Positions 1 to 64,000 of a stretch of DNA of 64,000 nt are shown here, one piece after another. The notes below the pieces were generated by a model, which did not search any database, was not told the origin of the DNA, and worked only from the letters and a program-made list of their open reading frames with translations. The stretch's first letter is position 1. Each line of letters opens with the position of its first letter. This DNA is from Candidatus Latescibacterota bacterium. Its GTDB lineage: Bacteria > Latescibacterota > UBA2968 > UBA8231. A program made the position numbers and the translations under genes. The stretch spans positions 128,001 to 192,000 of the forward strand of contig CBDETY010000003.1 of NCBI GenBank assembly GCA_965243025.1, written 5' to 3'.

Positions 1-507
1 TCCCTTGCGCGGTATCTTGTCGCCCCCGGAGACGTCGATCACGTAGATGGCGTAGTCGACGAGCTCCTTGCTGAAGTGCGCGGCGAGGTTGTCGCCGCCG
101 CTTTCGAGCAGGAGCAGGTCGGGGCGGCAGCGCTCCATGAGGGTCTCGAGGGCGTCGAGGTTGAGGGCGATGTCCTCGCGGATCGCCGCGTGCGGGCAGC
201 CGCCGGTCTCCACGCCGATGATGCGGTCGCTGTCCAGGGCGTCGTGGCGGACGAGGAAGTCGGCGTCCTCGCGGGTGAAGATGTCGTTGGTCACCACCCC
301 GAGCTCCCAGTTCGTGCGCAGCCTTTCGCAGAGGGCCTTTACGAGCGCCGTCTTGCCGCTTCCCACCGGTCCGCCGATGCCGGCGGTGAAGGCGCGGCTC
401 TGCAGGTCCCTGCGGTCTGCCATCCCCTCCCGGGCGGCGTAGGATCCGGGATCGTCGGGATGGCTGTGGCCGTGCCCGTTTTCGTTGTCGTGGCTGTGGG
501 TGTGCAT
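1..507 (-). CDS. ureG: Urease accessory GTPase UreG (C-terminus runs off the window edge), His-rich N-terminus
   Basis: Manual translation from ATG 507 (absent from the ORF track): [17 protein letters not shown]...[11 protein letters not shown]...TNDIFTRED...[14 protein letters not shown]...ESGGDNLAA...[13 protein letters not shown]. Confidence 0.95.
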
Positions 508-620
508 GTCGGTCTCCGCTGGTGTGCAGTTCAACTGTGGAAACAGGGTGAGTTCAGGCGCCACGGGCGATCGGTGATCTCGCAGCTGTGGATGGGCATG
601 GCGATCTCGTCGACAGCGGA

Positions 621-1358
621 TCAGCTCTGGAACAGCCGCGAGTACAGGTGTCCGTGCGCGGCCTGCGCCAGGTCGAGCTGGGGGGCGCCCCGGCTCGCCT
701 CCTCGCAGGGAATCAGGCGCGAGTCCCGGGCGGCCCTGGCGCACTCGGGGCGCAGGGAGGCGTGGCGCTCCACCGCCTCGAGGGGGCCGAGGATGCCGAG
801 GCGTACCGCGGCCCCGAACTGGTCTCGCAGCAGCTGGTGCAGGAAAAGGGTGGCCGCCTCCTCCTCGCCGACCCCGGCGGCGCCGAGACAGGCCCCGAAG
901 AGTATGCAGCCGTGGGGGGCCGTACCGGGCGTCGAGAAGAGGCGCTCGATGCGGCGCTGGCCCGGGCCGGGGAACAGCCGCGGGAACAGGCGCAGCCAGC
1001 CGCGCCCGGTCTTGAGGCTCGCCTGGCGCGCGCAGGCCGCGGTCTGCATGGCGTCGTAGCGCTGCGCCAGCTCCACGAGTCCGGCCCCCGGGGGCTGCGC
1101 GAGCCTCCAGGCTTCCCGCAGGAAGGGGAGATCGCAGGTGCCGGCGGTGCGCAGGGCCTGGCGCGCGAACTGGTGCAGACTGTCCCCGTCGGCGACCAGC
1201 CCCAGCTGCCGCGCCGCTTCCAGGCCCGCGGAAAAGGCGTAGCCCCCGGTCGGCAGGGCCGCGTCTCCGAGCTGCAACAGCAGCAGCAGGGGGTCCCCGC
1301 TATTGGCGGCGCCGGGGACCGTTCCGGGTTCCGTCTCGATGGCGGGGTACTGTGTCAT
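621..1358 (-). CDS. ureF: Urease accessory protein UreF
   Basis: C-terminal part of ORF 621..2969 from MTQYP; [20 protein letters not shown] motif and terminal [11 protein letters not shown]. Confidence 0.9.
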
Positions 1359-1384
1359 GGGGTCTCGCTGAACTTCCGGCTGAC

Positions 1385-3097
<1,713 letters not shown>

Positions 3098-3113
3098 GCG
3101 GTCGTTCTCCGTT

Positions 3114-3881
3114 TCAGGTGGCGGGCCGGTCGCAGAGGAAGCCGCGCTCCCGCGCCCGGGACAGGGCCGGGCCCCGCCGCTCGTCGCTGGCCTCGCCGCC
3201 GGTCAGGCCGTTGCCTCCGAACACCCGGCGGCGCCCGTCGATGGCGACGAGGTCGACGGTCTTCACCTCTCCCGGCTCGAAGCGGACCGCGGTGCCGCTG
3301 GGGATGTCGAGGCGGAAGCCGAAGGCGCGCCCGCGGTCGAAGCTCAACTGCGGGTTGGTCTCGAAGAACGGGTAGTGGGACCCGACCTGGACCGGCCGGT
3401 CACCGAGGTTGGCGACCTCGAGCCGGACCGTCTCCCTGCCGCTGTTGATCTCGATCTCTCCTGGGGCCGGGACCACCTCTCCCGGAGCCGCCCCGGTGGA
3501 GTTGTCCGGCGACCAGGGGGCGGATGCCGTGCGTTCGAGGCCGGACCCGTGAAGGGCGAGCAGAGGGTCGCCGCGCCCGCTGCAGATCGGGTCGTGCACC
3601 GTCACCAGCTTGGTGCCGTCCGGGAACGTCCCCTCGACCTGCACCTCGCCGACCATCTCCGGCACCCCTGGCAGGACGTCGGCGGTGCCGAGCAGCCGCT
3701 TGCCCCGGTCCATGAGGTCGGCGACGCTGCCGCCGTCGCGGATGAACTCGAGCAGCTGCGAGGCGATCAGGGCCACCGCCTCCGGGTAGTTGAGCCGCAG
3801 CCCCCGGGCGTAGCGCTTCTGGCTGACGAAGCCGGCCCCGTGCAGGACGAGCTTGTCGATCTCCCTCGGTGACAGTCGCAT
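3114..3881 (-). CDS. ureAB: Fused urease gamma/beta subunit
   Basis: [11 protein letters not shown]...[17 protein letters not shown] (gamma) then [19 protein letters not shown]...[15 protein letters not shown] (beta) in one frame. Confidence 0.95.
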
Positions 3882-3886
3882 GCGCT

Positions 3887-4785
<899 letters not shown>

Positions 4786-4789
<4 letters not shown>

Positions 4790-5763
4790 GACGGAGACAT
4801 CCCGCGGCCGCCCCGTTCCCAGGGAAACAGGAAGCGCTCGATCAGCCCGAGGACCTGGTCGGTGGTCAGCCCGATGATGCCGATCATGGCGATGGCGGCG
4901 AAGACGTTGTCGTAGTTCCGGTACTTCGCCTGCTGGTTGATGAAGTAGCTGATCCCGGAGCTGGCCCCGATCAGCTCGGCGACGATCAGGTAGGTCCAGG
5001 CCCAGCCGAGCAGGATGCGCAGGTCGCGGTAGAGCTTGGGCAGGATCCCGGGGACGATCACGTGCAGGATCAGCTGCTTGCGCCGCGCCCCGAGGGTCTG
5101 CGCCGCCTCGATCAGGGAGGTCTCGAGCAGGCGCGTGGTGTTGCCGACGACGAGCACCATCTGGAAGAAGGTGCCGATGAAGATGATGGCGACCTTGGGG
5201 GCGTCGTTGATGCCGACGAAGGCGACGACGAGGGCGCCGAACGCCGGCGCCGGCATGTAGCGGATGAAGTCGACGAACGGCTCGGTGAGGCGGGCGAAGA
5301 AGTGGAAGGTGCCGCACAGGATCCCCAGGGGGACGCCGATGAAGGCCGACAGCACGAACCCGTAGAAGATGACGCGGATGCTGTGGGCGATGCTCTCGTG
5401 GAGCCAGGGCCCGCCGCGCCGCACCGGCGGCGTCGCAAAAGCGGTGACGAAGGCCGCGGCCGCCTCGTGCGGAGCCGGCAGGTACACCGGGTTGCAGCGC
5501 CGCCCGGCGGCTTCCGCCCTGCCCTGCTCGCGCGCCAGGGCGTTCTCGCGGGCGAACAGCTCGCGGTCGACGCGCATGCCGGGCTCGAAATAGCCGATTT
5601 CCCCGGGGTCGGCCACCAGGATCTGCGGACTCCACACCCAGGGCACGTAGCTGACCGCCCCCCACAGCGACAGGGGGAGCAGGAACGACAGCAGGCCGAG
5701 TCCGAGGCCGCGCCGCGGGGAAAGCGGCTTTCTGACGGCGAGCCAGGGGCCCCGGTTTCCCAT
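4786..5763 (-). CDS. NitT/TauT-family ABC permease
   Basis: Hydrophobic; [19 protein letters not shown] (EAA loop), [14 protein letters not shown]. Confidence 0.9.
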
Positions 5764-5771
5764 GGCGCGGC

Positions 5772-7643
5772 TCAGGCGAACAGTCTCTTCAGCTCGCCGT
5801 CGAGAGGCGCCTCCGCACATCCGGGAGGCAGGCCGAGACGGCGGCCGACGACGCCGAAGAAGAGGCTCCTGCGGGCGTCGTGACCTTGGAGCCGGCTCGC
5901 CAGCACGTCGGCGGCGGCCAGCCCGGAGCTCAGGGTGACGACGCCGGGGCGGGGCAGGAGGTCGTAGTTGCCCCAGCGGCTGCGGTAGAGACCGGTGCGG
6001 CCCCAGCGGACCGCGACGTTGAGCGATTCGGCCATCCCGTAGCAGTCGAACAGGGCGCCGTACATCAGGGCGAGGTCGCAGCATACCGAGGCGAAGCAGG
6101 CCGGATCCGGGCCGTGCCAGTCGCTGCGCAGCGGCGCCGGGATCAGCCCGAACAGGTTGGAGATGCTCAGCCGCGTGGCCCCCTTGAAGCGGGCGAACGA
6201 AAGCAGGGGGGCGCCGCGGTAGTCGAGCAGCAGGCGGGGCACGAAGCCGGCGAGCTCCGGGTGGGCGAGTTCGACGCCGGCGGCCCGCAGCAGGCCGTCA
6301 ACCTCGTCAGGGCCGGCGCACTGGCCGTCCCAGAACGCCTCGGTGACGTTGAGGTAATGGGCGCCGTGGCGGTCGATCACCTCCTGGAGGCCGGTGCGGC
6401 GCAGGTACTCCGCCTCCTGCTCCCGTATCCAGCGGCGGTGGCGGCGGCCGTCGGGCCACTCGATCCCGGGATCTGTGCCGTCGTTGCGGCCGGCGCTGTG
6501 CCCCTCGAGGAGGACGGCGCGGCCGTCGAGGGCGGTCAGCAGCTGGTCGAGGGCGACCGGGTCGGTGTAGGTGCCGGGGGCGTACCCGTGCCAGGTCACC
6601 TTGACGAAGACCGGGTCGCCGCGGATGCCGAAGCGGTCGAGGAGCTTTTCAAGGCTTCCGGTATCGAAGATCCTCGCTACTACTCCGGGGCCGTAGGCCA
6701 GGTCTTCGGGGATGCGGTCCCCGAGCTCGGCGACAGCGAGCCGGCCGCCCGGCCCGGAAAGAACGGAGCGCTGCATGCCGCCGGCGCCGCGGGCGTTGGG
6801 CAGGCGCGCCGACGCCCTGGAGCGGTGCGAGTTCCACAGCCTGAGCAGGCGCGCCTGCAGCCAGGCGGCGATGTTCGGGTGGCCGTCGGCGAAGTCCCCG
6901 ACCAGGCAAGGGGGCCCGGTGGGTCGGCCGGCGGCCCATTCCCGCACCCGCCGCAGGAACAGCTCGCGCGCCCCGGCCTCGGCGAGGATCGCGGGAACCA
7001 GCAGGCGCGGCCCTTCCCCTGCCTCGAGGACGGTCTCCAGCCCGGGGTTGTCGCAGTACAGGAAAGCCGCGTCCGCTTTCCCCGCTCCCACCTCCTCCCA
7101 GACCAGGCGCATGAGGCGGTAGACGCGGGCGCGGTCCGCGGCGTCTCCCTGGCCGCCGGAGACGACGACGAGATGGGCCTCGCCGGGCGGCACCCCGGCC
7201 CGGTTCAGGGCCTCAAGGGCGGAGTCGGCGAAAGCCCGCACCGGCAGCGGCTCGCACAGGTCCGGTTCGTCGCAGAAGATGCGGGCCCCTCCCGGGCGCC
7301 TGCGGGCGCGGGCGACGCTCTCGGCGAACGCCTGCCTGCGGAAGAGGTCGAACCCCGAGGTGAACGGCAGCAGGAAGAGCTCGTCGTGTCCCTGTTCGAT
7401 ACAGCCCTCCAGCACTTCGTCGAGGCCGGAGGCCCCGGAGTCGGCGCCGGATTGCCCAGCCTCCGCCATCGCAGCGCCGAACAGGGGGGCGTCGAAACCG
7501 AGGGCGGCGGAGGCTCCGGCCGCCACCGCTGCGGCGAGACCGCGGTCGCCCGCGGCGCCCGCGTCCCCGGCGATGACGAAAGCAGGACCGGCCGCGGGGG
7601 CCGCCGGCGGCGCGGTTGCGGGGGATGCGGCGGCTTCGCTCAC
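5772..7643 (-). CDS. Uncharacterised fusion: CbiX/SirB chelatase-like N-domain + DUF362-like C-domain
   Basis: GTG 7643 overlaps the upstream stop (GTGA). N-half LFLLPF...[11 protein letters not shown]...AAFL...LLVPAIL resembles CbiX; C-half VFVKVTWHG...TYTDP...LLEGHS...[17 protein letters not shown]...WHG resembles DUF362. Confidence 0.6.
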
Positions 7644-8809
7644 CCCTCTGCCCCTGCCGCGAGCTTGCCGCCGATGCGGCCGTTGTCCACCATCGCCGCC
7701 AGCGCGTCCATCATGGCGCGCACCCCGAGCAGGGCGGTGATGTCGGAGACGTCGTAGGGGGGTGCGACCTCGACGACCTCCATGGCGGCGATCCCCTCGG
7801 CGGCGATGCCGCGCAGCAGGGCCAGGGCCTCCCGCGGCAGGAACCCGCCGGGCTCGGGCCAGCCGGTGCCGGGCACGTACCCGGCGTCGACGGAGTCGAT
7901 GTCGAAGGAGAGGTACACGGCGCTGGCCCCCTTCCAGGCGACCTCGAGGGCGATCTCGAGGGTCTTGTCGATCCCCAGGGACTCGATGTCGTCGATGGTC
8001 AGCACCGTCGAGCGCATCGAGCGGCCGTGGCGCACCCCGGCGCGCGGCACCTGCCAGCCGCCGATCCCCAGCTGCACGAGGTTGGCGGGCGGGCAGTTGG
8101 GGATGCTGGTGGCGTGGAACCAGGGGCAGGTGTGCATGATCTCGTCCATGTCCCGCTCCTGGGTGTCGACGTGCCGGTCGAGGTGGATGATGCCGATGTT
8201 CCCCTCGACGCACTCGGCCACCCCTCGCGCGCATGGGTAGCCGATCGAGTGGTCCCCTCCCATGATCATCGGCAGGGTGTCGCTGCCGATCACGTGGGCC
8301 ACCGCCTTCGAGATCTGGTCGTGGCTCTTGGTGATGTTGGCGGGGCAGAAGACGTCCCCGAGGTCGCACATCTTCAGCGTCTCCCTCAGGTCGATTCCCA
8401 TCTCGAAGTTGTAGGGGGTGTAGAGGGAGGAAATGCGCCGCATGCCCTGGGGCCCGAAGCGGGTCCCGGAGCGGTAGGTGGTGCCGATGTCGAAGGGGGC
8501 GCCGAGGAAGGCGACGTCGTACTCGCCGACCCGGCGCACGTCCTCGAGGAACGGGCACTTGAGGAAGGTGTTGATCCCCGACCAGTGGGGCAGCTCGCCG
8601 CGCTGGAAGCAGCTGATCCCCTCGCGGTCCTCGATCGAGGGGGCCGCCTCGAGGCCGAGTTCGCGCCCCCTCGCCGCCTCGGTCCGCCACTGCTCGTCGC
8701 CGAGCCCGGCCTCGGCGTCCTGGGCCTTCCACCCCCGCAGCTGGGAGAGGTCGGGGACGTCGCGGCCGTGGCCGCGGAATCCGGGGGCGTGGTCCTGGTA
8801 GAAGGGCAA
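7640..8809 (-). CDS. gdmH: Ureohydrolase of the guanidine hydrolase (GdmH/Sll1077-like) subfamily
   Basis: RGELPHWSGINTFLK, GGDHS, HLDRHVD, MHTCPWFHAT, GIGGWQVPR, FDIDSVD, PGTGWPEPGG match recalled GdmH signatures; TTG start with AAGGAGG RBS. Confidence 0.85.
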   Translation of the reverse strand: MPFYQDHAPGFRGHGRDVPDLSQLRGWKAQDAEAGLGDEQWRTEAARGRELGLEAAPSIEDREGISCFQRGELPHWSGINTFLKCPFLEDVRRVGEYDVAFLGAPFDIGTTYRSGTRFGPQGMRRISSLYTPYNFEMGIDLRETLKMCDLGDVFCPANITKSHDQISKAVAHVIGSDTLPMIMGGDHSIGYPCARGVAECVEGNIGIIHLDRHVDTQERDMDEIMHTCPWFHATSIPNCPPANLVQLGIGGWQVPRAGVRHGRSMRSTVLTIDDIESLGIDKTLEIALEVAWKGASAVYLSFDIDSVDAGYVPGTGWPEPGGFLPREALALLRGIAAEGIAAMEVVEVAPPYDVSDITALLGVRAMMDALAAMVDNGRIGGKLAAGAEG

Positions 8810-8870
8810 CTCGACATCCTCCTTGGTTGGTGATTGGCGGCGCCGGCTCGGGTGTCCGGTGCCGTGCTCC

Positions 8871-9875
8871 CTACTCCTTCTTCGCCAGCTTCCCGGCGTA
8901 CTCCACGACCAGCGAGGGGTCGAGATAGGAGTCGACGGCCTGCGGCTTGTCGTACACCTTGTTGGCGACGTTGAACTCGTCGACTACTGCGCTCGATCCG
9001 TAGACCGAGCCGAGGCCCTCCGCCTTTGTGAAGCGCTCGACCGACTCTTCGAGGGAGAGGATGTAGGTTCCCTTGGTGAAGGGGGCGTACTGCTCCGGGG
9101 TGAGGCCGACCCGGGCGCTCATGATGCCGAGGGCCTCCTCGCGGTTCGCCTCGTCGGCGAGGTAGTCGACGATCCGGTACCAGACCCCGACCACCTTCAT
9201 CCAGTCGCCGCGGTTCGCCGCCAGGCTCTCGCTGCTGACGTAGAGCAGGTCGTAGATGATGCCCGGGGCGTCGGCGCTGGTGAAGACCGGCTTCGAGCCG
9301 GCGACCAGGTTGAGCGCCTGTCCCGAGTTGGGCTGCCAGGCGACGATGGCGTCGACCCCCTTGGAGGCCAGCGCCTGTGGGGTCTCGTGGGTCGGCATGT
9401 TCATCAGCTCGACGTCGGCTTCCTTCATGCCGTTTGCCTCCAGCGCCGTCAGCAGCAGCAGGTGGGAGACGAAGCCGAGCTCGACGCCGACCTTCCTGCC
9501 CTTGAGCCCGGCCACCGCGCCGATCCCCGGCCGCGCCACGACCATGTCGTTGCCGTTGCTGTAGTCGTTGAGGATGATCCCCTTGCAGGCCTTGCCGGAC
9601 GAGCCGATGACCATGGCGTCGCCGTTGGTCATGGCCACCGCGTCGATCTGGCCGGCGGCGAAGGCGTCCATCGAGGGGACGTACTCGAACCAGATGAACT
9701 CCGCCTCGACCCCCGCCTCGGCGAACCAGCCCTTCTGTATGCCGACCTCCCATGCGACCCAGCCGGGCCAGTCGCTGTAGCCGATCCTGAGCTTGGCGTC
9801 GAGGCCGGTGGCGGCGGTGGTGACGATGAAGCCGGCGGTCAGCAGTGCCGTCCGCCAGAGCCGTGTGCGTGCCAT
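8871..9875 (-). CDS. ABC substrate-binding protein (NitT/TauT type, guanidine-operon associated)
   Basis: Signal peptide; [21 protein letters not shown]; RBS AAGGAGG. Confidence 0.85.
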
Positions 9876-9941
9876 GAAATCCTCCTTGAGAATGAATCCG
9901 CGGCGCGGAAAAGGCGTGTTGATGGGAAACGCGGGACAGTT

Positions 9942-9957
9942 TGCAAATCAGGGGCCA
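9942..9957 (-). promoter_or_regulatory. Sigma54 -24/-12 promoter of the guanidine/urease operon
   Basis: Minus strand TGGCCCCTGATTTGCA (GG-N10-GC). Confidence 0.8.
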
Positions 9958-10091
9958 GACCGTTAGTCCGGTGTTCAGGAAACCGCCCGGCGACTGGCGC
10001 AACTGTTTGTCGGGGAAAGGGTTGTACCCGAGGTGTTTTTTTCGGGGGGTCGCGAAGGCTACCGGGGGAAGAGGCGATTGGCGATGCAGTA

Positions 10092-10135
10092 CGACATTTT
10101 TGTAGCAGGAAATCCTCGTTAAGACACTATTGTCG
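10092..10135. promoter_or_regulatory. Paired enhancer sites (ACA-N4-TGT x2, 30 bp apart)
   Basis: cGACATTTTTGTAg (10092) and aGACACTATTGTCg (10122). Confidence 0.7.
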
Positions 10136-11023
10136 CACAGGGCCCGGGTGCGGGCCGAGCAGTCTTTCGACCGGGTTGCCTCCGAGCAGGATGCCGGCCG
10201 CATCCCCGAGGAGCCGGCGCAGGGGATCGAGGGATTCGCACCGGTCCGCCAGGGCCCGCAGCACCCAGACCTCCTCCCGCGGCCGGGAGTGGGCGACGAG
10301 AAGGCCGGACTCCCCGGACGCCGCGGGGCCGCCAGCGGCGGCAGGCGGGATGCTCTCTTCCAGCCGCTCTGCAAGGGAGCGGAAACGGCGGCTGTCGGGG
10401 CGGCCGACGGCGCAGGCGTTGAGGAGGGCGGTGCCGCGGCCGAAGGCCCCGGCCGAGTCCGGCGGGGTCTCGTCCGGCCGCGACCGGTAGCGCTCCAGGA
10501 GGACCGTCCTGCCGTCGACGAGGACGTCGATGTCGGAGCGGTACTCGCGGTAGGCGAAGCGCTCGCCGCGCAGGACCCTGCCGGCGGTGTGCCCGTCCGC
10601 GAGCAGGAGCACGGCATCCCCCTCCAGGCTCCAGCGCTGCCGCTGGCGGTAGATGCTGCCGGCGAACGGCACCACCGGGTCCGGCATGACCACCGCGGTC
10701 CCGCCGTCGGCCACGTCGCCGCGCACATCCTGGCGGCAGCCGTCGCCGGCGGGGCACCTGTACACCTTGCCGAGGGCCTGGGTGCCGAGGAAGAGGGCGG
10801 CCCCCGGACCGCAGCGCACCTCGAGGTCGACGGCGTCCCCCTCGACCAGGCCGCCGCCGTAGGAGGAGAGGATCACCGGGCAGTACCCCTCCGCGGCGCG
10901 CGGGTTGAGCAGCTTGAGCGGGGGGACCGAACGGCAGCGGGTCAGTCTCGAGACGCCGCCGCAGCGCTCGACGGCGGCGAGGGAATGCTGCCCCTGCGAC
11001 GGGGTTCCGGATTCGTCGGTCAC
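10127..11023 (-). CDS. ureD: Urease accessory protein UreD/UreH
   Basis: PPLKLL, SSYGGGLVEGD, TQALGKVYR, PDPVVPFAGSIYRQ, GRVLRGERF. Confidence 0.9.
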   Translation of the reverse strand: MTDESGTPSQGQHSLAAVERCGGVSRLTRCRSVPPLKLLNPRAAEGYCPVILSSYGGGLVEGDAVDLEVRCGPGAALFLGTQALGKVYRCPAGDGCRQDVRGDVADGGTAVVMPDPVVPFAGSIYRQRQRWSLEGDAVLLLADGHTAGRVLRGERFAYREYRSDIDVLVDGRTVLLERYRSRPDETPPDSAGAFGRGTALLNACAVGRPDSRRFRSLAERLEESIPPAAAGGPAASGESGLLVAHSRPREEVWVLRALADRCESLDPLRRLLGDAAGILLGGNPVERLLGPHPGPVRQ

Positions 11024-11046
11024 GCTGGAGGGGCTGCCGGCAGGGC

Positions 11047-11082
11047 AAAAAAGAGGCAGGCCGTCGCCGGGACGGCCTGCCT
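11047..11082 (-). terminator. Rho-independent terminator after glnA
   Basis: AGGCAGGCCGTC/GACGGCCTGCCT stem followed by CTTTTTT on minus strand. Confidence 0.8.
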
Positions 11083-11135
11083 TCTTTCGGATTGGACGGC
11101 GCTCGGCTTCGAACGCCGGCCGGAGTTGCCCAGCC

Positions 11136-12620
11136 TTACACCATGTCGTAGTAGAGGGCGAACTCGTACGGGTGGGGCCGCAGCCGAATGGCGTCGATCT
11201 CCTCTTCCCGCTTGTAGTCGATCCAGGCCTGGATCACGTCCTCGGTGAACACGTCCCCCTTGAGCAGGTACTCGTGATCCTTCTCGAGGGCGTCCATCGC
11301 CTCGTCGAGCGACGCCGGGGTCAGCGGCACCGATTCGCGCTCCTCGGCGGACAGCTCGTAGATGTCGGTGTCCATCGGATCGCCCGGGTCGATCTTGTTG
11401 AGCACCCCGTCGAGGCCGGCCATCAGCATGGCCGACATCCCCAGGTACAGGTTGCAGCTGGGATCGGGGCAGCGGAACTCGACCCGCTTGGCCTTGGGGC
11501 TGGCCGAGTACATCGGGATGCGGCAGGCGGCGCTGCGGTTGCGCTGCGAGTACGCGAGGTTCACCGGCGCTTCGTACCCGGGAACCAGGCGGCGGTAGGA
11601 GTTGGTGGTCGGGTTGGTGAAAGCCAGAAGGGAGGCAGCGTGCTTGAGCAGGCCGCCGATGTAGTGCAGCGCCATCTCGCTCAGCCCGGCGTAGCCGTTG
11701 CCGGCGAACAGCGGCCGGCCCCCCTTCCACAGGCTCTGGTGGGTGTGCATGCCGGTGCCGTTGTCCTCGAACAGGGGCTTGGGCATGAAGGTCGCGGTCT
11801 TGTTGTGTTTCCTGGCGACGTTTTTGACGACGTACTTGTAGATCATCATCTGGTCGCCGCAGCTGACCAGCGGACAGAAGCGGATGTCGATCTCTCCCTG
11901 CCCGGCGGTGCCGACCTCGTGGTGCTGGAGCTCGACGTCGACGCCGGCCTCCATCATCGTCAGCACCATTTCAGAGCGGATGTCCTGCAGCGTGTCGTGC
12001 GGGGGCACCGGGAAATAGCCGCCCTTGTAGGGAGGCTTGTACCCGAGGTTGGGCTGCTCGTCGGCGCCGGAGTTCCAGCGGCCTTCGACGGAGTCGATGA
12101 AGTGGAAGGAGGAGTGCGCGTTCTGGTCGTACTGGATGCTGTCGAAGACGAAGAACTCCGCCTCCGGGCCGAAGTACGCGGTGTCGGCGAGGCCGGTGGA
12201 CTTCAGGTAGGCCTCCGCCCGCCTGGCGACGTTGCGCGGATCTCGGCCGTAGTCCTCGCGCGTGATGGGATCGACGATGTCGCAGATGATCGACAGGGTC
12301 GGGACCTCGCAGAAGGGATCGCGGAAAGCGGTGGCCGGATCGGGCATGACGAGCATGTCGCTCTCGTCGATCGACTGCCAGCCGCGGATGCTGGAGCCGT
12401 CGAACCCGAGGCCGTCGCTGAACATGTCCTCTTCCAGCGTCGAGGCCGGAATCGAGAAGTGCTGCCAGGTTCCTGGGAAGTCGACGAACTTGAAATCGAT
12501 CATCTGCACGCCCTGTGCCTTGGCGGCGGCGACGACCGATCTCGCGGTGGCGGCCGGGGCCGCCTTGGCTTTCGCTTTCGACTTGGGTGAAGCTTTGGTC
12601 TTCGGTTTGGCTTTTGCCAT
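11136..12620 (-). CDS. glnA: Glutamine synthetase type I
   Basis: [58 protein letters not shown]. Confidence 0.98.
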
Positions 12621-12707
12621 TGTGGTTCCTCCGTGGGGAAAAGGGTGCGTTGGCAGTCCGCAGTGGGTTGGAAACGGGAGAATCCGGCGGGTGAAAAACA
12701 GCCCGTG

Positions 12708-12735
12708 AATATAGCGGGGATCTCACCCGCATCAA
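12708..12735 (-). promoter_or_regulatory. Putative sigma70 promoter of glnA
   Basis: TTGATG-N16-TATATT on minus strand. Confidence 0.45.
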
Positions 12736-12775
12736 CGGCCTGGAGGGCCGCTGCGGAAAAAGCGCGTCATGGAGA

Positions 12776-12803
12776 AGCCCCGGGGCGGCGACCCCCCGGG
12801 GCT
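12776..12803 (-). terminator. GC hairpin after the porin gene (weak terminator or stabiliser)
   Basis: AGCCCCGGGG/CCCCGGGGCT inverted repeat; U tract weak. Confidence 0.45.
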
Positions 12804-12854
12804 GTTCGGTATCCCGCCGTGCGTGCCGGCGGTCGGGCGACTTGTCCCGGGGGG

Positions 12855-13505
12855 CTACAGACCCTTCATCAATACCAGGTAGGACTGCTCGGTATCGGGG
12901 TTGAGGATGTACGAAGCGGAGTAGTCCCCCATCGAGACGCCGATGCCGACGTTGATCAGCGCCGGATCCCCGGAGCTGGTGTAGTACGACTCGGTGCCCA
13001 GTCCCGCGAACAGCCCGGCGGAGACGTCGTCGCCGGACATGAACTCGTAGCCGACCTCGGCGTAGACCGGGGTCGTGCCCGCGGCCCCGAGGAAGATCAG
13101 GGCTCCGGTAACGCTCAGCGGTCCGCTGGCGAAGGAGACCATCGCCTCGAGCTGATGAACCGCGTCGTCGTCGTCGTAGTTGAAGAACTCCGTTCCCCCC
13201 CCGTTGGGGAAGTAGTAGTCGCTCAGGGTGATCGAGACCGGCCCCGTCGAGTAGCTGACGTACAGGTCGTTCTCGTTGGCCCCGCTCGAGGTCAGCGACC
13301 AGGACGACCAGGCCCCGATCTCGATGCCGGCCTCGGTCGCGTACGACAGGTACGGCTGAATGACGAAGCTGTCGTCGAGGCTGAGGCCGCGCCAGATGTA
13401 GCGGGTCGCGGCGTCCGCCCCGACTCCGAACTCGGCGTGCGCCGGCACTGAAACCACCGCGGCCAGCGCGGCTGCGTAGAATGCTGCGAGAATCCTGCGT
13501 GCCAT
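12855..13505 (-). CDS. Putative small outer-membrane beta-barrel (TorF/TIGR02001-like)
   Basis: Signal peptide ending AHA; TRYIWRG, IQP, GAWSS, ENDLY; downstream of amtB-glnK. Confidence 0.7.
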   Translation of the reverse strand: MARRILAAFYAAALAAVVSVPAHAEFGVGADAATRYIWRGLSLDDSFVIQPYLSYATEAGIEIGAWSSWSLTSSGANENDLYVSYSTGPVSITLSDYYFPNGGGTEFFNYDDDDAVHQLEAMVSFASGPLSVTGALIFLGAAGTTPVYAEVGYEFMSGDDVSAGLFAGLGTESYYTSSGDPALINVGIGVSMGDYSASYILNPDTEQSYLVLMKGL

Positions 13506-13707
13506 TTTCCCCTCCTGTTGGTGTGTGGCACCCCTGGCTGAGGGTGCCGGGCTCAAGGGATCTGTGGTAAATGAAAAGCTTTAGTTCCGTTTACAGACAG
13601 GAGTTTCGCAAAAGGAGCGCCGCCGCCACCCTGGTACTGCACCCTTGAGTACCCACGGGAGGTGGATTCTGCGGGCGGCGGCGGCAATCTCCGGCTCCTT
13701 GCCGCGG

Positions 13708-14046
13708 CTACAGGGCGCTGTCCCCGGTCTCACCGGTGCGGATGCGCACCGCCTGGTCGACCGGCACCACGAACACCTTGCCGTCGCCGACGTTTCCGGT
13801 CTGGGCGGCCTCGGCGATCTTCGACACCGCCCGGTCGCGCTCGTTCTCCCCGACCACGACCTCGACCTTGATCTTGGGAACGAAGTCGACGGCGTACTCG
13901 GCTCCCCGGTAGACCTCGCGGTGGCCGCGCTGGCGGCCGAACCCCCGCACCTCCAGCACCGACATTCCGGCGATACCGATTCCGGCGAGCCCCTCCTGGA
14001 CCTTCTCCAGGGCGTTGGGACGCAGGAACGCTTCGATCTTGTACAT
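13708..14046 (-). CDS. glnK: PII nitrogen regulatory protein
   Basis: GFGRQRGHREVYRGAEY, TGNVGDGKVFV, RIRTGE; 112 aa. Confidence 0.95.
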   Translation of the reverse strand: MYKIEAFLRPNALEKVQEGLAGIGIAGMSVLEVRGFGRQRGHREVYRGAEYAVDFVPKIKVEVVVGENERDRAVSKIAEAAQTGNVGDGKVFVVPVDQAVRIRTGETGDSAL

Positions 14047-14075
14047 GACTCTCTCCTCCCCGGGGACTAAGGCCT

Positions 14076-15482
14076 TCAGGCGGTTTCGGGTTTGACGCCG
14101 GCTCCTCGCGGGGCCGACTCAATGACAATTTTGCCGCCCTCGGCGGCCCCGGCCGCCTTGATCAGGGAATCCAGCGACTGGTCGTGGTAGGCCGCCATGC
14201 CGTGCTCGACGACGTCGAGGCCCTCCTCCTCGTCCTCCGGGGAGACCCTGAGGCCGACGGTGGCCTTGATTGCCGAGAACAGGGCGAGGGCAGCGGCGAA
14301 GGTGAACAGGAAGATGGCGCCGATACCGGTCAGCTGGGTGACGGCGCTGGCCGCCTCCCCGGGCCGGCAGAAGAAGGGAATGGCGCAGGCGAAGGTGCCC
14401 CAGGCCCCGCACACCCCGTGCACGGAGATGGCGCCCACCGGGTCGTCGACCTTGATCCTGTCGAAAAAGAGGACGGAGAAGACCACGATGACGCCGGCGA
14501 TGAACCCGGTAAGCAGTCCCCCGAACGGGGTCATGGTGTAGCAGCCGGCGGTGATTCCGACGAGGCCTGCCAGGGCGCCGTTGAGGGCCATGGATACGTC
14601 GGGCTTGCCGAAGCGGATCCAGCTGGTCGCCATGGCGCCGATTGCCCCGGCGGCCGCGGCGAGATTGGTGACGAAGGCGATGCGGGCGAAGTTGCCGCCG
14701 TCCATCGAGGTGGTCGAGCCGGCGTTGAAGCCGAACCACCCGAGCCAGAGGATGAACACCCCCATGGCGGCCAGCGGCATGCTGTGGCCGACGATGGCGT
14801 TGGCGCTGCCGTCGGCGTTGAACTTGCCCTTGCGGGCCCCGAGAACGATGGCCCCGGCAAGGGCCGCCCAGCCGCCGACGCTGTGGACGACGGTCGAGCC
14901 GGCGAAGTCGACGAACCCGAGCCCCTCGAGCCAGCCGCCCCCGTGCCAGAGGCCGCCCCATGCCCAGGAGCCGGTGATCGGATAGATGATTCCGGTGATT
15001 ACTACGCTGTATATCAAATAGGAGGAAAACCGGGTGCGCTCCGCCATGGCGCCCGAGACGATGGTCGCCGCGGTGGCCGCGAACACCGTCTGGAAGATCA
15101 GGAAGGAGTACATCCAGTTGGGATCTTCACCGAAGGCCTCGGCATCCGGGTTGGGGAAGAACTCCCCCCAGCCGAAGAGCCCGGTGGTGGCGCTGAACAT
15201 CAGCCCGAACCCGACGGCCCAGAAGGCGATGGCCCCGACGGAGAAGTCCATCAGGTTCTTCATCAGGATGTTGACGGTGTTCTTGGCGCGCGTGAACCCC
15301 GACTCGACGAGGGCGAATCCCGCCTGCATGAAGAACACGAGGAAGGCGGCTACGCAGGTCCAGTACCAGTCGATCTGGGACGCGAGTCCGGAGAGTTGAG
15401 TGGCGACGTCCGTGGTTTCGGCGGCGGCAGCGGCCGGCGCCATGGCCGCGGCCAGTGTCAGGGGAACGAGCAGGGTCCGCAT
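14076..15482 (-). CDS. amtB: Ammonium transporter
   Basis: FMQAGFALVESG, DFAGSTVVH, LWLGWFGFNAGS, DDPVGAISVHG. Confidence 0.97.
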   Translation of the reverse strand: MRTLLVPLTLAAAMAPAAAAAETTDVATQLSGLASQIDWYWTCVAAFLVFFMQAGFALVESGFTRAKNTVNILMKNLMDFSVGAIAFWAVGFGLMFSATTGLFGWGEFFPNPDAEAFGEDPNWMYSFLIFQTVFAATAATIVSGAMAERTRFSSYLIYSVVITGIIYPITGSWAWGGLWHGGGWLEGLGFVDFAGSTVVHSVGGWAALAGAIVLGARKGKFNADGSANAIVGHSMPLAAMGVFILWLGWFGFNAGSTTSMDGGNFARIAFVTNLAAAAGAIGAMATSWIRFGKPDVSMALNGALAGLVGITAGCYTMTPFGGLLTGFIAGVIVVFSVLFFDRIKVDDPVGAISVHGVCGAWGTFACAIPFFCRPGEAASAVTQLTGIGAIFLFTFAAALALFSAIKATVGLRVSPEDEEEGLDVVEHGMAAYHDQSLDSLIKAAGAAEGGKIVIESAPRGAGVKPETA

Positions 15483-15559
15483 TCCGGCTCCTTTCGATGC
15501 GGTTCGGAAAATGGTCTGGTGCGATCGCTATCGGGTTAACGATCTCAGCCACTTCGGAA

Positions 15560-15575
15560 TGCAAACGCGGTGCCA
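15560..15575 (-). promoter_or_regulatory. Sigma54 promoter of amtB-glnK
   Basis: Minus strand TGGCACCGCGTTTGCA, consensus match. Confidence 0.9.
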
Positions 15576-15668
15576 GGCGCCCGAGTGTTCGATGCCGGGA
15601 AACACAAGTAGCGTGTTTACAACAGGTTGTCTTCGATTTTCTACAGCTTTGGAGGCAGTGGAATCAAG

Positions 15669-15712
15669 CAACAATCATGTTACAATTGGATTTTTTGGCG
15701 ACAAAAATGTAG
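15669..15712. promoter_or_regulatory. Paired enhancer sites (ACA-N4-TGT x2, 30 bp apart)
   Basis: cAACAATCATGTTa (15669) and cGACAAAAATGTAg (15699). Confidence 0.7.
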
Positions 15713-15780
15713 GAACACGGAGCTGTACTGATTGCGGGGATGGATCGGTGCCGGATGCAAGTATCCCTGCGGCGGGGCAC

Positions 15781-17340
<1,560 letters not shown>

Positions 17341-17380
17341 TCAGTAGAGAACCCGATTGTCGAGAACCGGATTCGGCGGA

Positions 17381-17424
17381 CGACAAAATCGTAGATAAAC
17401 GAAAATTTAACTACAAAAGTGTAT
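17381..17424. promoter_or_regulatory. Paired operator sites (30 bp apart) just downstream of the activator's own promoter
   Basis: cGACAAAATCGTAg (17381, one mismatch) and cTACAAAAGTGTAt (17411). Confidence 0.65.
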
Positions 17425-17430
17425 TATTCC

Positions 17431-17459
17431 AGGATAGGGGCGAAGCCGGAGGAGGTCAA
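17431..17459 (-). promoter_or_regulatory. Sigma70 promoter of the NifA-like gene
   Basis: TTGACC-N17-TATCCT on minus strand. Confidence 0.6.
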
Positions 17460-17479
17460 GCGGGGGAGGCTGCAGCCGG

Positions 17480-17508
17480 TTGACTTTTGCCAGGCGCCGG
17501 GATATCGT
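17480..17508 (+). promoter_or_regulatory. Sigma70 promoter
   Basis: TTGACT-N17-TATCGT. Confidence 0.55.
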
Positions 17509-17554
17509 AACGCAGTCGCTGCAACAGGACCGGTGCTACCTCGCAGGTGATGCC

Positions 17555-18319
17555 ATGGATATGGACAAGGATCTGCTCAAGCTGCTCGACAACTGGGAGT
17601 ACGATCCGGACTCGAACGTCCGCAAGATTGTCGGCGACGACGGCATTCAGAAGATCCAGGTGCGGGTCGACCAGGGGGCCTTCCAGGGCATCCTGCAGCT
17701 GAATCTCGACGGCCGGCCCGACGGCAAGCGGCCCCACGATTCCGACTTCGCCCTCGACCACTACCGCGGCGCCCTCGAGAGCCACCGCAGCCGCAACTCC
17801 GGGCGCGACGAGGGGTTCAACCTCGGCCGCGAAAGCTGCCAGGAGCTGTTCGACGAGGGGGCCCGCGTGTACGGCCGCTACGTCTTCCTGCTGCAGCTCA
17901 AGGACTACGGCCGCGTCATCAGGGACACCGAGCGCAACATGGAGCTGTTCCGCTTCGTGCACCGCTACGCCTCGCACGAAGACGACCGCATGAACCTGCA
18001 GAAGTGGTGGCCCTACGTCCTGCGCATCCACGCGACCGCCAAGGCGATGCTCGCCGCCCGCAACGGCGATTACGACGAGGCCATCGCCCGGGTCCACCGG
18101 GCCCGCGAGGAGATCGAGGAGCTGCCGGAGGTCGAGGCGGAGGAGTTCTTCGCCGAGAAGGAACGCTCGCAGCAGGCCCTCGACGAGCTCGAAGAGGAGC
18201 TGCGGGAGAACAAGCCGCTGAGCAAGGAAGAAAAGCTCAAGCGGGCCCTTCAGGAGGCGGTCGAGCGCGAGGACTTCGAGCGCGCCGCCGACATCCGCGA
18301 CCGCCTAAAGGGGCTGTAG
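17555..18319 (+). CDS. UVR (UvrB/UvrC motif) domain protein, paralog 1
   Basis: KIQVRVD...DGRPDGKRPH N-domain; C-terminal LQEAVEREDFERAADIRDRL. Confidence 0.75.
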   Translation: MDMDKDLLKLLDNWEYDPDSNVRKIVGDDGIQKIQVRVDQGAFQGILQLNLDGRPDGKRPHDSDFALDHYRGALESHRSRNSGRDEGFNLGRESCQELFDEGARVYGRYVFLLQLKDYGRVIRDTERNMELFRFVHRYASHEDDRMNLQKWWPYVLRIHATAKAMLAARNGDYDEAIARVHRAREEIEELPEVEAEEFFAEKERSQQALDELEEELRENKPLSKEEKLKRALQEAVEREDFERAADIRDRLKGL

Positions 18320-18553
18320 CCCGCCTCCCGGTCCCGGAACCCGACCCCGACGAAATCCCGCCGCCCCGGGTGCCCGGGGCCGGACCCTGCCCGGAGGGCG
18401 CCTCCACAAACGGCGCGCCGAAGCATCCGGCGCGGCTGCGTACATTTGGAAGGGAGCTGGGAAGCAGACAGGCGCAAGGCAGTGAAGACCCGGTAGCCGC
18501 CCGAGGCCGGTCCGTTCGGCAACGGCAGCCGCCGGGAGAATCAGAGGTTCCTG

Positions 18554-19903
18554 ATGAGAACCCTGGACAACCTGAAACCCGGACCGGGCCGCCGGGAGGA
18601 ACGCCGCCGGCTCGTCTGGATGTTCGCCCTCTCCTTCGCCCTCCACCTGCTGCCGTTCGCCCTCTGGAAACCCGGCCCTCCTGCGGCGCCGCTGCCGGTC
18701 CTGCAGGAGGAGAAGTTCGTCAAGCGTTCGCTGCCCCTGCGCCGGCCGCTGGAGCGCTCGCGGCTCCCGAAGAAGATGCAGCGTCCCCTGGTGCGGAGGC
18801 CGGCCCTGCGGCCCGCCCCGGCCGCGGCGGCCAGCCCGGTGCCGCTGACCACCCGGCGGCAGGGATTGCAGGGTCTGCCGATCCCCATCGTCGAGGCCCC
18901 GAGGCCGGCGACCGAACCGCTCGTCCTCCTTCCGGCGCTGCCCGACCGCCGCATCGGCCCCTCGCTACAGCCCGGGGCGGTGACCGGGTCCCGCACCGGC
19001 GAGGAGGAGATCGACCTCGGCCTCGAGATGATGGACGTCGAGGCGCTCGACACCGGCGGCCACCGCAGCGTCGTGGTCGTCGATCCCGCCGACAGGACCG
19101 CTTTGAAGGGGTTCCTGTACCTGTCGGGGGTGTACAGCGAATCGATGGAGCGCGCCGAGGAGGCCTCGGGCCGGCCGCGCAGCGGCTTCGTCTCCCGCCG
19201 CGTCGCCGAGCGCCGCAGCCTGCACGGCCTGTCCGACAAGATGACCGAGCACACCGGGGTGCGCACCGAGGTCCTCGACGGCCTCTCCCTCGACGACGCG
19301 CGGCTCCTCGGGGTGCCGTTCCTGTTGTTGACCAGCACCTTCACCTTCCCCTTCACCGACTCCGAGGCCCGCAACCTCGGCCGCTACCTGACCTCGGGGG
19401 GCTTCGTCTTCGCCGACGTCGCCGACCGGGGCGGGCGGCCGCTCAAGGGAAACTACGACCTGCCGGCGCTGCGCAGCTTCATCCGCGCCGCCTTTTCCCG
19501 GGTCGGCTTCAGGGAGGGAAAGGACTGGGGTTTCGCGCGCCTCGAGATGTCCCACCCCGTCTACCGCTGCTTCTTCGACATCGACACCCTGCCGGGGGGC
19601 TTCAGGGACAAGCGCCGGTACGACTCCTACCACACCCCGGATTTCGATCCGTCGCCGGACTACCTGGAGGGGATCGAGGTCGGCGGCCGCCTCGCCGGCA
19701 TCTACTCCATGAAGAACTACACCGATTTCTGGGGAGGGGAGGCGGAACGCATCAGGGAGGAGGATGAGGCGGGGAACATAGCGGGCAAGTTCACCATCAG
19801 CGCGGAGGAGCTCTCCGCGTACGAGCTCGGGATCAACATCCTGGTCTACGCCCTGACCCGGGAGGGGACCCTGGCGCAGAAGCTGGTGGCGGTGGAGGAA
19901 TAG
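18554..19903 (+). CDS. DUF4159-domain protein with N-terminal TM and Pro-rich linker
   Basis: NLGRYLTSGGFVFAD, HPVYRCFF, LEGIEVGGRLAGIYS, GINILVYALT. Confidence 0.75.
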   Translation: MRTLDNLKPGPGRREERRRLVWMFALSFALHLLPFALWKPGPPAAPLPVLQEEKFVKRSLPLRRPLERSRLPKKMQRPLVRRPALRPAPAAAASPVPLTTRRQGLQGLPIPIVEAPRPATEPLVLLPALPDRRIGPSLQPGAVTGSRTGEEEIDLGLEMMDVEALDTGGHRSVVVVDPADRTALKGFLYLSGVYSESMERAEEASGRPRSGFVSRRVAERRSLHGLSDKMTEHTGVRTEVLDGLSLDDARLLGVPFLLLTSTFTFPFTDSEARNLGRYLTSGGFVFADVADRGGRPLKGNYDLPALRSFIRAAFSRVGFREGKDWGFARLEMSHPVYRCFFDIDTLPGGFRDKRRYDSYHTPDFDPSPDYLEGIEVGGRLAGIYSMKNYTDFWGGEAERIREEDEAGNIAGKFTISAEELSAYELGINILVYALTREGTLAQKLVAVEE

Positions 19904-19905
19904 GC

Positions 19906-21588
19906 ATGCCGGACCGGAACTGCAGGGGGGCGGCCGGCCGGGCATGCGGCGCCCTGGTTCTCTGCCTGGCCTGGGGTGAGGCAGAGGCCGATCGGTGGAC
20001 CCTGCGGGGCGAGGACGGCTTCGGGCCGGGAACCTTCTTCGGCACCGAGGTCGACAGCCTCGGCCGTCTCTCCCTCACCTCCCTGCGCGGAGCCAACCTC
20101 GCCCTGGGGGTGACCGGGAGGTCGGGCGAGAACAGCCTGAGCGGTTCCCGAAGCGTCACCGACGGCAGCACCGACACGGAGTGGCGTTTCAACAACCGCG
20201 CCGAGCTGCTGGGGGAATCGATAAGCCTCGACCTGGGGGGCGACCGCGGCATCACCCGGGTGCGCATCCTTCCCGGCAAGACCATTGACCAGCGCCCCCG
20301 CTTCTTCCTCAAGGGGTACCGCCTCGAGGCCGCCGCCGAATCCGCCCCCGACGACTGGGTGCTGGTGGCACGGCAGATCGAGAACACCCGTCCCGTCGTC
20401 GACACCGCTGCGGACTCGACCTGGCTCGAAGTGGACGCCGGGGGAACGCCCCTGCCGGTGCTCGGCCGCTTCCTCCGCCTGCGCGTCGCCCGCGAGGAGC
20501 CGCCGGACTGGGTGACCGTCGGGGAGATCGAGGTGTTCGGGGAGGGGTACCGCGCCGACGGGTCCTACGAGTCGCAGGTGCTCGACGCCGGGGAGCCCGT
20601 CAACTTCGGCCGCGCCCGCATCCGGGGACGCGAGGGGGCGGCCACCGGCCTGTTCGCCCAGTTCCGCACGGCGCGGGACAGCGCGGACTGGTCTCCGTGG
20701 CACCGCGCCCGCCGCTGGAGCCTCGCCGAAGGGATCGAAGGCGTCGAGTTGAAGGAGCCGGAGCCGGCCCGGTTCCTCCAGTACCGGGTGAGCATGGAGA
20801 CTGCGGACCCGCTGGCGGCGCCGGTCCTCGAGCAGTTGGAGGTCGATTTCGAGCGCCGCCTGTTCGCCGCCTCGGTGCGGGCGGAGATCGAGCCGCGGCG
20901 CCCCGTCCTCGGGGAGGAGACGGTCTTCACCTATTCCTGCCGGGTCGAGGTCGGGGAGGAGGACCTCGGCTTCGACCGCATCCGCATCGACCTGCCGGGG
21001 GAGGTGCTCGGGGTGCGCTTCGACGGCGTCCCGTTCAGCGGGGATTCCTACAGGTGGTCCCGGGACGAACGCTCCCTGCACCTGTGGCTCGACCCCGCCG
21101 GCCGGATCGCCTCCGGCGGCCTGCTCGAGGTCGATTTCGCCGGCGTGCTGCTGCGCCCGACGCGCGCGGTCGGCGCCGGCGTCGCCGTCGGCGGCCCGGA
21201 GCCGCCGAACTTCCAGCAGGTCGAGCCGGCCGCCGAGGAGGCCCTGACCCTGGTGGGACGGGGCATCGTCGCGCGCGCCCTGCCTCGGGCCGGAATCCGC
21301 ATTACCCCCAATCCCTTCAACCCCGCGCGCGGGCCCGCGCGCATCCGCTTCGATCTCGCCAAGGTGGGGATGGCGCGGCCGGTGAGCGTATCCGTCCACG
21401 ATCTCTCCGGGCGGCTCGTGCGCAGGCTGTGGGACCGCCGGCCCGCTGCGTCGGGCCGCAAGCTGGTCGAATGGGACGGCCGCGACGACGCCGGCTCTCT
21501 GGCCGTCCCCGGGATCTACCTCCTCAGGATCGAGGTCGCAGCCGACGTCGGCGACGCCTGGCAAGGCGCCATAGGGGTGCTGTATTGA
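19906..21588 (+). CDS. Secreted protein, discoidin-like N-domain and C-terminal FlgD-Ig domain
   Basis: Signal ending AEA; RFLRLR...GEIEVFGEG; PNPFNP...HDLSGRLVRRL...WDGRDDAG...PGIYLL. Confidence 0.7.
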   Translation: MPDRNCRGAAGRACGALVLCLAWGEAEADRWTLRGEDGFGPGTFFGTEVDSLGRLSLTSLRGANLALGVTGRSGENSLSGSRSVTDGSTDTEWRFNNRAELLGESISLDLGGDRGITRVRILPGKTIDQRPRFFLKGYRLEAAAESAPDDWVLVARQIENTRPVVDTAADSTWLEVDAGGTPLPVLGRFLRLRVAREEPPDWVTVGEIEVFGEGYRADGSYESQVLDAGEPVNFGRARIRGREGAATGLFAQFRTARDSADWSPWHRARRWSLAEGIEGVELKEPEPARFLQYRVSMETADPLAAPVLEQLEVDFERRLFAASVRAEIEPRRPVLGEETVFTYSCRVEVGEEDLGFDRIRIDLPGEVLGVRFDGVPFSGDSYRWSRDERSLHLWLDPAGRIASGGLLEVDFAGVLLRPTRAVGAGVAVGGPEPPNFQQVEPAAEEALTLVGRGIVARALPRAGIRITPNPFNPARGPARIRFDLAKVGMARPVSVSVHDLSGRLVRRLWDRRPAASGRKLVEWDGRDDAGSLAVPGIYLLRIEVAADVGDAWQGAIGVLY

Positions 21589-24224
21589 CCGCCCCGGCCG
21601 CCCTCCTCCTCCGCCTCCGGCTCGCCCTGGGTGGGCTGGCGCTCGCCCTGTTTCCGGCCGGCGCCGACCTGCCGGACGCCGAGCCTTCGACCGACTTTCT
21701 GCGCCGCCCTCTGCCGTTTCAGTACACCAACTACGGGGAGGAGCTCTACCGCCCCTACCGCCGGCAGATCCGGCTCGCCCAGCGCTACGACCACCTGGGG
21801 AACTTCCTCGCCGAGGGGTTCCTCGTCTACGAGGTGGACGAGCGGCGGCCCGGCAGCAGCCGCATCCGCAAGGACCCCCTGTACCGGTCGCTCAACAACC
21901 TCGTGATCTCCTACGACAGCTTCGGCCCCTGGAACTGGGCGCTGACCATCGGCGACGAGGTGCGCACCGAGATCACCCCCCTGACCTTCCGACAGGCCGG
22001 CTTCAACGGCCTGCGCTGGGACCTGGTGTTCCCCGGCAACAAGATCACCCTGATGACCTCCCGGGGCTTCGACGCGGAGGACTTTCCGACCCTGAGGACG
22101 TTCTCGTCTCCCCTGCCTGACTTCCTCACCCTGACCGCGGAGTTCATCGAGGAGGAGGAGGTCAACCCGGTGATGAACTTCGTCGGCCACTGGGAGACCC
22201 GGGTCGGGGATGTCCTGCGGTTCGGAACCACCCTCGTCAACCAGCACCAGGTCAACGCCGGGCGCAGCGGCGAGGGGGGGTTCCTGCGCGGCAGCATCCC
22301 CTACCCGGAGATGCAGACCCCGCACGAGATCGCCGTGCGCGTCAGGGACGACTCCCCGGAGACCGGGTCGGCCGGCGCCGTCGTGTACGGCGTCTTCATC
22401 GACGTCGAGGGGGTCGGCGAGGAGGGGGAGGAGGGGGCCAGCAGCGACCCGGACAGTCCCCTGTTCGATCCGGCGCTGACCCCCGAGGTGGTCGGTGGCC
22501 GCCGCGGGGACGGCTACCTCGAGGTGCGCGGCGACGAGGCCGTCGAGTTCTTCTTCCCGGTGCCGGAGAGCTACTCCCCGAGGGGGGTGACGGTGCGCGC
22601 CGTGGTCGCCAACGACTACCGCATCGAGCTGGCCCAGGAGCACAAGTTCTTCTCGGTTCTCGACGACCGCTTCGAGCCGCGGCGCATCCCCTACCGGACC
22701 GTCTCCAGGGCCCCCGGGGAGGTCGCCGACTTCAGCAACCGCGACGCCGTCCGCTTCGAGCACAGCCTGCCGACGGGCCAGACCCTCTACGGCTTCGACT
22801 TCAAGGCCCAGTTCGTCGGCCTGGAGGTGACCGGGGAGTACGAGCGCAACCTCCTCTACCGCCGTTTCCCCGTGCTGGGGGGCCGCAAGGAGACCGGCCG
22901 CGCCGGGGCCTGGTACGTGACCGCGCTCAGGGACCTCGCCTTCCTCGAGCTCGGCGGCGAGCTGTTCCGCCTCGACCCGGAGTACGGCGGCGGCTACGAC
23001 AGCCGGCGGGGCGGCATCCTCCTCTACACGGACAAGGCGGGCAGGGCCGGGGACATCAGCATGCTGTCGGAGTTTCCCATCGTCGACGACAACGACGACG
23101 ACGACCGCTACGCCGACGACAACCGGCACGACTACCCCAACGCGTCCGAGACCGAGTCGGGGGTGTTCCCCGGCCTCGACAAGGACCACGACAACATCCC
23201 CGACGACGACAGGAACGCCAACGGCGTGCCGGATTTCGAAGAGCCGTTCCTGCTCTACGGGTCCGATCCGCAGGAGTTCGTCTACGGCGTCGACGCCAAC
23301 AACAACGGCGTCATCGACGAGCGCGAGAACGACGACAAGCCCGACTACCCCTACGACCGCGACCGCAAGGGGGGCCACCTGTTCCTGGCGCTGCCGGACT
23401 GGAGAGGCATTTCGGGCGCGGCCGGGCTCTACCGCCAGGAGCAGATCGCCGGCCCGGGGCGCGCCGAATCACGCTACCTGCGCGGCGCCTGGCGCTTCGA
23501 CGTGCCGCGCTGGGCGCGGATCGAGCTCAACCACGACACCAAGCGGGTGTGGGACACGATTCCCGACCCGGTCTTCGTCTTCCGCCCCGGCGAGAACAAC
23601 AACCCCGACCGGCCGCCGTCGCCCGACCCCCTCGACATGGCCGACTCCTGGGTGCACACCAGCTTCGCCGGAACCCGGCTGACGCGGTTCGCCTCGCTTC
23701 ACGTCGAGAACAACCTGCAGTGGGTCCTCAACCGCCAGCTCGACAGGAGCGACCGCCTGCAGACGATCACCATGGTCAACAAGGCGGACTGGACCTGGAG
23801 CCGGGGGCCTGCGGCGGTGCGGCCGATGTTCAAGCACCTGCTCAAGCACGTTGCCCGGGACCGCCGCCGCCGCGCCGTCGAGTCCTGGAACCAGGTCGTT
23901 CCGATCCTGAGGATCGACGTCAACCTGACCGAGAGCACCTCCATCCAGTTCGGGCAGCAGGGGATCGGCATCCCCTTCACCGCGGTCACGGCGCCGCTGC
24001 TGGCCGCCCGCCGCATCGACCGGGTCGACCGCTCCCGGCAGCTCGAGTCGGTCGACTCGGTGCTGATGTTCACCGTCAAGGGCAACTACCAGGGGTACGA
24101 CATCGTCTCCAACACCGGCTTCCAGCGCCGCAACGAGGAGTACGCCGACCCCGCGGTGGCGCGCACCCGGGACGGGGGCCTGTCCCGCTTCTTCATTTCG
24201 CTCATCGCCGGGTACGACCGCTGA
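21585..24224 (+). CDS. Large exported, probably outer-membrane protein with Asp-rich Ca-binding (TSP3-like) repeats
   Basis: TTG 21585 overlaps the previous stop; signal peptide; DNDDDDRYADD, DKDHDNIPDDDRNANGVPD, DANNNGVIDE; alternating-residue C-terminus RFFISLIAGY. Confidence 0.65.
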   Translation: MTAPAALLLRLRLALGGLALALFPAGADLPDAEPSTDFLRRPLPFQYTNYGEELYRPYRRQIRLAQRYDHLGNFLAEGFLVYEVDERRPGSSRIRKDPLYRSLNNLVISYDSFGPWNWALTIGDEVRTEITPLTFRQAGFNGLRWDLVFPGNKITLMTSRGFDAEDFPTLRTFSSPLPDFLTLTAEFIEEEEVNPVMNFVGHWETRVGDVLRFGTTLVNQHQVNAGRSGEGGFLRGSIPYPEMQTPHEIAVRVRDDSPETGSAGAVVYGVFIDVEGVGEEGEEGASSDPDSPLFDPALTPEVVGGRRGDGYLEVRGDEAVEFFFPVPESYSPRGVTVRAVVANDYRIELAQEHKFFSVLDDRFEPRRIPYRTVSRAPGEVADFSNRDAVRFEHSLPTGQTLYGFDFKAQFVGLEVTGEYERNLLYRRFPVLGGRKETGRAGAWYVTALRDLAFLELGGELFRLDPEYGGGYDSRRGGILLYTDKAGRAGDISMLSEFPIVDDNDDDDRYADDNRHDYPNASETESGVFPGLDKDHDNIPDDDRNANGVPDFEEPFLLYGSDPQEFVYGVDANNNGVIDERENDDKPDYPYDRDRKGGHLFLALPDWRGISGAAGLYRQEQIAGPGRAESRYLRGAWRFDVPRWARIELNHDTKRVWDTIPDPVFVFRPGENNNPDRPPSPDPLDMADSWVHTSFAGTRLTRFASLHVENNLQWVLNRQLDRSDRLQTITMVNKADWTWSRGPAAVRPMFKHLLKHVARDRRRRAVESWNQVVPILRIDVNLTESTSIQFGQQGIGIPFTAVTAPLLAARRIDRVDRSRQLESVDSVLMFTVKGNYQGYDIVSNTGFQRRNEEYADPAVARTRDGGLSRFFISLIAGYDR

Positions 24225-27200
24225 TGAACGCGCTCCTGCCGGTCGTCATGGCGGCGCTGGTCGCCGGAAGCCAGTGGTGGACGAACCCCGAGGACATGGG
24301 CAAGGAGTTCGCCGCGGCGCAGCGCCTGCTGGCATCGGGGGACTTCGACGGCGCCCGCAAGTCGTACGAGGCCCTGCTGCGGGTGCCCGAGCATCCGCTC
24401 ATGCGCCCCTCGCGCGTCCGCGTGAAGGTGGACGACAAGGAGGTCAACCTGCGCGAGGCGGCCCGCTACCAGCTCGCCAACCTCGACCGCAGGGAAGGGC
24501 TGCAGCTGCTCCGGGAGGCCGGGTCCGCCTCCCCGGCCGCGGCCGGGTCCCTGCGGGCCGCGGCCCCGGAGCGGTTCGCCTCGGCGGCTGTGAGTTTCCG
24601 CGGCCTGCGGGACGAACCCGGCTTCGGCCTGCGCGAGACGGCCGCCTTCCTGGTGGTCGACTGCTGGTTCGAGGCCGGCATGTACGAACGGGCCGCGGCC
24701 GCCGCCCGGGAGCTGCTGGAGCTGTTCCCCGAAGGCCGCTACCGGGCGCGGGCCCGCTACGCCCTGGGGTGGTCGCTCTTCCACCTCGGGAAGTTCTCCG
24801 GGGCGGCCGCGGCCTTCGCCCGCTACCTCGAGGCCGACTCGACCAGCGCGCGCGCCGACCGGGCGCGGCTGCAGCGGGGGCTGGCGCTGGAGCAGCAGGG
24901 GGAGTACGCCGCCGCCCTTCAGGCCTTCGACCGCCTCGCCCGTTCCCGCGACCCGGAGGGGATGTCCCACCGCGAGCGCACCGAGGCCGCCCTGTCGGGG
25001 CTGCGCGAGGGGGAGAGCCGGCGCCTGCTTGCGGCCAAGGCCTGGGTCAAGAAGGGGGACATGCACCGCAGGCTGCGGGAGCTGCCCGCGGCGCTCGGCT
25101 CCTACCGCATGGTCACCGGGGAGTTCGCAGCCCAGACCTCCGTGGCCGAGACCGCGTGGCTGCGCCTGGCGGAGGTGGAGCGGCAGGCGAACGGGGTGGA
25201 CGCCGCCCTCGCGGTCTACCGCTACGCCGCGGAGACCGCGGAGAGGGAGCCGTTCCGCGGGCGCATGCAGGCGGGGCTGATGAGCCTGCTGTTCGAGGAG
25301 GGGCGCTACGCCGAGTCCCTGGCGGCGCACCTGCTCTACCTCGCCAGCTACGGCGCCGTGGCCGAGGCGGCCGGGGTCCGGGTCGACGAGGCCCGCTACC
25401 GGGCCGGGGAGTGCTACCGCCTGCTCGCGGGGAACGCGGAGGAAGCCGGGACCGATTCCCTGCTGGAAGCGGCCGCGGCCGCGTACCGGCTCGTGTTCGA
25501 AGACGAGGGATCGAGCCTGGGGCGGGACGCCCGTTTCTGGACCGGGCACGTCCGGGAGCTCCTCGGCGACCTGCCGGGGGCGGTCGATGCCTTCGCCGCG
25601 GTCGCCGCGGACAGCGCGGACCCCGCCATCGCCTGCCAGGCCGAGCTGCGGCTCGCCGGGCTGGAACCGGGGCAACGGACCGAACGCCTGCGGCGGGTCC
25701 TCGCTCGCTGCGAAGACGGACAGGTGCGGGCCGCGGCCGCCCTCGAGCTGGCCTACGGGCACGGCCGCCGGGGGGAGACGGCCGCGGCGCGCCGGCTGCT
25801 GGAAGGGATAACCCCCGGCCTGCCGCAGTGGCGGCAGGCGCAGCTGATGCTGGCGCAGGCGCACGCGCAGGAAGGGGACGTCGACGGGGCGCTCGCCCTG
25901 CTGTCGGCGCGGTCGCAGGGCGCGGAAGATCCGGATTTCGAGCGCGAGCTGCGGGCGCAGACCGCGCTGCTGCTGCAGCTCCGGGGCCGGCACGAGGAGG
26001 CGTTGGCGATCCTTCGGGAGACCGCGCCTGGCCTGCGGGGCGGGCTGCGGGTGCCGGCCCATTTCGGCTGGGGGAGGGCGTTGTTCCTGACGGGAAACCC
26101 GCGGGCCGCATGGGACCGGTGGGCGGAGGTGCTGCGCCGGGAGCGGACCACAGCGGAGGAGAAGCGCGCCCTGCTGCGGGCGCTGGGGGCGTGCGCCCGG
26201 GAGCTGGGGGAGCCGGAGCGGATGCTGCCGGTGTTCGAGGCCATGCTGGCAGATTCGAGCAGCCGAATCGAGGGACGGCTGGGACTGGCCCGGCATTTCC
26301 TCGACTCCGGGATGCCGGGGAAGGCCGCGGCGCAGGCGCGCGGACTGGCCCCGGCCGCCGCTTCGCCCGAGGCCGCGCAGGCCGCCCTGCTGCTGGCCGG
26401 AGCCCTGGCGGCGCAGGACAGCCTGATCGCCGCCGAAGCCGTCCTGCTGGCCGGGTTGAAGCAGGGGCCGGACCGGGAGGCCGCGGCGGAGATGCAGTTC
26501 CAGCTCGGCAGCCTCTACCAGCGGCTGGGGAGGCATGCCGAGGCCCGGCGCTCTTTCTCCGCGGCCGCCGGGGAGACCGCCCGCCGCGACCTGGCGTCCG
26601 CGGCCGCCTGGCACGCCGCCCACAGCCATGCCGCGGCCGGGGAAGAGCCGGAGGCAACCGCCCTGTTTCGCCGGGTCGTCGGCGAGTTCGCGGAGCAGCC
26701 CCAGGCCGCGAAGGCGGCCCTCCTGCTGGCGGAGAAGGCCCACGGGGGCGGGGACCTCGCCGCGGCCCTGCGATGGTACGAGACCATCCGCGCTCAGTGG
26801 CCGCGAACCCCCGAGGCCGCGGACGCCGCCTACGGGGCGGCCTGGTGCCACCTGGAGCTGGGGAACGGAGAAGCGACGGATTCCCTGTTCAGGTCCCTGC
26901 CCGAAGAGTTCCCCGGCCACCCGAGGGCCCGGGAGGGCCTGCTCAACCTCGGGGACTTCTACTACAACCGCGCCGACCACGGGGCCGCCCGCGAAGTCTA
27001 CGAGGAGGTCGCCGGCCTTTACCCCGGCAGCGGCGAGGCCGCGCAGGCGATGGAGGTGCTGCGGCACCTCGACGACGCCGCGGCCGACTCCCTCTACCGG
27101 AAGGGGATGGAGGCGTTCGACGCCGGCTCCTTCGAGGCGGCGATACCGCTGCTGCGGCAGGTGGTCGAGACCTGGCCGGGCACCCCGAGCGAGGCCGCGG

Positions 27201-27379
27201 CCCGCTGCAACATCGGCATGGCCTACCAGCGCCTCGGGGAGCACCGCGCCGCCGCCCGCGTCTACGACGAGGCCGTAAGGGCCCTCGAAGGCCGGGAAGA
27301 GGAGCAGGAGGCGCGCGAGTTCGCGCGCAGGAACCGCGCCTGGATAGCGGCCCGCATATTCGGCGGGGAGGCCCTGTAG
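24224..27379 (+). CDS. Exported tetratricopeptide-repeat protein (~1050 aa)
   Basis: ATG overlaps the previous TGA; many TPR-type repeats (ARYALGWSLF, AAYGAAWCH, LLNLGDFYY, ARCNIGMAY). Confidence 0.85.
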   Translation: MNALLPVVMAALVAGSQWWTNPEDMGKEFAAAQRLLASGDFDGARKSYEALLRVPEHPLMRPSRVRVKVDDKEVNLREAARYQLANLDRREGLQLLREAGSASPAAAGSLRAAAPERFASAAVSFRGLRDEPGFGLRETAAFLVVDCWFEAGMYERAAAAARELLELFPEGRYRARARYALGWSLFHLGKFSGAAAAFARYLEADSTSARADRARLQRGLALEQQGEYAAALQAFDRLARSRDPEGMSHRERTEAALSGLREGESRRLLAAKAWVKKGDMHRRLRELPAALGSYRMVTGEFAAQTSVAETAWLRLAEVERQANGVDAALAVYRYAAETAEREPFRGRMQAGLMSLLFEEGRYAESLAAHLLYLASYGAVAEAAGVRVDEARYRAGECYRLLAGNAEEAGTDSLLEAAAAAYRLVFEDEGSSLGRDARFWTGHVRELLGDLPGAVDAFAAVAADSADPAIACQAELRLAGLEPGQRTERLRRVLARCEDGQVRAAAALELAYGHGRRGETAAARRLLEGITPGLPQWRQAQLMLAQAHAQEGDVDGALALLSARSQGAEDPDFERELRAQTALLLQLRGRHEEALAILRETAPGLRGGLRVPAHFGWGRALFLTGNPRAAWDRWAEVLRRERTTAEEKRALLRALGACARELGEPERMLPVFEAMLADSSSRIEGRLGLARHFLDSGMPGKAAAQARGLAPAAASPEAAQAALLLAGALAAQDSLIAAEAVLLAGLKQGPDREAAAEMQFQLGSLYQRLGRHAEARRSFSAAAGETARRDLASAAAWHAAHSHAAAGEEPEATALFRRVVGEFAEQPQAAKAALLLAEKAHGGGDLAAALRWYETIRAQWPRTPEAADAAYGAAWCHLELGNGEATDSLFRSLPEEFPGHPRAREGLLNLGDFYYNRADHGAAREVYEEVAGLYPGSGEAAQAMEVLRHLDDAAADSLYRKGMEAFDAGSFEAAIPLLRQVVETWPGTPSEAAARCNIGMAYQRLGEHRAAARVYDEAVRALEGREEEQEAREFARRNRAWIAARIFGGEAL

Positions 27380-28215
27380 TGGGCCGCGGACCAGGGGCAG
27401 GACGCCACCTGTCGACCGGGCGGGCGGTGCGGGGCCGTCGAACCGGCTCCCCGGCTCGCGCCCCGTTCCCGCCGCGGGCCCTCGCCCTGGCCTGGCTGGG
27501 GGCCGCGGCGACCGCCTGCGTGTCGCTGCCGCCCGACCTCGTGTACCAAGTGGCGTTCGCGCCGCGGCCGCAGCAGCTCGCCGAAGAGGATTTCTACTTC
27601 GACCCGGAGGACAGCACCACGGTGTTCCAGCGCGGGGGCTTCCGCCTCAAGCTGCGCCACCTCGGCGACCGCGAGCTCAACGAGGAGTACGCCCGCTTCA
27701 CCTACCGCGAGCCGAACCTCAACCCCTTCACCTACGGCCGCGACCGCGACCGCGACCTCGGGTACTCGCCGCCGCGCTTCACCGTTTTCGAGATGACCGC
27801 GGTCAACCAGACCTTTCCCAAGGTCATGGTCGATCCGGCGCGGATGACCCTGCTCACGGACCGCGGGGACCGGCTTCAGTACTGGTCGGTGCGCAAGCGG
27901 GACGCGCCCAACAGCTTCGAAGCCTACTACATGGAGCGCCGCGGCCAGGGCGGCAACGAGGAGCACTATTTCAACGAAAGACTCGGAATCGTGCGCGAGT
28001 CCCTGTACAGGCGGAACACCTTCGTCTTCAAGGGGGAGAGCTACTCGGGAAAGGTGGTCTTCGGACCGCTGCACCCCGGCGTCCGGCAGGCGACGGTGAA
28101 TGTCGAAGGCATCGTCCTGCGGTTCGACGCCTTCGACGTCCCCGGGGAAACGGCGGGGGCGTCTATGACCTTCGCCGTGCGCCAGCGCGTACTGAAAGCT
28201 GAAACGTCCCCTTGA
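27379..28215 (+). CDS. Putative lipoprotein (start uncertain)
   Basis: Hydrophobic stretch ending AATAC; NLNPFTYG, PPRFTVF. Confidence 0.6.
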   Translation: MGRGPGAGRHLSTGRAVRGRRTGSPARAPFPPRALALAWLGAAATACVSLPPDLVYQVAFAPRPQQLAEEDFYFDPEDSTTVFQRGGFRLKLRHLGDRELNEEYARFTYREPNLNPFTYGRDRDRDLGYSPPRFTVFEMTAVNQTFPKVMVDPARMTLLTDRGDRLQYWSVRKRDAPNSFEAYYMERRGQGGNEEHYFNERLGIVRESLYRRNTFVFKGESYSGKVVFGPLHPGVRQATVNVEGIVLRFDAFDVPGETAGASMTFAVRQRVLKAETSP

Positions 28216-28387
28216 TTGAAGCCGAGGGATCGGTTTCTTTGCGGATCGAAATCAGAGAATCAGACATGGGCCTGCGTTGAAACCTGACTGAACGAGGTGG
28301 TTTTGCAGCATTCTACCTGACCGCAACGAACCCTTGCGGACCTTCCGCAAATTCTCGGCCGGGCACTCCCATCGGTGACGGGCGCAC

Positions 28388-29494
28388 ATGCTCGATCTCT
28401 CTCAGCCCCGCATTCTCCTCGAGTTCGTTCTCCTCTCCGGTCTTCTGACTGCCGGCTGCTACACCGCCTACACCGACATCCGCTTCCGGCGCCTGCCCCA
28501 CAGATGGGTTTACGGCCTTCTCGGGGCCGGCCTCCTCGGACAGTTGATGTTCCTCGACCTGCTGGCGACGAACTGGACGAACATCGTCCTCGTCTTCGCC
28601 GGCGGCTTCGTCGTCTCCTACCTCCTCTACGCCTACGGGTTCTGGGCGCCGGGGGACGCCAAGCTCTACTGGGCCGTCGTCGTTGCCCTTCCTCCGAGCC
28701 TGGTGCCCGTTCACGACGCCTTCTCGATGAACGATCCCCTGTGGGCGATCTTCATCAATTCGGTGGTCCTCAGCTTTCTCTTCATCGCCGGGCTGCTGGT
28801 TTCCAGCCGCAGGAGCCGGTCGCGGCTCGCCGCTTCGATCCGGGAAGCCCGCCTCGATGCCAGGTCCCTTCTCCGGACCGGGGCCCGGGCCGTGGGCCTG
28901 GCCGGGATCGCGCTCATGGCAACCGCCTTCGTCATCGAGCGCCCGATGGCGGTCACCGAGAACCTCCTGATCCTCATGTTGCTGTTCCTGGCGTCGGAGC
29001 GTCTGGTCCGGCCCCCGTACGAGAGCCTGTACGTCTGGCCGGGCGCCGCAGGCTGGATCTACCTGTCCTGGATCACCGGTTCCTGGCTCGACCACCTCAT
29101 TGTCGCGGCGCTGGGCGCGGCCATCATGGCCGCCTTCTTCTTCATCCGCGACTACTACTCCTCGGCTTTCGTTCAGGGCCTCGCCGTCGACGACCTGCGA
29201 CCGGGACTGACGCCCCACAGGTCCCTGTACATGGAGAAGGATCCCGGCACGGGGGGGCGGCGCTACACCCTCGGCGATGCCGGGGGGCAGGACCGGCACA
29301 CCCTGTGCAGGGCCGGCGAGCCGTTGACCGCCGAAGACGTGTCCCGGCTCAGGCAGGTCAAAGCGGGAGGCGCCCTCGAAGGAATCGGCGACCGCATAGA
29401 GATAGAGGGGGCCATTCCCTTCGCGCCCTTCATCACCGCGGGCACGGCGGTCACCGTACTGGCCGCCGGAACCATGACGAGGCTCTTGCCATGA
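28388..29494 (+). CDS. A24-family (EppA/FlaK-like) prepilin-type aspartic peptidase with extra TM helices
   Basis: YTDIRFRRLP (Asp1), WAPGDAKL (GxGD-like Asp2), many TM segments, C-terminal LTAEDV...IPFAPFITAG. Confidence 0.75.
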   Translation: MLDLSQPRILLEFVLLSGLLTAGCYTAYTDIRFRRLPHRWVYGLLGAGLLGQLMFLDLLATNWTNIVLVFAGGFVVSYLLYAYGFWAPGDAKLYWAVVVALPPSLVPVHDAFSMNDPLWAIFINSVVLSFLFIAGLLVSSRRSRSRLAASIREARLDARSLLRTGARAVGLAGIALMATAFVIERPMAVTENLLILMLLFLASERLVRPPYESLYVWPGAAGWIYLSWITGSWLDHLIVAALGAAIMAAFFFIRDYYSSAFVQGLAVDDLRPGLTPHRSLYMEKDPGTGGRRYTLGDAGGQDRHTLCRAGEPLTAEDVSRLRQVKAGGALEGIGDRIEIEGAIPFAPFITAGTAVTVLAAGTMTRLLP

Positions 29495-30093
29495 ACGTGA
29501 AAGACACGGACAACCGGCGTCCCTGGATCGTGCCGGCGGCCGTCGCCGCGACGGTCGGGATCCTGCTCAGCGCGGCGCTCATCGTCGCTTCGAAGCGCTA
29601 CGCTTCCGAAGAGATCTGGACGGACGAGCAGTTCAAACCCCTGGTCGGGAAGCTCGCGCCGTACTTCGAGCGGGCATCGGTCGCCCACGGAACGGTGAGC
29701 AACGAGGATTTCTCGGGGGAGCCGTACGTGCTCTTCTTCGGGGACCCGGGCTGTTCCGCCTGCGACATGATGTACCACGTGCTGCAGGAGGCCGACCAGG
29801 AGCTCGACATCCTCTACATCGGCGCCGGCGACAGCCTGCGGCTGGTCGAGAAGACGGATTCGCTGGGATTCCGCTTTCCCATCCTCTACGACCCGGCGAA
29901 CGAGGTCCGGGAGCTCTTCGGTGTCGACGCCACGCCGACCTCCCTGGTGATCGGCGCCGATGGACGGGTAGAATCCGGCGCCGCCGGGTCGATCAGCGCC
30001 GGCCGCGTCGTGGAGAAACTCCATTCCGAGAAGCAGATGAAGGAGGGATTGATCTGGAACCTTCTGAACCGGGACTCCGGCGGGCGCGGTTGA
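29491..30093 (+). CDS. Membrane-anchored TlpA/redoxin-family protein (CSAC)
   Basis: N-terminal TM; GKLAP.F, LFFGDPGCSAC, FPILYD, GVDATPT; ATGA coupling. Confidence 0.8.
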   Translation: MNVKDTDNRRPWIVPAAVAATVGILLSAALIVASKRYASEEIWTDEQFKPLVGKLAPYFERASVAHGTVSNEDFSGEPYVLFFGDPGCSACDMMYHVLQEADQELDILYIGAGDSLRLVEKTDSLGFRFPILYDPANEVRELFGVDATPTSLVIGADGRVESGAAGSISAGRVVEKLHSEKQMKEGLIWNLLNRDSGGRG

Positions 30094-30602
30094 TCGGCGG
30101 CGCCCTTCTCGCCGTCACGCTCCTGTTCCTCGTCCTGTTCTCGGACAGGATCCCCGACAAGCTGACCGCCGTTCTCCCGGCTGAACCGGAGACTTCCGGC
30201 CTGCCTCCGGGGGCCGAGGTGCCTGCGTTCGACCTGCCGGACATGGACGGCGACAGGGTGACCGGCGGCGACCTCGGCGACGGCCCGACAGCCCTGGTCT
30301 TCGTCACCTCCACCTGCCCCTATTGCGGGGAGCTGTTCGCCGGCCTGCGGGATCTGGAGGAAGGGGATGGGGACCTGCTGTTCATCTCCGCCGGGGGCCT
30401 GGCCGAAGGCGCACTGGTGCGGGAAAAGCTCGGGGGGCATTGGCCTGTGCTCTTCGATTCCACGGGGGCGGCATCGACTGCCTTCGAGATTCAGGTGGTG
30501 CCGACCGTGTACGTGGCCGAAAACGGAAAAATCGCTTCCCTGGCGCAGGGAATGCCCCAGGCCCTGGAAGCGGTGCAGACAGCGCTCAGGCGAGGAGGTT
30601 GA
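30090..30602 (+). CDS. Membrane-anchored MauD/TlpA-like redoxin (CPYC)
   Basis: GLPPGAEVPAFDLPDMDG, LVFVTSTCPYC, IQVVPT; TTGA coupling. Confidence 0.8.
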   Translation: MIGGALLAVTLLFLVLFSDRIPDKLTAVLPAEPETSGLPPGAEVPAFDLPDMDGDRVTGGDLGDGPTALVFVTSTCPYCGELFAGLRDLEEGDGDLLFISAGGLAEGALVREKLGGHWPVLFDSTGAASTAFEIQVVPTVYVAENGKIASLAQGMPQALEAVQTALRRGG

Positions 30603-30642
30603 CAATGCCGAAGTTTCAGAGGTTGACAATGCCGAAGTTTCA
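30595..30642 (+). repeat. Perfect 24-bp tandem repeat
   Basis: GAGGTTGACAATGCCGAAGTTTCA at 30595 and 30619. Confidence 0.95.
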
Positions 30643-31003
30643 AAAGACTGAAGGGGAAGAGGAAGAACGCGAGCAGGAGGTGATAACCGCGTTCGTGCGC
30701 GAGAACTGCGACAGGATTCACTCGCGCGATGACGTGGCGCGAAAGTTGGGTGTCTGCCCGGAGACGGTTTCCAACCACATACGAAATGAAACGGGAATGG
30801 GTTTTACTGAGTTTCTGCATCAACACCAGGTCGCCAGGGCGATGGACCTGCTTGAATCGACCAGTCTCAACGTATCGCAGATTGCCGGTCAGGTGGGGTT
30901 CACGAGTCCGGAGCACTTCTCCCGGGTTTTCCACAAGGTGACCGGCTCACCGCCGACTCATTACCGTCTCGCCAAGAGGGCGGAGAAGGCAAACGCCGAG
31001 TAA
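30605..31003 (+). CDS. Stand-alone AraC-family HTH regulator (no ligand domain)
   Basis: LLESTSLNVSQIAGQVGFTSPEHFSRVFHKVTGSPPTHYR; 132 aa. Confidence 0.85.
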   Translation: MPKFQRLTMPKFQKTEGEEEEREQEVITAFVRENCDRIHSRDDVARKLGVCPETVSNHIRNETGMGFTEFLHQHQVARAMDLLESTSLNVSQIAGQVGFTSPEHFSRVFHKVTGSPPTHYRLAKRAEKANAE

Positions 31004-31007
31004 GGCG

Positions 31008-32807
31008 TTATGGTTCCTGTCCGGTGCCCGGCTCGGGGCGGCGCCGCTGGTTGTAGAGGATGTGGACCCCGCCGCCGCGATACCCCTCGTCGGTAACCAC
31101 GAGGTCGAGGTCTCCGTCCTCATCGAGATCTCCCGCCCATGCCTGGCCTCCTTCCCCCTTCAGTCTGTAGCACCCCTCGATCACCGGCAGGGCGCCCCGT
31201 TGCCCTTCGTAGACGATCACGCTGCGGCCGGAATAGAGGTTCCTGTTGACGACCACCGGGTCCGGGATCCGGTCTCCGTTCAGGTCCCAGGACCGCACCG
31301 AGGAGACGGTCTGGATCTCCGAATCGACCCAAGGGGTCATCTCCAGGCGGCCGCTGCCGTCGTTCACCGCCCACTTCAGACCCGGGTAGCGGACCGGGTA
31401 CCAGTTCGTCAGTCTTTCCGCAAGGAACAGCAGATCGAGGTCCCCGTCGCCGTCCATGTCGCTGACGTCGTCGAGCAGACCTTGGGAAGAATCGACAGGA
31501 ACAACTAGCGAAAGCGGTTCCCCGGTTCCAAGGAGGGCAAGGTCGCGGCTGATTCGGACCCGCATCGAATCCTTTGCTGCCGCCCGCGGCTGCACCCACA
31601 CCACGTCGAGCCGGCCGTTGCCGTCGACGTCCTTGACGGAGTGCACCAGGAACCCGGGTTCCTGGAAACGCGGCCCCTCGGTCACTTGGCCCCCCGGGCC
31701 GGCCAGCAGGATCGAGAGGCCGCCGACCGGCCGCGGGCCGGTCTCCCACAACCACGAGAACCAGACATCCTCGCGGCCGTCTCCGTTGTAGTCGGCAACT
31801 GCCAGTGGGGTCTCGTCCGGGTCGGTACTGAGACTTACCTCGTCGTATCGGCCCGAGCCGAGGTTGCTCAACCACAGACCGAGGCCGCCGATCGAGAACA
31901 GGATGTCGGCGACGCCGTCCTGATTCAGGTCGCCCGCGCCACCGAAGCGCAAGTAGAACCGCTCCTCACTCCTTGCCGGAGGGAACCAGTCGGAGACGGC
32001 AAACCTGCCGTCCTCTTGGTTCTCGACCTGGAGGAACCCCATGGACCTGTCTACGGCGGACTGCCAGGGCAGCAGAAGATCGAAGTCTCCGTCCCCGTCG
32101 AGGTCGGAAATGCCGGAGGGAGACCTCCGAGGCCCGTGAGGCTCGCCGATCCCTTCCTGGTCGAGAGGGAGGAACCGGCTTTCGGCGAATAGAGCGCCCC
32201 CTGTGCATGGGGGGGCCGTACCGGGGAGAGTTCCCCCGCGGTCCCGGAACCGGTCGACGAGCTCTATCTCTTCTATTTCAAGGAAGCGCGCGGCGTCTGA
32301 CTCCGGAAGACCGGAGCAGCGGCCCACCGCTACCCGGAGGTCTGTCAGGTTCTCGTCCCAGACCAGTTCCTCCCTGGTGAGATCGAACTCGACATCCGTC
32401 CAGGAGTCCGACAGAACCGTCTCGACTAGCAAAGCGAAGCGGCTTTTTCCCCGTGGTTTCGGATCCTGCCCCGGGTGCTGCTCGTTATGACTGTTCGTCC
32501 AGGTCAGAGCGACCGTGCAGTCCGTTCCCGGCGACCCGGGAAGACGGAGGCGTACCTTGGCGCGGCTGAACCGGTCCGACTCTAGGTTCAACCGCGGCGA
32601 CAGCAGAAGGGGAAGGCGGTGATCCTGCAGTTGCAGGGCAAACCGGAGCCTACCGTCTGCTGCCACCACATCAATAGGTGGTTGAAACCCAAGGGAGGGG
32701 GTTCGTTGGCGCACTTGCCAGCCCTGCAAGCCCGAGCTGAAATCCCACTTCGTGCCGAGCGCAGGACCAGCCTGCAGTGCAACGATCAGAACAGCGGACC
32801 GAAGCAT
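31008..32807 (-). CDS. Secreted FG-GAP/VCBS beta-propeller protein (paralog C, lacks FlgD-Ig tail)
   Basis: Signal; WDF...QGW N-domain; repeated DLDGDGDFD/DLNQDGVAD/DYNGDGRED/DVDGNGRLD/DLNGDRIPD; AAGGA RBS before ATG 32807. Confidence 0.8.
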   Translation of the reverse strand: MLRSAVLIVALQAGPALGTKWDFSSGLQGWQVRQRTPSLGFQPPIDVVAADGRLRFALQLQDHRLPLLLSPRLNLESDRFSRAKVRLRLPGSPGTDCTVALTWTNSHNEQHPGQDPKPRGKSRFALLVETVLSDSWTDVEFDLTREELVWDENLTDLRVAVGRCSGLPESDAARFLEIEEIELVDRFRDRGGTLPGTAPPCTGGALFAESRFLPLDQEGIGEPHGPRRSPSGISDLDGDGDFDLLLPWQSAVDRSMGFLQVENQEDGRFAVSDWFPPARSEERFYLRFGGAGDLNQDGVADILFSIGGLGLWLSNLGSGRYDEVSLSTDPDETPLAVADYNGDGREDVWFSWLWETGPRPVGGLSILLAGPGGQVTEGPRFQEPGFLVHSVKDVDGNGRLDVVWVQPRAAAKDSMRVRISRDLALLGTGEPLSLVVPVDSSQGLLDDVSDMDGDGDLDLLFLAERLTNWYPVRYPGLKWAVNDGSGRLEMTPWVDSEIQTVSSVRSWDLNGDRIPDPVVVNRNLYSGRSVIVYEGQRGALPVIEGCYRLKGEGGQAWAGDLDEDGDLDLVVTDEGYRGGGVHILYNQRRRPEPGTGQEP

Positions 32808-32829
32808 GGGATTTCCTTTGCCCCTCCCC

Positions 32830-32875
32830 AAAAAAAAGGCTGGAGGGGCTATATGCTACCATCCCTCCAGCCTTT
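32830..32875 (-). terminator. Strong Rho-independent terminator after the peptide gene
   Basis: AAGGCTGGAGGG/CCCTCCAGCCTT stem running into T8 on minus strand. Confidence 0.85.
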
Positions 32876-32917
32876 CCTTGGCCTAGGATTTCCTAGGTGA
32901 TTTTTTTTGTCCTCTCT

Positions 32918-33214
32918 CTAGCCCGGGCAAGTGGACCCCCTGCACCCAGACTCATTACTAACAAAACCGCCGGATCTACAACACTTGTAAACCAAACGTT
33001 CTCCCCAAGGACAACAACCACCGTGCCAGTGCCAACTTCCGCAAGTGTAATCCACTGAAGGACAGCCTGTCGTGTGTGCCTCCGCAGGTTGGAAGGTGCC
33101 GAAGATCATACCTACGGCCAAAATTGCGACTAGGACGAATCCCAGGGAAATCCCTGTCTTCTCCGCGACAATGCCGCTGTCGGAGCCGAAGAACTCGATC
33201 AGTGATGTTTTCAT
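32918..33214 (-). CDS. Small secreted 8-cysteine peptide precursor (98 aa; ~52-aa core)
   Basis: RBS GGAGAGG; leader, hydrophobic stretch, AEA cleavage site; core C-X6-C-X8-CC-X9-CC-X11-C-X4-C; own terminator. Confidence 0.8.
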   Translation of the reverse strand: MKTSLIEFFGSDSGIVAEKTGISLGFVLVAILAVGMIFGTFQPAEAHTTGCPSVDYTCGSWHWHGGCCPWGERLVYKCCRSGGFVSNESGCRGSTCPG

Positions 33215-33488
33215 GGCATCCTCTCCATGCTGTGGGGAAACTTACCTCGTGGAAATGAATATGCGGCCGAGTTGTTAGGATGATCAACCCAAACAGTCAA
33301 AAAAAGTCTGATCCTTGGAAGAACTCAGGAACAAATGATGAAAATACATTCCAAATTTAAATGATATGATTAAATGAGGATATTCTGCCAATATACCAAA
33401 AATTTGATGAAAAAGTCACAGTTTTGGCAAAAAGTCTGGGAAAAGCTTTTTTTACTATTCGTGAGACTCAACTCACATACAGGAGGAC

Positions 33489-35708
33489 ATGACGATGCGG
33501 ATCCCTGCCATCGCAGCATTCCTCGCTTTGACCACCTCCTCCGGGGCGATCACCTGGGAGTTCGAGGAGGACACCCAGGGCTGGCAGATCCGGCTCGGGG
33601 GCTCCAGCGGCAGCTTCTTCCCACCTCTCGATGCAGAGGTCGAGGAGGGGGTGCTCAGGATCCCTGTTACGGAACAGTTCCTTGAGCAGGTCGATTTCGG
33701 GGGCGAAGGCTATCTCTATGACCGCTATCCCGTCCTGATATCGCCGCAGCTGAACCTCGATTCCGGGCTCTTCGACCGGGTCGAGATTCGCCTGCGTTTC
33801 GTGCATCCGGATCCGGTTGCGACGGGAGTGTTCCTTTCCTGGATAAATGACCTCGACGCCAGTGAGTTCGGAGTGTCCCATGTCGAGCTGCCGGGGATCC
33901 TGGTCCCCGCGGTATTCACCTCGGAATGGCAGGAGGTGGTGTTCCATTCTCTGGACGAGGAGGAGCAATGGGACTCGGATGCCACGTGGGGTGGGATTCT
34001 GGAGGAGATCCGGCTTTCCATCGACCTGTTCGAGAGCTCGGAAGAGCGCCGGGAACCGGTCGACCTGAGCGAGCTGCCGGAGTGGGTGGAGATCGACCGC
34101 ATCGTGCTGACCGGGGTAGAGGAGCGCTTGCAGGGGGAGCTTCCCCCTCCGGAAGTATCGGCAACCCATGCTCCCGGCCTGCTGTTCGGGCCGTCCCAAT
34201 TCGTACCGATGGGGCAGGAGGGGTTGGGGCGTGTTACAACCACCGGGTTTCCGGGAACGGGGATTGCGGACCTCGACGGGGATGGGGATCTCGATGTGCT
34301 GGTGCCTTGGAGTTTGTTCGACCCGGATCGGTGTGGGTTCATGGCGGCGATGAACGACGGAACGGGCGTATTGAGCGAGACGTGGCGACCGGTGCCTGAG
34401 GTCTCGGTCGGGGGGCGGCCGTTCTACTTGCTGGGCGGATTGGTCGATGTCAACGGGGACGGACGCGTGGACCTGTTCTACCGTCACGTCGGGTTGGGGG
34501 TGTGGCTGACCGATGCGGAGGCCCCGGGGAGGTACGTCCACCAGGCGATCCCGGGCATGGGTCCGGACGACCAGGACGGGGACGGGATACACGACGGAAA
34601 CCCGAGATACCTCGACGACTTCGACGGAGACGAAGACGTCGACCTGCTGGTCTCGGTATACCGGTGGACGACGACAGGTGACTCTTTTCTGCGGCTGCTG
34701 CTCAACGATGGCGAGGGCGGCTATTCACCTGGAGACTTCTGGGAGTTTCCGCAGTACTGGGCGAGACGAGTGCGCGACTTCGACGGAGATGGGAAGCTGG
34801 ATTTGAGGTGGTTTCCCATCGATTCTCAGTACAATCCCCGGGCCCGGATCGTGATGCTGCTGAGCTACAACATCCTGGAATCAGGCACGGAGCAGACCTT
34901 CGAGATGGTGGTCGAGGACGCAAGTGGCCTGGATTTACCTATGCCGTTCGCATACGGGGACTTCAGCGGGGACGGGGCCTTCGACATGATCCTTCCCGGG
35001 AGGACGGTAGAGGAGTGGGGCAGGGACCGCCACAGCATGCTGATCGCGGTGAACGACGGCACTGACCAGCATTTCGAGCTCATGCCCTGGCAGGGGGAGG
35101 AGGTCGTGTACGACCACATCTCTGATTTCCCTACCAGCATTGACCTGAACGGAGACGGCCTGCTGGACGTGGTGGTGGCAAACCGCCACCGGCGAACCGG
35201 CCGGAACGTCATCGTCTACCTCGGCCAGAAAGACGGCTTTCCGATCGAGGAGGGGCGGTACGGGCTGGCAGGGTTCGGGAACGCGGTCTGGGCCGGCGAC
35301 CTCGACGCGGACGCAGACCTGGACCTGGTGGTGATCGACGGCCAGTACCGGGGCGGGGGGCTGCACGTGCTCTACAACCGGCTCGACCCGCCCACCGCAG
35401 TCGAGGTGTCCTCAGCGGCGGTTCCGGACGCCCATTCACTGGGGCAAGCCTACCCCAACCCCTTCAACCCCGACCTGGCGATTCCGCTGACTCTTGCCCA
35501 GGCTGAGCGGCAGGTAACGGTTCGCGTCTACAACAGCCTCGGGCAGGAGGTTCGGCGCTTGACCCATGGGCCCCTGGACGCGGGGCACCACTCCCTGGCC
35601 TGGGACGGCCGGGACCGCGGCGGTCACCCAGTGGCCTCCGGGAGCTATCTGCTGAAGGTCAGCGCCGGCGACTGGGAGGCGGCGCGCAAGGTAGTGAAGG
35701 CCCGGTAG
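33489..35708 (+). CDS. Secreted FG-GAP/VCBS propeller protein with FlgD-Ig/T9SS-like tail (paralog A)
   Basis: AGGAGG RBS; signal; DxDGDGDxD repeats; AYPNPFNP...VYNSLGQEV...WDGRD...SGSY. Confidence 0.85.
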   Translation: MTMRIPAIAAFLALTTSSGAITWEFEEDTQGWQIRLGGSSGSFFPPLDAEVEEGVLRIPVTEQFLEQVDFGGEGYLYDRYPVLISPQLNLDSGLFDRVEIRLRFVHPDPVATGVFLSWINDLDASEFGVSHVELPGILVPAVFTSEWQEVVFHSLDEEEQWDSDATWGGILEEIRLSIDLFESSEERREPVDLSELPEWVEIDRIVLTGVEERLQGELPPPEVSATHAPGLLFGPSQFVPMGQEGLGRVTTTGFPGTGIADLDGDGDLDVLVPWSLFDPDRCGFMAAMNDGTGVLSETWRPVPEVSVGGRPFYLLGGLVDVNGDGRVDLFYRHVGLGVWLTDAEAPGRYVHQAIPGMGPDDQDGDGIHDGNPRYLDDFDGDEDVDLLVSVYRWTTTGDSFLRLLLNDGEGGYSPGDFWEFPQYWARRVRDFDGDGKLDLRWFPIDSQYNPRARIVMLLSYNILESGTEQTFEMVVEDASGLDLPMPFAYGDFSGDGAFDMILPGRTVEEWGRDRHSMLIAVNDGTDQHFELMPWQGEEVVYDHISDFPTSIDLNGDGLLDVVVANRHRRTGRNVIVYLGQKDGFPIEEGRYGLAGFGNAVWAGDLDADADLDLVVIDGQYRGGGLHVLYNRLDPPTAVEVSSAAVPDAHSLGQAYPNPFNPDLAIPLTLAQAERQVTVRVYNSLGQEVRRLTHGPLDAGHHSLAWDGRDRGGHPVASGSYLLKVSAGDWEAARKVVKAR

Positions 35709-35720
35709 CGTCCCCGGGGC

Positions 35721-35800
35721 TCAGTTTGCACACGGGTTCGTGCTTACCCAAAAGGCCGGCCATCCCGGCGACCCAGATAGACGTGCCGGGTACAAACTGA
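35721..35800. repeat. Imperfect 15-bp inverted repeat between the duplicated genes
   Basis: TCAGTTTGCACACGG ... CCGGGTACAAACTGA. Confidence 0.6.
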
Positions 35801-35842
35801 ACCGGTTTTCACACCCCGGGCCATTCCCAGATACAGGAGGGT

Positions 35843-38065
35843 ATGGAAATGCGAACCGTAGCCATGGCGGCATTGCTTCTCGCTTTTACCACCTCCCCCG
35901 GGGCGATCACCTGGGAGTTCGAGGAGGACACCCAGGGCTGGCAGATCCGTCTCGGGGGCTCCTCCGGCAGCTTCTTCCCACCTCTCGATGCGGTGGTCGA
36001 GGAAGGGGTGCTCAGGATACCTGTTACGGAACAGTTCCTTGAGCAAGTCGATTACAGGGGCGAGGGCTATCTCTATGACCGCTATCCCGTCCTGATATCG
36101 CCGCAGCTGGACCTCGATTCCGGGCTCTTCGACCGGGTCGAGATTCGCCTGCGTTTCGTGCATCCGGATCCGGTGGCGACGGGAGTGTTCCTTTCCTGGA
36201 TAAATGACCTCGACGCCAGTGAGTTCGGAGTGTCCCATATCGAGCTGCCTGGGATCCTGGTCCCCACGGTATTCACCTCGGAATGGCAGGAGGTGGTGTT
36301 CCATTCTCTGGACGAGGAGGAGCAATGGGACTCGGATGCCACCTGGGGTGGGATTCTGGAGGAGATCCGGCTTTCCATCGACCTGTTCGAGAGCTCGGAA
36401 GAGCGCCGGGAGCCTGTCGACCTGAGCGAGCTGCCGGAGTGGGTGGAGATCGACCGCATCGTGCTGACCGGGGTGGAGGAGCGCCTGCAGGGGGAGCTTC
36501 CGCCTCCGGAGGTATCGGCAACCCATGCTCCCGGCCTGCTGTTCGGTCCGCCCCAATTCGTGCCGATGGGGCAGGAGGGGTTGGGGCGTGCTACAACCAC
36601 CGGGTTTCCGGGCACGGGGATTGCGGACCTCGACGGGGATGGGGATCTCGATGTGCTGGTACCTTGGGGGGCGTCCGGGCCGGATAGAGGCGGCTTCGTA
36701 GCGGCGATGAACGATGGAACGGGGGTGCTCAGCGAGGTCCACCGGCCGGTGCCTTCCAGGGCGGTCGACTTTCACCCCATTTACTACCTGGGCGGGTTGG
36801 CCGACGCCAACGGGGATGGTCTGGTAGACCTGTTCTACCGTCACGTAGGGTTGGGGGTGTGGCTGACGGATGCGGAGGCCCCGGGGAGGTACGTCCATCA
36901 GGCGATCCCGGGAATGGGTCCGGACGACCAGGACGGGGACGGGGTACACGACGGATTCCCCAAATACCTCGACGACTTCGACGGAGACGGAGACGTCGAC
37001 CTGCTGGTCGAGGTATACCGGTGGACGACGACGGATGACTCTTTTCTGCGGCTGCTGCTCAACGACGGGGAGGGCGGTTATTCACCTGGAGACTTCTGGG
37101 AGTTTCCGCAGTACTGGGCGGGGCCGGTGCGCGACTTCGACGGAGATGGGAACCTGGATATGAGGTGGTTTCCCATGGATGCTCTGTACAACCCCCGGGC
37201 AAGGATCGTGATGCTGCTGAGCTACAACATCCTGGAATCAGGCACGGAGCAGACCTTCGAGATGGTGGTCGAGGACGCAAGTGGCCTGGATTATCCTATG
37301 CCGTTCGCATACGGGGACTTCAGCGGGGACGGGGCCTTCGACATGATCCTGCCCGGTAGGCTGGTAAGGGAGGGGGGTAGGGACCGGCACAGCATGCTGA
37401 TCGCGGAGAACGATGGCTCCAACCAGCATTTCGAGCTCATGCCCTGGCAGGGGGAGGAGGTCGTGTACGACGACATCTCTGGTTACCCTACCAGCATTGA
37501 CCTGAACGGAGACGGGCTGCTGGACGTGGTGGTGGCCAACCGCCACCGGCGAACCGGCCGGAACGTCATCGTCTACCTCGGCCAGAAGGACGGCTTTCCG
37601 ATCGAGGAGGGGCGGTACGGACTGGCTGGGTTCGGGAACGCGGTCTGGCCGGGCGACCTCGACGGGGACGCAGACCTGGACCTGGTGGTGATCGACGGCC
37701 AGTACCGGGGCGGGGGGCTGCACGTGCTCTACAACCGGCTCGACCCGGCGACCGCGGTCGAGACGGCCTCGGCGGCGGTTCCGGACGCCCATGCGTTGGG
37801 GCAAGCCTACCCCAACCCCTTCAACCCCGACGTGGCGATTCCGCTGACTCTTGCCCAGGCTGAGCGGCAGGTAACGGTTCGCGTCTACAACAGCCTCGGG
37901 CAGGAGGTTCGGCGCTTGACCCATGGGCCCCTGGCCGCCGGGCACCACTCCCTTTCCTGGGACGGGCGGGACCGCGGCGGTCAGCCGGTCGCCTCGGGGA
38001 GCTACCTGCTGAAGGTCAGCGCCGGGGACTGGGAGGCGGCCCGCAAGGTAGTGAAGGCCCGGTAA
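35843..38065 (+). CDS. Secreted FG-GAP/VCBS propeller protein with FlgD-Ig tail (paralog B, tandem duplicate)
   Basis: Near-identical to 33489..35708 at DNA and protein level. Confidence 0.85.
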   Translation: MEMRTVAMAALLLAFTTSPGAITWEFEEDTQGWQIRLGGSSGSFFPPLDAVVEEGVLRIPVTEQFLEQVDYRGEGYLYDRYPVLISPQLDLDSGLFDRVEIRLRFVHPDPVATGVFLSWINDLDASEFGVSHIELPGILVPTVFTSEWQEVVFHSLDEEEQWDSDATWGGILEEIRLSIDLFESSEERREPVDLSELPEWVEIDRIVLTGVEERLQGELPPPEVSATHAPGLLFGPPQFVPMGQEGLGRATTTGFPGTGIADLDGDGDLDVLVPWGASGPDRGGFVAAMNDGTGVLSEVHRPVPSRAVDFHPIYYLGGLADANGDGLVDLFYRHVGLGVWLTDAEAPGRYVHQAIPGMGPDDQDGDGVHDGFPKYLDDFDGDGDVDLLVEVYRWTTTDDSFLRLLLNDGEGGYSPGDFWEFPQYWAGPVRDFDGDGNLDMRWFPMDALYNPRARIVMLLSYNILESGTEQTFEMVVEDASGLDYPMPFAYGDFSGDGAFDMILPGRLVREGGRDRHSMLIAENDGSNQHFELMPWQGEEVVYDDISGYPTSIDLNGDGLLDVVVANRHRRTGRNVIVYLGQKDGFPIEEGRYGLAGFGNAVWPGDLDGDADLDLVVIDGQYRGGGLHVLYNRLDPATAVETASAAVPDAHALGQAYPNPFNPDVAIPLTLAQAERQVTVRVYNSLGQEVRRLTHGPLAAGHHSLSWDGRDRGGQPVASGSYLLKVSAGDWEAARKVVKAR

Positions 38066-38107
38066 ACCCGGGTTCGTACCCGGTCCGGTCTCCCGGGCTG
38101 GGTGCCG

Positions 38108-38677
38108 TCACCCGCTCCCGGTGTCGAAACCGTCGGCGAGCGCCCGCAAAAGGGACTCGGGGTCGGCCTCGACGCGCAGCAGCGACCGGTGCCCGGGGCT
38201 GAGGAACTGCTGTTCGACCGCTTCGTCGAGGAAGGCGATCAGGTGGTCGAAATAGCCGCCCGTGTTGAGCAGCCCGACCGGTTTTGCGTGGAAACCGAGC
38301 TGCGACCAGGCCAGCGCCTCGAACAGCTCCTCCATGGTGCCGTACCCGCCCGGCAACGCCGCGAAGGCGTCCGAGCGGCGGGCCATGTGCGCCTTGCGCT
38401 CGTGCATGTCGCCGGCGACGATCAGTTCGTGCAGGTTTCCGTGGGCGGCCTCCTGCTCCTGCAGGGCGCGGGGGATCACACCGACGACGCGGCCCCCGGC
38501 TTCGAGAGCGGCCACGGCCACGGCCCCCATCAGCCCGACGTTCCCTCCGCCGTACACCAGTCCCATCCCCGAACGGGCGATGGTCCTGCCCAGGGCCTCG
38601 GCTTCGCGGCGGTACTCCTCTCCCCGGCCGGACTTCGAGCCGCAGTACACGCAGATGTTCCGGGTGGTTCCGTTCAT
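38108..38677 (-). CDS. LOG-family (TIGR00730) nucleotide phosphoribohydrolase
   Basis: ICVYCGS, LVYGGGNVGLMG, MHERK, LPGGYGTMEE. Confidence 0.92.
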   Translation of the reverse strand: MNGTTRNICVYCGSKSGRGEEYRREAEALGRTIARSGMGLVYGGGNVGLMGAVAVAALEAGGRVVGVIPRALQEQEAAHGNLHELIVAGDMHERKAHMARRSDAFAALPGGYGTMEELFEALAWSQLGFHAKPVGLLNTGGYFDHLIAFLDEAVEQQFLSPGHRSLLRVEADPESLLRALADGFDTGSG

Positions 38678-38949
38678 GTCGCTTTCCGGGGTCTTCCCGA
38701 TGAGACCAAAGAAAAACAAGCCGTGATCCCAATTCCGGCTCGTTGGCCGAGGCGGGGGTCAGGGGCGCACTTCCAGGTCCAGACTGTCAGCCGCAACCCG
38801 CCGTCAGCGCGTTGGAGCGGCCGGGATTCCGCAAACTCCGGACCCGGACCTCCCGGTGCCGGGTCGGCGGGGTGGAAGCGCGGTGTCCACGAACAGAGGT
38901 GCAGCGAGTCCCCCTCTTATCCGCAAACCCTCCGCAGGCGAGCAGACCA

Positions 38950-39489
38950 TTATCCCCCCATACCCGGTCGCGCGCCGGCAAGGGCGGCATCGGCGGGAAG
39001 GACCTGCCCGGCGTTTTCGGGGGTTGCCACAGGGGCTGAACTCAGCCGTGCGGACATCAACTCGCTCATCTCCCGGGCGGAAGGGGCGGCGAGAAGGAGG
39101 TGGACGAAGTCGCTGTCCCCGAAGGCCCCGGCGAGGAGGGAGAGGAGGCCGAGGTAGGGGCGCGGCGAGTCCATCGGCACGGCGATCACGCAGACCGCAC
39201 GCACCGCGCAGAGGTCGTCGCCGCTCGGGTAGTAGATCGGCTCGTCGCACACACCCAGGGCCATCCCCAGGCCGGTGACGCTGCGGGCGCGGGCATGAGG
39301 AAGAGCGATGGTGCCGCCTATCACGGTGCTGCCCAGGTTCTCCCGTTCGAGAACCAGCTGCAAGAAACTGAGGCTGTCGTTGAGCCGTCCGGCGCGGTAG
39401 AGGCGGTCGACGAGCTGTTTGATGGCGCCGATCTTGGAGTCGGAACGGAGACGGGGGACCATCATGGTCTGTTCGAGCAGACCGGACAT
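38950..39489 (-). CDS. PTS EIIA (Ntr/fructose-type) domain protein
   Basis: LERENLGST..G..IALPHAR phospho-His motif; start 39489 or 39561. Confidence 0.85.
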   Translation of the reverse strand: MSGLLEQTMMVPRLRSDSKIGAIKQLVDRLYRAGRLNDSLSFLQLVLERENLGSTVIGGTIALPHARARSVTGLGMALGVCDEPIYYPSGDDLCAVRAVCVIAVPMDSPRPYLGLLSLLAGAFGDSDFVHLLLAAPSAREMSELMSARLSSAPVATPENAGQVLPADAALAGARPGMGG

Positions 39490-39780
39490 GGCGGGAAAGG
39501 CCCCGGGAGGGTTGCCTGCTGCAAAATCTGCGTCGCTGTCCGCGGCGTCGCGGAAAATCATCGTAACTGGTTGTTTATTCTTGCTTAATGAAAATCGGAC
39601 AGCAGGGGTTGGCGGGCTGCATTAATTGCACGGTATCGAGAAGAGTCGGGGCAATGACCTTAACAATGTTGGCGGGCCCAACTCCCGGTGAGATTCCGTG
39701 GCCCGAGGCGGGGAATCGCGGTGGTTTTCGGAATTCCGGGCGGGCAGTTGCCGGCGCAACCCCCGGCCGCCAACGATCTA

Positions 39781-39796
39781 TGCAAACTCGGTGCCA
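39781..39796 (-). promoter_or_regulatory. Sigma54 promoter
   Basis: Minus strand TGGCACCGAGTTTGCA; TGCA-N5-TGCA palindrome upstream at 39907-39919. Confidence 0.8.
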
Positions 39797-39934
39797 GGGG
39801 TCGGAACAGTATCGTTTACTTGCTGTTTTATCTCAGGTTGCGCGAATTACAAAAAAACCCGGGAAGTCGTGTTCCCGCCTTGCCACCTCCGGAAGGTGGG
39901 CCTCGGTGCAAGAATTGCATACAGGCGAACCAGG

Positions 39935-41326
39935 TCAGGTCAGCTTGTACTGCTTGAGCTTGTACTGCAGGGAGCGCACGCTGATTCCCAGCATCGCGGC
40001 GGCCTCGCGGCGGTTCGAGGTCACCCGCTGCAGCGTCTGCCGGATCAACTCCGCTTCCACGTCCTCGATGGAGGAGCCGAGGGAGATGGTGAACTCCCCG
40101 ATTCCCGCACCCGGCTGGTCGATCGCCGCCTCCCCCAGGGCCTCGCGCAGGTGCCGGGGCTCGATGGTGTTCTCGGGGCAGGTGATCACCAGGCGCTGAA
40201 TGATGTTGCGCAGCTCGCGCACGTTACCCGGCCAGTGGTAGGAGACGAAGAGGTCGACGGCCTCCCTGCCGATCTTCTTGCGGGGCTGGTCGTAGGCCCG
40301 GCAGGCCTCGTCGAAGAAGGTCTCGACGAGCAGCGGGATGTCCTCGCGCCGCTCTCTCAGGGGGGGGACGTCGATGGGCACGACGTTGAGGCGGTAGAAG
40401 AGATCCTCGCGGAACTCCCCCTCGCTGACCGCGGTTTCGAGGTGGCGGTTGGTGGCGGCGATGACGCGCACGTCCGCCTTGTGGACCCTGGTGTCGCCGA
40501 GCGGCTGGAACTCGCGGTTCTCGAGGGCGCGCAGCAGCTCGACCTGGTTCTTCAGCGGGATCTCGCCCACTTCGTCGAGGAACAGGGTGCCCTTCTCGGC
40601 CAGGGCGAAGCGGCCGGCCCGGTCGACGTGGGCCCCGGTGAAGGCGCCGCGCTTGTGGCCGAACAGCTCGCTGCCGAACAGGTCCTGGGTGAAGCCGCCG
40701 CAGTTGACGGGAACGAAAGGCCCCTCCTTCCGGCGGCTGCGCTCGTGGATGGTGCGCGCGATCAGCTCCTTGCCGGCCCCGGTCTCCCCCCTGATCAGCA
40801 CCGGAACGTCGGACAGGGCCACCTGCTTGACGGTGCGCGTCGCCTGCTGCATGGAAGCGCTGCGGCGCACGATGCGCCGGAACGGGTCGTCGCTGTCGCC
40901 GCGGCCGAGGCGGTCGTGCAGCTCCCGGTTCTCGCGCACGAGCCGGACCCGGTCGAGGGCGCGGTTGACGATGAGGCGGACGTGGGTCAGGTCGACGGGC
41001 TTGGTGACGAAATCGAAGGCCCCCTTCTTCATCGCCTCGACCGCGGTATCGACGCTGCCGTGCGCGGTGAGGATGACGACGTTCGATTCGGGGTGGCGCT
41101 CGCGGATTTCCTCGAGCAGGTCCATTCCCGAGACACCCGGCATGCGCAGGTCGAGGAGGATGACGTCGAAGGCTCCCTTGCGCAGCCGGCGGCGCACCTC
41201 CCGGGCGTCGGAGGCGGTCTGGAGGTCGAGACCCGGCTCCTGCAGGGCGTCCTGCAGCCCTTCGCGGATGAAGACCTCGTCATCGGCGATGAGGAGGCGC
41301 GCCCGCGAGCTGCCGTGGTCTTTCAT
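39935..41326 (-). CDS. NtrC/AtoC-family sigma54 response regulator
   Basis: REC (ADDE, LDLRMP, TAHG, KP), GETGAGKE, GAFTGA, HTH. Confidence 0.93.
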   Translation of the reverse strand: MKDHGSSRARLLIADDEVFIREGLQDALQEPGLDLQTASDAREVRRRLRKGAFDVILLDLRMPGVSGMDLLEEIRERHPESNVVILTAHGSVDTAVEAMKKGAFDFVTKPVDLTHVRLIVNRALDRVRLVRENRELHDRLGRGDSDDPFRRIVRRSASMQQATRTVKQVALSDVPVLIRGETGAGKELIARTIHERSRRKEGPFVPVNCGGFTQDLFGSELFGHKRGAFTGAHVDRAGRFALAEKGTLFLDEVGEIPLKNQVELLRALENREFQPLGDTRVHKADVRVIAATNRHLETAVSEGEFREDLFYRLNVVPIDVPPLRERREDIPLLVETFFDEACRAYDQPRKKIGREAVDLFVSYHWPGNVRELRNIIQRLVITCPENTIEPRHLREALGEAAIDQPGAGIGEFTISLGSSIEDVEAELIRQTLQRVTSNRREAAAMLGISVRSLQYKLKQYKLT

Positions 41327-42105
41327 GTTTGCCGGTTTTCCGAAGGAACGGCGAGGGGAAGGCGAACGGACACCGTGGTTCCCGCTCCCTCCTCGCTCTC
41401 CACTTCAAGGCTGCCCTGGTGCTGGTCGATGATCCGTTGGGCGATGGAGAGCCCCAGTCCGGTGCCCGTGTCCTTCGTAGTATAGTAGTACTCGAAGATC
41501 CTCTCCAGGTCGCCGGGAGGGATGCCGCAACCCCGGTCGCCGATGGTCACCAGGGCGCTGCGGTCGTCCGCGGCCCCCAGGCGGATCTCGACGAGCGCGC
41601 CGCTGCCGCGGGGCTCACCGCCGGCCTCGCCGCAGGCCTGCATGGCGTTGATCAGGAGGTTGAGGAACGCCTGGCTCAGCAGGTTCTCGTCGGCGTCGAT
41701 GACCGCGGCCGGCTCCCCGTCCCCGCCGTGAAACTCCAGGGCGATTCCGCGCTCCCGCGCTTCCGGCTCGATCAGTTCGCGGAGGCGGGCAAGCAGCTCG
41801 GAGAGCGATACCCGCGCCAGGTGCAGCGCCGGCGGCCGCGAGAAGCGCAGGAAGTTCTGCACGATCCGGTCGAGCCGGCGCAGCTCGGCGCGCGCCGTGT
41901 CGAGCCGTTCGCCGGCGCGCTCGCCGGAGCCGGCCCGCAGCTCCTCCTGCAGCAGCTGCAGCTGGATGTCGATCGCTCCGAGGGGATTGCGGACCTCGTG
42001 CGCGACCGAGGCGGCGAGGCGGCCGAGGGCCGCCATCCTGTCGCCGAGCAGGATCTCCCGCTCGCTGCGCCGCTCTCCTTCTTCCCGCCCGCCGGTTTCG
42101 CTCAT
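41323..42105 (-). CDS. Histidine kinase core (HisKA + HATPase) with no sensor domain
   Basis: AHEVRNPL, NLLINA, DRGCGI, TTKDTGTGLGL. Confidence 0.85.
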   Translation of the reverse strand: MSETGGREEGERRSEREILLGDRMAALGRLAASVAHEVRNPLGAIDIQLQLLQEELRAGSGERAGERLDTARAELRRLDRIVQNFLRFSRPPALHLARVSLSELLARLRELIEPEARERGIALEFHGGDGEPAAVIDADENLLSQAFLNLLINAMQACGEAGGEPRGSGALVEIRLGAADDRSALVTIGDRGCGIPPGDLERIFEYYYTTKDTGTGLGLSIAQRIIDQHQGSLEVESEEGAGTTVSVRLPLAVPSENRQT

Positions 42106-42157
42106 TGACAGGTTTTCCGCCGCGGGATAGGGTTGCCGCGCGGCTCGGTTCAACAGG

Positions 42158-42895
42158 TTGAAAGGGGTGGTCTTGGCTGACGATACGGAATCGGTACGGG
42201 CTCGCAAGCAGCGCATTCAGCAGATGTTCAACGCCATCGCCGGGCGCTACGACCTGCTCAACCACCTGCTGAGCGGCGGCGTCGACTTCTACTGGCGCCG
42301 CCGGGCCCTGGCTTCGGTGCGCCGCCGCGGCCCCGGCCGCGTCCTCGACCTCGCCACCGGCACCGGGGATTTCGCGCGCGCCGCCGGCCGCCTCGCCCCC
42401 GGCCGCGTCGTCGGGGTGGACGTCGCCATCGACATGGTCCGCATCGCCCGTGCCAAGCTCGGGGACGCCCCCGGGGGCAGAGGCCCGGACCTGTTGGCGG
42501 GGGACGCGGAGATGCTGCCCTTCCGGGACCGCAGCTTCGACCTCGTCACCGTCGCCTTCGGGGCGCGCAACTTCGGCAGCGTCGGCGCCGGCCTCGCCGA
42601 GGCGGAGCGCGTCCTCAGATCCGGAGGGGAGGTGATCGTCCTCGAGTTCACCGAACCGACCCTGCCGGGGTTCCGCCAGCTCTACGGCTTCTACTTCCAC
42701 CGCGTCCTGCCGCTCGTCGGGGGGCTGATCTCCGGAAACAGGGAGGCCTACTCCTACCTGCCGCGCTCGGTAGGCCGCTTCCCGCAGGGGAAGGAGTTCC
42801 TCGAGTTGATGGAAGCGGCCGGGTTCACCGGCACCAGGGCGACCCCCCTGACATTCGGTATCTGCGCCGTCTACGAGGGCCGCAAGTCCGATTGA
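42158..42895 (+). CDS. menG: Demethylmenaquinone methyltransferase (UbiE/MenG)
   Basis: MFNAIAGRYDLLNHLLS, LDLATGTGD, AFGARN, AYSYLP; start may be 42173. Confidence 0.92.
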   Translation: MKGVVLADDTESVRARKQRIQQMFNAIAGRYDLLNHLLSGGVDFYWRRRALASVRRRGPGRVLDLATGTGDFARAAGRLAPGRVVGVDVAIDMVRIARAKLGDAPGGRGPDLLAGDAEMLPFRDRSFDLVTVAFGARNFGSVGAGLAEAERVLRSGGEVIVLEFTEPTLPGFRQLYGFYFHRVLPLVGGLISGNREAYSYLPRSVGRFPQGKEFLELMEAAGFTGTRATPLTFGICAVYEGRKSD

Positions 42896-42920
42896 CCCAT
42901 CCCCTCCCCGGGGATATACT
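42892..42920 (+). promoter_or_regulatory. Sigma70 promoter of the mqn operon
   Basis: TTGACC-N17-TATACT. Confidence 0.75.
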
Positions 42921-43031
42921 CAAGCGGCCGGTTGCGGACCCCTCCACCGGTCCCGCACCGGCTGCCGATCCCCCACTTTCGAACCGCGGCGGAAGCGCTC
43001 GCCGCCCTCACTCCCGACCGACAGAACCGAT

Positions 43032-44156
43032 TTGAGCTTCGAGGCAGCAGTCGCCGCCGCCGGACTGGCGGAAATTCACCGCAAGGTCGTCGAGGGTGAG
43101 CGCCTGACCATCGACGACGGCGTCGGGCTGTACGCCTGCGACGACCTTCCCGTCCTCGCCTGGCTCGCCAACACGGTGCGCGAGCGCCTGCACGGCGAGG
43201 CGACCTACTACGTGCGCAACCAGCACGTCAACTACACCAACATCTGCAACAAGCTGTGCAAGTTCTGCTCCTTCTACGTGACCCCGAAGGACGAGCGCGG
43301 CTACGTCCTGCGGCCGGAGCAGGCCGCCGAACGGGTGCGGGAGTACGCCGACGCCCCGATCACCGAGATCCACATGGTCGGCGGGGTCAACCCCAAGCTG
43401 CCGTACGAGTACTACCTCGACCTGCTGCGGGCGATGAAGGAGGCGAGGCCGGAGGCCCACCTCAAGGCGTTCACGATGATCGAGCTGGCGCAGATCCAGC
43501 GCATCGCAAAGCGCCCTCTCGAAGAAGTGCTCGCCGACCTCAGGGAGGCCGGGCTCGAATCGATACCGGGAGGGGGCGCCGAGGTCTTCAGCGACCGCGT
43601 CCACGAGGACCTCTTCTGGACCAAGTCCGACAGCGAGGACTGGCTGCGCATCGCCGCCGCCGCCCACCGGGCCGGGTTGCCGACCAACGCCACCATGCTC
43701 TACGGCCACGTCGAGAACCCCGGGGAGAAGGCCTACCACATGGCGCGTCTCCGCGACCTCCAGGAGGAGACCGGGGGGTTCCTCGCCTACATACCGCTCT
43801 CCTTCCATCCCGAGCGCACCGCCATCGACCACCTCCCGGGACCTTCGGGGGCCCTCGATCTCAAGGAGATCGCCGTCGGCCGCCTGATGCTCGACAACTT
43901 CCCGCACATCAAGACCTTCTGGATCATGAACACCATCGAGATCTCGCAGGTCGCCCTGTGGTACGGGGCCAACGACATCGACGGCACGGTGATGGACTAC
44001 GAGATCACGCGGCGCAGCTTCGAGGAGACGCAGCAGCGCCTGTCGCGGCAGGAGCTGCTCGACCGCATCGCCGAGGCCGGCCGCGAGCCGGTCGAAAGGG
44101 ACAGCCTCTACAACGTCGTCGAACCGGCGGCGGAGACGGTCGAGGCGGCCGGGTAA
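43032..44156 (+). CDS. mqnE: Aminofutalosine synthase (radical SAM)
   Basis: NYTNICNKLCKFC, EIHMVGG, PGGGAE, NATMLYGH, LDNFPHIK. Confidence 0.9.
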   Translation: MSFEAAVAAAGLAEIHRKVVEGERLTIDDGVGLYACDDLPVLAWLANTVRERLHGEATYYVRNQHVNYTNICNKLCKFCSFYVTPKDERGYVLRPEQAAERVREYADAPITEIHMVGGVNPKLPYEYYLDLLRAMKEARPEAHLKAFTMIELAQIQRIAKRPLEEVLADLREAGLESIPGGGAEVFSDRVHEDLFWTKSDSEDWLRIAAAAHRAGLPTNATMLYGHVENPGEKAYHMARLRDLQEETGGFLAYIPLSFHPERTAIDHLPGPSGALDLKEIAVGRLMLDNFPHIKTFWIMNTIEISQVALWYGANDIDGTVMDYEITRRSFEETQQRLSRQELLDRIAEAGREPVERDSLYNVVEPAAETVEAAG

Positions 44157-44161
44157 CCCGC

Positions 44162-45325
44162 GTGTCCGCGATAGCCGACATCTCGGAAAGGGTCTTTTCG
44201 GGGGAGCGCCTCGGCAGCAAAGACGCCCTGCGCCTGTTCGCCCACCCCGACCTCGCCGAGCTAGGCATCCTGGCGAACCGGGTCAGGATGGAGAAGCACC
44301 CCGAGCCGGTGGTCACCTACAACGTCGGCCGCAACATCAACTACACCAACGTCTGCTGGGTCCGGTGCGACTTCTGCGCCTTCTACCGGCCCCCGGGGTC
44401 CGACGAGGGGTACGTGCTCCCGAACGAGCAGATCTTCGCCAAGATCGACGAGCTCGTCGCCTTCGGCGGGGCCGAGCCGAAGTCCTGCGAGATCCTGATG
44501 CAGGGGGGGCTCAACCCCAGGCTGAAGCTCGGCTACTACGAGGAGCTGCTCTCCGAGATCCGCGACCGCTACCCGATGGTGCAGCTCCACTGCCTGTCGG
44601 CGACGGAGATCATCTACATCGCCCACATTTCGCGGCTCTCCCTCGGGGAGACCATAACGCGGCTGCGCGCCGCCGGGCTCGACTCGATTCCCGGCGCCGG
44701 CGCCGAGATCCTCGACGACGGCGTGCGCGACGTCATCGGCTTCCGCAAGGACCGCAGCGACGAGTGGCTCGAGGTGCACCGGATCGCCCACGGCCTCGGC
44801 ATGCGCACCACGGCGACGATGATGTACGGCCACGTCGAGACCGTCGAGCACCGCGTCGAGCACCTGGAGAAGATCCGCGACCTGCAGGACGAGACCGGGG
44901 GGTTCACCGCCTTCATCGCCTGGAGCTTCCAGCCGGACGAGACCGCGCTCGGGGCCGACCCCGGGCGCTGGGACGGGGTCAGGGCGACCGGGTTCGACCA
45001 CCTGCGGACGGTGGCGGTGGCGCGCCTGTTCCTCGACAACGTCGACAGCCTCCAGGCCTCGTGGGTGACCCAGGGGCCCAAGATCGCCCAGGTCAGCCTG
45101 CGCTACGGCGTCAACGACTTCGGCAGCACCATGCTCGAGGAGAACGTCGTCAGCGCCGCGGGCACGAGTCACACCAACGAGATGGACCTGCCGGCCATGG
45201 AGCGGCTGATCCGCGACGCCGGGTACCGGCCGCAGCGGCGCAACACCCGCTACGAGTGCGTCGCCACCCCCGCGGTGCCGCAGGCCGCGGCTGCCGCCGC
45301 GGAGCCGGTCCCCGCGGCTCCATGA
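44162..45325 (+). CDS. mqnC: Cyclic dehypoxanthine futalosine synthase (radical SAM)
   Basis: RNINYTNVCWVRCDFC, LMQGG, FIAWSFQP, QASWVTQG, DFGSTMLEENVV. Confidence 0.92.
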   Translation: MSAIADISERVFSGERLGSKDALRLFAHPDLAELGILANRVRMEKHPEPVVTYNVGRNINYTNVCWVRCDFCAFYRPPGSDEGYVLPNEQIFAKIDELVAFGGAEPKSCEILMQGGLNPRLKLGYYEELLSEIRDRYPMVQLHCLSATEIIYIAHISRLSLGETITRLRAAGLDSIPGAGAEILDDGVRDVIGFRKDRSDEWLEVHRIAHGLGMRTTATMMYGHVETVEHRVEHLEKIRDLQDETGGFTAFIAWSFQPDETALGADPGRWDGVRATGFDHLRTVAVARLFLDNVDSLQASWVTQGPKIAQVSLRYGVNDFGSTMLEENVVSAAGTSHTNEMDLPAMERLIRDAGYRPQRRNTRYECVATPAVPQAAAAAAEPVPAAP

Positions 45326-45442
45326 GCCGCCGCTCGCCCCGGGCGCCGGGACCCCGCCCGGGTCTGTTTACGGGCCGGTGGGAAGCCGCGCCGCAAGAGA
45401 AAAAGCGGCCGTGCTCCCAGCTCCCGGCGCTCCCTGACTGAC

Positions 45443-46339
45443 ATGCCCCCGCCCCTGCAGAGCCAGCCCCCCCACAGGCCGCGGGTGCGCCTCGGGGCGG
45501 TGAGCTTCCTCAACTCGAGGCCGCTGACCGCCGCCCTCGAGGACTGCCTCGACGAAGGCCCCTTCTCTCTCGTGTACGACCTGCCGTCGGCCTGCTCCCG
45601 CGGCCTGCGCGCCGGCCGCATCGACCTCGGGTTCGTGCCCACCATCGAATACGCTCTCAGCCCGGTGCCGTACGCGCTCGTCCCCGGCGTCGCCGTCGGC
45701 TGCCGGGGGGAGGTGCTGACGGTGCGCCTGTTCTTCCGCGGCGACCTCGCAGCGGTCCGCACCGTCGCCGTCGACACCAGCTCGCAGACCTCCGTCGTCC
45801 TGCTGCGCATCCTGCTGGCGGAGAAGTACGGCCTGCATCCGGCGTTCGAGCAGGCTGCCCCCGACCTCGACGAAATGCTGCACGGCGCCGACGCCGCCCT
45901 GCTGATCGGCGATCCGGTGCTGCCGCTGCTCGACGGCGGCAACGGCCCGAAACGGACGCGCCGCAGCCTCGACCTCGGCCGCGAGTGGGCCGACCTCACC
46001 GGGCTTCCGTTCGTGTTCGCCTGCTGGGCCGGCAGGGAAGGGGCCCTCGACCCGCGGCAGGCGCGCTGTCTCGTCGAGGCGCAGCGCCGGGGACAGGCGG
46101 AAATCCCGCGGATCGCGCGCCGCTTCCAGCGCGAGCGCGGCGGCCGGGTCGAGCTCTACGAGCGCTACCTGCGCCAGCATGTCTCCTACGATTTCGGGGA
46201 GGCCGAGCTTGCCGGAATGCGCGAGTTCTTCCGGCTGGCCCACCTGCACGGGGAGATCGACCGGGTGCCGGAGCTGCGCTTCTTTCAGGTAGCGGGGCGC
46301 GGAAAGACGGCCCCGGCCGCCGCTACCCGGGACCAGTGA
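45443..46339 (+). CDS. mqnA: Chorismate dehydratase
   Basis: GAVSFLNSRP, SQTSV, LLIGD, DLGREW...LPFVFA. Confidence 0.9.
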   Translation: MPPPLQSQPPHRPRVRLGAVSFLNSRPLTAALEDCLDEGPFSLVYDLPSACSRGLRAGRIDLGFVPTIEYALSPVPYALVPGVAVGCRGEVLTVRLFFRGDLAAVRTVAVDTSSQTSVVLLRILLAEKYGLHPAFEQAAPDLDEMLHGADAALLIGDPVLPLLDGGNGPKRTRRSLDLGREWADLTGLPFVFACWAGREGALDPRQARCLVEAQRRGQAEIPRIARRFQRERGGRVELYERYLRQHVSYDFGEAELAGMREFFRLAHLHGEIDRVPELRFFQVAGRGKTAPAAATRDQ

Positions 46340-46345
46340 CAGCCG

Positions 46346-47236
46346 ATGTCCCTGTTCGCCCAGGTGCGGCTGTACGGCCGCATGATCAGGTTCTCGCACA
46401 GCATCTTCGCGTTGCCGTTCGCCCTGAGCGGGGCCGCCCTGGCCGCGGCGACCTCCGGCTTCTCCTGGAGCCAGGCCGGCTGGATCGTCGTCGCCATGGT
46501 CGCGGCCCGCAGCGCCGCCATGGGGTTCAACCGCGTCGCCGACCGCGACATCGACGCCGCCAATCCCCGCACCCGCAACCGCGAGCTGCCGAGCGGGGCG
46601 ATGTCCGTCGCTTCCGCCGCCCTCTTCGTCGCCGTCTCCTCGGCGCTCCTGGCCGCGGCGGCGTACAACCTCAACCCGCTCTGCTTCGCGCTCTCGCCGG
46701 TGGCCCTGGCCGTCGTCTTCTTCTACTCCTGGACCAAGCGCTTCACCTGGCTCTCCCACCTCGTGCTCGGCATCTGTCTCGCCCTCGCCCCGGTGGGGGC
46801 CTGGATCGCCGTGACCGGGGGCATCGCGCTGCCCCCCCTGGTTCTCGGCCTCGCCGTGCTCTTCTGGGTGGCGGGGTTCGACATCCTCTACGCCTGCCAG
46901 GACCGGGACTTCGACCGCGACAGCGGCCTGCACTCGATCCCGGTGCGCTTCGGCCTGGCCGGGGCTCTCAACATCGCCCGGGGACTTCACGGCCTCGCCG
47001 TTCTCTCAATGCTCGCCCTCGGCGCCCTGATGCCGCTCGGATTGCTCTACGTCGCCGGGGTGGCGGTGATAGCCGGGCTGCTGTTCCACGAGCACCGGCT
47101 GGTGCGGCCCGGCGACCTGACCAAGGTCAACACCGCCTTCATGACCATGAACAGCATCGTCAGCGTCGTCTTCTTCCTCTTCACCCTGGCCGATCTCCTG
47201 CTTTTGGGGGAGTGGCCGGGACTGAAAACGGTGTGA
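46346..47236 (+). CDS. mqnP: UbiA-like prenyltransferase of the futalosine pathway
   Basis: [43 protein letters not shown]. Confidence 0.88.
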
Positions 47237-47243
47237 TCAATCC

Positions 47244-49283
47244 ATGACGCGAAACGGCAACGGACAACCCCCTGGTTTTGAGCAGATCGTCTTCGAGCAG
47301 ATCGTCGAGGTCCCCTCCCGGGAGGACGTATTCGAGGTGCGTACCCGGGCCCCGGGTCCGGAGGGCCGGCTGCCCCTGCAGATCGAGCAGGTGACCGGCT
47401 CCCCGAGCGGCGACATCTTCGCCTACAGCCAGAACGCCGGCATGGGCTGGAACCCCTCGGAGCTGGGGCGCAGCGAGTTCCTCATCATCAGCACCATGGG
47501 GGGGATCCGGGCCCCTGACGGTTCCCCGGTCGCCCTCGGGTACCACACCGGCCACTGGGAGGTGGGGCTGCTGATGGAGGCGGCCGCCGGCGAGATCCGG
47601 CGGCTGGGGGGGATCCCGTTCGCCGCCTACTGCTCCGACCCCTGCGACGGCCGCACCCAGGGGACGGCGGGAATGTTCGACAGCCTGCCGTACCGCAACG
47701 ACGCCGCCATGGTGATGAGGCGCCTGATCCGCTCGCTGCCGACCCGCCGCGGCGTCATTGGCGTCGGCACCTGCGACAAGGGGCTGCCGGCGGTGCTGAT
47801 CGCCCTCGCGGGCACCCGCGACCTTCCGGTGGCGGTGATTCCCGGGGGCGTCACCCTGCCCCCGGAGCAAGGGGAGGACGCCGGCAAGATCCAGTCGGTC
47901 GGGGTGCGCCTCGCCCACGGCGAGATCACCATCGACGAGGTCAACGACTACGGCTGCCGGGCCTGCGCCACGGCCGGGGGCGGCTGCCAGTTCCTCGGCA
48001 CCGCGGCGACCTCGCAGGTAGTCGCCGAGGCGCTCGGCCTGACCGTGCCGCACGCCGCCCTCGCCCCTTCCGGGGAACCGGTCTGGTACGACATGGCGAC
48101 GCGCACGGCGCGGGCGATGACGGCCATGGAGAGCGCCGGGATCGCCTCGCGGGACCTGCTGACCGACGCGGCGTTCCACAACGCCATGGTCACCCACGCC
48201 GCCTTCGGCGGCTCGACCAACCTGATCCTGCACGTGCCGGCGATCGCCTACGCGGCCGGGCGCCGGCGCCCCGCGGTCGAGGACTGGGACCGCCTCAACC
48301 GCCAGGTGCCCCGTCTCGTCGACGTGCTGCCCAATGGGCCGCAGTACCACCCGACCGTGCGCGCCTTCCTCGCCGGAGGGGTGCCGGAGGTGATGCTGCA
48401 CCTGCGCGCCCTCGGCCTGCTCGAGGAAGGGGCCCTGACCGCGACCGGAAAGCCGCTCGGGGAGAACCTCGACTGGTGGGAGGGCAGCGAGCGCCGGGCC
48501 CGCTTCAGGGAGGTGCTGCGCTCCGCCGACGGCGTCGACCCGGACGAAGTCATCATGTCGCCCGAAGCGGCCCGCGCCAAGGGCCTGACCAGCACCGTCT
48601 GCTTCCCCCGCGGCAACCTCGCGCCCCAGGGATCGGTGGTGAAGAGCACGGCCATCGACCCGGCCGTGCTCGACGGCGACGGTTTCTACCGGCACACCGG
48701 TCCGGCGAAGATCTTCACCACCGAGCGCGCCGCGGTCGCCGCCCTCAAGGCGCAGCGGATAGAGGCGGGGGACGTGATGGTGCTGCTGAGCTGCGGCCCC
48801 CTCGGCACCGGCATGGAGGAGATCGCCCAGGTCACCACGGCCCTGAAGTACCTCGATTTCGGAAACCGGGTGGCGGTGCTGACCGACGCCCGTTTCTCCG
48901 GGTTCTCGACCGGGGCCTGCGCCGGCCACATAGGGCCCGAGGCCCTCGGGGGCGGACCGCTCGGCAAGCTGCGGGACGGGGACCTGGTCGGCATCGAGAT
49001 CGACACCCGCGGCCTGCGCGGCCGCCTCGACCTCGTCGGAGAGGCCGGCCTGCAGTTCGGACCGGAGCGCGGAGAAGAGGTGCTGAAGCAGCGGCCTCCG
49101 CGCCCCGACCTGGCGGCCGAGGCGGAGCTGCCTGACGACACGCGGCTGTGGGCGGCGCTGCAGGACGTCGGCGGCGGCACCTGGGGGGGCTGCGTGTACG
49201 ACGTCGACGCCATCATCGAAACCCTGCAGGCCGGTTCCGCGAACCGGAAGGGGGCGGGGGAGCCGCCGGGGCGTGTCAGATGA
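47244..49283 (+). CDS. YjhG/YagF-family sugar-acid (xylonate-type) dehydratase, IlvD/Edd superfamily
   Basis: [55 protein letters not shown]. Confidence 0.88.
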
Positions 49284-49894
49284 GTGAAACGAAGAGAATC
49301 GCCGTAGCCGTCACCGGGGCCAGCGGCGGCATCTACGCCGCCCGTTTCCTGCGCGCCCTGCTGCAGGGGGGCCACGAAGCCCACCTGGTCCTGTCCCGGT
49401 ACGGGCGCTACATCCTCTGCGAGGAGATGGGCCTGGAGCCGGACAAGGAGTCGGTGCAGGAGTTTCTAGGCAGACTGTACGGGGACGAGGTTTCAGCCGG
49501 CACCCTGGTCGAGTACGGCGCCAACGACCTCACCGCGGCGCTCGCCAGCGGCTCGGTGGCGATGGACGGGATGGTGGTGATCCCCTGCTCGGCCAAAACC
49601 TTCGCCGCCATCGCCTGCGGCTCCTCCAGCAACCTGATCGAACGGGCGGCGGACGTCGCCCTGAAGGAACGGCGGCCGCTGATCCTGGTGCCGCGCGAGA
49701 CCCCGCTGAACCTGATCCAGCTGCGCAACCTGACGGCCCTTGCCGAAGCCGGCGCCGCCGTGGTCCCCGCCATGCCCGCCTTCTACCAGAAGCCGCGGTC
49801 GTTCGACGATCTCGCCGACTTCATGGCCGGACGCGTGCTCAACCTGCTGGGAATCCGGCAGGAGCTGTTTCCCGCCTGGCGCGAGGAATCGTAG
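49280..49894 (+). CDS. ubiX: Flavin prenyltransferase
   Basis: [34 protein letters not shown]. Confidence 0.93.
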
Positions 49895-50000
49895 GAAAAA
49901 AAAGCGGGACCCGAAGGCTCCATCTGCGAGAGGAGTTGCAGACGGATGCGAAGGGGAGTCTCTGCCTTCGGATCCCGAACCGCAGGGAGGATGGATCTGC
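49895..50000 (-). ncRNA. Candidate sigma54-dependent small RNA (~105 nt) with CU-rich loops
   Basis: Starts ~12 nt after a sigma54 promoter; long stem CGGGATCCGAAGGC/GCCTTCGGGTCCCG followed by T8; no plausible ORF. Confidence 0.7.
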
Positions 50001-50009
50001 GTTCCCCGA

Positions 50010-50025
50010 GGCAAACGGCGTGCCA
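50010..50025 (-). promoter_or_regulatory. Sigma54 promoter of the candidate sRNA
   Basis: Minus strand TGGCACGCCGTTTGCC; imperfect palindrome GTGGG-N7-CCGAC at 50140-50156 upstream. Confidence 0.75.
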
Positions 50026-50558
50026 GTCCCCGAAGTGAGGAGTTCCGCGACGGTTTCGGGGAAGACGGGCCTCCTTGTTTCGGGGAGGACTTCCCGGATC
50101 TGGGGGCGAGCGGCGGGAGAGGCCCCGTATATGGTGGATGTGGGAAAATCGCCGACAGAAGGTTGTCCGGGCGGGGTGGGAAAGATGTTCCGCCGGGAAA
50201 CGAAATGCTTTCCCCTGGTGGGCCGGGACTCAGGGCGGAACCGGGGACCCGTTTACAGGACTCAGATTGATTCTCAACTCTCGGCTCGGACGTTCCGGAA
50301 GCGGGGGGGCTCTTCGCCGGTATAACTGCTCAAGTCCGGGGGCGGCGGGTCCCGCGCCACACCCCTCGCGCCTTCCCGGCCCCGCCGATGCGAAAGGGCG
50401 TTCCGGGCGCGGTGAGGGTTCCCGTCGGTGAAACAGTTTCGTGAAGTCGGGCCCAGGGCCGCGATTGCGTCCGAAACCTTTCGGCCTGTTTCGCTGCCCG
50501 CCAGGGTAGTTGAGCGTTCCCGGGGTTCAGGCCCGCAGAACAGCGGAATGTCCCTGAT

Positions 50559-51638
50559 TCATCGCGGCCCCGGCTTGCGGTACCACTCGGAGAGGACGGC
50601 CTCCGCCGGCTTTCCGCGCGGGGTGAACCCGGGGTGGGAGGCGCCGCCCCGGTCGAGGTCGCTGAACCACTTCCACCAGTACATCCCGGAAAACCAGGGC
50701 TTGTCCCAAAAGACCCGCAGCACCGCCTCGTAGCATCGGGCCTGGGCCTCGGGGTCGATTTCCGGCTCGAACCGGCGCGGCCACTGCCAGGGCCGCATGC
50801 TCGTGCCCCGGGTGCTCTTGAACCCGACCTCGGTGAACAGCACCGGTTTGCCGGTGCGCTGGTGCAGCAGCGCCAGCTCCCCGGCGACCGAATCGGCTTT
50901 GGCGAACAGCGTCTCCGCCGAGGGGTCGGGGACGTCGCTCAACGGGAAGAAGGCGTTGACGCCGATGTAGTCGAGGGCGTCCCAGAAACCGATGCGGTCG
51001 TATTCCTCCCACCAGTTGGCCGCGTACACCAGGGGCCCGCGGTAGCGCTTGCGGATTTCGGCGACGAGGTCGCGCCAGTCCTGCTCGCGCTCGATGGCGG
51101 TGCGCGCCAGCTCCACCCCGATGCAGAAGATCTCGACGCCTTCGGTTTCAGCGAGGGCGGCGTAATGGAGGAGGAATTTACCGTAGCTGCGGAACCAGGC
51201 TTCCCAGTCCTCCTCGCTGTTCATGGCGATCGTCCCCCGCCAGCGCTCGGCGCTCTGGTGGTGGAGCCAGACGTGAGGTTTGAGAATCACCTTGAAGCCG
51301 AGCTCGCGGGCGCCGGCGATCGCCTGGCGCAGGTGAGCGTCGGGAGGGTCCCCTCCGAACAGGACGTTCGGGTCGTCGACGTCCCGCTGGTACCCGAACG
51401 GGTTGAGGGCGATCCACTCGGCCCCGACCCGCGAGCGCAGGTGTTCGAGCGACCGCCGGGACCGCTCCGACAGGAGGTTGTTGTGGGGGCGGTACAGGTG
51501 CGTGTAGGTGACCCCCTTCTGCCATTCCCGCGCCGGGCTGTCGCCGGCGTCCGCCGGCGTCGGTCCCGGGGCCGGGAACAGCAGAAGAAGGAGGGAAACC
51601 GCCGTCATGGCAGTGGAGTGCCGGCGGCTGAGGACCAC
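50559..51638 (-). CDS. Secreted GH113-like glycoside hydrolase (TIM barrel)
   Basis: GFKVILKPHVW, IGVEL, YAANW.EY..I.FWD.LDYIGVNAFFP, LFTEVG; start 51638 or 51608. Confidence 0.8.
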   Translation of the reverse strand: MVLSRRHSTAMTAVSLLLLLFPAPGPTPADAGDSPAREWQKGVTYTHLYRPHNNLLSERSRRSLEHLRSRVGAEWIALNPFGYQRDVDDPNVLFGGDPPDAHLRQAIAGARELGFKVILKPHVWLHHQSAERWRGTIAMNSEEDWEAWFRSYGKFLLHYAALAETEGVEIFCIGVELARTAIEREQDWRDLVAEIRKRYRGPLVYAANWWEEYDRIGFWDALDYIGVNAFFPLSDVPDPSAETLFAKADSVAGELALLHQRTGKPVLFTEVGFKSTRGTSMRPWQWPRRFEPEIDPEAQARCYEAVLRVFWDKPWFSGMYWWKWFSDLDRGGASHPGFTPRGKPAEAVLSEWYRKPGPR

Positions 51639-51835
51639 GTTCACCTGCGGCCTTTGTGTTATGCAGTTGCCGGCGGAAGCAGGGTTGGCGCAATCAACCG
51701 CCGCCCCGGATCGCGCCGTGGAACGGAGTTCCAATCGGGCCGCCGCATGGTGCAGCGTCCCACGGATAACTTGGAAAACCCCGCCGCAGACGGGATGGAT
51801 CGCCGGAATCGGCAAGGGATTCCTGGGACGCCATA

Positions 51836-53362
51836 CTAAGTCCCCAGCTCCTCGACGCCCCCCCAGTCGCGCAGCCTGGTGAGCGCCTCGGTCCGCAGCG
51901 CCCTGGGCAGGAACCCGGTCAGGCTGCCGTCCGCGCCCACGAGCCCGCGCCCCAGCGCCCAGGGTCCATGCGTGAGCAGGACCTCTCCGGGTTCCACTGT
52001 CCTTCCACCGAGGCCGATCTCACGGCCGGCGAACAGGGCGCGAGCGTCCGCCCACTCCAGGGCCAGCAGGCGGCGCTTCATCCCGTTACCCCAGAGGGTC
52101 GCCGCCTGGTGGGTGAGGTAGGGATGGCCCTTGTGGATGCTGGCCGCCTTCATGCCGCTGCGCACGTAGAAGGGAAGATCCGCGAAGGCCTCCCAGGACC
52201 GGGGCCGCACCTGCAGCTGCCTGGGCCCGGCCGTCAGGGTGCAGTCGCCGGGCAGGGGGGCGCGGAATCCCCAGCGCTCTTCGAGATCCTCGAGCAGGCT
52301 CCTGTCCGCGGTGGATGCAGGCGTGGGCTGGAGGACGCCCGCGTTCCCCTCGACCGCCTTCCATGCGGTCGCCCCGAGCTTGCGGACCCGGGCGACGCAG
52401 GCCCCTTCCGTGTTCTGCCGGTGGGGCCAGACGCGCGCCATGCCGCGAAAGCTGTCGGGGTAGCCCGAAGCCGCGTCCCTGGGGAGCGGGGGGCCGAGGT
52501 CCGGTTCCTCGACCGGGGCCACCTCGGCCTGCTCCGGATAGGTGCGAAGCAGGGCGAGCAGGACCTCCTCGTTTTCCTCGGTGGACAGCGAGCAGGAGGA
52601 GTAGACCAGGGTCCCGCCGGGCCGCAGCATGTGAAAGGCGGCCCGGGCGAGCCCGAGCTGCTGCCCGCTCTTGTTGACGGCGTCTTCGGGGGACCAGTAA
52701 CGCAGCACTCCCTCGTCCTTGCGCAGGATCCCGTCGCCGCTGCAGGGAACGTCGAGGAGGACGCGGTCGAAGCAGTTGTGGAAGTAGCGGGCAAGCACGG
52801 TTCCCGGAGCCTGTGTGAGGACGCAGTTGTGAACCCCGCAGCGCTCGAGATTGCCGGCGAGGGCGGCCAGGCGGCGGCGGTTCGGCTCGTTGGCTACGAG
52901 CAGGCCGCTGTTCTCCATGGCCGCGGCGATCTGGGTCGATTTGCCGCCGGGGGCGGCGGCGAGATCGAGGACGCGCTCACCCGGTTGCGGGTCGAGGACG
53001 GCGACGGCGAGGGTCGCGGCCTTGGCCTGTATGTAAAGGCCGCCGAGGAGATGCTCGAGAGCCGTGCCGAGGCGGTCCTCGCAGCCGTCGAGGGCGAAGA
53101 CGTCCGGCGACCAGGGAACTCCGCTGCCGCTGCCGGCGCAGGCCTGGCGCAGCCGCGGCGCCTGCGGCATCAGGGGGTTGACGCGAACCGAAGGGGGAGC
53201 GGGGAAGCTCATGTGATCGAGGAAGGCGCCGCGCTCCCCCGGGTCGGGCAGGAGGCGCGAGAGGTGCTCGAGCAGAGCGGCGCGCACCTTCCCGGAGGGC
53301 GGTTCTTTGCGCCTTTCCAGGCCTGTGGCGAAATTCAACTCAGCCGCCGATACATCCCGCAT
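51836..53362 (-). CDS. RsmF/RsmB (NOL1/NOP2) RNA m5C methyltransferase
   Basis: LDLAAAPGGKST, ANE, LDVPCSG, YSSCS, C-terminal PUA-like region. Confidence 0.88.
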   Translation of the reverse strand: MRDVSAAELNFATGLERRKEPPSGKVRAALLEHLSRLLPDPGERGAFLDHMSFPAPPSVRVNPLMPQAPRLRQACAGSGSGVPWSPDVFALDGCEDRLGTALEHLLGGLYIQAKAATLAVAVLDPQPGERVLDLAAAPGGKSTQIAAAMENSGLLVANEPNRRRLAALAGNLERCGVHNCVLTQAPGTVLARYFHNCFDRVLLDVPCSGDGILRKDEGVLRYWSPEDAVNKSGQQLGLARAAFHMLRPGGTLVYSSCSLSTEENEEVLLALLRTYPEQAEVAPVEEPDLGPPLPRDAASGYPDSFRGMARVWPHRQNTEGACVARVRKLGATAWKAVEGNAGVLQPTPASTADRSLLEDLEERWGFRAPLPGDCTLTAGPRQLQVRPRSWEAFADLPFYVRSGMKAASIHKGHPYLTHQAATLWGNGMKRRLLALEWADARALFAGREIGLGGRTVEPGEVLLTHGPWALGRGLVGADGSLTGFLPRALRTEALTRLRDWGGVEELGT

Positions 53363-53458
53363 GCAACACCAGAACCCTCCCGATTGCCACCTTCCGGATT
53401 GCGCGCCGGAAGGTTCTGCCACCCCAATTTCGAAGCTGCTCCCCGAGGCGGCAAACCG

Positions 53459-54133
53459 ATGACGGCACCGGTTTCCTACGTGGTCAGCGACCTCCACCTG
53501 GGAGACAGGCACTTCTGTCACACCCAGTTCCTCGCCTGGCTCGACGGGCTGCCCGGGGAAGCGGCGCTGATCCTCAACGGGGACATTGTCGACAACCCCG
53601 GCAAACGCCTCTGCGCCGAGCACGACAGCGTCCTGCGGCGCCTGGTCGCCGAGTCGCACAGCCGTCCGGTGGTCTGGGTGCGCGGCAATCACGACCGCGA
53701 TTTCCAGCTGCCGGACCCGGGGGGGATCCGCTTCGAGAACCAGTGGGAGATCGGGCGCCAGCTGCTGGTCGTACACGGCCACGACCTCGACGCGGTGATG
53801 CCCCGCCACCGCCTGTTCAAGGCGCTCTTCAGGCTGTTTCACCGCGCCCTGGTTTTCGCCGGTCTTCCCGATGTCCACGTCGCCCGCTTCGCAAAGAAGT
53901 GGGGGTTCCTCTACGGAGTACTGAACGATCACGTGGCCGAAAAGGCGATCCGCAGGGCGGCTTCGAGCGGCCACCGCGCCGTCACCTGCGGCCATACCCA
54001 CGCGGCAATGGAGGTGCAGCGGGAGGGCCGCCGCTATCTCAACACCGGATCCTGGACCGAGGAGCCGCTCCATTTCCTGTCGGTCGTCGGCGAGCGCATC
54101 GCCCTCGAGGTATTCCCCGGGGCAACCCGGTAA
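53459..54133 (+). CDS. Metallophosphoesterase (LpxH-like)
   Basis: SDLHLG, NGDIVD, GNHD, HGH, CGHTH, NTGSW. Confidence 0.85.
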   Translation: MTAPVSYVVSDLHLGDRHFCHTQFLAWLDGLPGEAALILNGDIVDNPGKRLCAEHDSVLRRLVAESHSRPVVWVRGNHDRDFQLPDPGGIRFENQWEIGRQLLVVHGHDLDAVMPRHRLFKALFRLFHRALVFAGLPDVHVARFAKKWGFLYGVLNDHVAEKAIRRAASSGHRAVTCGHTHAAMEVQREGRRYLNTGSWTEEPLHFLSVVGERIALEVFPGATR

Positions 54134-54140
54134 CGCAGCC

Positions 54141-56564
54141 TTGCCTCTTTCAGAGAGCCTGTTGGACAGCGGTTTCCGGCCCTTGGCCCGGTGCGGGGCA
54201 GGATCCCGGCGGCGCGGCGGTTTCACCAGGGGTCTCCTCTCCTTTGTCGCGGTCCTTCTCGCCACCGGTTCCCGGTCGGCCGCGGCGGAGCCTGCCCTCC
54301 TGTGGCCGCTCGACCTCGATCCGGCCCTCTCCTCGACCTTCGGCGAAACCCGCTCGACCGCGTTTCACGCCGGCATCGATCTGAAAACCTGGGGCCGGAC
54401 CGGGTACGAGGTGCGGGCGGTCGCCTCGGGACACGTAACGCGCCTCCGCACCTCTCCCTGGGGGTTCGGCCGCGCCGTGTATCAGAAGCTTCGCGACGGC
54501 CGCATCGCCGTTTACGCCCACCTCGAGTCGTTCTCGCCGGCCCTGGCGCGAAGGGTGCGGGCGGCGCAGCGGAAAGCCGGCCGCTACACCGTCGATCTCT
54601 GGCTGAAGGAAGGAGAGCTCCCGGTCGCGCGCGGGGAGGTGATCGCCCGCAGCGGCGAAAGCGGCGCGGGGCCGCCCCACCTGCACCTGGAGATCCGCAA
54701 CGCCGGCAACGTCCCGGTCAATCCGCTGCTCCACGACTACTCCGTAACCGACACGAAGGCGCCGACCCTGCAGCGGATCGCACTTGTGCCGATGGACCAC
54801 GCAAGCCGCGTGAACGGACGCCCCCACCCCGTTTCGCTGAAGCTGAGCCCGGACGGAGCGGGGAAATTCTCCGCCCCCGGTCCGGTGAGGGTGCACGGAA
54901 GGATCGGCATCGCCGTCGAGGGGTACGACCGCGCCGACGCGGCCGCCAACAAGCTGGCCCCCCTCGGCAACCGCCTGCTCGTCGACGGGGTCGAGCGGTT
55001 TTCGGCGCGCTACGCTTCGGTCTCCTACTCCGACGGCTACCAGATGCGCCTCGATCGCTTCCGCATCCCTTCCGGAGGGGCCCTGCGCACCTATTTCAAC
55101 CTCTTCCGCCTGCCGGGGAACCGCCTGCCGTTCTACCGCCCGAAGGGGGAAGCTGCCGGGATACTGCTGTGCGGGGGAGAACGGGAAAGCGGTTCGGAGC
55201 AGGTTCTGGAGAAGGGGCCGCACCTGCTCGAAATCGAGTCGGTCGACGCGGCGGGCAACAGGGCCGCGGCGCGTTGCCGGCTGCTGGTCAATGCCGATCC
55301 GGCCATCATCAGCCCCCGACTCATCGTCGCGGATGGAAACCACGTCTTCGCCGAGATGGAGATCGCCGATCCCGATGACGACCGCGTTGCCGTTTCGCTC
55401 TCCCTGGTCGAAGGCGGAAAGGCGCGGCCGGTCGTGCGGCAGGAGGTCCGGGTCGGGCGGGGGCCCTACTCCTTCGCGCTGGAAGAAGGTGGTCCGGGGG
55501 CGGTCTGGGAGCTGGCCGCAAGCGATCCCGGCGGCGGCCGGGATTCCGCGATCCTGACCGCGGCGCCGTCCGCTTCGGCGCGGCTGACAGCGGACCCGGT
55601 CCAGGCCCACGGGGAGTACGTCACCGTGGCTCTAAAAAGCGACGCGCATCTGTCGGGGGCGCCGGCGGTCTCCCTGGAGGTAAAGAGAAGCGGCGCTTCC
55701 CGCCACCCGGTTTCCGGCACCGGGGAGGCGCTGCGCCTGCGGCAGACGGGTCCCCTTGAATTCGAGCTTACCGCGGACCTGCGCGCCCTGCGGGGAGCGG
55801 CGGCCGGGCTCATGGGTGCTCCGGGCCTTTTCGCAGGTCCCGTTCCGCTGCTGGTGGCGGTGCCTGCCCACCGCCCGTCGGCGCGGCTCGAGATCCCGGT
55901 GAATCTGCGCCCCGCGGTTCCGGGGGAAGCGGTGGAGCTGGCGTTCGCCGAGGGAGCGGTTTCCCTCCGCTTTGCGGCGACCAGCGCCTATGGACCTGTC
56001 TATCCCCAGGCCGCCCCGTTCGCCGCGGCCGGATCGAAGGAGCTGGAAAGCACCGGGCCCGGTTATGCCTTCGGACCGGTGCTGGCGAGTTTCGACGGGC
56101 CTGTCGAGGTGACCTTCCGTGTTCCCGGGGATGGCCGCGCCCCCGGCAAGCTCGCCCTCTACAGGCAGAGGAAGGGGGGATGGGGGTTCGCCGGCAACCG
56201 GCTGAGCCGGGGATCGACCCGGATCGGAGCCAGGGTGCGGCACCTCGGGCGGTTCGCCGTGCTCGCCGACGAAACCGCCCCGTCGATTTCCGGGTTGAAA
56301 CCCACCGGCGGGGCGTTGCTGGATCGGAGCCCGGGCCTGGTCTCGGCGAGGGTCGCCGACCACGGATCGGGGATCGGCTCGGAAACCGACCTCGTGATGG
56401 AGCTGGACGGCGCCGGGGTGATTTTCGAATACGATCCGGAGGCGGGCACGCTGCGTTACCGGCCCGGGGCGGACCTGCAGCCGGGGAGGCACGTGCTGCG
56501 GGTCGCCGCCCGCGACCGGTGCGGCAACGAGGCCGAGAAGCGGGCGGAGTTCACCGTGCGCTGA
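54141..56564 (+). CDS. M23-family metallopeptidase with C-terminal Ig-like domains
   Basis: FHAGID, YAHL, SGESG..PPHLHLEIR. Confidence 0.88.
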   Translation: MPLSESLLDSGFRPLARCGAGSRRRGGFTRGLLSFVAVLLATGSRSAAAEPALLWPLDLDPALSSTFGETRSTAFHAGIDLKTWGRTGYEVRAVASGHVTRLRTSPWGFGRAVYQKLRDGRIAVYAHLESFSPALARRVRAAQRKAGRYTVDLWLKEGELPVARGEVIARSGESGAGPPHLHLEIRNAGNVPVNPLLHDYSVTDTKAPTLQRIALVPMDHASRVNGRPHPVSLKLSPDGAGKFSAPGPVRVHGRIGIAVEGYDRADAAANKLAPLGNRLLVDGVERFSARYASVSYSDGYQMRLDRFRIPSGGALRTYFNLFRLPGNRLPFYRPKGEAAGILLCGGERESGSEQVLEKGPHLLEIESVDAAGNRAAARCRLLVNADPAIISPRLIVADGNHVFAEMEIADPDDDRVAVSLSLVEGGKARPVVRQEVRVGRGPYSFALEEGGPGAVWELAASDPGGGRDSAILTAAPSASARLTADPVQAHGEYVTVALKSDAHLSGAPAVSLEVKRSGASRHPVSGTGEALRLRQTGPLEFELTADLRALRGAAAGLMGAPGLFAGPVPLLVAVPAHRPSARLEIPVNLRPAVPGEAVELAFAEGAVSLRFAATSAYGPVYPQAAPFAAAGSKELESTGPGYAFGPVLASFDGPVEVTFRVPGDGRAPGKLALYRQRKGGWGFAGNRLSRGSTRIGARVRHLGRFAVLADETAPSISGLKPTGGALLDRSPGLVSARVADHGSGIGSETDLVMELDGAGVIFEYDPEAGTLRYRPGADLQPGRHVLRVAARDRCGNEAEKRAEFTVR

Positions 56565-56636
56565 AGCATGCGGCCCCGCTGATCAGTCGCGGAGGTCTGA
56601 CGTTTCCGGTGGAGTCCGGGACAGCAGGGGCGTTTC

Positions 56637-57446
56637 TCAGCCGCCGCCGGGGGGGGCGGCAAGGCGCTTCCTGAGCGACCGCGCCGTCTCCCGGAACAGC
56701 TCGCTGGAAGGGTCGCTGCCGTACGCGGCGGCGAACGGTGTCCCTTCATCGGCGCACCGGCCGATCCGGGGATCGAGAGGCAATTGCGCCAACATGTCGA
56801 TGCCGAAGCTCCCGGCGAGCTTCCTCCCGCCTCCCCGGCCGAACAGATTGGCGCGGTGGCCGCAGCGATCGCAGGCGAACTCGCACATGTTCTCGATGAG
56901 TCCGAGCAGGGGAACGTCGGTCTGGCGAAACATCAGTACCCCGCGGCGCACGTCCTCCAGGGCGATCTCGGAAGGGGTGGTGACGATGACGGCACCGGTG
57001 AGCGGGGCGGACTGGGTCAGGGTGATCTGCACGTCCCCGGTGCCCGGCGGGAGGTCGAGCAGCATGACGTCGATATCCCCCCAGTCGACCTGGAACAGGA
57101 ACTGGTTCATCATTTTCGCCAGCATCGGGCCGCGCCAGATCACGGGAACCCCGGGATCGATCAGCATTCCCATGGAAATGACCTTGATCCCGTGGGCCGT
57201 GAGGGGTCTGATCCGGTTGCTCCCGGGATCGACGGCCGGCCGGCCTTCCAGACCGAGCATTCCCGGGACGTTGGGGCCGTAGATGTCGGAGTCGATCAGC
57301 CCGACCGCGGCTCCATCGGCGGCCATCGAAACGGCGAGGTTGGCGGCGATCGTCGACTTGCCGACGCCCCCCTTGCCGCTCGAAACCGCGACCATATCTT
57401 TCACTCCCGGAATGGGTTGGCGATTGTGAACATGCGCTTGGGTCAT
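56637..57446 (-). CDS. mrp: Mrp/ApbC (NBP35) Fe-S carrier ATPase
   Basis: SGKGGVGKST, DIYGP, WRGPM, DLPPGTGD, ENM..F.CDRC. Confidence 0.93.
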   Translation of the reverse strand: MTQAHVHNRQPIPGVKDMVAVSSGKGGVGKSTIAANLAVSMAADGAAVGLIDSDIYGPNVPGMLGLEGRPAVDPGSNRIRPLTAHGIKVISMGMLIDPGVPVIWRGPMLAKMMNQFLFQVDWGDIDVMLLDLPPGTGDVQITLTQSAPLTGAVIVTTPSEIALEDVRRGVLMFRQTDVPLLGLIENMCEFACDRCGHRANLFGRGGGRKLAGSFGIDMLAQLPLDPRIGRCADEGTPFAAAYGSDPSSELFRETARSLRKRLAAPPGGG

Positions 57447-57485
57447 CTCAATTCAAAGCTCCGAAAGGGGGGTGGAATATCCCCG

Positions 57486-58331
57486 ATGCCAGTACCTACT
57501 GCAACCGCGGCGGTCACCGCCGTCCTCGCCTTCTGCCTGCTGCTTTCCTGCACCAACGTATCACGCATGCACAAGGCGTACGAGGCGGGTGACACGAAGA
57601 AGCTCGACAAGCTGATCGAGATCGTTTCTCGACCCGATTACCCCTACGCGACCCGCCGGAAGGCGGCTGAGGCGCTCGGAGAAATCGGCGAGCCGACAGC
57701 GGTCCCGGCCCTGATCGGGGTGCTTGCGGAGTACGATCAGCGAACCACCCTCAAGACGTCCTCCATGGCCTCCCTCGGGAAGATCGGAGACCGCAGCGCC
57801 GTCAAACCGATCGGGAAGCTGCTCGACCGCTCGCTGAACGACCCCAATGTCGAGGTGCGAATGGCCGCAATCCCGGTGCTGGGGCAGCTCGGAGGAACCC
57901 AGGCCGCCGAAATCCTCGTCAACGCCCTGGTCTACTACGATCTGCTGATGCTGCGGGAGGAACGGCGGTCTCCCAAGGGAGTCTTCACCGGAGACGAGAC
58001 CGACCTGGCGGCCCTGCGCGATTCGCTGCGCGGTCCCATGGAGCTGTTCGGAGATCCCAGTCTCGGCACCGGGCTGTTCGGGGACAGCATGCCGAGGATC
58101 ACGATGTTCGGCACTCCGATGGAGAACCCCGGCCGGGCGGAAGAGACCACTCCGCGCGAGAGGGCCCTCGCGCGCGAATCGCTTGTGACAGTCGGCGAGC
58201 AGGCCCTGCCGGTGATTCAGGGCCACCTCGACAGGAAGAATTCGACGGCGAGCCTGGAGAAGGAACTGCTGGCCATAGTCGAGGAGATCCGGGCGGGCGC
58301 GGAAGGGGGACAACCTTCTCCGGGAAGTTGA
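57486..58331 (+). CDS. HEAT-repeat lipoprotein
   Basis: Lipobox LLSC; AAEALGEIG, SLGKIGD, LGQLGG repeats. Confidence 0.75.
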   Translation: MPVPTATAAVTAVLAFCLLLSCTNVSRMHKAYEAGDTKKLDKLIEIVSRPDYPYATRRKAAEALGEIGEPTAVPALIGVLAEYDQRTTLKTSSMASLGKIGDRSAVKPIGKLLDRSLNDPNVEVRMAAIPVLGQLGGTQAAEILVNALVYYDLLMLREERRSPKGVFTGDETDLAALRDSLRGPMELFGDPSLGTGLFGDSMPRITMFGTPMENPGRAEETTPRERALARESLVTVGEQALPVIQGHLDRKNSTASLEKELLAIVEEIRAGAEGGQPSPGS

Positions 58332-58356
58332 CAAGGTGCCGGGCCGGCTCTATACT
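58328..58356 (+). promoter_or_regulatory. Sigma70 promoter (near consensus)
   Basis: TTGACA-N17-TATACT. Confidence 0.8.
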
Positions 58357-58439
58357 GCCCGGCCTTTTGCCCGAACCGATCCGTTGCCTGTCATCCTCCG
58401 CCCCGCAGTTTCACCAGACCGAACCCGGATCCGGAAGTG

Positions 58440-59189
58440 ATGAAGTACAAGGACATCAGCAGCATACTGGACGCCTGGGGCTACAAGCCGGGAGAGCTCA
58501 TGGTTCGCGCAATAGACGGCGGCGGCCGCAAGCGCAAGATCCAGATTCGCGTCGATCTCGGGCTGATGCAGCTCGAGTGGACGGACCGTCCCGACGGATC
58601 CCGGCCGCACAACAGCCGCTCCCTTCTCAACTACTACCAGAAAAAGCTGCGGGATGCGATAAGGGGGGGAGAAAAACCAGGCTTCTCGCTGTCGCGGGAG
58701 GACTGCTGGGACCTGAGCCGGGAGGCGATCCAGTACTACTGGCGGCGCATCAGTTTTTTCGAGCTCAGGGAATACGAGAGGGCCTGGGAGGACGCCGAGC
58801 ACAATCTCGGGATTCTCGACATGTGCAAGCAGTACGCCGAGCATGACGAGGACCGCCGGATGTCCGATCAGTACCGGGTCTTCGTAACCACCCACCGGAT
58901 CCAGGCCCGCGCCCTTCTCCTCCTCGAAGAAAAGGAGCACGAGGAGGCCTTGGAGGAAATTCGCGGCGGAATCCAGGAAATCGAGCAGCTTCTCGACGGC
59001 CAGGGAGAATCCGGCCCCGAGGAATGCGAGGAGCTGAAGTTTCTCAGGAACTGGGAGAAGGAGGTGGAGGGAAACCGGCCCTTGAGCCGAAGGGAGAAGC
59101 TCGATGCAGATCTCCGGGCAGCGGTCGAGGATGAGAAATTCGAGCTCGCCGCCTCGTTGCGCGACAAGCTTCGCCGCCTTCGGGATTGA
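58440..59189 (+). CDS. UVR domain protein, paralog 2
   Basis: KIQIRVDLG...DRPDGSRPH; C-terminal LRAAVEDEKFELAASLRDKL. Confidence 0.75.
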   Translation: MKYKDISSILDAWGYKPGELMVRAIDGGGRKRKIQIRVDLGLMQLEWTDRPDGSRPHNSRSLLNYYQKKLRDAIRGGEKPGFSLSREDCWDLSREAIQYYWRRISFFELREYERAWEDAEHNLGILDMCKQYAEHDEDRRMSDQYRVFVTTHRIQARALLLLEEKEHEEALEEIRGGIQEIEQLLDGQGESGPEECEELKFLRNWEKEVEGNRPLSRREKLDADLRAAVEDEKFELAASLRDKLRRLRD

Positions 59190-59338
59190 GCCCGGAACAG
59201 CAGTGAAACGGATGGATCCGGCCGGACCGGGAAAAACCGGGACTGCCGGAACGCACGAGCGCCCGGCGGATCGCTGGAACGCTCGCCTGCGGTTCACGCC
59301 CCGCGCTGAAGATGCGGGGCTTCCAGGGGGAGAACAGG

Positions 59339-59827
59339 ATGGCTGAAAAAACGGCGCTGAACAAAAAGGAGCGCCTCAAGATGAAGAAGCGGCTTCTGGA
59401 ACGCCGCGCCGATCTGATTGCCGATCTGCAGGGCAACGAGACCGAGATCGACCACCTGCAGGATCCCAAGGCGGACGATCTCGACCGCGCCGTCGAAGCG
59501 GGAACCATGGAGCTGCTGGTCGCCCTGGGGGATACGGAGCGCCGCGAGCTGGAGGAGATCACCCTCGCCCTCGAAAAGCTCGAGACCAACACCTACGGCA
59601 AATGCGAGGCCTGTCTGGAGACTCCCCTGAAGCTGTGCCCGACCTGCCCCCTCATCCCGCCGCTGCGGCTGAACGCCCTGCCGACCGCCCGCCTCTGCGT
59701 CGCCTGCCAGGAAGCCGAAGAGAAGAACCAGATCCCGAACTACACCCGCCTCAGGCCGCGGCGCCTGATCTTCGGCGAGGAGGAGGAATTCTCCCATCCC
59801 CTGATGGATTCGAACGACGACAGCTGA
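59339..59827 (+). CDS. TraR/DksA-family regulator with an extra CxxC
   Basis: Coiled-coil tip DDLDRA; YGKCEAC...CPTC...RLNALPTARLCVAC. Confidence 0.85.
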   Translation: MAEKTALNKKERLKMKKRLLERRADLIADLQGNETEIDHLQDPKADDLDRAVEAGTMELLVALGDTERRELEEITLALEKLETNTYGKCEACLETPLKLCPTCPLIPPLRLNALPTARLCVACQEAEEKNQIPNYTRLRPRRLIFGEEEEFSHPLMDSNDDS

Positions 59828-59831
59828 GGCC

Positions 59832-61322
59832 CTACTCGCCGGTCTTCCTCAACTCGGCCAGGTCCGCCATCGTCGCGACCCGCAGGCCCGCGAGGGCGCG
59901 CTGGTAATCGATCGCCTCGCGCAACCCGTCCAGCCGCGCCTGGGTCAGGGCGGTCTGGGCCTGCAGCAGTTCCTGGCTGTCGGCCAGCCCCAGCTCGAAA
60001 CGACTGCGCTCCACGTCGTAGGTTCGCTCGGCCACCGTCAGTTCTTCCCGCCCCAGTTCGATCTGCTGTTCCGCCTCCCTGACGTTGCGCACAGCGTCGC
60101 GGATCTCACGCGCTATCCGGCGCTCGACCGATTCGGTGTTGAGCAGTGACTTCTCCAGGTCGATCTCGGCCCGGCGCACGCGGGCGCGGCGTTCCCCGCC
60201 GTCGACGAGCGGCAGTTCCATGCGCACCCCGGCGGAAACGAAGCTGCGTTCGAAGGTGCTGCTGACGTCGCTGGCGTCCTGTCCGCGGCCCAGCAGGGTC
60301 AACCTCGTGGTCAGCTGCGCGGTGGGGCCCAGCTGCTGCTCGAGATCTTTCAGCGAGAGCTCGGAGGACTGCCGCGCCCACTCCGCCTCCCGCAGGTCGC
60401 TGCGCCGGCGCAGCCCGAACTCGACCGCGGGGCCTTCGGCGATCGGAACTGTTTCGTGATCGACCGAGGTCAGCACATCGAGCGGGTCGTCCATTTGCAT
60501 CCCGAGTATCTCCCGCAAGCGGTCGCGCTGGCGTTCGATCTGCGTCTGCGCCCGGTTGAATTCCGCCTCTGCGCGAAGCTTCTCGACACTGAGGTGAAGC
60601 GCCTCCACCTCGGCGATCAGCCCGATCTCGAACTTGCGCAGGGCGAGATCGAGGGCCGCCGTCGACTGCTCGAGCCGCTGTTGCTGGATCTCGAGCTCGC
60701 GGATCGCCTGCACGAGGTCGTAGAAGGAGTTGGTGACCTGCTCCTCGAGCTGCAGCTCGCGGCGGTGCAGGTTCGATTGGCTGATCGAGAGCCCGATTTC
60801 GGCCTGCTGCAGCTGGATTTCGGCGGCCGGGGTGAAGAGGAGGTCGCGCGTGTAGGCGACCTGGAGGTCGCCGATGAACTCGCGCCGGTCGACGCGGCGG
60901 TTGGAGCTGAAGTCGTTGCGCGAGCCCGAGGCGGTAACGCTGAGCCTGCCGACGTGGGGAATCCGTTGCGACATCGTCGTCCGGCCCTGGTATTCCATGG
61001 TGGTGTTCTCTTCGCGGACTCTCTGGATCAGGGCGATGTCGTCCTGGAGCTGGCGGCTCTCGGAATAGGTTGGCAGGTCGAAGGAGGCGTCGATGCCCAA
61101 CCCGAATTCGGAGCGCGCCTGGCGCAGCTGCTCCCGGGTGGCCTCGACATCGCGGAGGTCGCTGAGGTATCCGAGATTCTGTCTGGCCGCCAGATCGATG
61201 CATTCCCGCAGCGAGAGCGGCGCCGCCGGGGATGAGCGAGCGGCGAGCAGGGCGAGGGCGAAGACGGCCGCGGCCAGGGGCAGGCCTTTCTTCCACACGG
61301 GGTTCCGTCGGCTGTTCGGCAT
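59832..61322 (-). CDS. TolC-family outer-membrane efflux protein
   Basis: LSLRECIDLA, KFEIGLI, LPLVDGG, RFELGL repeats; signal peptide. Confidence 0.85.
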   Translation of the reverse strand: MPNSRRNPVWKKGLPLAAAVFALALLAARSSPAAPLSLRECIDLAARQNLGYLSDLRDVEATREQLRQARSEFGLGIDASFDLPTYSESRQLQDDIALIQRVREENTTMEYQGRTTMSQRIPHVGRLSVTASGSRNDFSSNRRVDRREFIGDLQVAYTRDLLFTPAAEIQLQQAEIGLSISQSNLHRRELQLEEQVTNSFYDLVQAIRELEIQQQRLEQSTAALDLALRKFEIGLIAEVEALHLSVEKLRAEAEFNRAQTQIERQRDRLREILGMQMDDPLDVLTSVDHETVPIAEGPAVEFGLRRRSDLREAEWARQSSELSLKDLEQQLGPTAQLTTRLTLLGRGQDASDVSSTFERSFVSAGVRMELPLVDGGERRARVRRAEIDLEKSLLNTESVERRIAREIRDAVRNVREAEQQIELGREELTVAERTYDVERSRFELGLADSQELLQAQTALTQARLDGLREAIDYQRALAGLRVATMADLAELRKTGE

Positions 61323-61487
61323 GGGGTGAAATTCTCGCAAGTTTTTGTATTTTTGGATGATAGGGTATTCTGAAAGCGGTGCCGGAATTCTAATTACTCG
61401 GCCGAACCTCATCAAACCGGGAACCGGAGAAAACGGCCTGCCGCCGCTGCCGCGGTCCGCCGGGGCCGACCCGGGCAGGCGGGGGTA

Positions 61488-62435
61488 ATGGGGCTTTGTC
61501 TGGTTACCGGCGGAGCCGGATTCATCGGCCGCTGGCTGGTTTCCGAGTTGCTGCAACGCCGCAGGCGGGTCATCGTCCTCGACAATCTGTCGGGAGGATG
61601 CCGCGCCAATCTCGCGGAGTTCTCCGGCCGTCCCGGATACGAGGGGCTGATCCGGGGGGACATCCGCAACCCCGGAACCTTGTACGAGCTTTTCTTCCGC
61701 GGCCTCGAGTGCTGCTACCATCTCGCCCCGGGAACCGGTGCGGGGAAATCGCTCGGAAAACCGCAGGAAACCTTCGAGAGCGTCGTTGGCGGCACCATGA
61801 GGTTGCTCGAAATGTGCCGGGAGTACGACACGAAAATGGTTTTCGTCAGCACTTCCCGCGTCTATGCCGAGAGCGGCACGGCCATTGCCGAGGACTTCCC
61901 GCTGGCGCCCCGGTCCCCGTACGCGGCCTGCAAGCTGGCCGCCGAGAACCTCTGTCTCGGATACCACCGGGCCTACCGCCTCCCCGTCGCCGTCGTGCGG
62001 CCGTTCGCCATCTACGGCCCCTTTCAGAGATGCGAACTGGAAGGGGGGATTGTCGCCCGCCTGCAACGGACAGGTGGATCTCCCCTCCCGCGCGGGGACG
62101 GGGAGCGGATCCGGGATTTCGTGTACGTGGAAGACTGCGCCGCCCTGGTGGCCGCGGCCGGGCTCCTGAGGCGCTGCGAAGGTGAGATCCTCAACGCCGC
62201 CAGCGGCCGCGGCGTCCCCCTCGGGGAGCTGGCGGAAATGATCGCCGGAGATCCGGCAGCGGTCGCCGCCCGAAAGCATCAGCCCACCCGGGGGGAACCC
62301 TCGAGAAGGGTGGGAGACGGCTCCAGGGCCGAGGCTCTCGCAGGCTGGAAAGCCTCGGTGGGCATCCGCGAGGGGATCGGCAGGACCAGGGCGTGGATGG
62401 AGGCTGCGGCCGGGGAAGAACAGGGAACGGAATGA
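61488..62435 (+). CDS. NAD-dependent epimerase/dehydratase
   Basis: TGGAGFIG, YAACK, YGP, RDFVYVED. Confidence 0.85.
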   Translation: MGLCLVTGGAGFIGRWLVSELLQRRRRVIVLDNLSGGCRANLAEFSGRPGYEGLIRGDIRNPGTLYELFFRGLECCYHLAPGTGAGKSLGKPQETFESVVGGTMRLLEMCREYDTKMVFVSTSRVYAESGTAIAEDFPLAPRSPYAACKLAAENLCLGYHRAYRLPVAVVRPFAIYGPFQRCELEGGIVARLQRTGGSPLPRGDGERIRDFVYVEDCAALVAAAGLLRRCEGEILNAASGRGVPLGELAEMIAGDPAAVAARKHQPTRGEPSRRVGDGSRAEALAGWKASVGIREGIGRTRAWMEAAAGEEQGTE

Positions 62436-63403
62436 CGTCGACACTTGTCACCGGGGGCGCCGGTTTCATCGGTTCCCACCTGGTGGGGGAACTGCTCGCG
62501 AAAGGACACCGGGTCCGCGTACTCGACAATTTCTCCTCCGGCAGGCGCGAGCGCCTCGAGCCGTTCTCCGGGGAGATCGAGATCGTCGATGGGGACCTGC
62601 GCAGCCGGCAGACGGTGCGCGAGGCGGTTCACGGGGTCGACTTCGTCCTCCACCAGGCGGCGGTGCCCTCGGTGCCGCAGTCGGTGGAGGACCCGGTTAC
62701 CACCAACGACGTCAACGTCGGGGGCACCCTCCACCTTCTCGAAGCGGCGCGGGATTCCGGGGTCAGGCGCCTGGTCAACGCCTCTTCCTGCTCGGTGTAC
62801 GGCGACAGCGAAACCGTGCCGAAGACCGAGGACATGGTGCCTGAACCGATTTCCCCGTACGCCGTTTCCAAGTTGACGGGGGAGTACTACTGCCGGGTGT
62901 TCTCGCATCTGTACGGTTTCGAAACGGTGTCCCTGAGGTATTTCAACGCTTTCGGGCCGGGAATGGATCCCGGTTCCGAGTACGCCGCATTCATCGCCAT
63001 CTTCACGGTTGGGCTGATCGAGGGCAGGCCGCTGACCATCAACGGCGACGGCACCTTCGTCCGGGATTTCACCTACGTCGGGAACGTCGTCGACGCCAAC
63101 ATCAGAGCCCTCGAAGCCGAAGGGGTCAGCGGGGAGGTCTTCAACGTTGGGTGCGGGGCCACCACCAGTCTGAACGAGGTGGTCGAAATCCTCAGGAAGC
63201 TGCTGGGGACGGAGGGAGACATCCGCCACGGACCGGAGCGGCCCGGCGATATCAGGCGATCACTCGCCGGCATCGACACGGCGCGCCGGAAGCTGGGGTA
63301 CGTGCCCCGGGTGCCGGCGCGCGAGGGACTCGAGCGCACCGTCGAGTGGTACAGAAACGGGGGCAGAGGGTCGAGGACCGGCCGGGAAGAACGGCCTGGA
63401 TGA
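62432..63403 (+). CDS. WbpP-like UDP-GlcNAc(A) 4-epimerase family SDR
   Basis: TGGAGFIGSH, HQAAVPSVPQS, YAVSK, LRYFN, RDFTYV. Confidence 0.88.
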   Translation: MTSTLVTGGAGFIGSHLVGELLAKGHRVRVLDNFSSGRRERLEPFSGEIEIVDGDLRSRQTVREAVHGVDFVLHQAAVPSVPQSVEDPVTTNDVNVGGTLHLLEAARDSGVRRLVNASSCSVYGDSETVPKTEDMVPEPISPYAVSKLTGEYYCRVFSHLYGFETVSLRYFNAFGPGMDPGSEYAAFIAIFTVGLIEGRPLTINGDGTFVRDFTYVGNVVDANIRALEAEGVSGEVFNVGCGATTSLNEVVEILRKLLGTEGDIRHGPERPGDIRRSLAGIDTARRKLGYVPRVPAREGLERTVEWYRNGGRGSRTGREERPG

Positions 63404-64000
63404 CCAACCTGATCGAAAAGATCGAGCGCCGGGAAGCGCGGCTGGCCGTCCTCGGCCTGGGCTACGTCGGTCTGCCGCTCTCCGTCGAGTTCGCGCGCGG
63501 CGGCATCCGCACCTCGGGCATCGACGTCGACCCGGAAAGGGCCTGCAGGGTCAACGCCGGCGATTCCTACGTGTCGGAGGTTGCCAGCGAGGAGCTCAAA
63601 CGGCTGGTCGACGCCGGGACGCTGTCGGCAGGCACCGATTTCAGCGTGCTGAAGGAGGTCGATTGCGTCTGCATCTGCGTTCCCACGCCGCTGAGCAAGA
63701 CCAAGGCCCCCGACATCTCCCACATCGTCTCGGCCTGCGAAGAGATCGCCCGCTACACCCACCCGGGCATGCTCGTTGTTCTCGAGAGCACGACCTATCC
63801 CGGTTCGACCGAGGAGCTGATTCTGCCGAGGCTGCGCGCGGACGGGGCGGTGCCGGGAGAGGATTTCTTTCTCGCCTTCTCGCCGGAACGCGTCGACCCG
63901 GGAAACCGGCGCTGGACTACCCGGAACACCCCCAAGGTTATCGGAGGACTGACGCCGCAGTGCACCGCCGCGGCGGCGGCGCTCTACAAGCACGCCGTCG
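63400..64000 (+). CDS. UDP-N-acetylhexosamine dehydrogenase (WbpA/TviB-like), truncated by window end
   Basis: Manual translation: LGLGYVGLPL, ICVPTP, ESTTYPGST, FSPERVDPG. Confidence 0.92.
   Translation, partial: MTNLIEKIERREARLAVLGLGYVGLPLSVEFARGGIRTSGIDVDPERACRVNAGDSYVSEVASEELKRLVDAGTLSAGTDFSVLKEVDCVCICVPTPLSKTKAPDISHIVSACEEIARYTHPGMLVVLESTTYPGSTEELILPRLRADGAVPGEDFFLAFSPERVDPGNRRWTTRNTPKVIGGLTPQCTAAAAALYKHAV

Follow-up and report, generated by a model that had tools for sequence, protein, structure and literature searches.

The locus described here raises two questions: whether eight neighbouring genes, coding for an A24-like peptidase, two redoxins, an AraC-type regulator, a small cysteine-rich precursor and three FG-GAP proteins, belong to one system, and what such a peptidase would cut. 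The genes lie in the window, that is, the whole stretch of 64,000 nucleotides analysed, which comes from Candidatus Latescibacterota bacterium. An earlier note had proposed that they form a dedicated pathway, and all eight were found where it had placed them. The features of the locus are as follows:

28388-29494, plus strand: long A24-like (GxGD) intramembrane aspartyl peptidase, 368 aa (PF01478, 33.9 bits vs. a cut-off of 26.5)
29491-30093, plus strand: redoxin 1, thioredoxin-like, membrane-anchored, C-S-A-C (AhpC-TSA, 42.6 bits vs. 26)
30090-30602, plus strand: redoxin 2, thioredoxin-like, membrane-anchored, C-P-Y-C (AhpC-TSA, 33.8 bits; Redoxin, 29 bits)
30605-31003, plus strand: AraC-type HTH regulator, DNA-binding half only, 132 aa (HTH_18, 77.5 bits vs. 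33.6)
31008-32807, minus strand: secreted FG-GAP propeller protein, 599 aa (FG-GAP_3, 67 bits)
32830-32872, minus strand: terminator-like hairpin, 10-bp G+C stem with a T-run (-30 kcal/mol, z = -3.4)
32918-33214, minus strand: Cys-rich precursor, 98 aa, 8 Cys
33077-33214, minus strand: leader of the precursor, residues 1-46 (from leader alignments)
32918-33076, minus strand: Cys-rich core, residues 47-98, with 8 Cys, and stop codon (from orthologue alignment and model)
33215-33488, no strand: AT-rich divergent intergenic region (GC 0.45)
33390-33419, minus strand: sigma-70-like site facing the peptide gene (promoter scan)
33489-35708, plus strand: FG-GAP propeller protein with a T9SS C-terminal sorting domain, 739 aa (FG-GAP_3, 72.9 bits; FlgD_ig, 58.2 bits)
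35843-38065, plus strand: tandem FG-GAP paralogue with a T9SS tail, 740 aa (TIGR04183, 30.2 bits)

The overlapping start and stop codons reported earlier were confirmed by reading the junctions directly. The peptidase stop and the redoxin 1 start share ATGA (29491-29494), the redoxin 1 stop and the TTG start of redoxin 2 share TTGA (30090-30093), and the ATG of the AraC gene, whose beginning carries a 24-bp tandem duplication, stands 2 bp past the redoxin 2 stop. On the minus strand, the peptide gene has its own ribosome-binding site, GGAGAGGA, and the 599-aa FG-GAP gene occupies an ORF at 31008-32831 whose start is probably the ATG at 32807. The hairpin between these two genes is folded as well by none of 200 shuffled sequences; it is not listed by a consensus scan, presumably because of its 15-nt loop. 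The peptide and divergent region is indeed AT-richer, as had been noted, with a GC content of 0.45 at 33000-33499 vs. about 0.65 around it. The sigma-70-like site is weak, since one site was found in 28000-38500 and 1.2 are expected by chance.

The first question is answered by recurrence. In the window genome, PF01478 matches four long A24-like paralogues (about 360 aa) and no other protein, and all four have a thioredoxin-like gene and an 8-Cys peptide with the leader in their neighbourhood. When 93,392 ORFs of the genome were scanned with a leader HMM, six matched strongly. Five of these are no more than 4.5 kb away from an A24-like gene; the sixth is a shortened copy beside a transposase-like ORF, and such an ORF is also present in a paralogous cassette. 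Elsewhere, 52 peptidase loci outside the window genome were examined. A leader ORF is present at 43 of them and a thioredoxin-like ORF likewise at 43, in line with the expected association with redoxins, and AraC-like ORFs occur at only four. Cassette gene order is kept in relatives, with co-directional genes, as a syntenic system would have it. Finally, among 168 genomes of the phylum, 32 hold the peptidase, 36 the leader and 132 neither. All 32 peptidase genomes hold the leader, which agrees with the proposed co-occurrence, and in the four leader-only genomes no peptidase comes up even when the threshold is relaxed to E 1e-3. This phyletic match overstates its own weight, since genomes that are related do not count as independent samples. 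Because the same set of genes is found again at three other sites of the genome and at loci elsewhere, the cassette is a conserved and not a chance neighbourhood. The comparative evidence thus backs the view that peptidase, redoxins, Cys-rich peptide and FG-GAP genes form one dedicated system. Our main reading, to which we give a probability of roughly 0.7, is that the window holds one of four genome copies of a cassette that works independently of type IV filaments and matures small secreted disulfide-rich peptides: the A24-like enzyme would cut the leader, the anchored redoxins would fold the core and the peptide would join a secreted partner. Our literature searches found no published description of such a system.

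Independence from filaments is suggested by the gene content. The window had been described as devoid of pilus genes, and this holds for the whole genome, which is 96% complete: it has no match to T2SSE (filament ATPase) or T2SSF (platform) and no Flp over the cut-off. T2SSE is also missing in 24 of 28 peptidase-positive genomes of the family. The peptidase itself is built of about 9-10 helices, the last of which is preceded by a small beta domain (residues 262-340). Across 10 relatives, D30, D90 (in PGDxK) and F345-x-P-F348 show no variation. Its model, of middling confidence (pLDDT 67.6), matches FlaK (3s0x_B) with Z 12.0 and an rmsd of 3.6 Å over 168 of 186 residues, the next structural match being at Z 6.1; four extra helices and the beta domain are seen in this model. 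One family member has been automatically labelled “CpaA.”

Prepilin peptidases cut after a glycine, at the cytoplasmic face, and this glycine is the key requirement of the A24 protease family. In Flp prepilins, a similar acidic E-S-G motif precedes the cut. The earlier note held that the peptidase has no conventional local substrate. This view must be revised: the Cys-rich peptide, whose conserved leader is Flp-like and contains an invariant Gly, is a local substrate candidate. In the window precursor, the motif reads F8-F9-x-S-D-S-G14 (Gly14 codon at 33173-33175), a helix spans about residues 22-40 and A-E-A stands at 44-46. The peptides of the cassettes follow a common plan, F-x-x-S-[ED]-S-G, then a membrane helix, A-x-A and a hypervariable Cys-rich core. 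In an alignment of 20 sequences, Gly is kept in all 20 and Phe in at least 90%, and most leaders carry the A-x-A site behind the helix. The Gly lies about 7-10 residues ahead of the hydrophobic stretch, unlike in pilins, where it is directly at it, and the Flp_Fap model of Pfam matches none of the 20 leader sequences scanned. The leader motif had been overlooked at the first reading of the sequence.

These data bear on two other explanations. In one, the peptides are pilin-like subunits that keep their helix after the A24 cut, and either assemble into or cap a surface fibre with the help of unrecognised machinery or stay in the inner membrane as periplasmic knobs. The A24/FlaK fold, the “CpaA” label and the Flp-like acidic motif ahead of a helix would all fit, but the lack of T2SSE, T2SSF and any Flp match over the cut-off in the genome, the lack of T2SSE in most peptidase-positive relatives and the failure of Flp_Fap on the leaders speak against it. 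So does the A-x-A site behind the helix, and the T9SS tail that some leader-bearing proteins carry points to release from the membrane. We regard such subunits as very unlikely. In the other, the linkage is real and the A24-like protein is not the cutter: it might have a different substrate, or work as a scaffold or transporter, and signal peptidase I would cut at A-x-A. Indeed, an A-x-A site in this position would let an ordinary signal peptidase free the core without an A24 step, the leader motif could be a docking signal instead of a cut site, and the enzyme carries four extra helices and a beta domain. However, both catalytic Asp and F-x-P-F are invariant, Gly is the only invariant leader residue, and 32 of the 36 leader genomes also bear the peptidase. 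We consider a non-cutting role highly unlikely.

Behind the leader, the core evolves quickly. Four orthologues agree at 33 of 46 positions in the leader but at only 13 of 52 in the core, and seven of these 13 are Cys. Among paralogues, pN is higher in the core than in the leader for 22 of 23 pairs, and in the nine young pairs core pN/pS is above 1 in eight and leader pN/pS below 1 in all. Such quick evolution on a fixed Cys framework is what one would expect of a ligand or toxin that interacts with other cells. The core is modelled as a three-stranded sheet (pLDDT 66-79). The earlier label “defensin/knottin-like” finds no firm support for the window peptide, which matches no Pfam or NCBIfam model, toxin families included; its likeness to laterosporulin is weak and non-significant (Z 2.8, Foldseek E 1.3), and a precomputed Toxin_2 (PF00451) label appears on only three of 39 family members.

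The redoxins raise a further possibility. Redoxin 1 has a ResA-like match of 38.6 bits, under its cut-off, and the best NCBIfam match of the CPYC redoxin 2 is MauD. What remains of the earlier “MauD-like” description is the thioredoxin-fold likeness; redoxin 2 is not a MauD member, since it scores 27.3 bits vs. a cut-off of 188.6. By analogy with the MauA/MauB pair of methylamine dehydrogenase or the QhpC/QhpB pair of quinohemoprotein amine dehydrogenase, the Cys-rich protein could be the small subunit that bears the cofactor of a propeller enzyme, with the redoxins acting as MauD does. The MauD match, a small Cys- and Trp-rich protein adjoining a beta-propeller, a neighbouring AraC regulator with a weak QhpR-like match (41 bits vs. 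a cut-off of 250) and the radical SAM/SPASM enzymes found beside the peptidase at two distant loci would agree with this. Yet the low MauD score disagrees, hypervariable cores (13/52 invariant, pN/pS of at least 1) misfit a conserved catalytic cofactor site, a CBM9-like protein replaces the propeller in sister cassettes, and no MauG-, MauE- or radical-SAM-like gene is present among the ORFs and domain matches of the window cassette. An enzyme subunit is thus extremely unlikely.

As for the partners, the 500 nt downstream of 62 small leader ORFs were examined for genes of the same orientation. In this range, 25 of the ORFs have an FG-GAP gene of the type present in the window, 13 a CBM9-like gene and 19 neither, so that a secreted partner is not obligatory. 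The proposed pairing of peptide and propeller therefore holds in part: it recurs, but it is not universal, the CBM9-like protein taking this place in paralogous cassettes. In relatives, FG-GAP/T9SS-tail genes lie directly downstream of peptide genes, often in tandem pairs, and tandem peptide-then-FG pairs were found at five loci (L057, L060, L069, L070, and L071). Three leader ORFs are even fused to Cys-rich proteins (about 280-344 aa) ending in a T9SS tail, and FlgD_ig is over its cut-off for this tail type in some leader-bearing Cys-rich proteins of relatives. T9SS cargo requires a C-terminal domain, and the genome encodes two PorU (621 and 615 bits) and one SprA. The 739-aa protein matches TIGR04183 with 28.3 bits vs. 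a cut-off of 23; its identity to the 740-aa paralogue is 97% over the N-domain, 88% over the propeller and 96% over the tail, and the propeller is the most variable part in five of six FG paralogue pairs. The 599-aa protein, encoded directly downstream of the peptide gene, has an N-terminal “W-D-F...G-W” domain and aligns over its full length with 19 relatives; profile searches found no T9SS tail in it. Two features of the window sit less well with the main reading: its peptide-adjoining FG-GAP protein lacks this tail, and a terminator-like hairpin stands between the two genes.

The same arrangement could represent toxin-immunity arrays, with the peptides as bacteriocin- or defensin-like toxins, the FG-GAP or CBM9-like neighbour as cognate immunity protein or scavenger and not as carrier, and the peptidase and redoxins still as maturation enzymes. 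Tandem peptide-then-partner pairs, fast-evolving cores and variable propellers are consistent with such arrays, as are the few Toxin_2 labels and the non-significant likeness to laterosporulin. But known immunity proteins tend to be small and to reside in the cytoplasm or a membrane, unlike FG-GAP partners that are 700-aa T9SS cargo; moreover, 19 of the 62 peptides have no such neighbour and the window peptide matches no toxin family. We consider toxin-immunity arrays rather unlikely.

Returning to maturation of secreted disulfide-rich peptides, we infer cleavage, folding and partner binding as follows. The 98-aa precursor would enter the inner membrane so that its N-terminus stays inside and its Cys-rich core lies in the periplasm. 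In the cytoplasmic leader, the long A24-like aspartyl peptidase would then cut behind the invariant Gly of F-x-x-S-[DE]-S-G, paralleling prepilin and Flp peptidases, which cut after Gly. The two membrane-anchored thioredoxin-like proteins would form or shuffle four disulfides, with a weakly FMN_bind-like protein as an addition in most relatives, and the A-x-A site may release the core. The peptide would finally associate with the secreted protein of the adjoining gene, an FG-GAP propeller here and a CBM9-like protein in sister cassettes, and T9SS-tailed partners could carry the tail-less peptide across the outer membrane.

The closest known systems include Tad pili and other users of A24 enzymes. 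The A24 Pfam domain of TadV/CpaA, the peptidase of Flp prepilin in Tad pili, and of PilD, FlaK and EppA is shared, over the cut-off, and so are the two invariant Asp, F-x-P-F and the FlaK-like fold (Z 12.0) of the family. The leader of the candidate substrates, with an acidic ...S-E-S-G ahead of a helix, resembles the Flp cut site. TadV/CpaA proteins have about 150-170 aa, whereas the present enzyme, at about 360 aa, is longer and has additional helices as well as a beta domain. In contrast to Tad pili, the genome has no assembly ATPase, platform protein or Flp over the cut-off; the candidate substrates differ from Flp by the A-x-A site and a hypervariable domain of 4-14 Cys, and their leaders are unmatched by Flp_Fap. 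Unlike Tad and other A24 systems, the cassette is coupled to thioredoxin-like and secreted partner proteins.

With RiPP and bacteriocin cassettes and conotoxin-type families, the peptides share a conserved leader, a hypervariable core and tandem precursor arrays beside dedicated processing genes. Radical SAM/SPASM enzymes adjoin the same peptidase family at one archaeal locus and at one Anaerolineales locus, the latter also holding three leader peptides. Unlike in these systems, the leader contains a membrane helix, and disulfide formation is the only modification predicted in this phylum; a term search of a 2023 review of RiPP leader proteases found none of the words prepilin, A24, aspartic and aspartyl. 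In MauD/MauA/MauB, too, a thioredoxin-fold accessory is encoded together with a disulfide-rich small protein and a beta-propeller, but the propeller is of the FG-GAP type here, sister cassettes have another family in its place, the peptide cores are not conserved and MauD membership fails. Lastly, the locus resembles T9SS cargo with a type A C-terminal sorting domain in that TIGR04183 recognises two of its three FG-GAP proteins; some leader-bearing Cys-rich proteins of relatives share this tail type, and PorU and SprA are encoded in the genome. In contrast to such cargo, the small peptides and the adjoining 599-aa FG-GAP protein have no tail, and the peptides may be exported by riding on a partner.

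The system encoded around the A24-like peptidase of the window is real and conserved and, as far as the literature searched reaches, undescribed. It consists of a long A24-like peptidase, thioredoxin-like redoxins and a small Cys-rich peptide with an N-terminal leader and a hypervariable core, usually accompanied by a secreted partner protein. The ORF listing and the domain scans found every gene at the place given by the earlier note.

Genes of the cassette region in the window (bit scores against family cut-offs)
28388-29494, + strand: A24-like peptidase, 368 aa (PF01478, 33.9 bits against 26.5)
29491-30093, + strand: thioredoxin-like protein with C-S-A-C (AhpC-TSA, PF00578, 42.6 bits against 26)
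30090-30602, + strand: thioredoxin-like protein with C-P-Y-C (AhpC-TSA, PF00578, 33.8 bits against 26)
30605-31003, + strand: AraC-type HTH protein (HTH_18, 77.5 bits against 33.6)
31008-32807, - strand: FG-GAP protein, 599 aa, without T9SS tail (FG-GAP_3, PF13517, 67 bits against 26.9)
32918-33214, - strand: 8-Cys peptide, 98 aa, no family match
33489-35708, + strand: FG-GAP protein with T9SS tail, 739 aa (PF13517, 72.9 bits against 26.9; TIGR04183, 28.3 bits against 23)
35843-38065, + strand: FG-GAP protein with T9SS tail, 740 aa (PF13517, 69.3 bits against 26.9; TIGR04183, 30.2 bits against 23)

The tight packing of the peptidase operon, also described earlier, could be read directly: start and stop codons overlap as ATGA and TTGA, and the AraC gene follows after 2 bp. 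Across the AraC start, a 24-bp direct tandem duplication (GAGGTTGACAATGCCGAAGTTTCA and a second copy, window 30591-30638) yields two ATG starts in frame and repeats the peptide M-P-K-F-Q. The gene for the Cys-rich peptide is served by a ribosome-binding site of its own and has a strong hairpin with a T-run on its 3' side; the GC content around it is 0.45, vs. about 0.65 nearby.

A24 peptidases are recognized by two catalytic aspartates, the second of which lies in a GxGD-like motif. The enzyme of the window passes the A24 family profile over residues 22-130 (38.5 bits in the genome scan), and no NCBIfam model matches it. D30, D90 (W-A-P-G-D-A-K; P-G-D-x-K) and F345-x-P347-F348 are invariant in all 10 full-length relatives aligned. 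The AlphaFold model, whose pLDDT is only 67.6, has some ten helices, the last of which is preceded by a small beta domain. Its best VIA-align match is FlaK (3s0x_B; Z 12.0, rmsd 3.6 Å, 168 of 186 residues), the next reaching Z 6.1; Foldseek against the PDB returned no match at E <= 0.001, nor did a PDB sequence search with the peptidase profile return any. Judging from sequence and model, the protein is an A24 enzyme with intact catalytic motifs, a FlaK-like fold and added parts.

A single-sequence word search with this peptidase retrieved one protein only, 92% identical, so that a full HMMER scan was needed. Searching 1.84 billion representatives with a profile gave 1,821 proteins at E <= 1e-3, 589 at <= 1e-10 and 69 at <= 1e-30, mostly of 340-390 aa and matched end to end. 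Two of the ten clusters looked up had names, one automatically as "CpaA" and the other, in a Woesearchaeota record, as "hypothetical protein". The metagenome contig scan yielded three loci only.

The organism's own genome (6.8 Mb, 3 contigs) contains four PF01478 matches, all of them long proteins of the window type, and the three other A24-like paralogues each have as neighbors a thioredoxin-like gene and one for a small protein with 8 Cys. The N-terminal region of these small proteins is the same in plan as that of the window's peptide: F-x-x-S-[DE]-S-G-x-V, then a short linker of polar residues, a hydrophobic helix and G-x-x-x-A-x-A; the Cys-rich core that follows spans some 45-55 residues. 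When 20 diverse leaders are aligned, the Gly (Gly14 in the window's peptide) never varies and the Phe hardly does. This shared leader is the feature that the earlier note overlooked. In one peptide subfamily, two tandem leader motifs (L-L-T-S-E-S-G-V-V and F-L-A-N-E-S-G-F-I) precede the helix; its members come from the loci L050 and L053 and include the proteins P0152, P0159, P0160, P0166 and P0175, and three database members carry the Toxin_2 label.

A leader HMM, made from stretches of the loci selected by a motif script, was run over the 93,392 six-frame ORFs of the genome. It gave six strong matches, five of them at most 4.5 kb from an A24-like gene; since the HMM includes these own-genome sequences, the informative point is the absence of any other match. 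The sixth match is a precursor cut off after the helix, beside a transposase-like ORF. This orphan precursor (L079:1615-1809, - strand, outside the window) keeps its full leader and stops just past the helix. The neighboring ORF (450 aa) is also found inside one paralogous cassette, and the orphan is therefore probably an insertion casualty. The fifth leader peptide, in the second paralogous region, adjoins a broken A24-like paralogue (G000:C3:5976130-5977142) reduced to 288 aa, with the rest in another frame and one TGA.

Across the 168 genomes of the phylum, peptidase and leader occur together in 32 and are both absent from 132; no genome has the peptidase without the leader, and four have the leader without the peptidase, even at E 1e-3. 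Within genera, both are patchy (peptidase and leader in 18 and 20 of the 31 genomes of one genus, and in 5 and 5 of the 10 of another), and because the genomes are kin rather than independent samples, this phyletic match overstates its statistical weight. Locus by locus, 52 peptidase loci were considered, namely the own genome's three regions, L021-L031 and L037-L075, leaving out L047, which overlaps L046, and the duplicate stretches L032-L036. At least one leader ORF is present in 43 of the 52, and 43 of the 52 also have at least one thioredoxin-like ORF. The co-occurrence of the A24 subfamily with small Cys-rich ORFs and redoxins, which the earlier note had put forward as a check, is thus borne out, and the link between peptidase and leader is specific.

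The earlier note had seen no pilus genes in the window, and the observation extends to the whole genome. In this 96% complete assembly, T2SSE (PF00437) and T2SSF (PF00482) have zero matches and Flp (PF04964) never exceeds its cut-off; the T2SSE and T2SSF controls were positive for both families in 13 of 14 reference genomes. In the same family, 28 genomes carry the peptidase; 24 of them have no T2SSE match, and several of these 24 are single-contig assemblies. The A24 peptidase described here is accordingly predicted from gene content to operate without pili.

Leader and core evolve at different rates. Among four orthologues of the window's peptide, 33 of 46 leader positions are invariant vs. 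13 of 52 core positions, seven of the latter being Cys. In 22 of 23 tandem paralogue pairs, pN is higher for the core than for the leader. In nine young pairs (loci L060 and L070), core pN/pS is 0.94-2.3, above 1 in eight, and leader pN/pS is 0-0.72, ratios that are rough because each segment has only about 45 codons. The cores evolve fast, and several Cys frameworks occur among them. A precomputed label of the scorpion-toxin/defensin type, Toxin_2 (PF00451), is attached to 3 of 39 database relatives; the window's peptide itself has no Pfam or NCBIfam match. The model of its core is a three-stranded sheet (pLDDT 66-79) that resembles no known structure significantly. VIA-align gave a best Z of 3.3, and Foldseek against the PDB gave E values of at least 0.88, none at <= 0.001. 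Laterosporulin (Z 2.8, Foldseek E 1.3) is a lead only.

Both redoxins belong to the TlpA/ResA/AhpC-TSA superfamily, have their CxxC and carry N-terminal hydrophobic anchors that can be read in the translations. The C-P-Y-C protein, earlier described as MauD-like, is not a member of the MauD family, its TIGR02661 score being 27.3 bits vs. an equivalog cut-off of 188.6.

Three layouts, each of them co-directional, recur in the gene maps of the loci.

Recurrent cassette layouts
Layout 1: activator, peptidase, FMN_bind-like protein, two redoxins, repeated peptide-then-FG-GAP units
Layout 2: activator, repeated peptide-then-FG-GAP units, FMN_bind-like protein, peptidase, two redoxins
Layout 3: redoxins, peptidase, peptide, CBM9-like proteins

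The window has a rearranged layout, in which the peptidase operon converges on a peptide-then-FG-GAP unit and the two tailed FG-GAP paralogues diverge. The FMN_bind-like protein, encoded next to the peptidase in most cassettes, is a conserved membrane protein some 200 aa long that has a CxxC and matches FMN_bind weakly (E 0.032, below cut-off); it is found in relatives (e.g., L056-L073) and elsewhere in the own genome (L077:12271-12873), and is absent from the window's copy.

Peptide and partner genes are recurrently adjacent. Within 500 nt downstream and on the same strand, 25 of 62 small leader ORFs have an FG-GAP gene and 13 a CBM9-like gene; neither kind of gene follows 19 of them, and another 5 are at the edge of a locus. 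The FG-GAP matches extend over the N-domain, propeller and tail known from the window's proteins. Conservation among FG-GAP paralogues is lowest in the propeller, in five of six pairs, and highest in the tail. The CBM9 label derives only from an ESM Atlas feature search (scores 0.94-0.97; 13-94% of cluster members carry PF06452); these proteins have no Pfam match at E <= 0.1, and searching PDB sequences with their profile gave none. Profile comparison does not support a domain shared by the two kinds of partner, which are unrelated by this measure (hhalign probability 0.2%).

The type IX secretion system is represented in the own genome by two PorU (621 and 615 bits vs. 420) and one SprA (107.8 bits). 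The 739- and 740-aa proteins pass the TIGR04183 cargo test; the 599-aa protein, which adjoins the peptide, does not, and the domain scans matched no T9SS tail in it. In three loci the leader is fused to Cys-rich T9SS-tailed proteins of about 280-344 aa with 15-21 Cys (L064:11810-12841, L065:7878-8717 and L068:6847-7839), the first of which has an FlgD_ig domain (44.9 bits vs. a cut-off of 27).

A protein of about 800-1,140 aa adjoins the cassette in 16 of the 52 loci, and in the one copy scanned a propeller of the two-component regulator type is joined to a sigma-54 activator domain. The window has a short AraC-type gene in its place. Since relatives' cassettes lie behind a sigma-54 activator, a sigma-54 promoter was sought upstream of the window's peptide gene and was rejected: the window has 18 matches vs. 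a chance mean of 16.3, and the sole one in this locus falls inside the peptide ORF. One sigma-70-like site is present at the locus, no more than expected by chance. Elsewhere in the window, the perfect sigma-54 consensus TGGCAC-N5-TTGCW occurs at 39781-39796 (- strand) and 15560-15575 (- strand), the former upstream of a PTS EIIA-type gene (38950-39561, - strand). An NtrC-type sigma-54 response regulator (39935-41326, - strand) and a histidine kinase (41323-42216, - strand) are encoded 1.9 kb past the last of the FG-GAP genes.

The closer loci are labeled as MAGs of Candidatus Latescibacterota and Gemmatimonadota, the farther ones as an Anaerolineales MAG and archaeal MAGs. In the Anaerolineales locus (L039), the peptidase lies beside a radical SAM/SPASM enzyme (L039:2547-3986), and three leader-bearing peptides rich in Cys and His are encoded there too. 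Such an enzyme (L040:209-1642) is also found beside the long A24-like peptidase of an archaeal locus, L040. A 1,512-aa ORF with 180 Cys (L040:5416-9954) is located a few genes from that peptidase gene. In a Woesearchaeota locus, a Cys-rich ORF of 210 aa that contains F-L-M-D-E-S-G is situated about 1.1 kb from the peptidase gene. This distribution suggests that the pair of peptidase and leader is an old core and that the cross-linking chemistry is exchangeable.

Sponge metagenome-labeled runs contain parts of window 28000-38200, and contigs of one such DNA run show 0 differences over pieces of 175-250 nt. In one sponge metatranscriptome-labeled library, contigs with identities of about 90-98% overlie portions of the genes for the peptidase, redoxin, FG-GAP protein and peptide; as contigs of an RNA library prove no transcription and may stem from a relative, no conclusion on expression is drawn.

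From these data a mechanism can be proposed in which the A24-like enzyme would cleave the precursor after Gly14 and the redoxins would fold the core oxidatively. The peptide may then bind its partner protein and be exported by riding on the partner's T9SS signal. A broader and more novel reading is tentative, with a probability of roughly 0.3. According to it, long A24-type GxGD peptidases would form a widespread, so far unrecognized class that removes the leaders of ribosomal Cys-rich peptides, spanning bacteria and archaea (about 589 clusters at 50% identity) without any type IV filament and recognizing a common F-x-x-[SD]-E-[SD]-G leader. Coupled to them would be oxidative folding of the thioredoxin type, perhaps flavin-dependent as well, as in the window, or else, in the Anaerolineales and archaeal MAGs, radical SAM/SPASM cross-linking. 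In this sponge-associated lineage, mature peptides would bind cognate FG-GAP or CBM9-like proteins and exit via the partner's T9SS signal, the outcome being diversifying ligand-carrier pairs directed against or towards host or neighboring cells.

To our knowledge, and in the papers searched, A24 peptidases are known only to process pilins, pseudopilins, archaellins and further substrates dependent on filament-type assembly machinery. A conserved subfamily without such machinery would give GxGD proteases a new job and would add a type of leader protease to peptide natural-product biology. The common leader offers a simple mining handle for a large, fast-evolving family of disulfide-rich peptides, which stem from uncultured, apparently sponge-associated bacteria and some of which are defensin- or toxin-like by Pfam label. 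Finally, the tandem pairs of peptide and partner point to a possible way for small folded peptides to pass the outer membrane via the T9SS.

No description of such a system was found in the literature searched, mostly article texts from outside subscription journals. Passages of PMC4858521 and PMC7084401 present A24 enzymes only in a pilus or type II secretion setting. By term search, peptidase, gene cluster and thioredoxin are absent from a bacterial defensin survey (PMC11561630), and prepilin, pili and FG-GAP from work on sponge-associated Latescibacterota/PAUC34f (PMC12993501; PMC7081726).

Among known systems, RiPP systems modify a core peptide enzymatically under the direction of a leader that is then removed; in the present case a leader/core architecture and adjoining enzymes are seen, and modification may be leader-dependent. 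By term search, prepilin, A24, aspartic and aspartyl are absent from a review on RiPP leader proteases (PMC10885120). Type IV filament systems differ in that the A24 enzyme here comes without assembly ATPase or platform protein, and with Flp under cut-off. The Flp prepilin cut site is an acidic ...D-E-S-G, which resembles the leader motif. However, none of 20 leaders matches Flp_Fap (PF04964) at E up to 1, and, unlike in Flp and class III signal peptides, the leader Gly stands about 7-10 residues ahead of the helix instead of directly before it, and the helix is followed by A-x-A.
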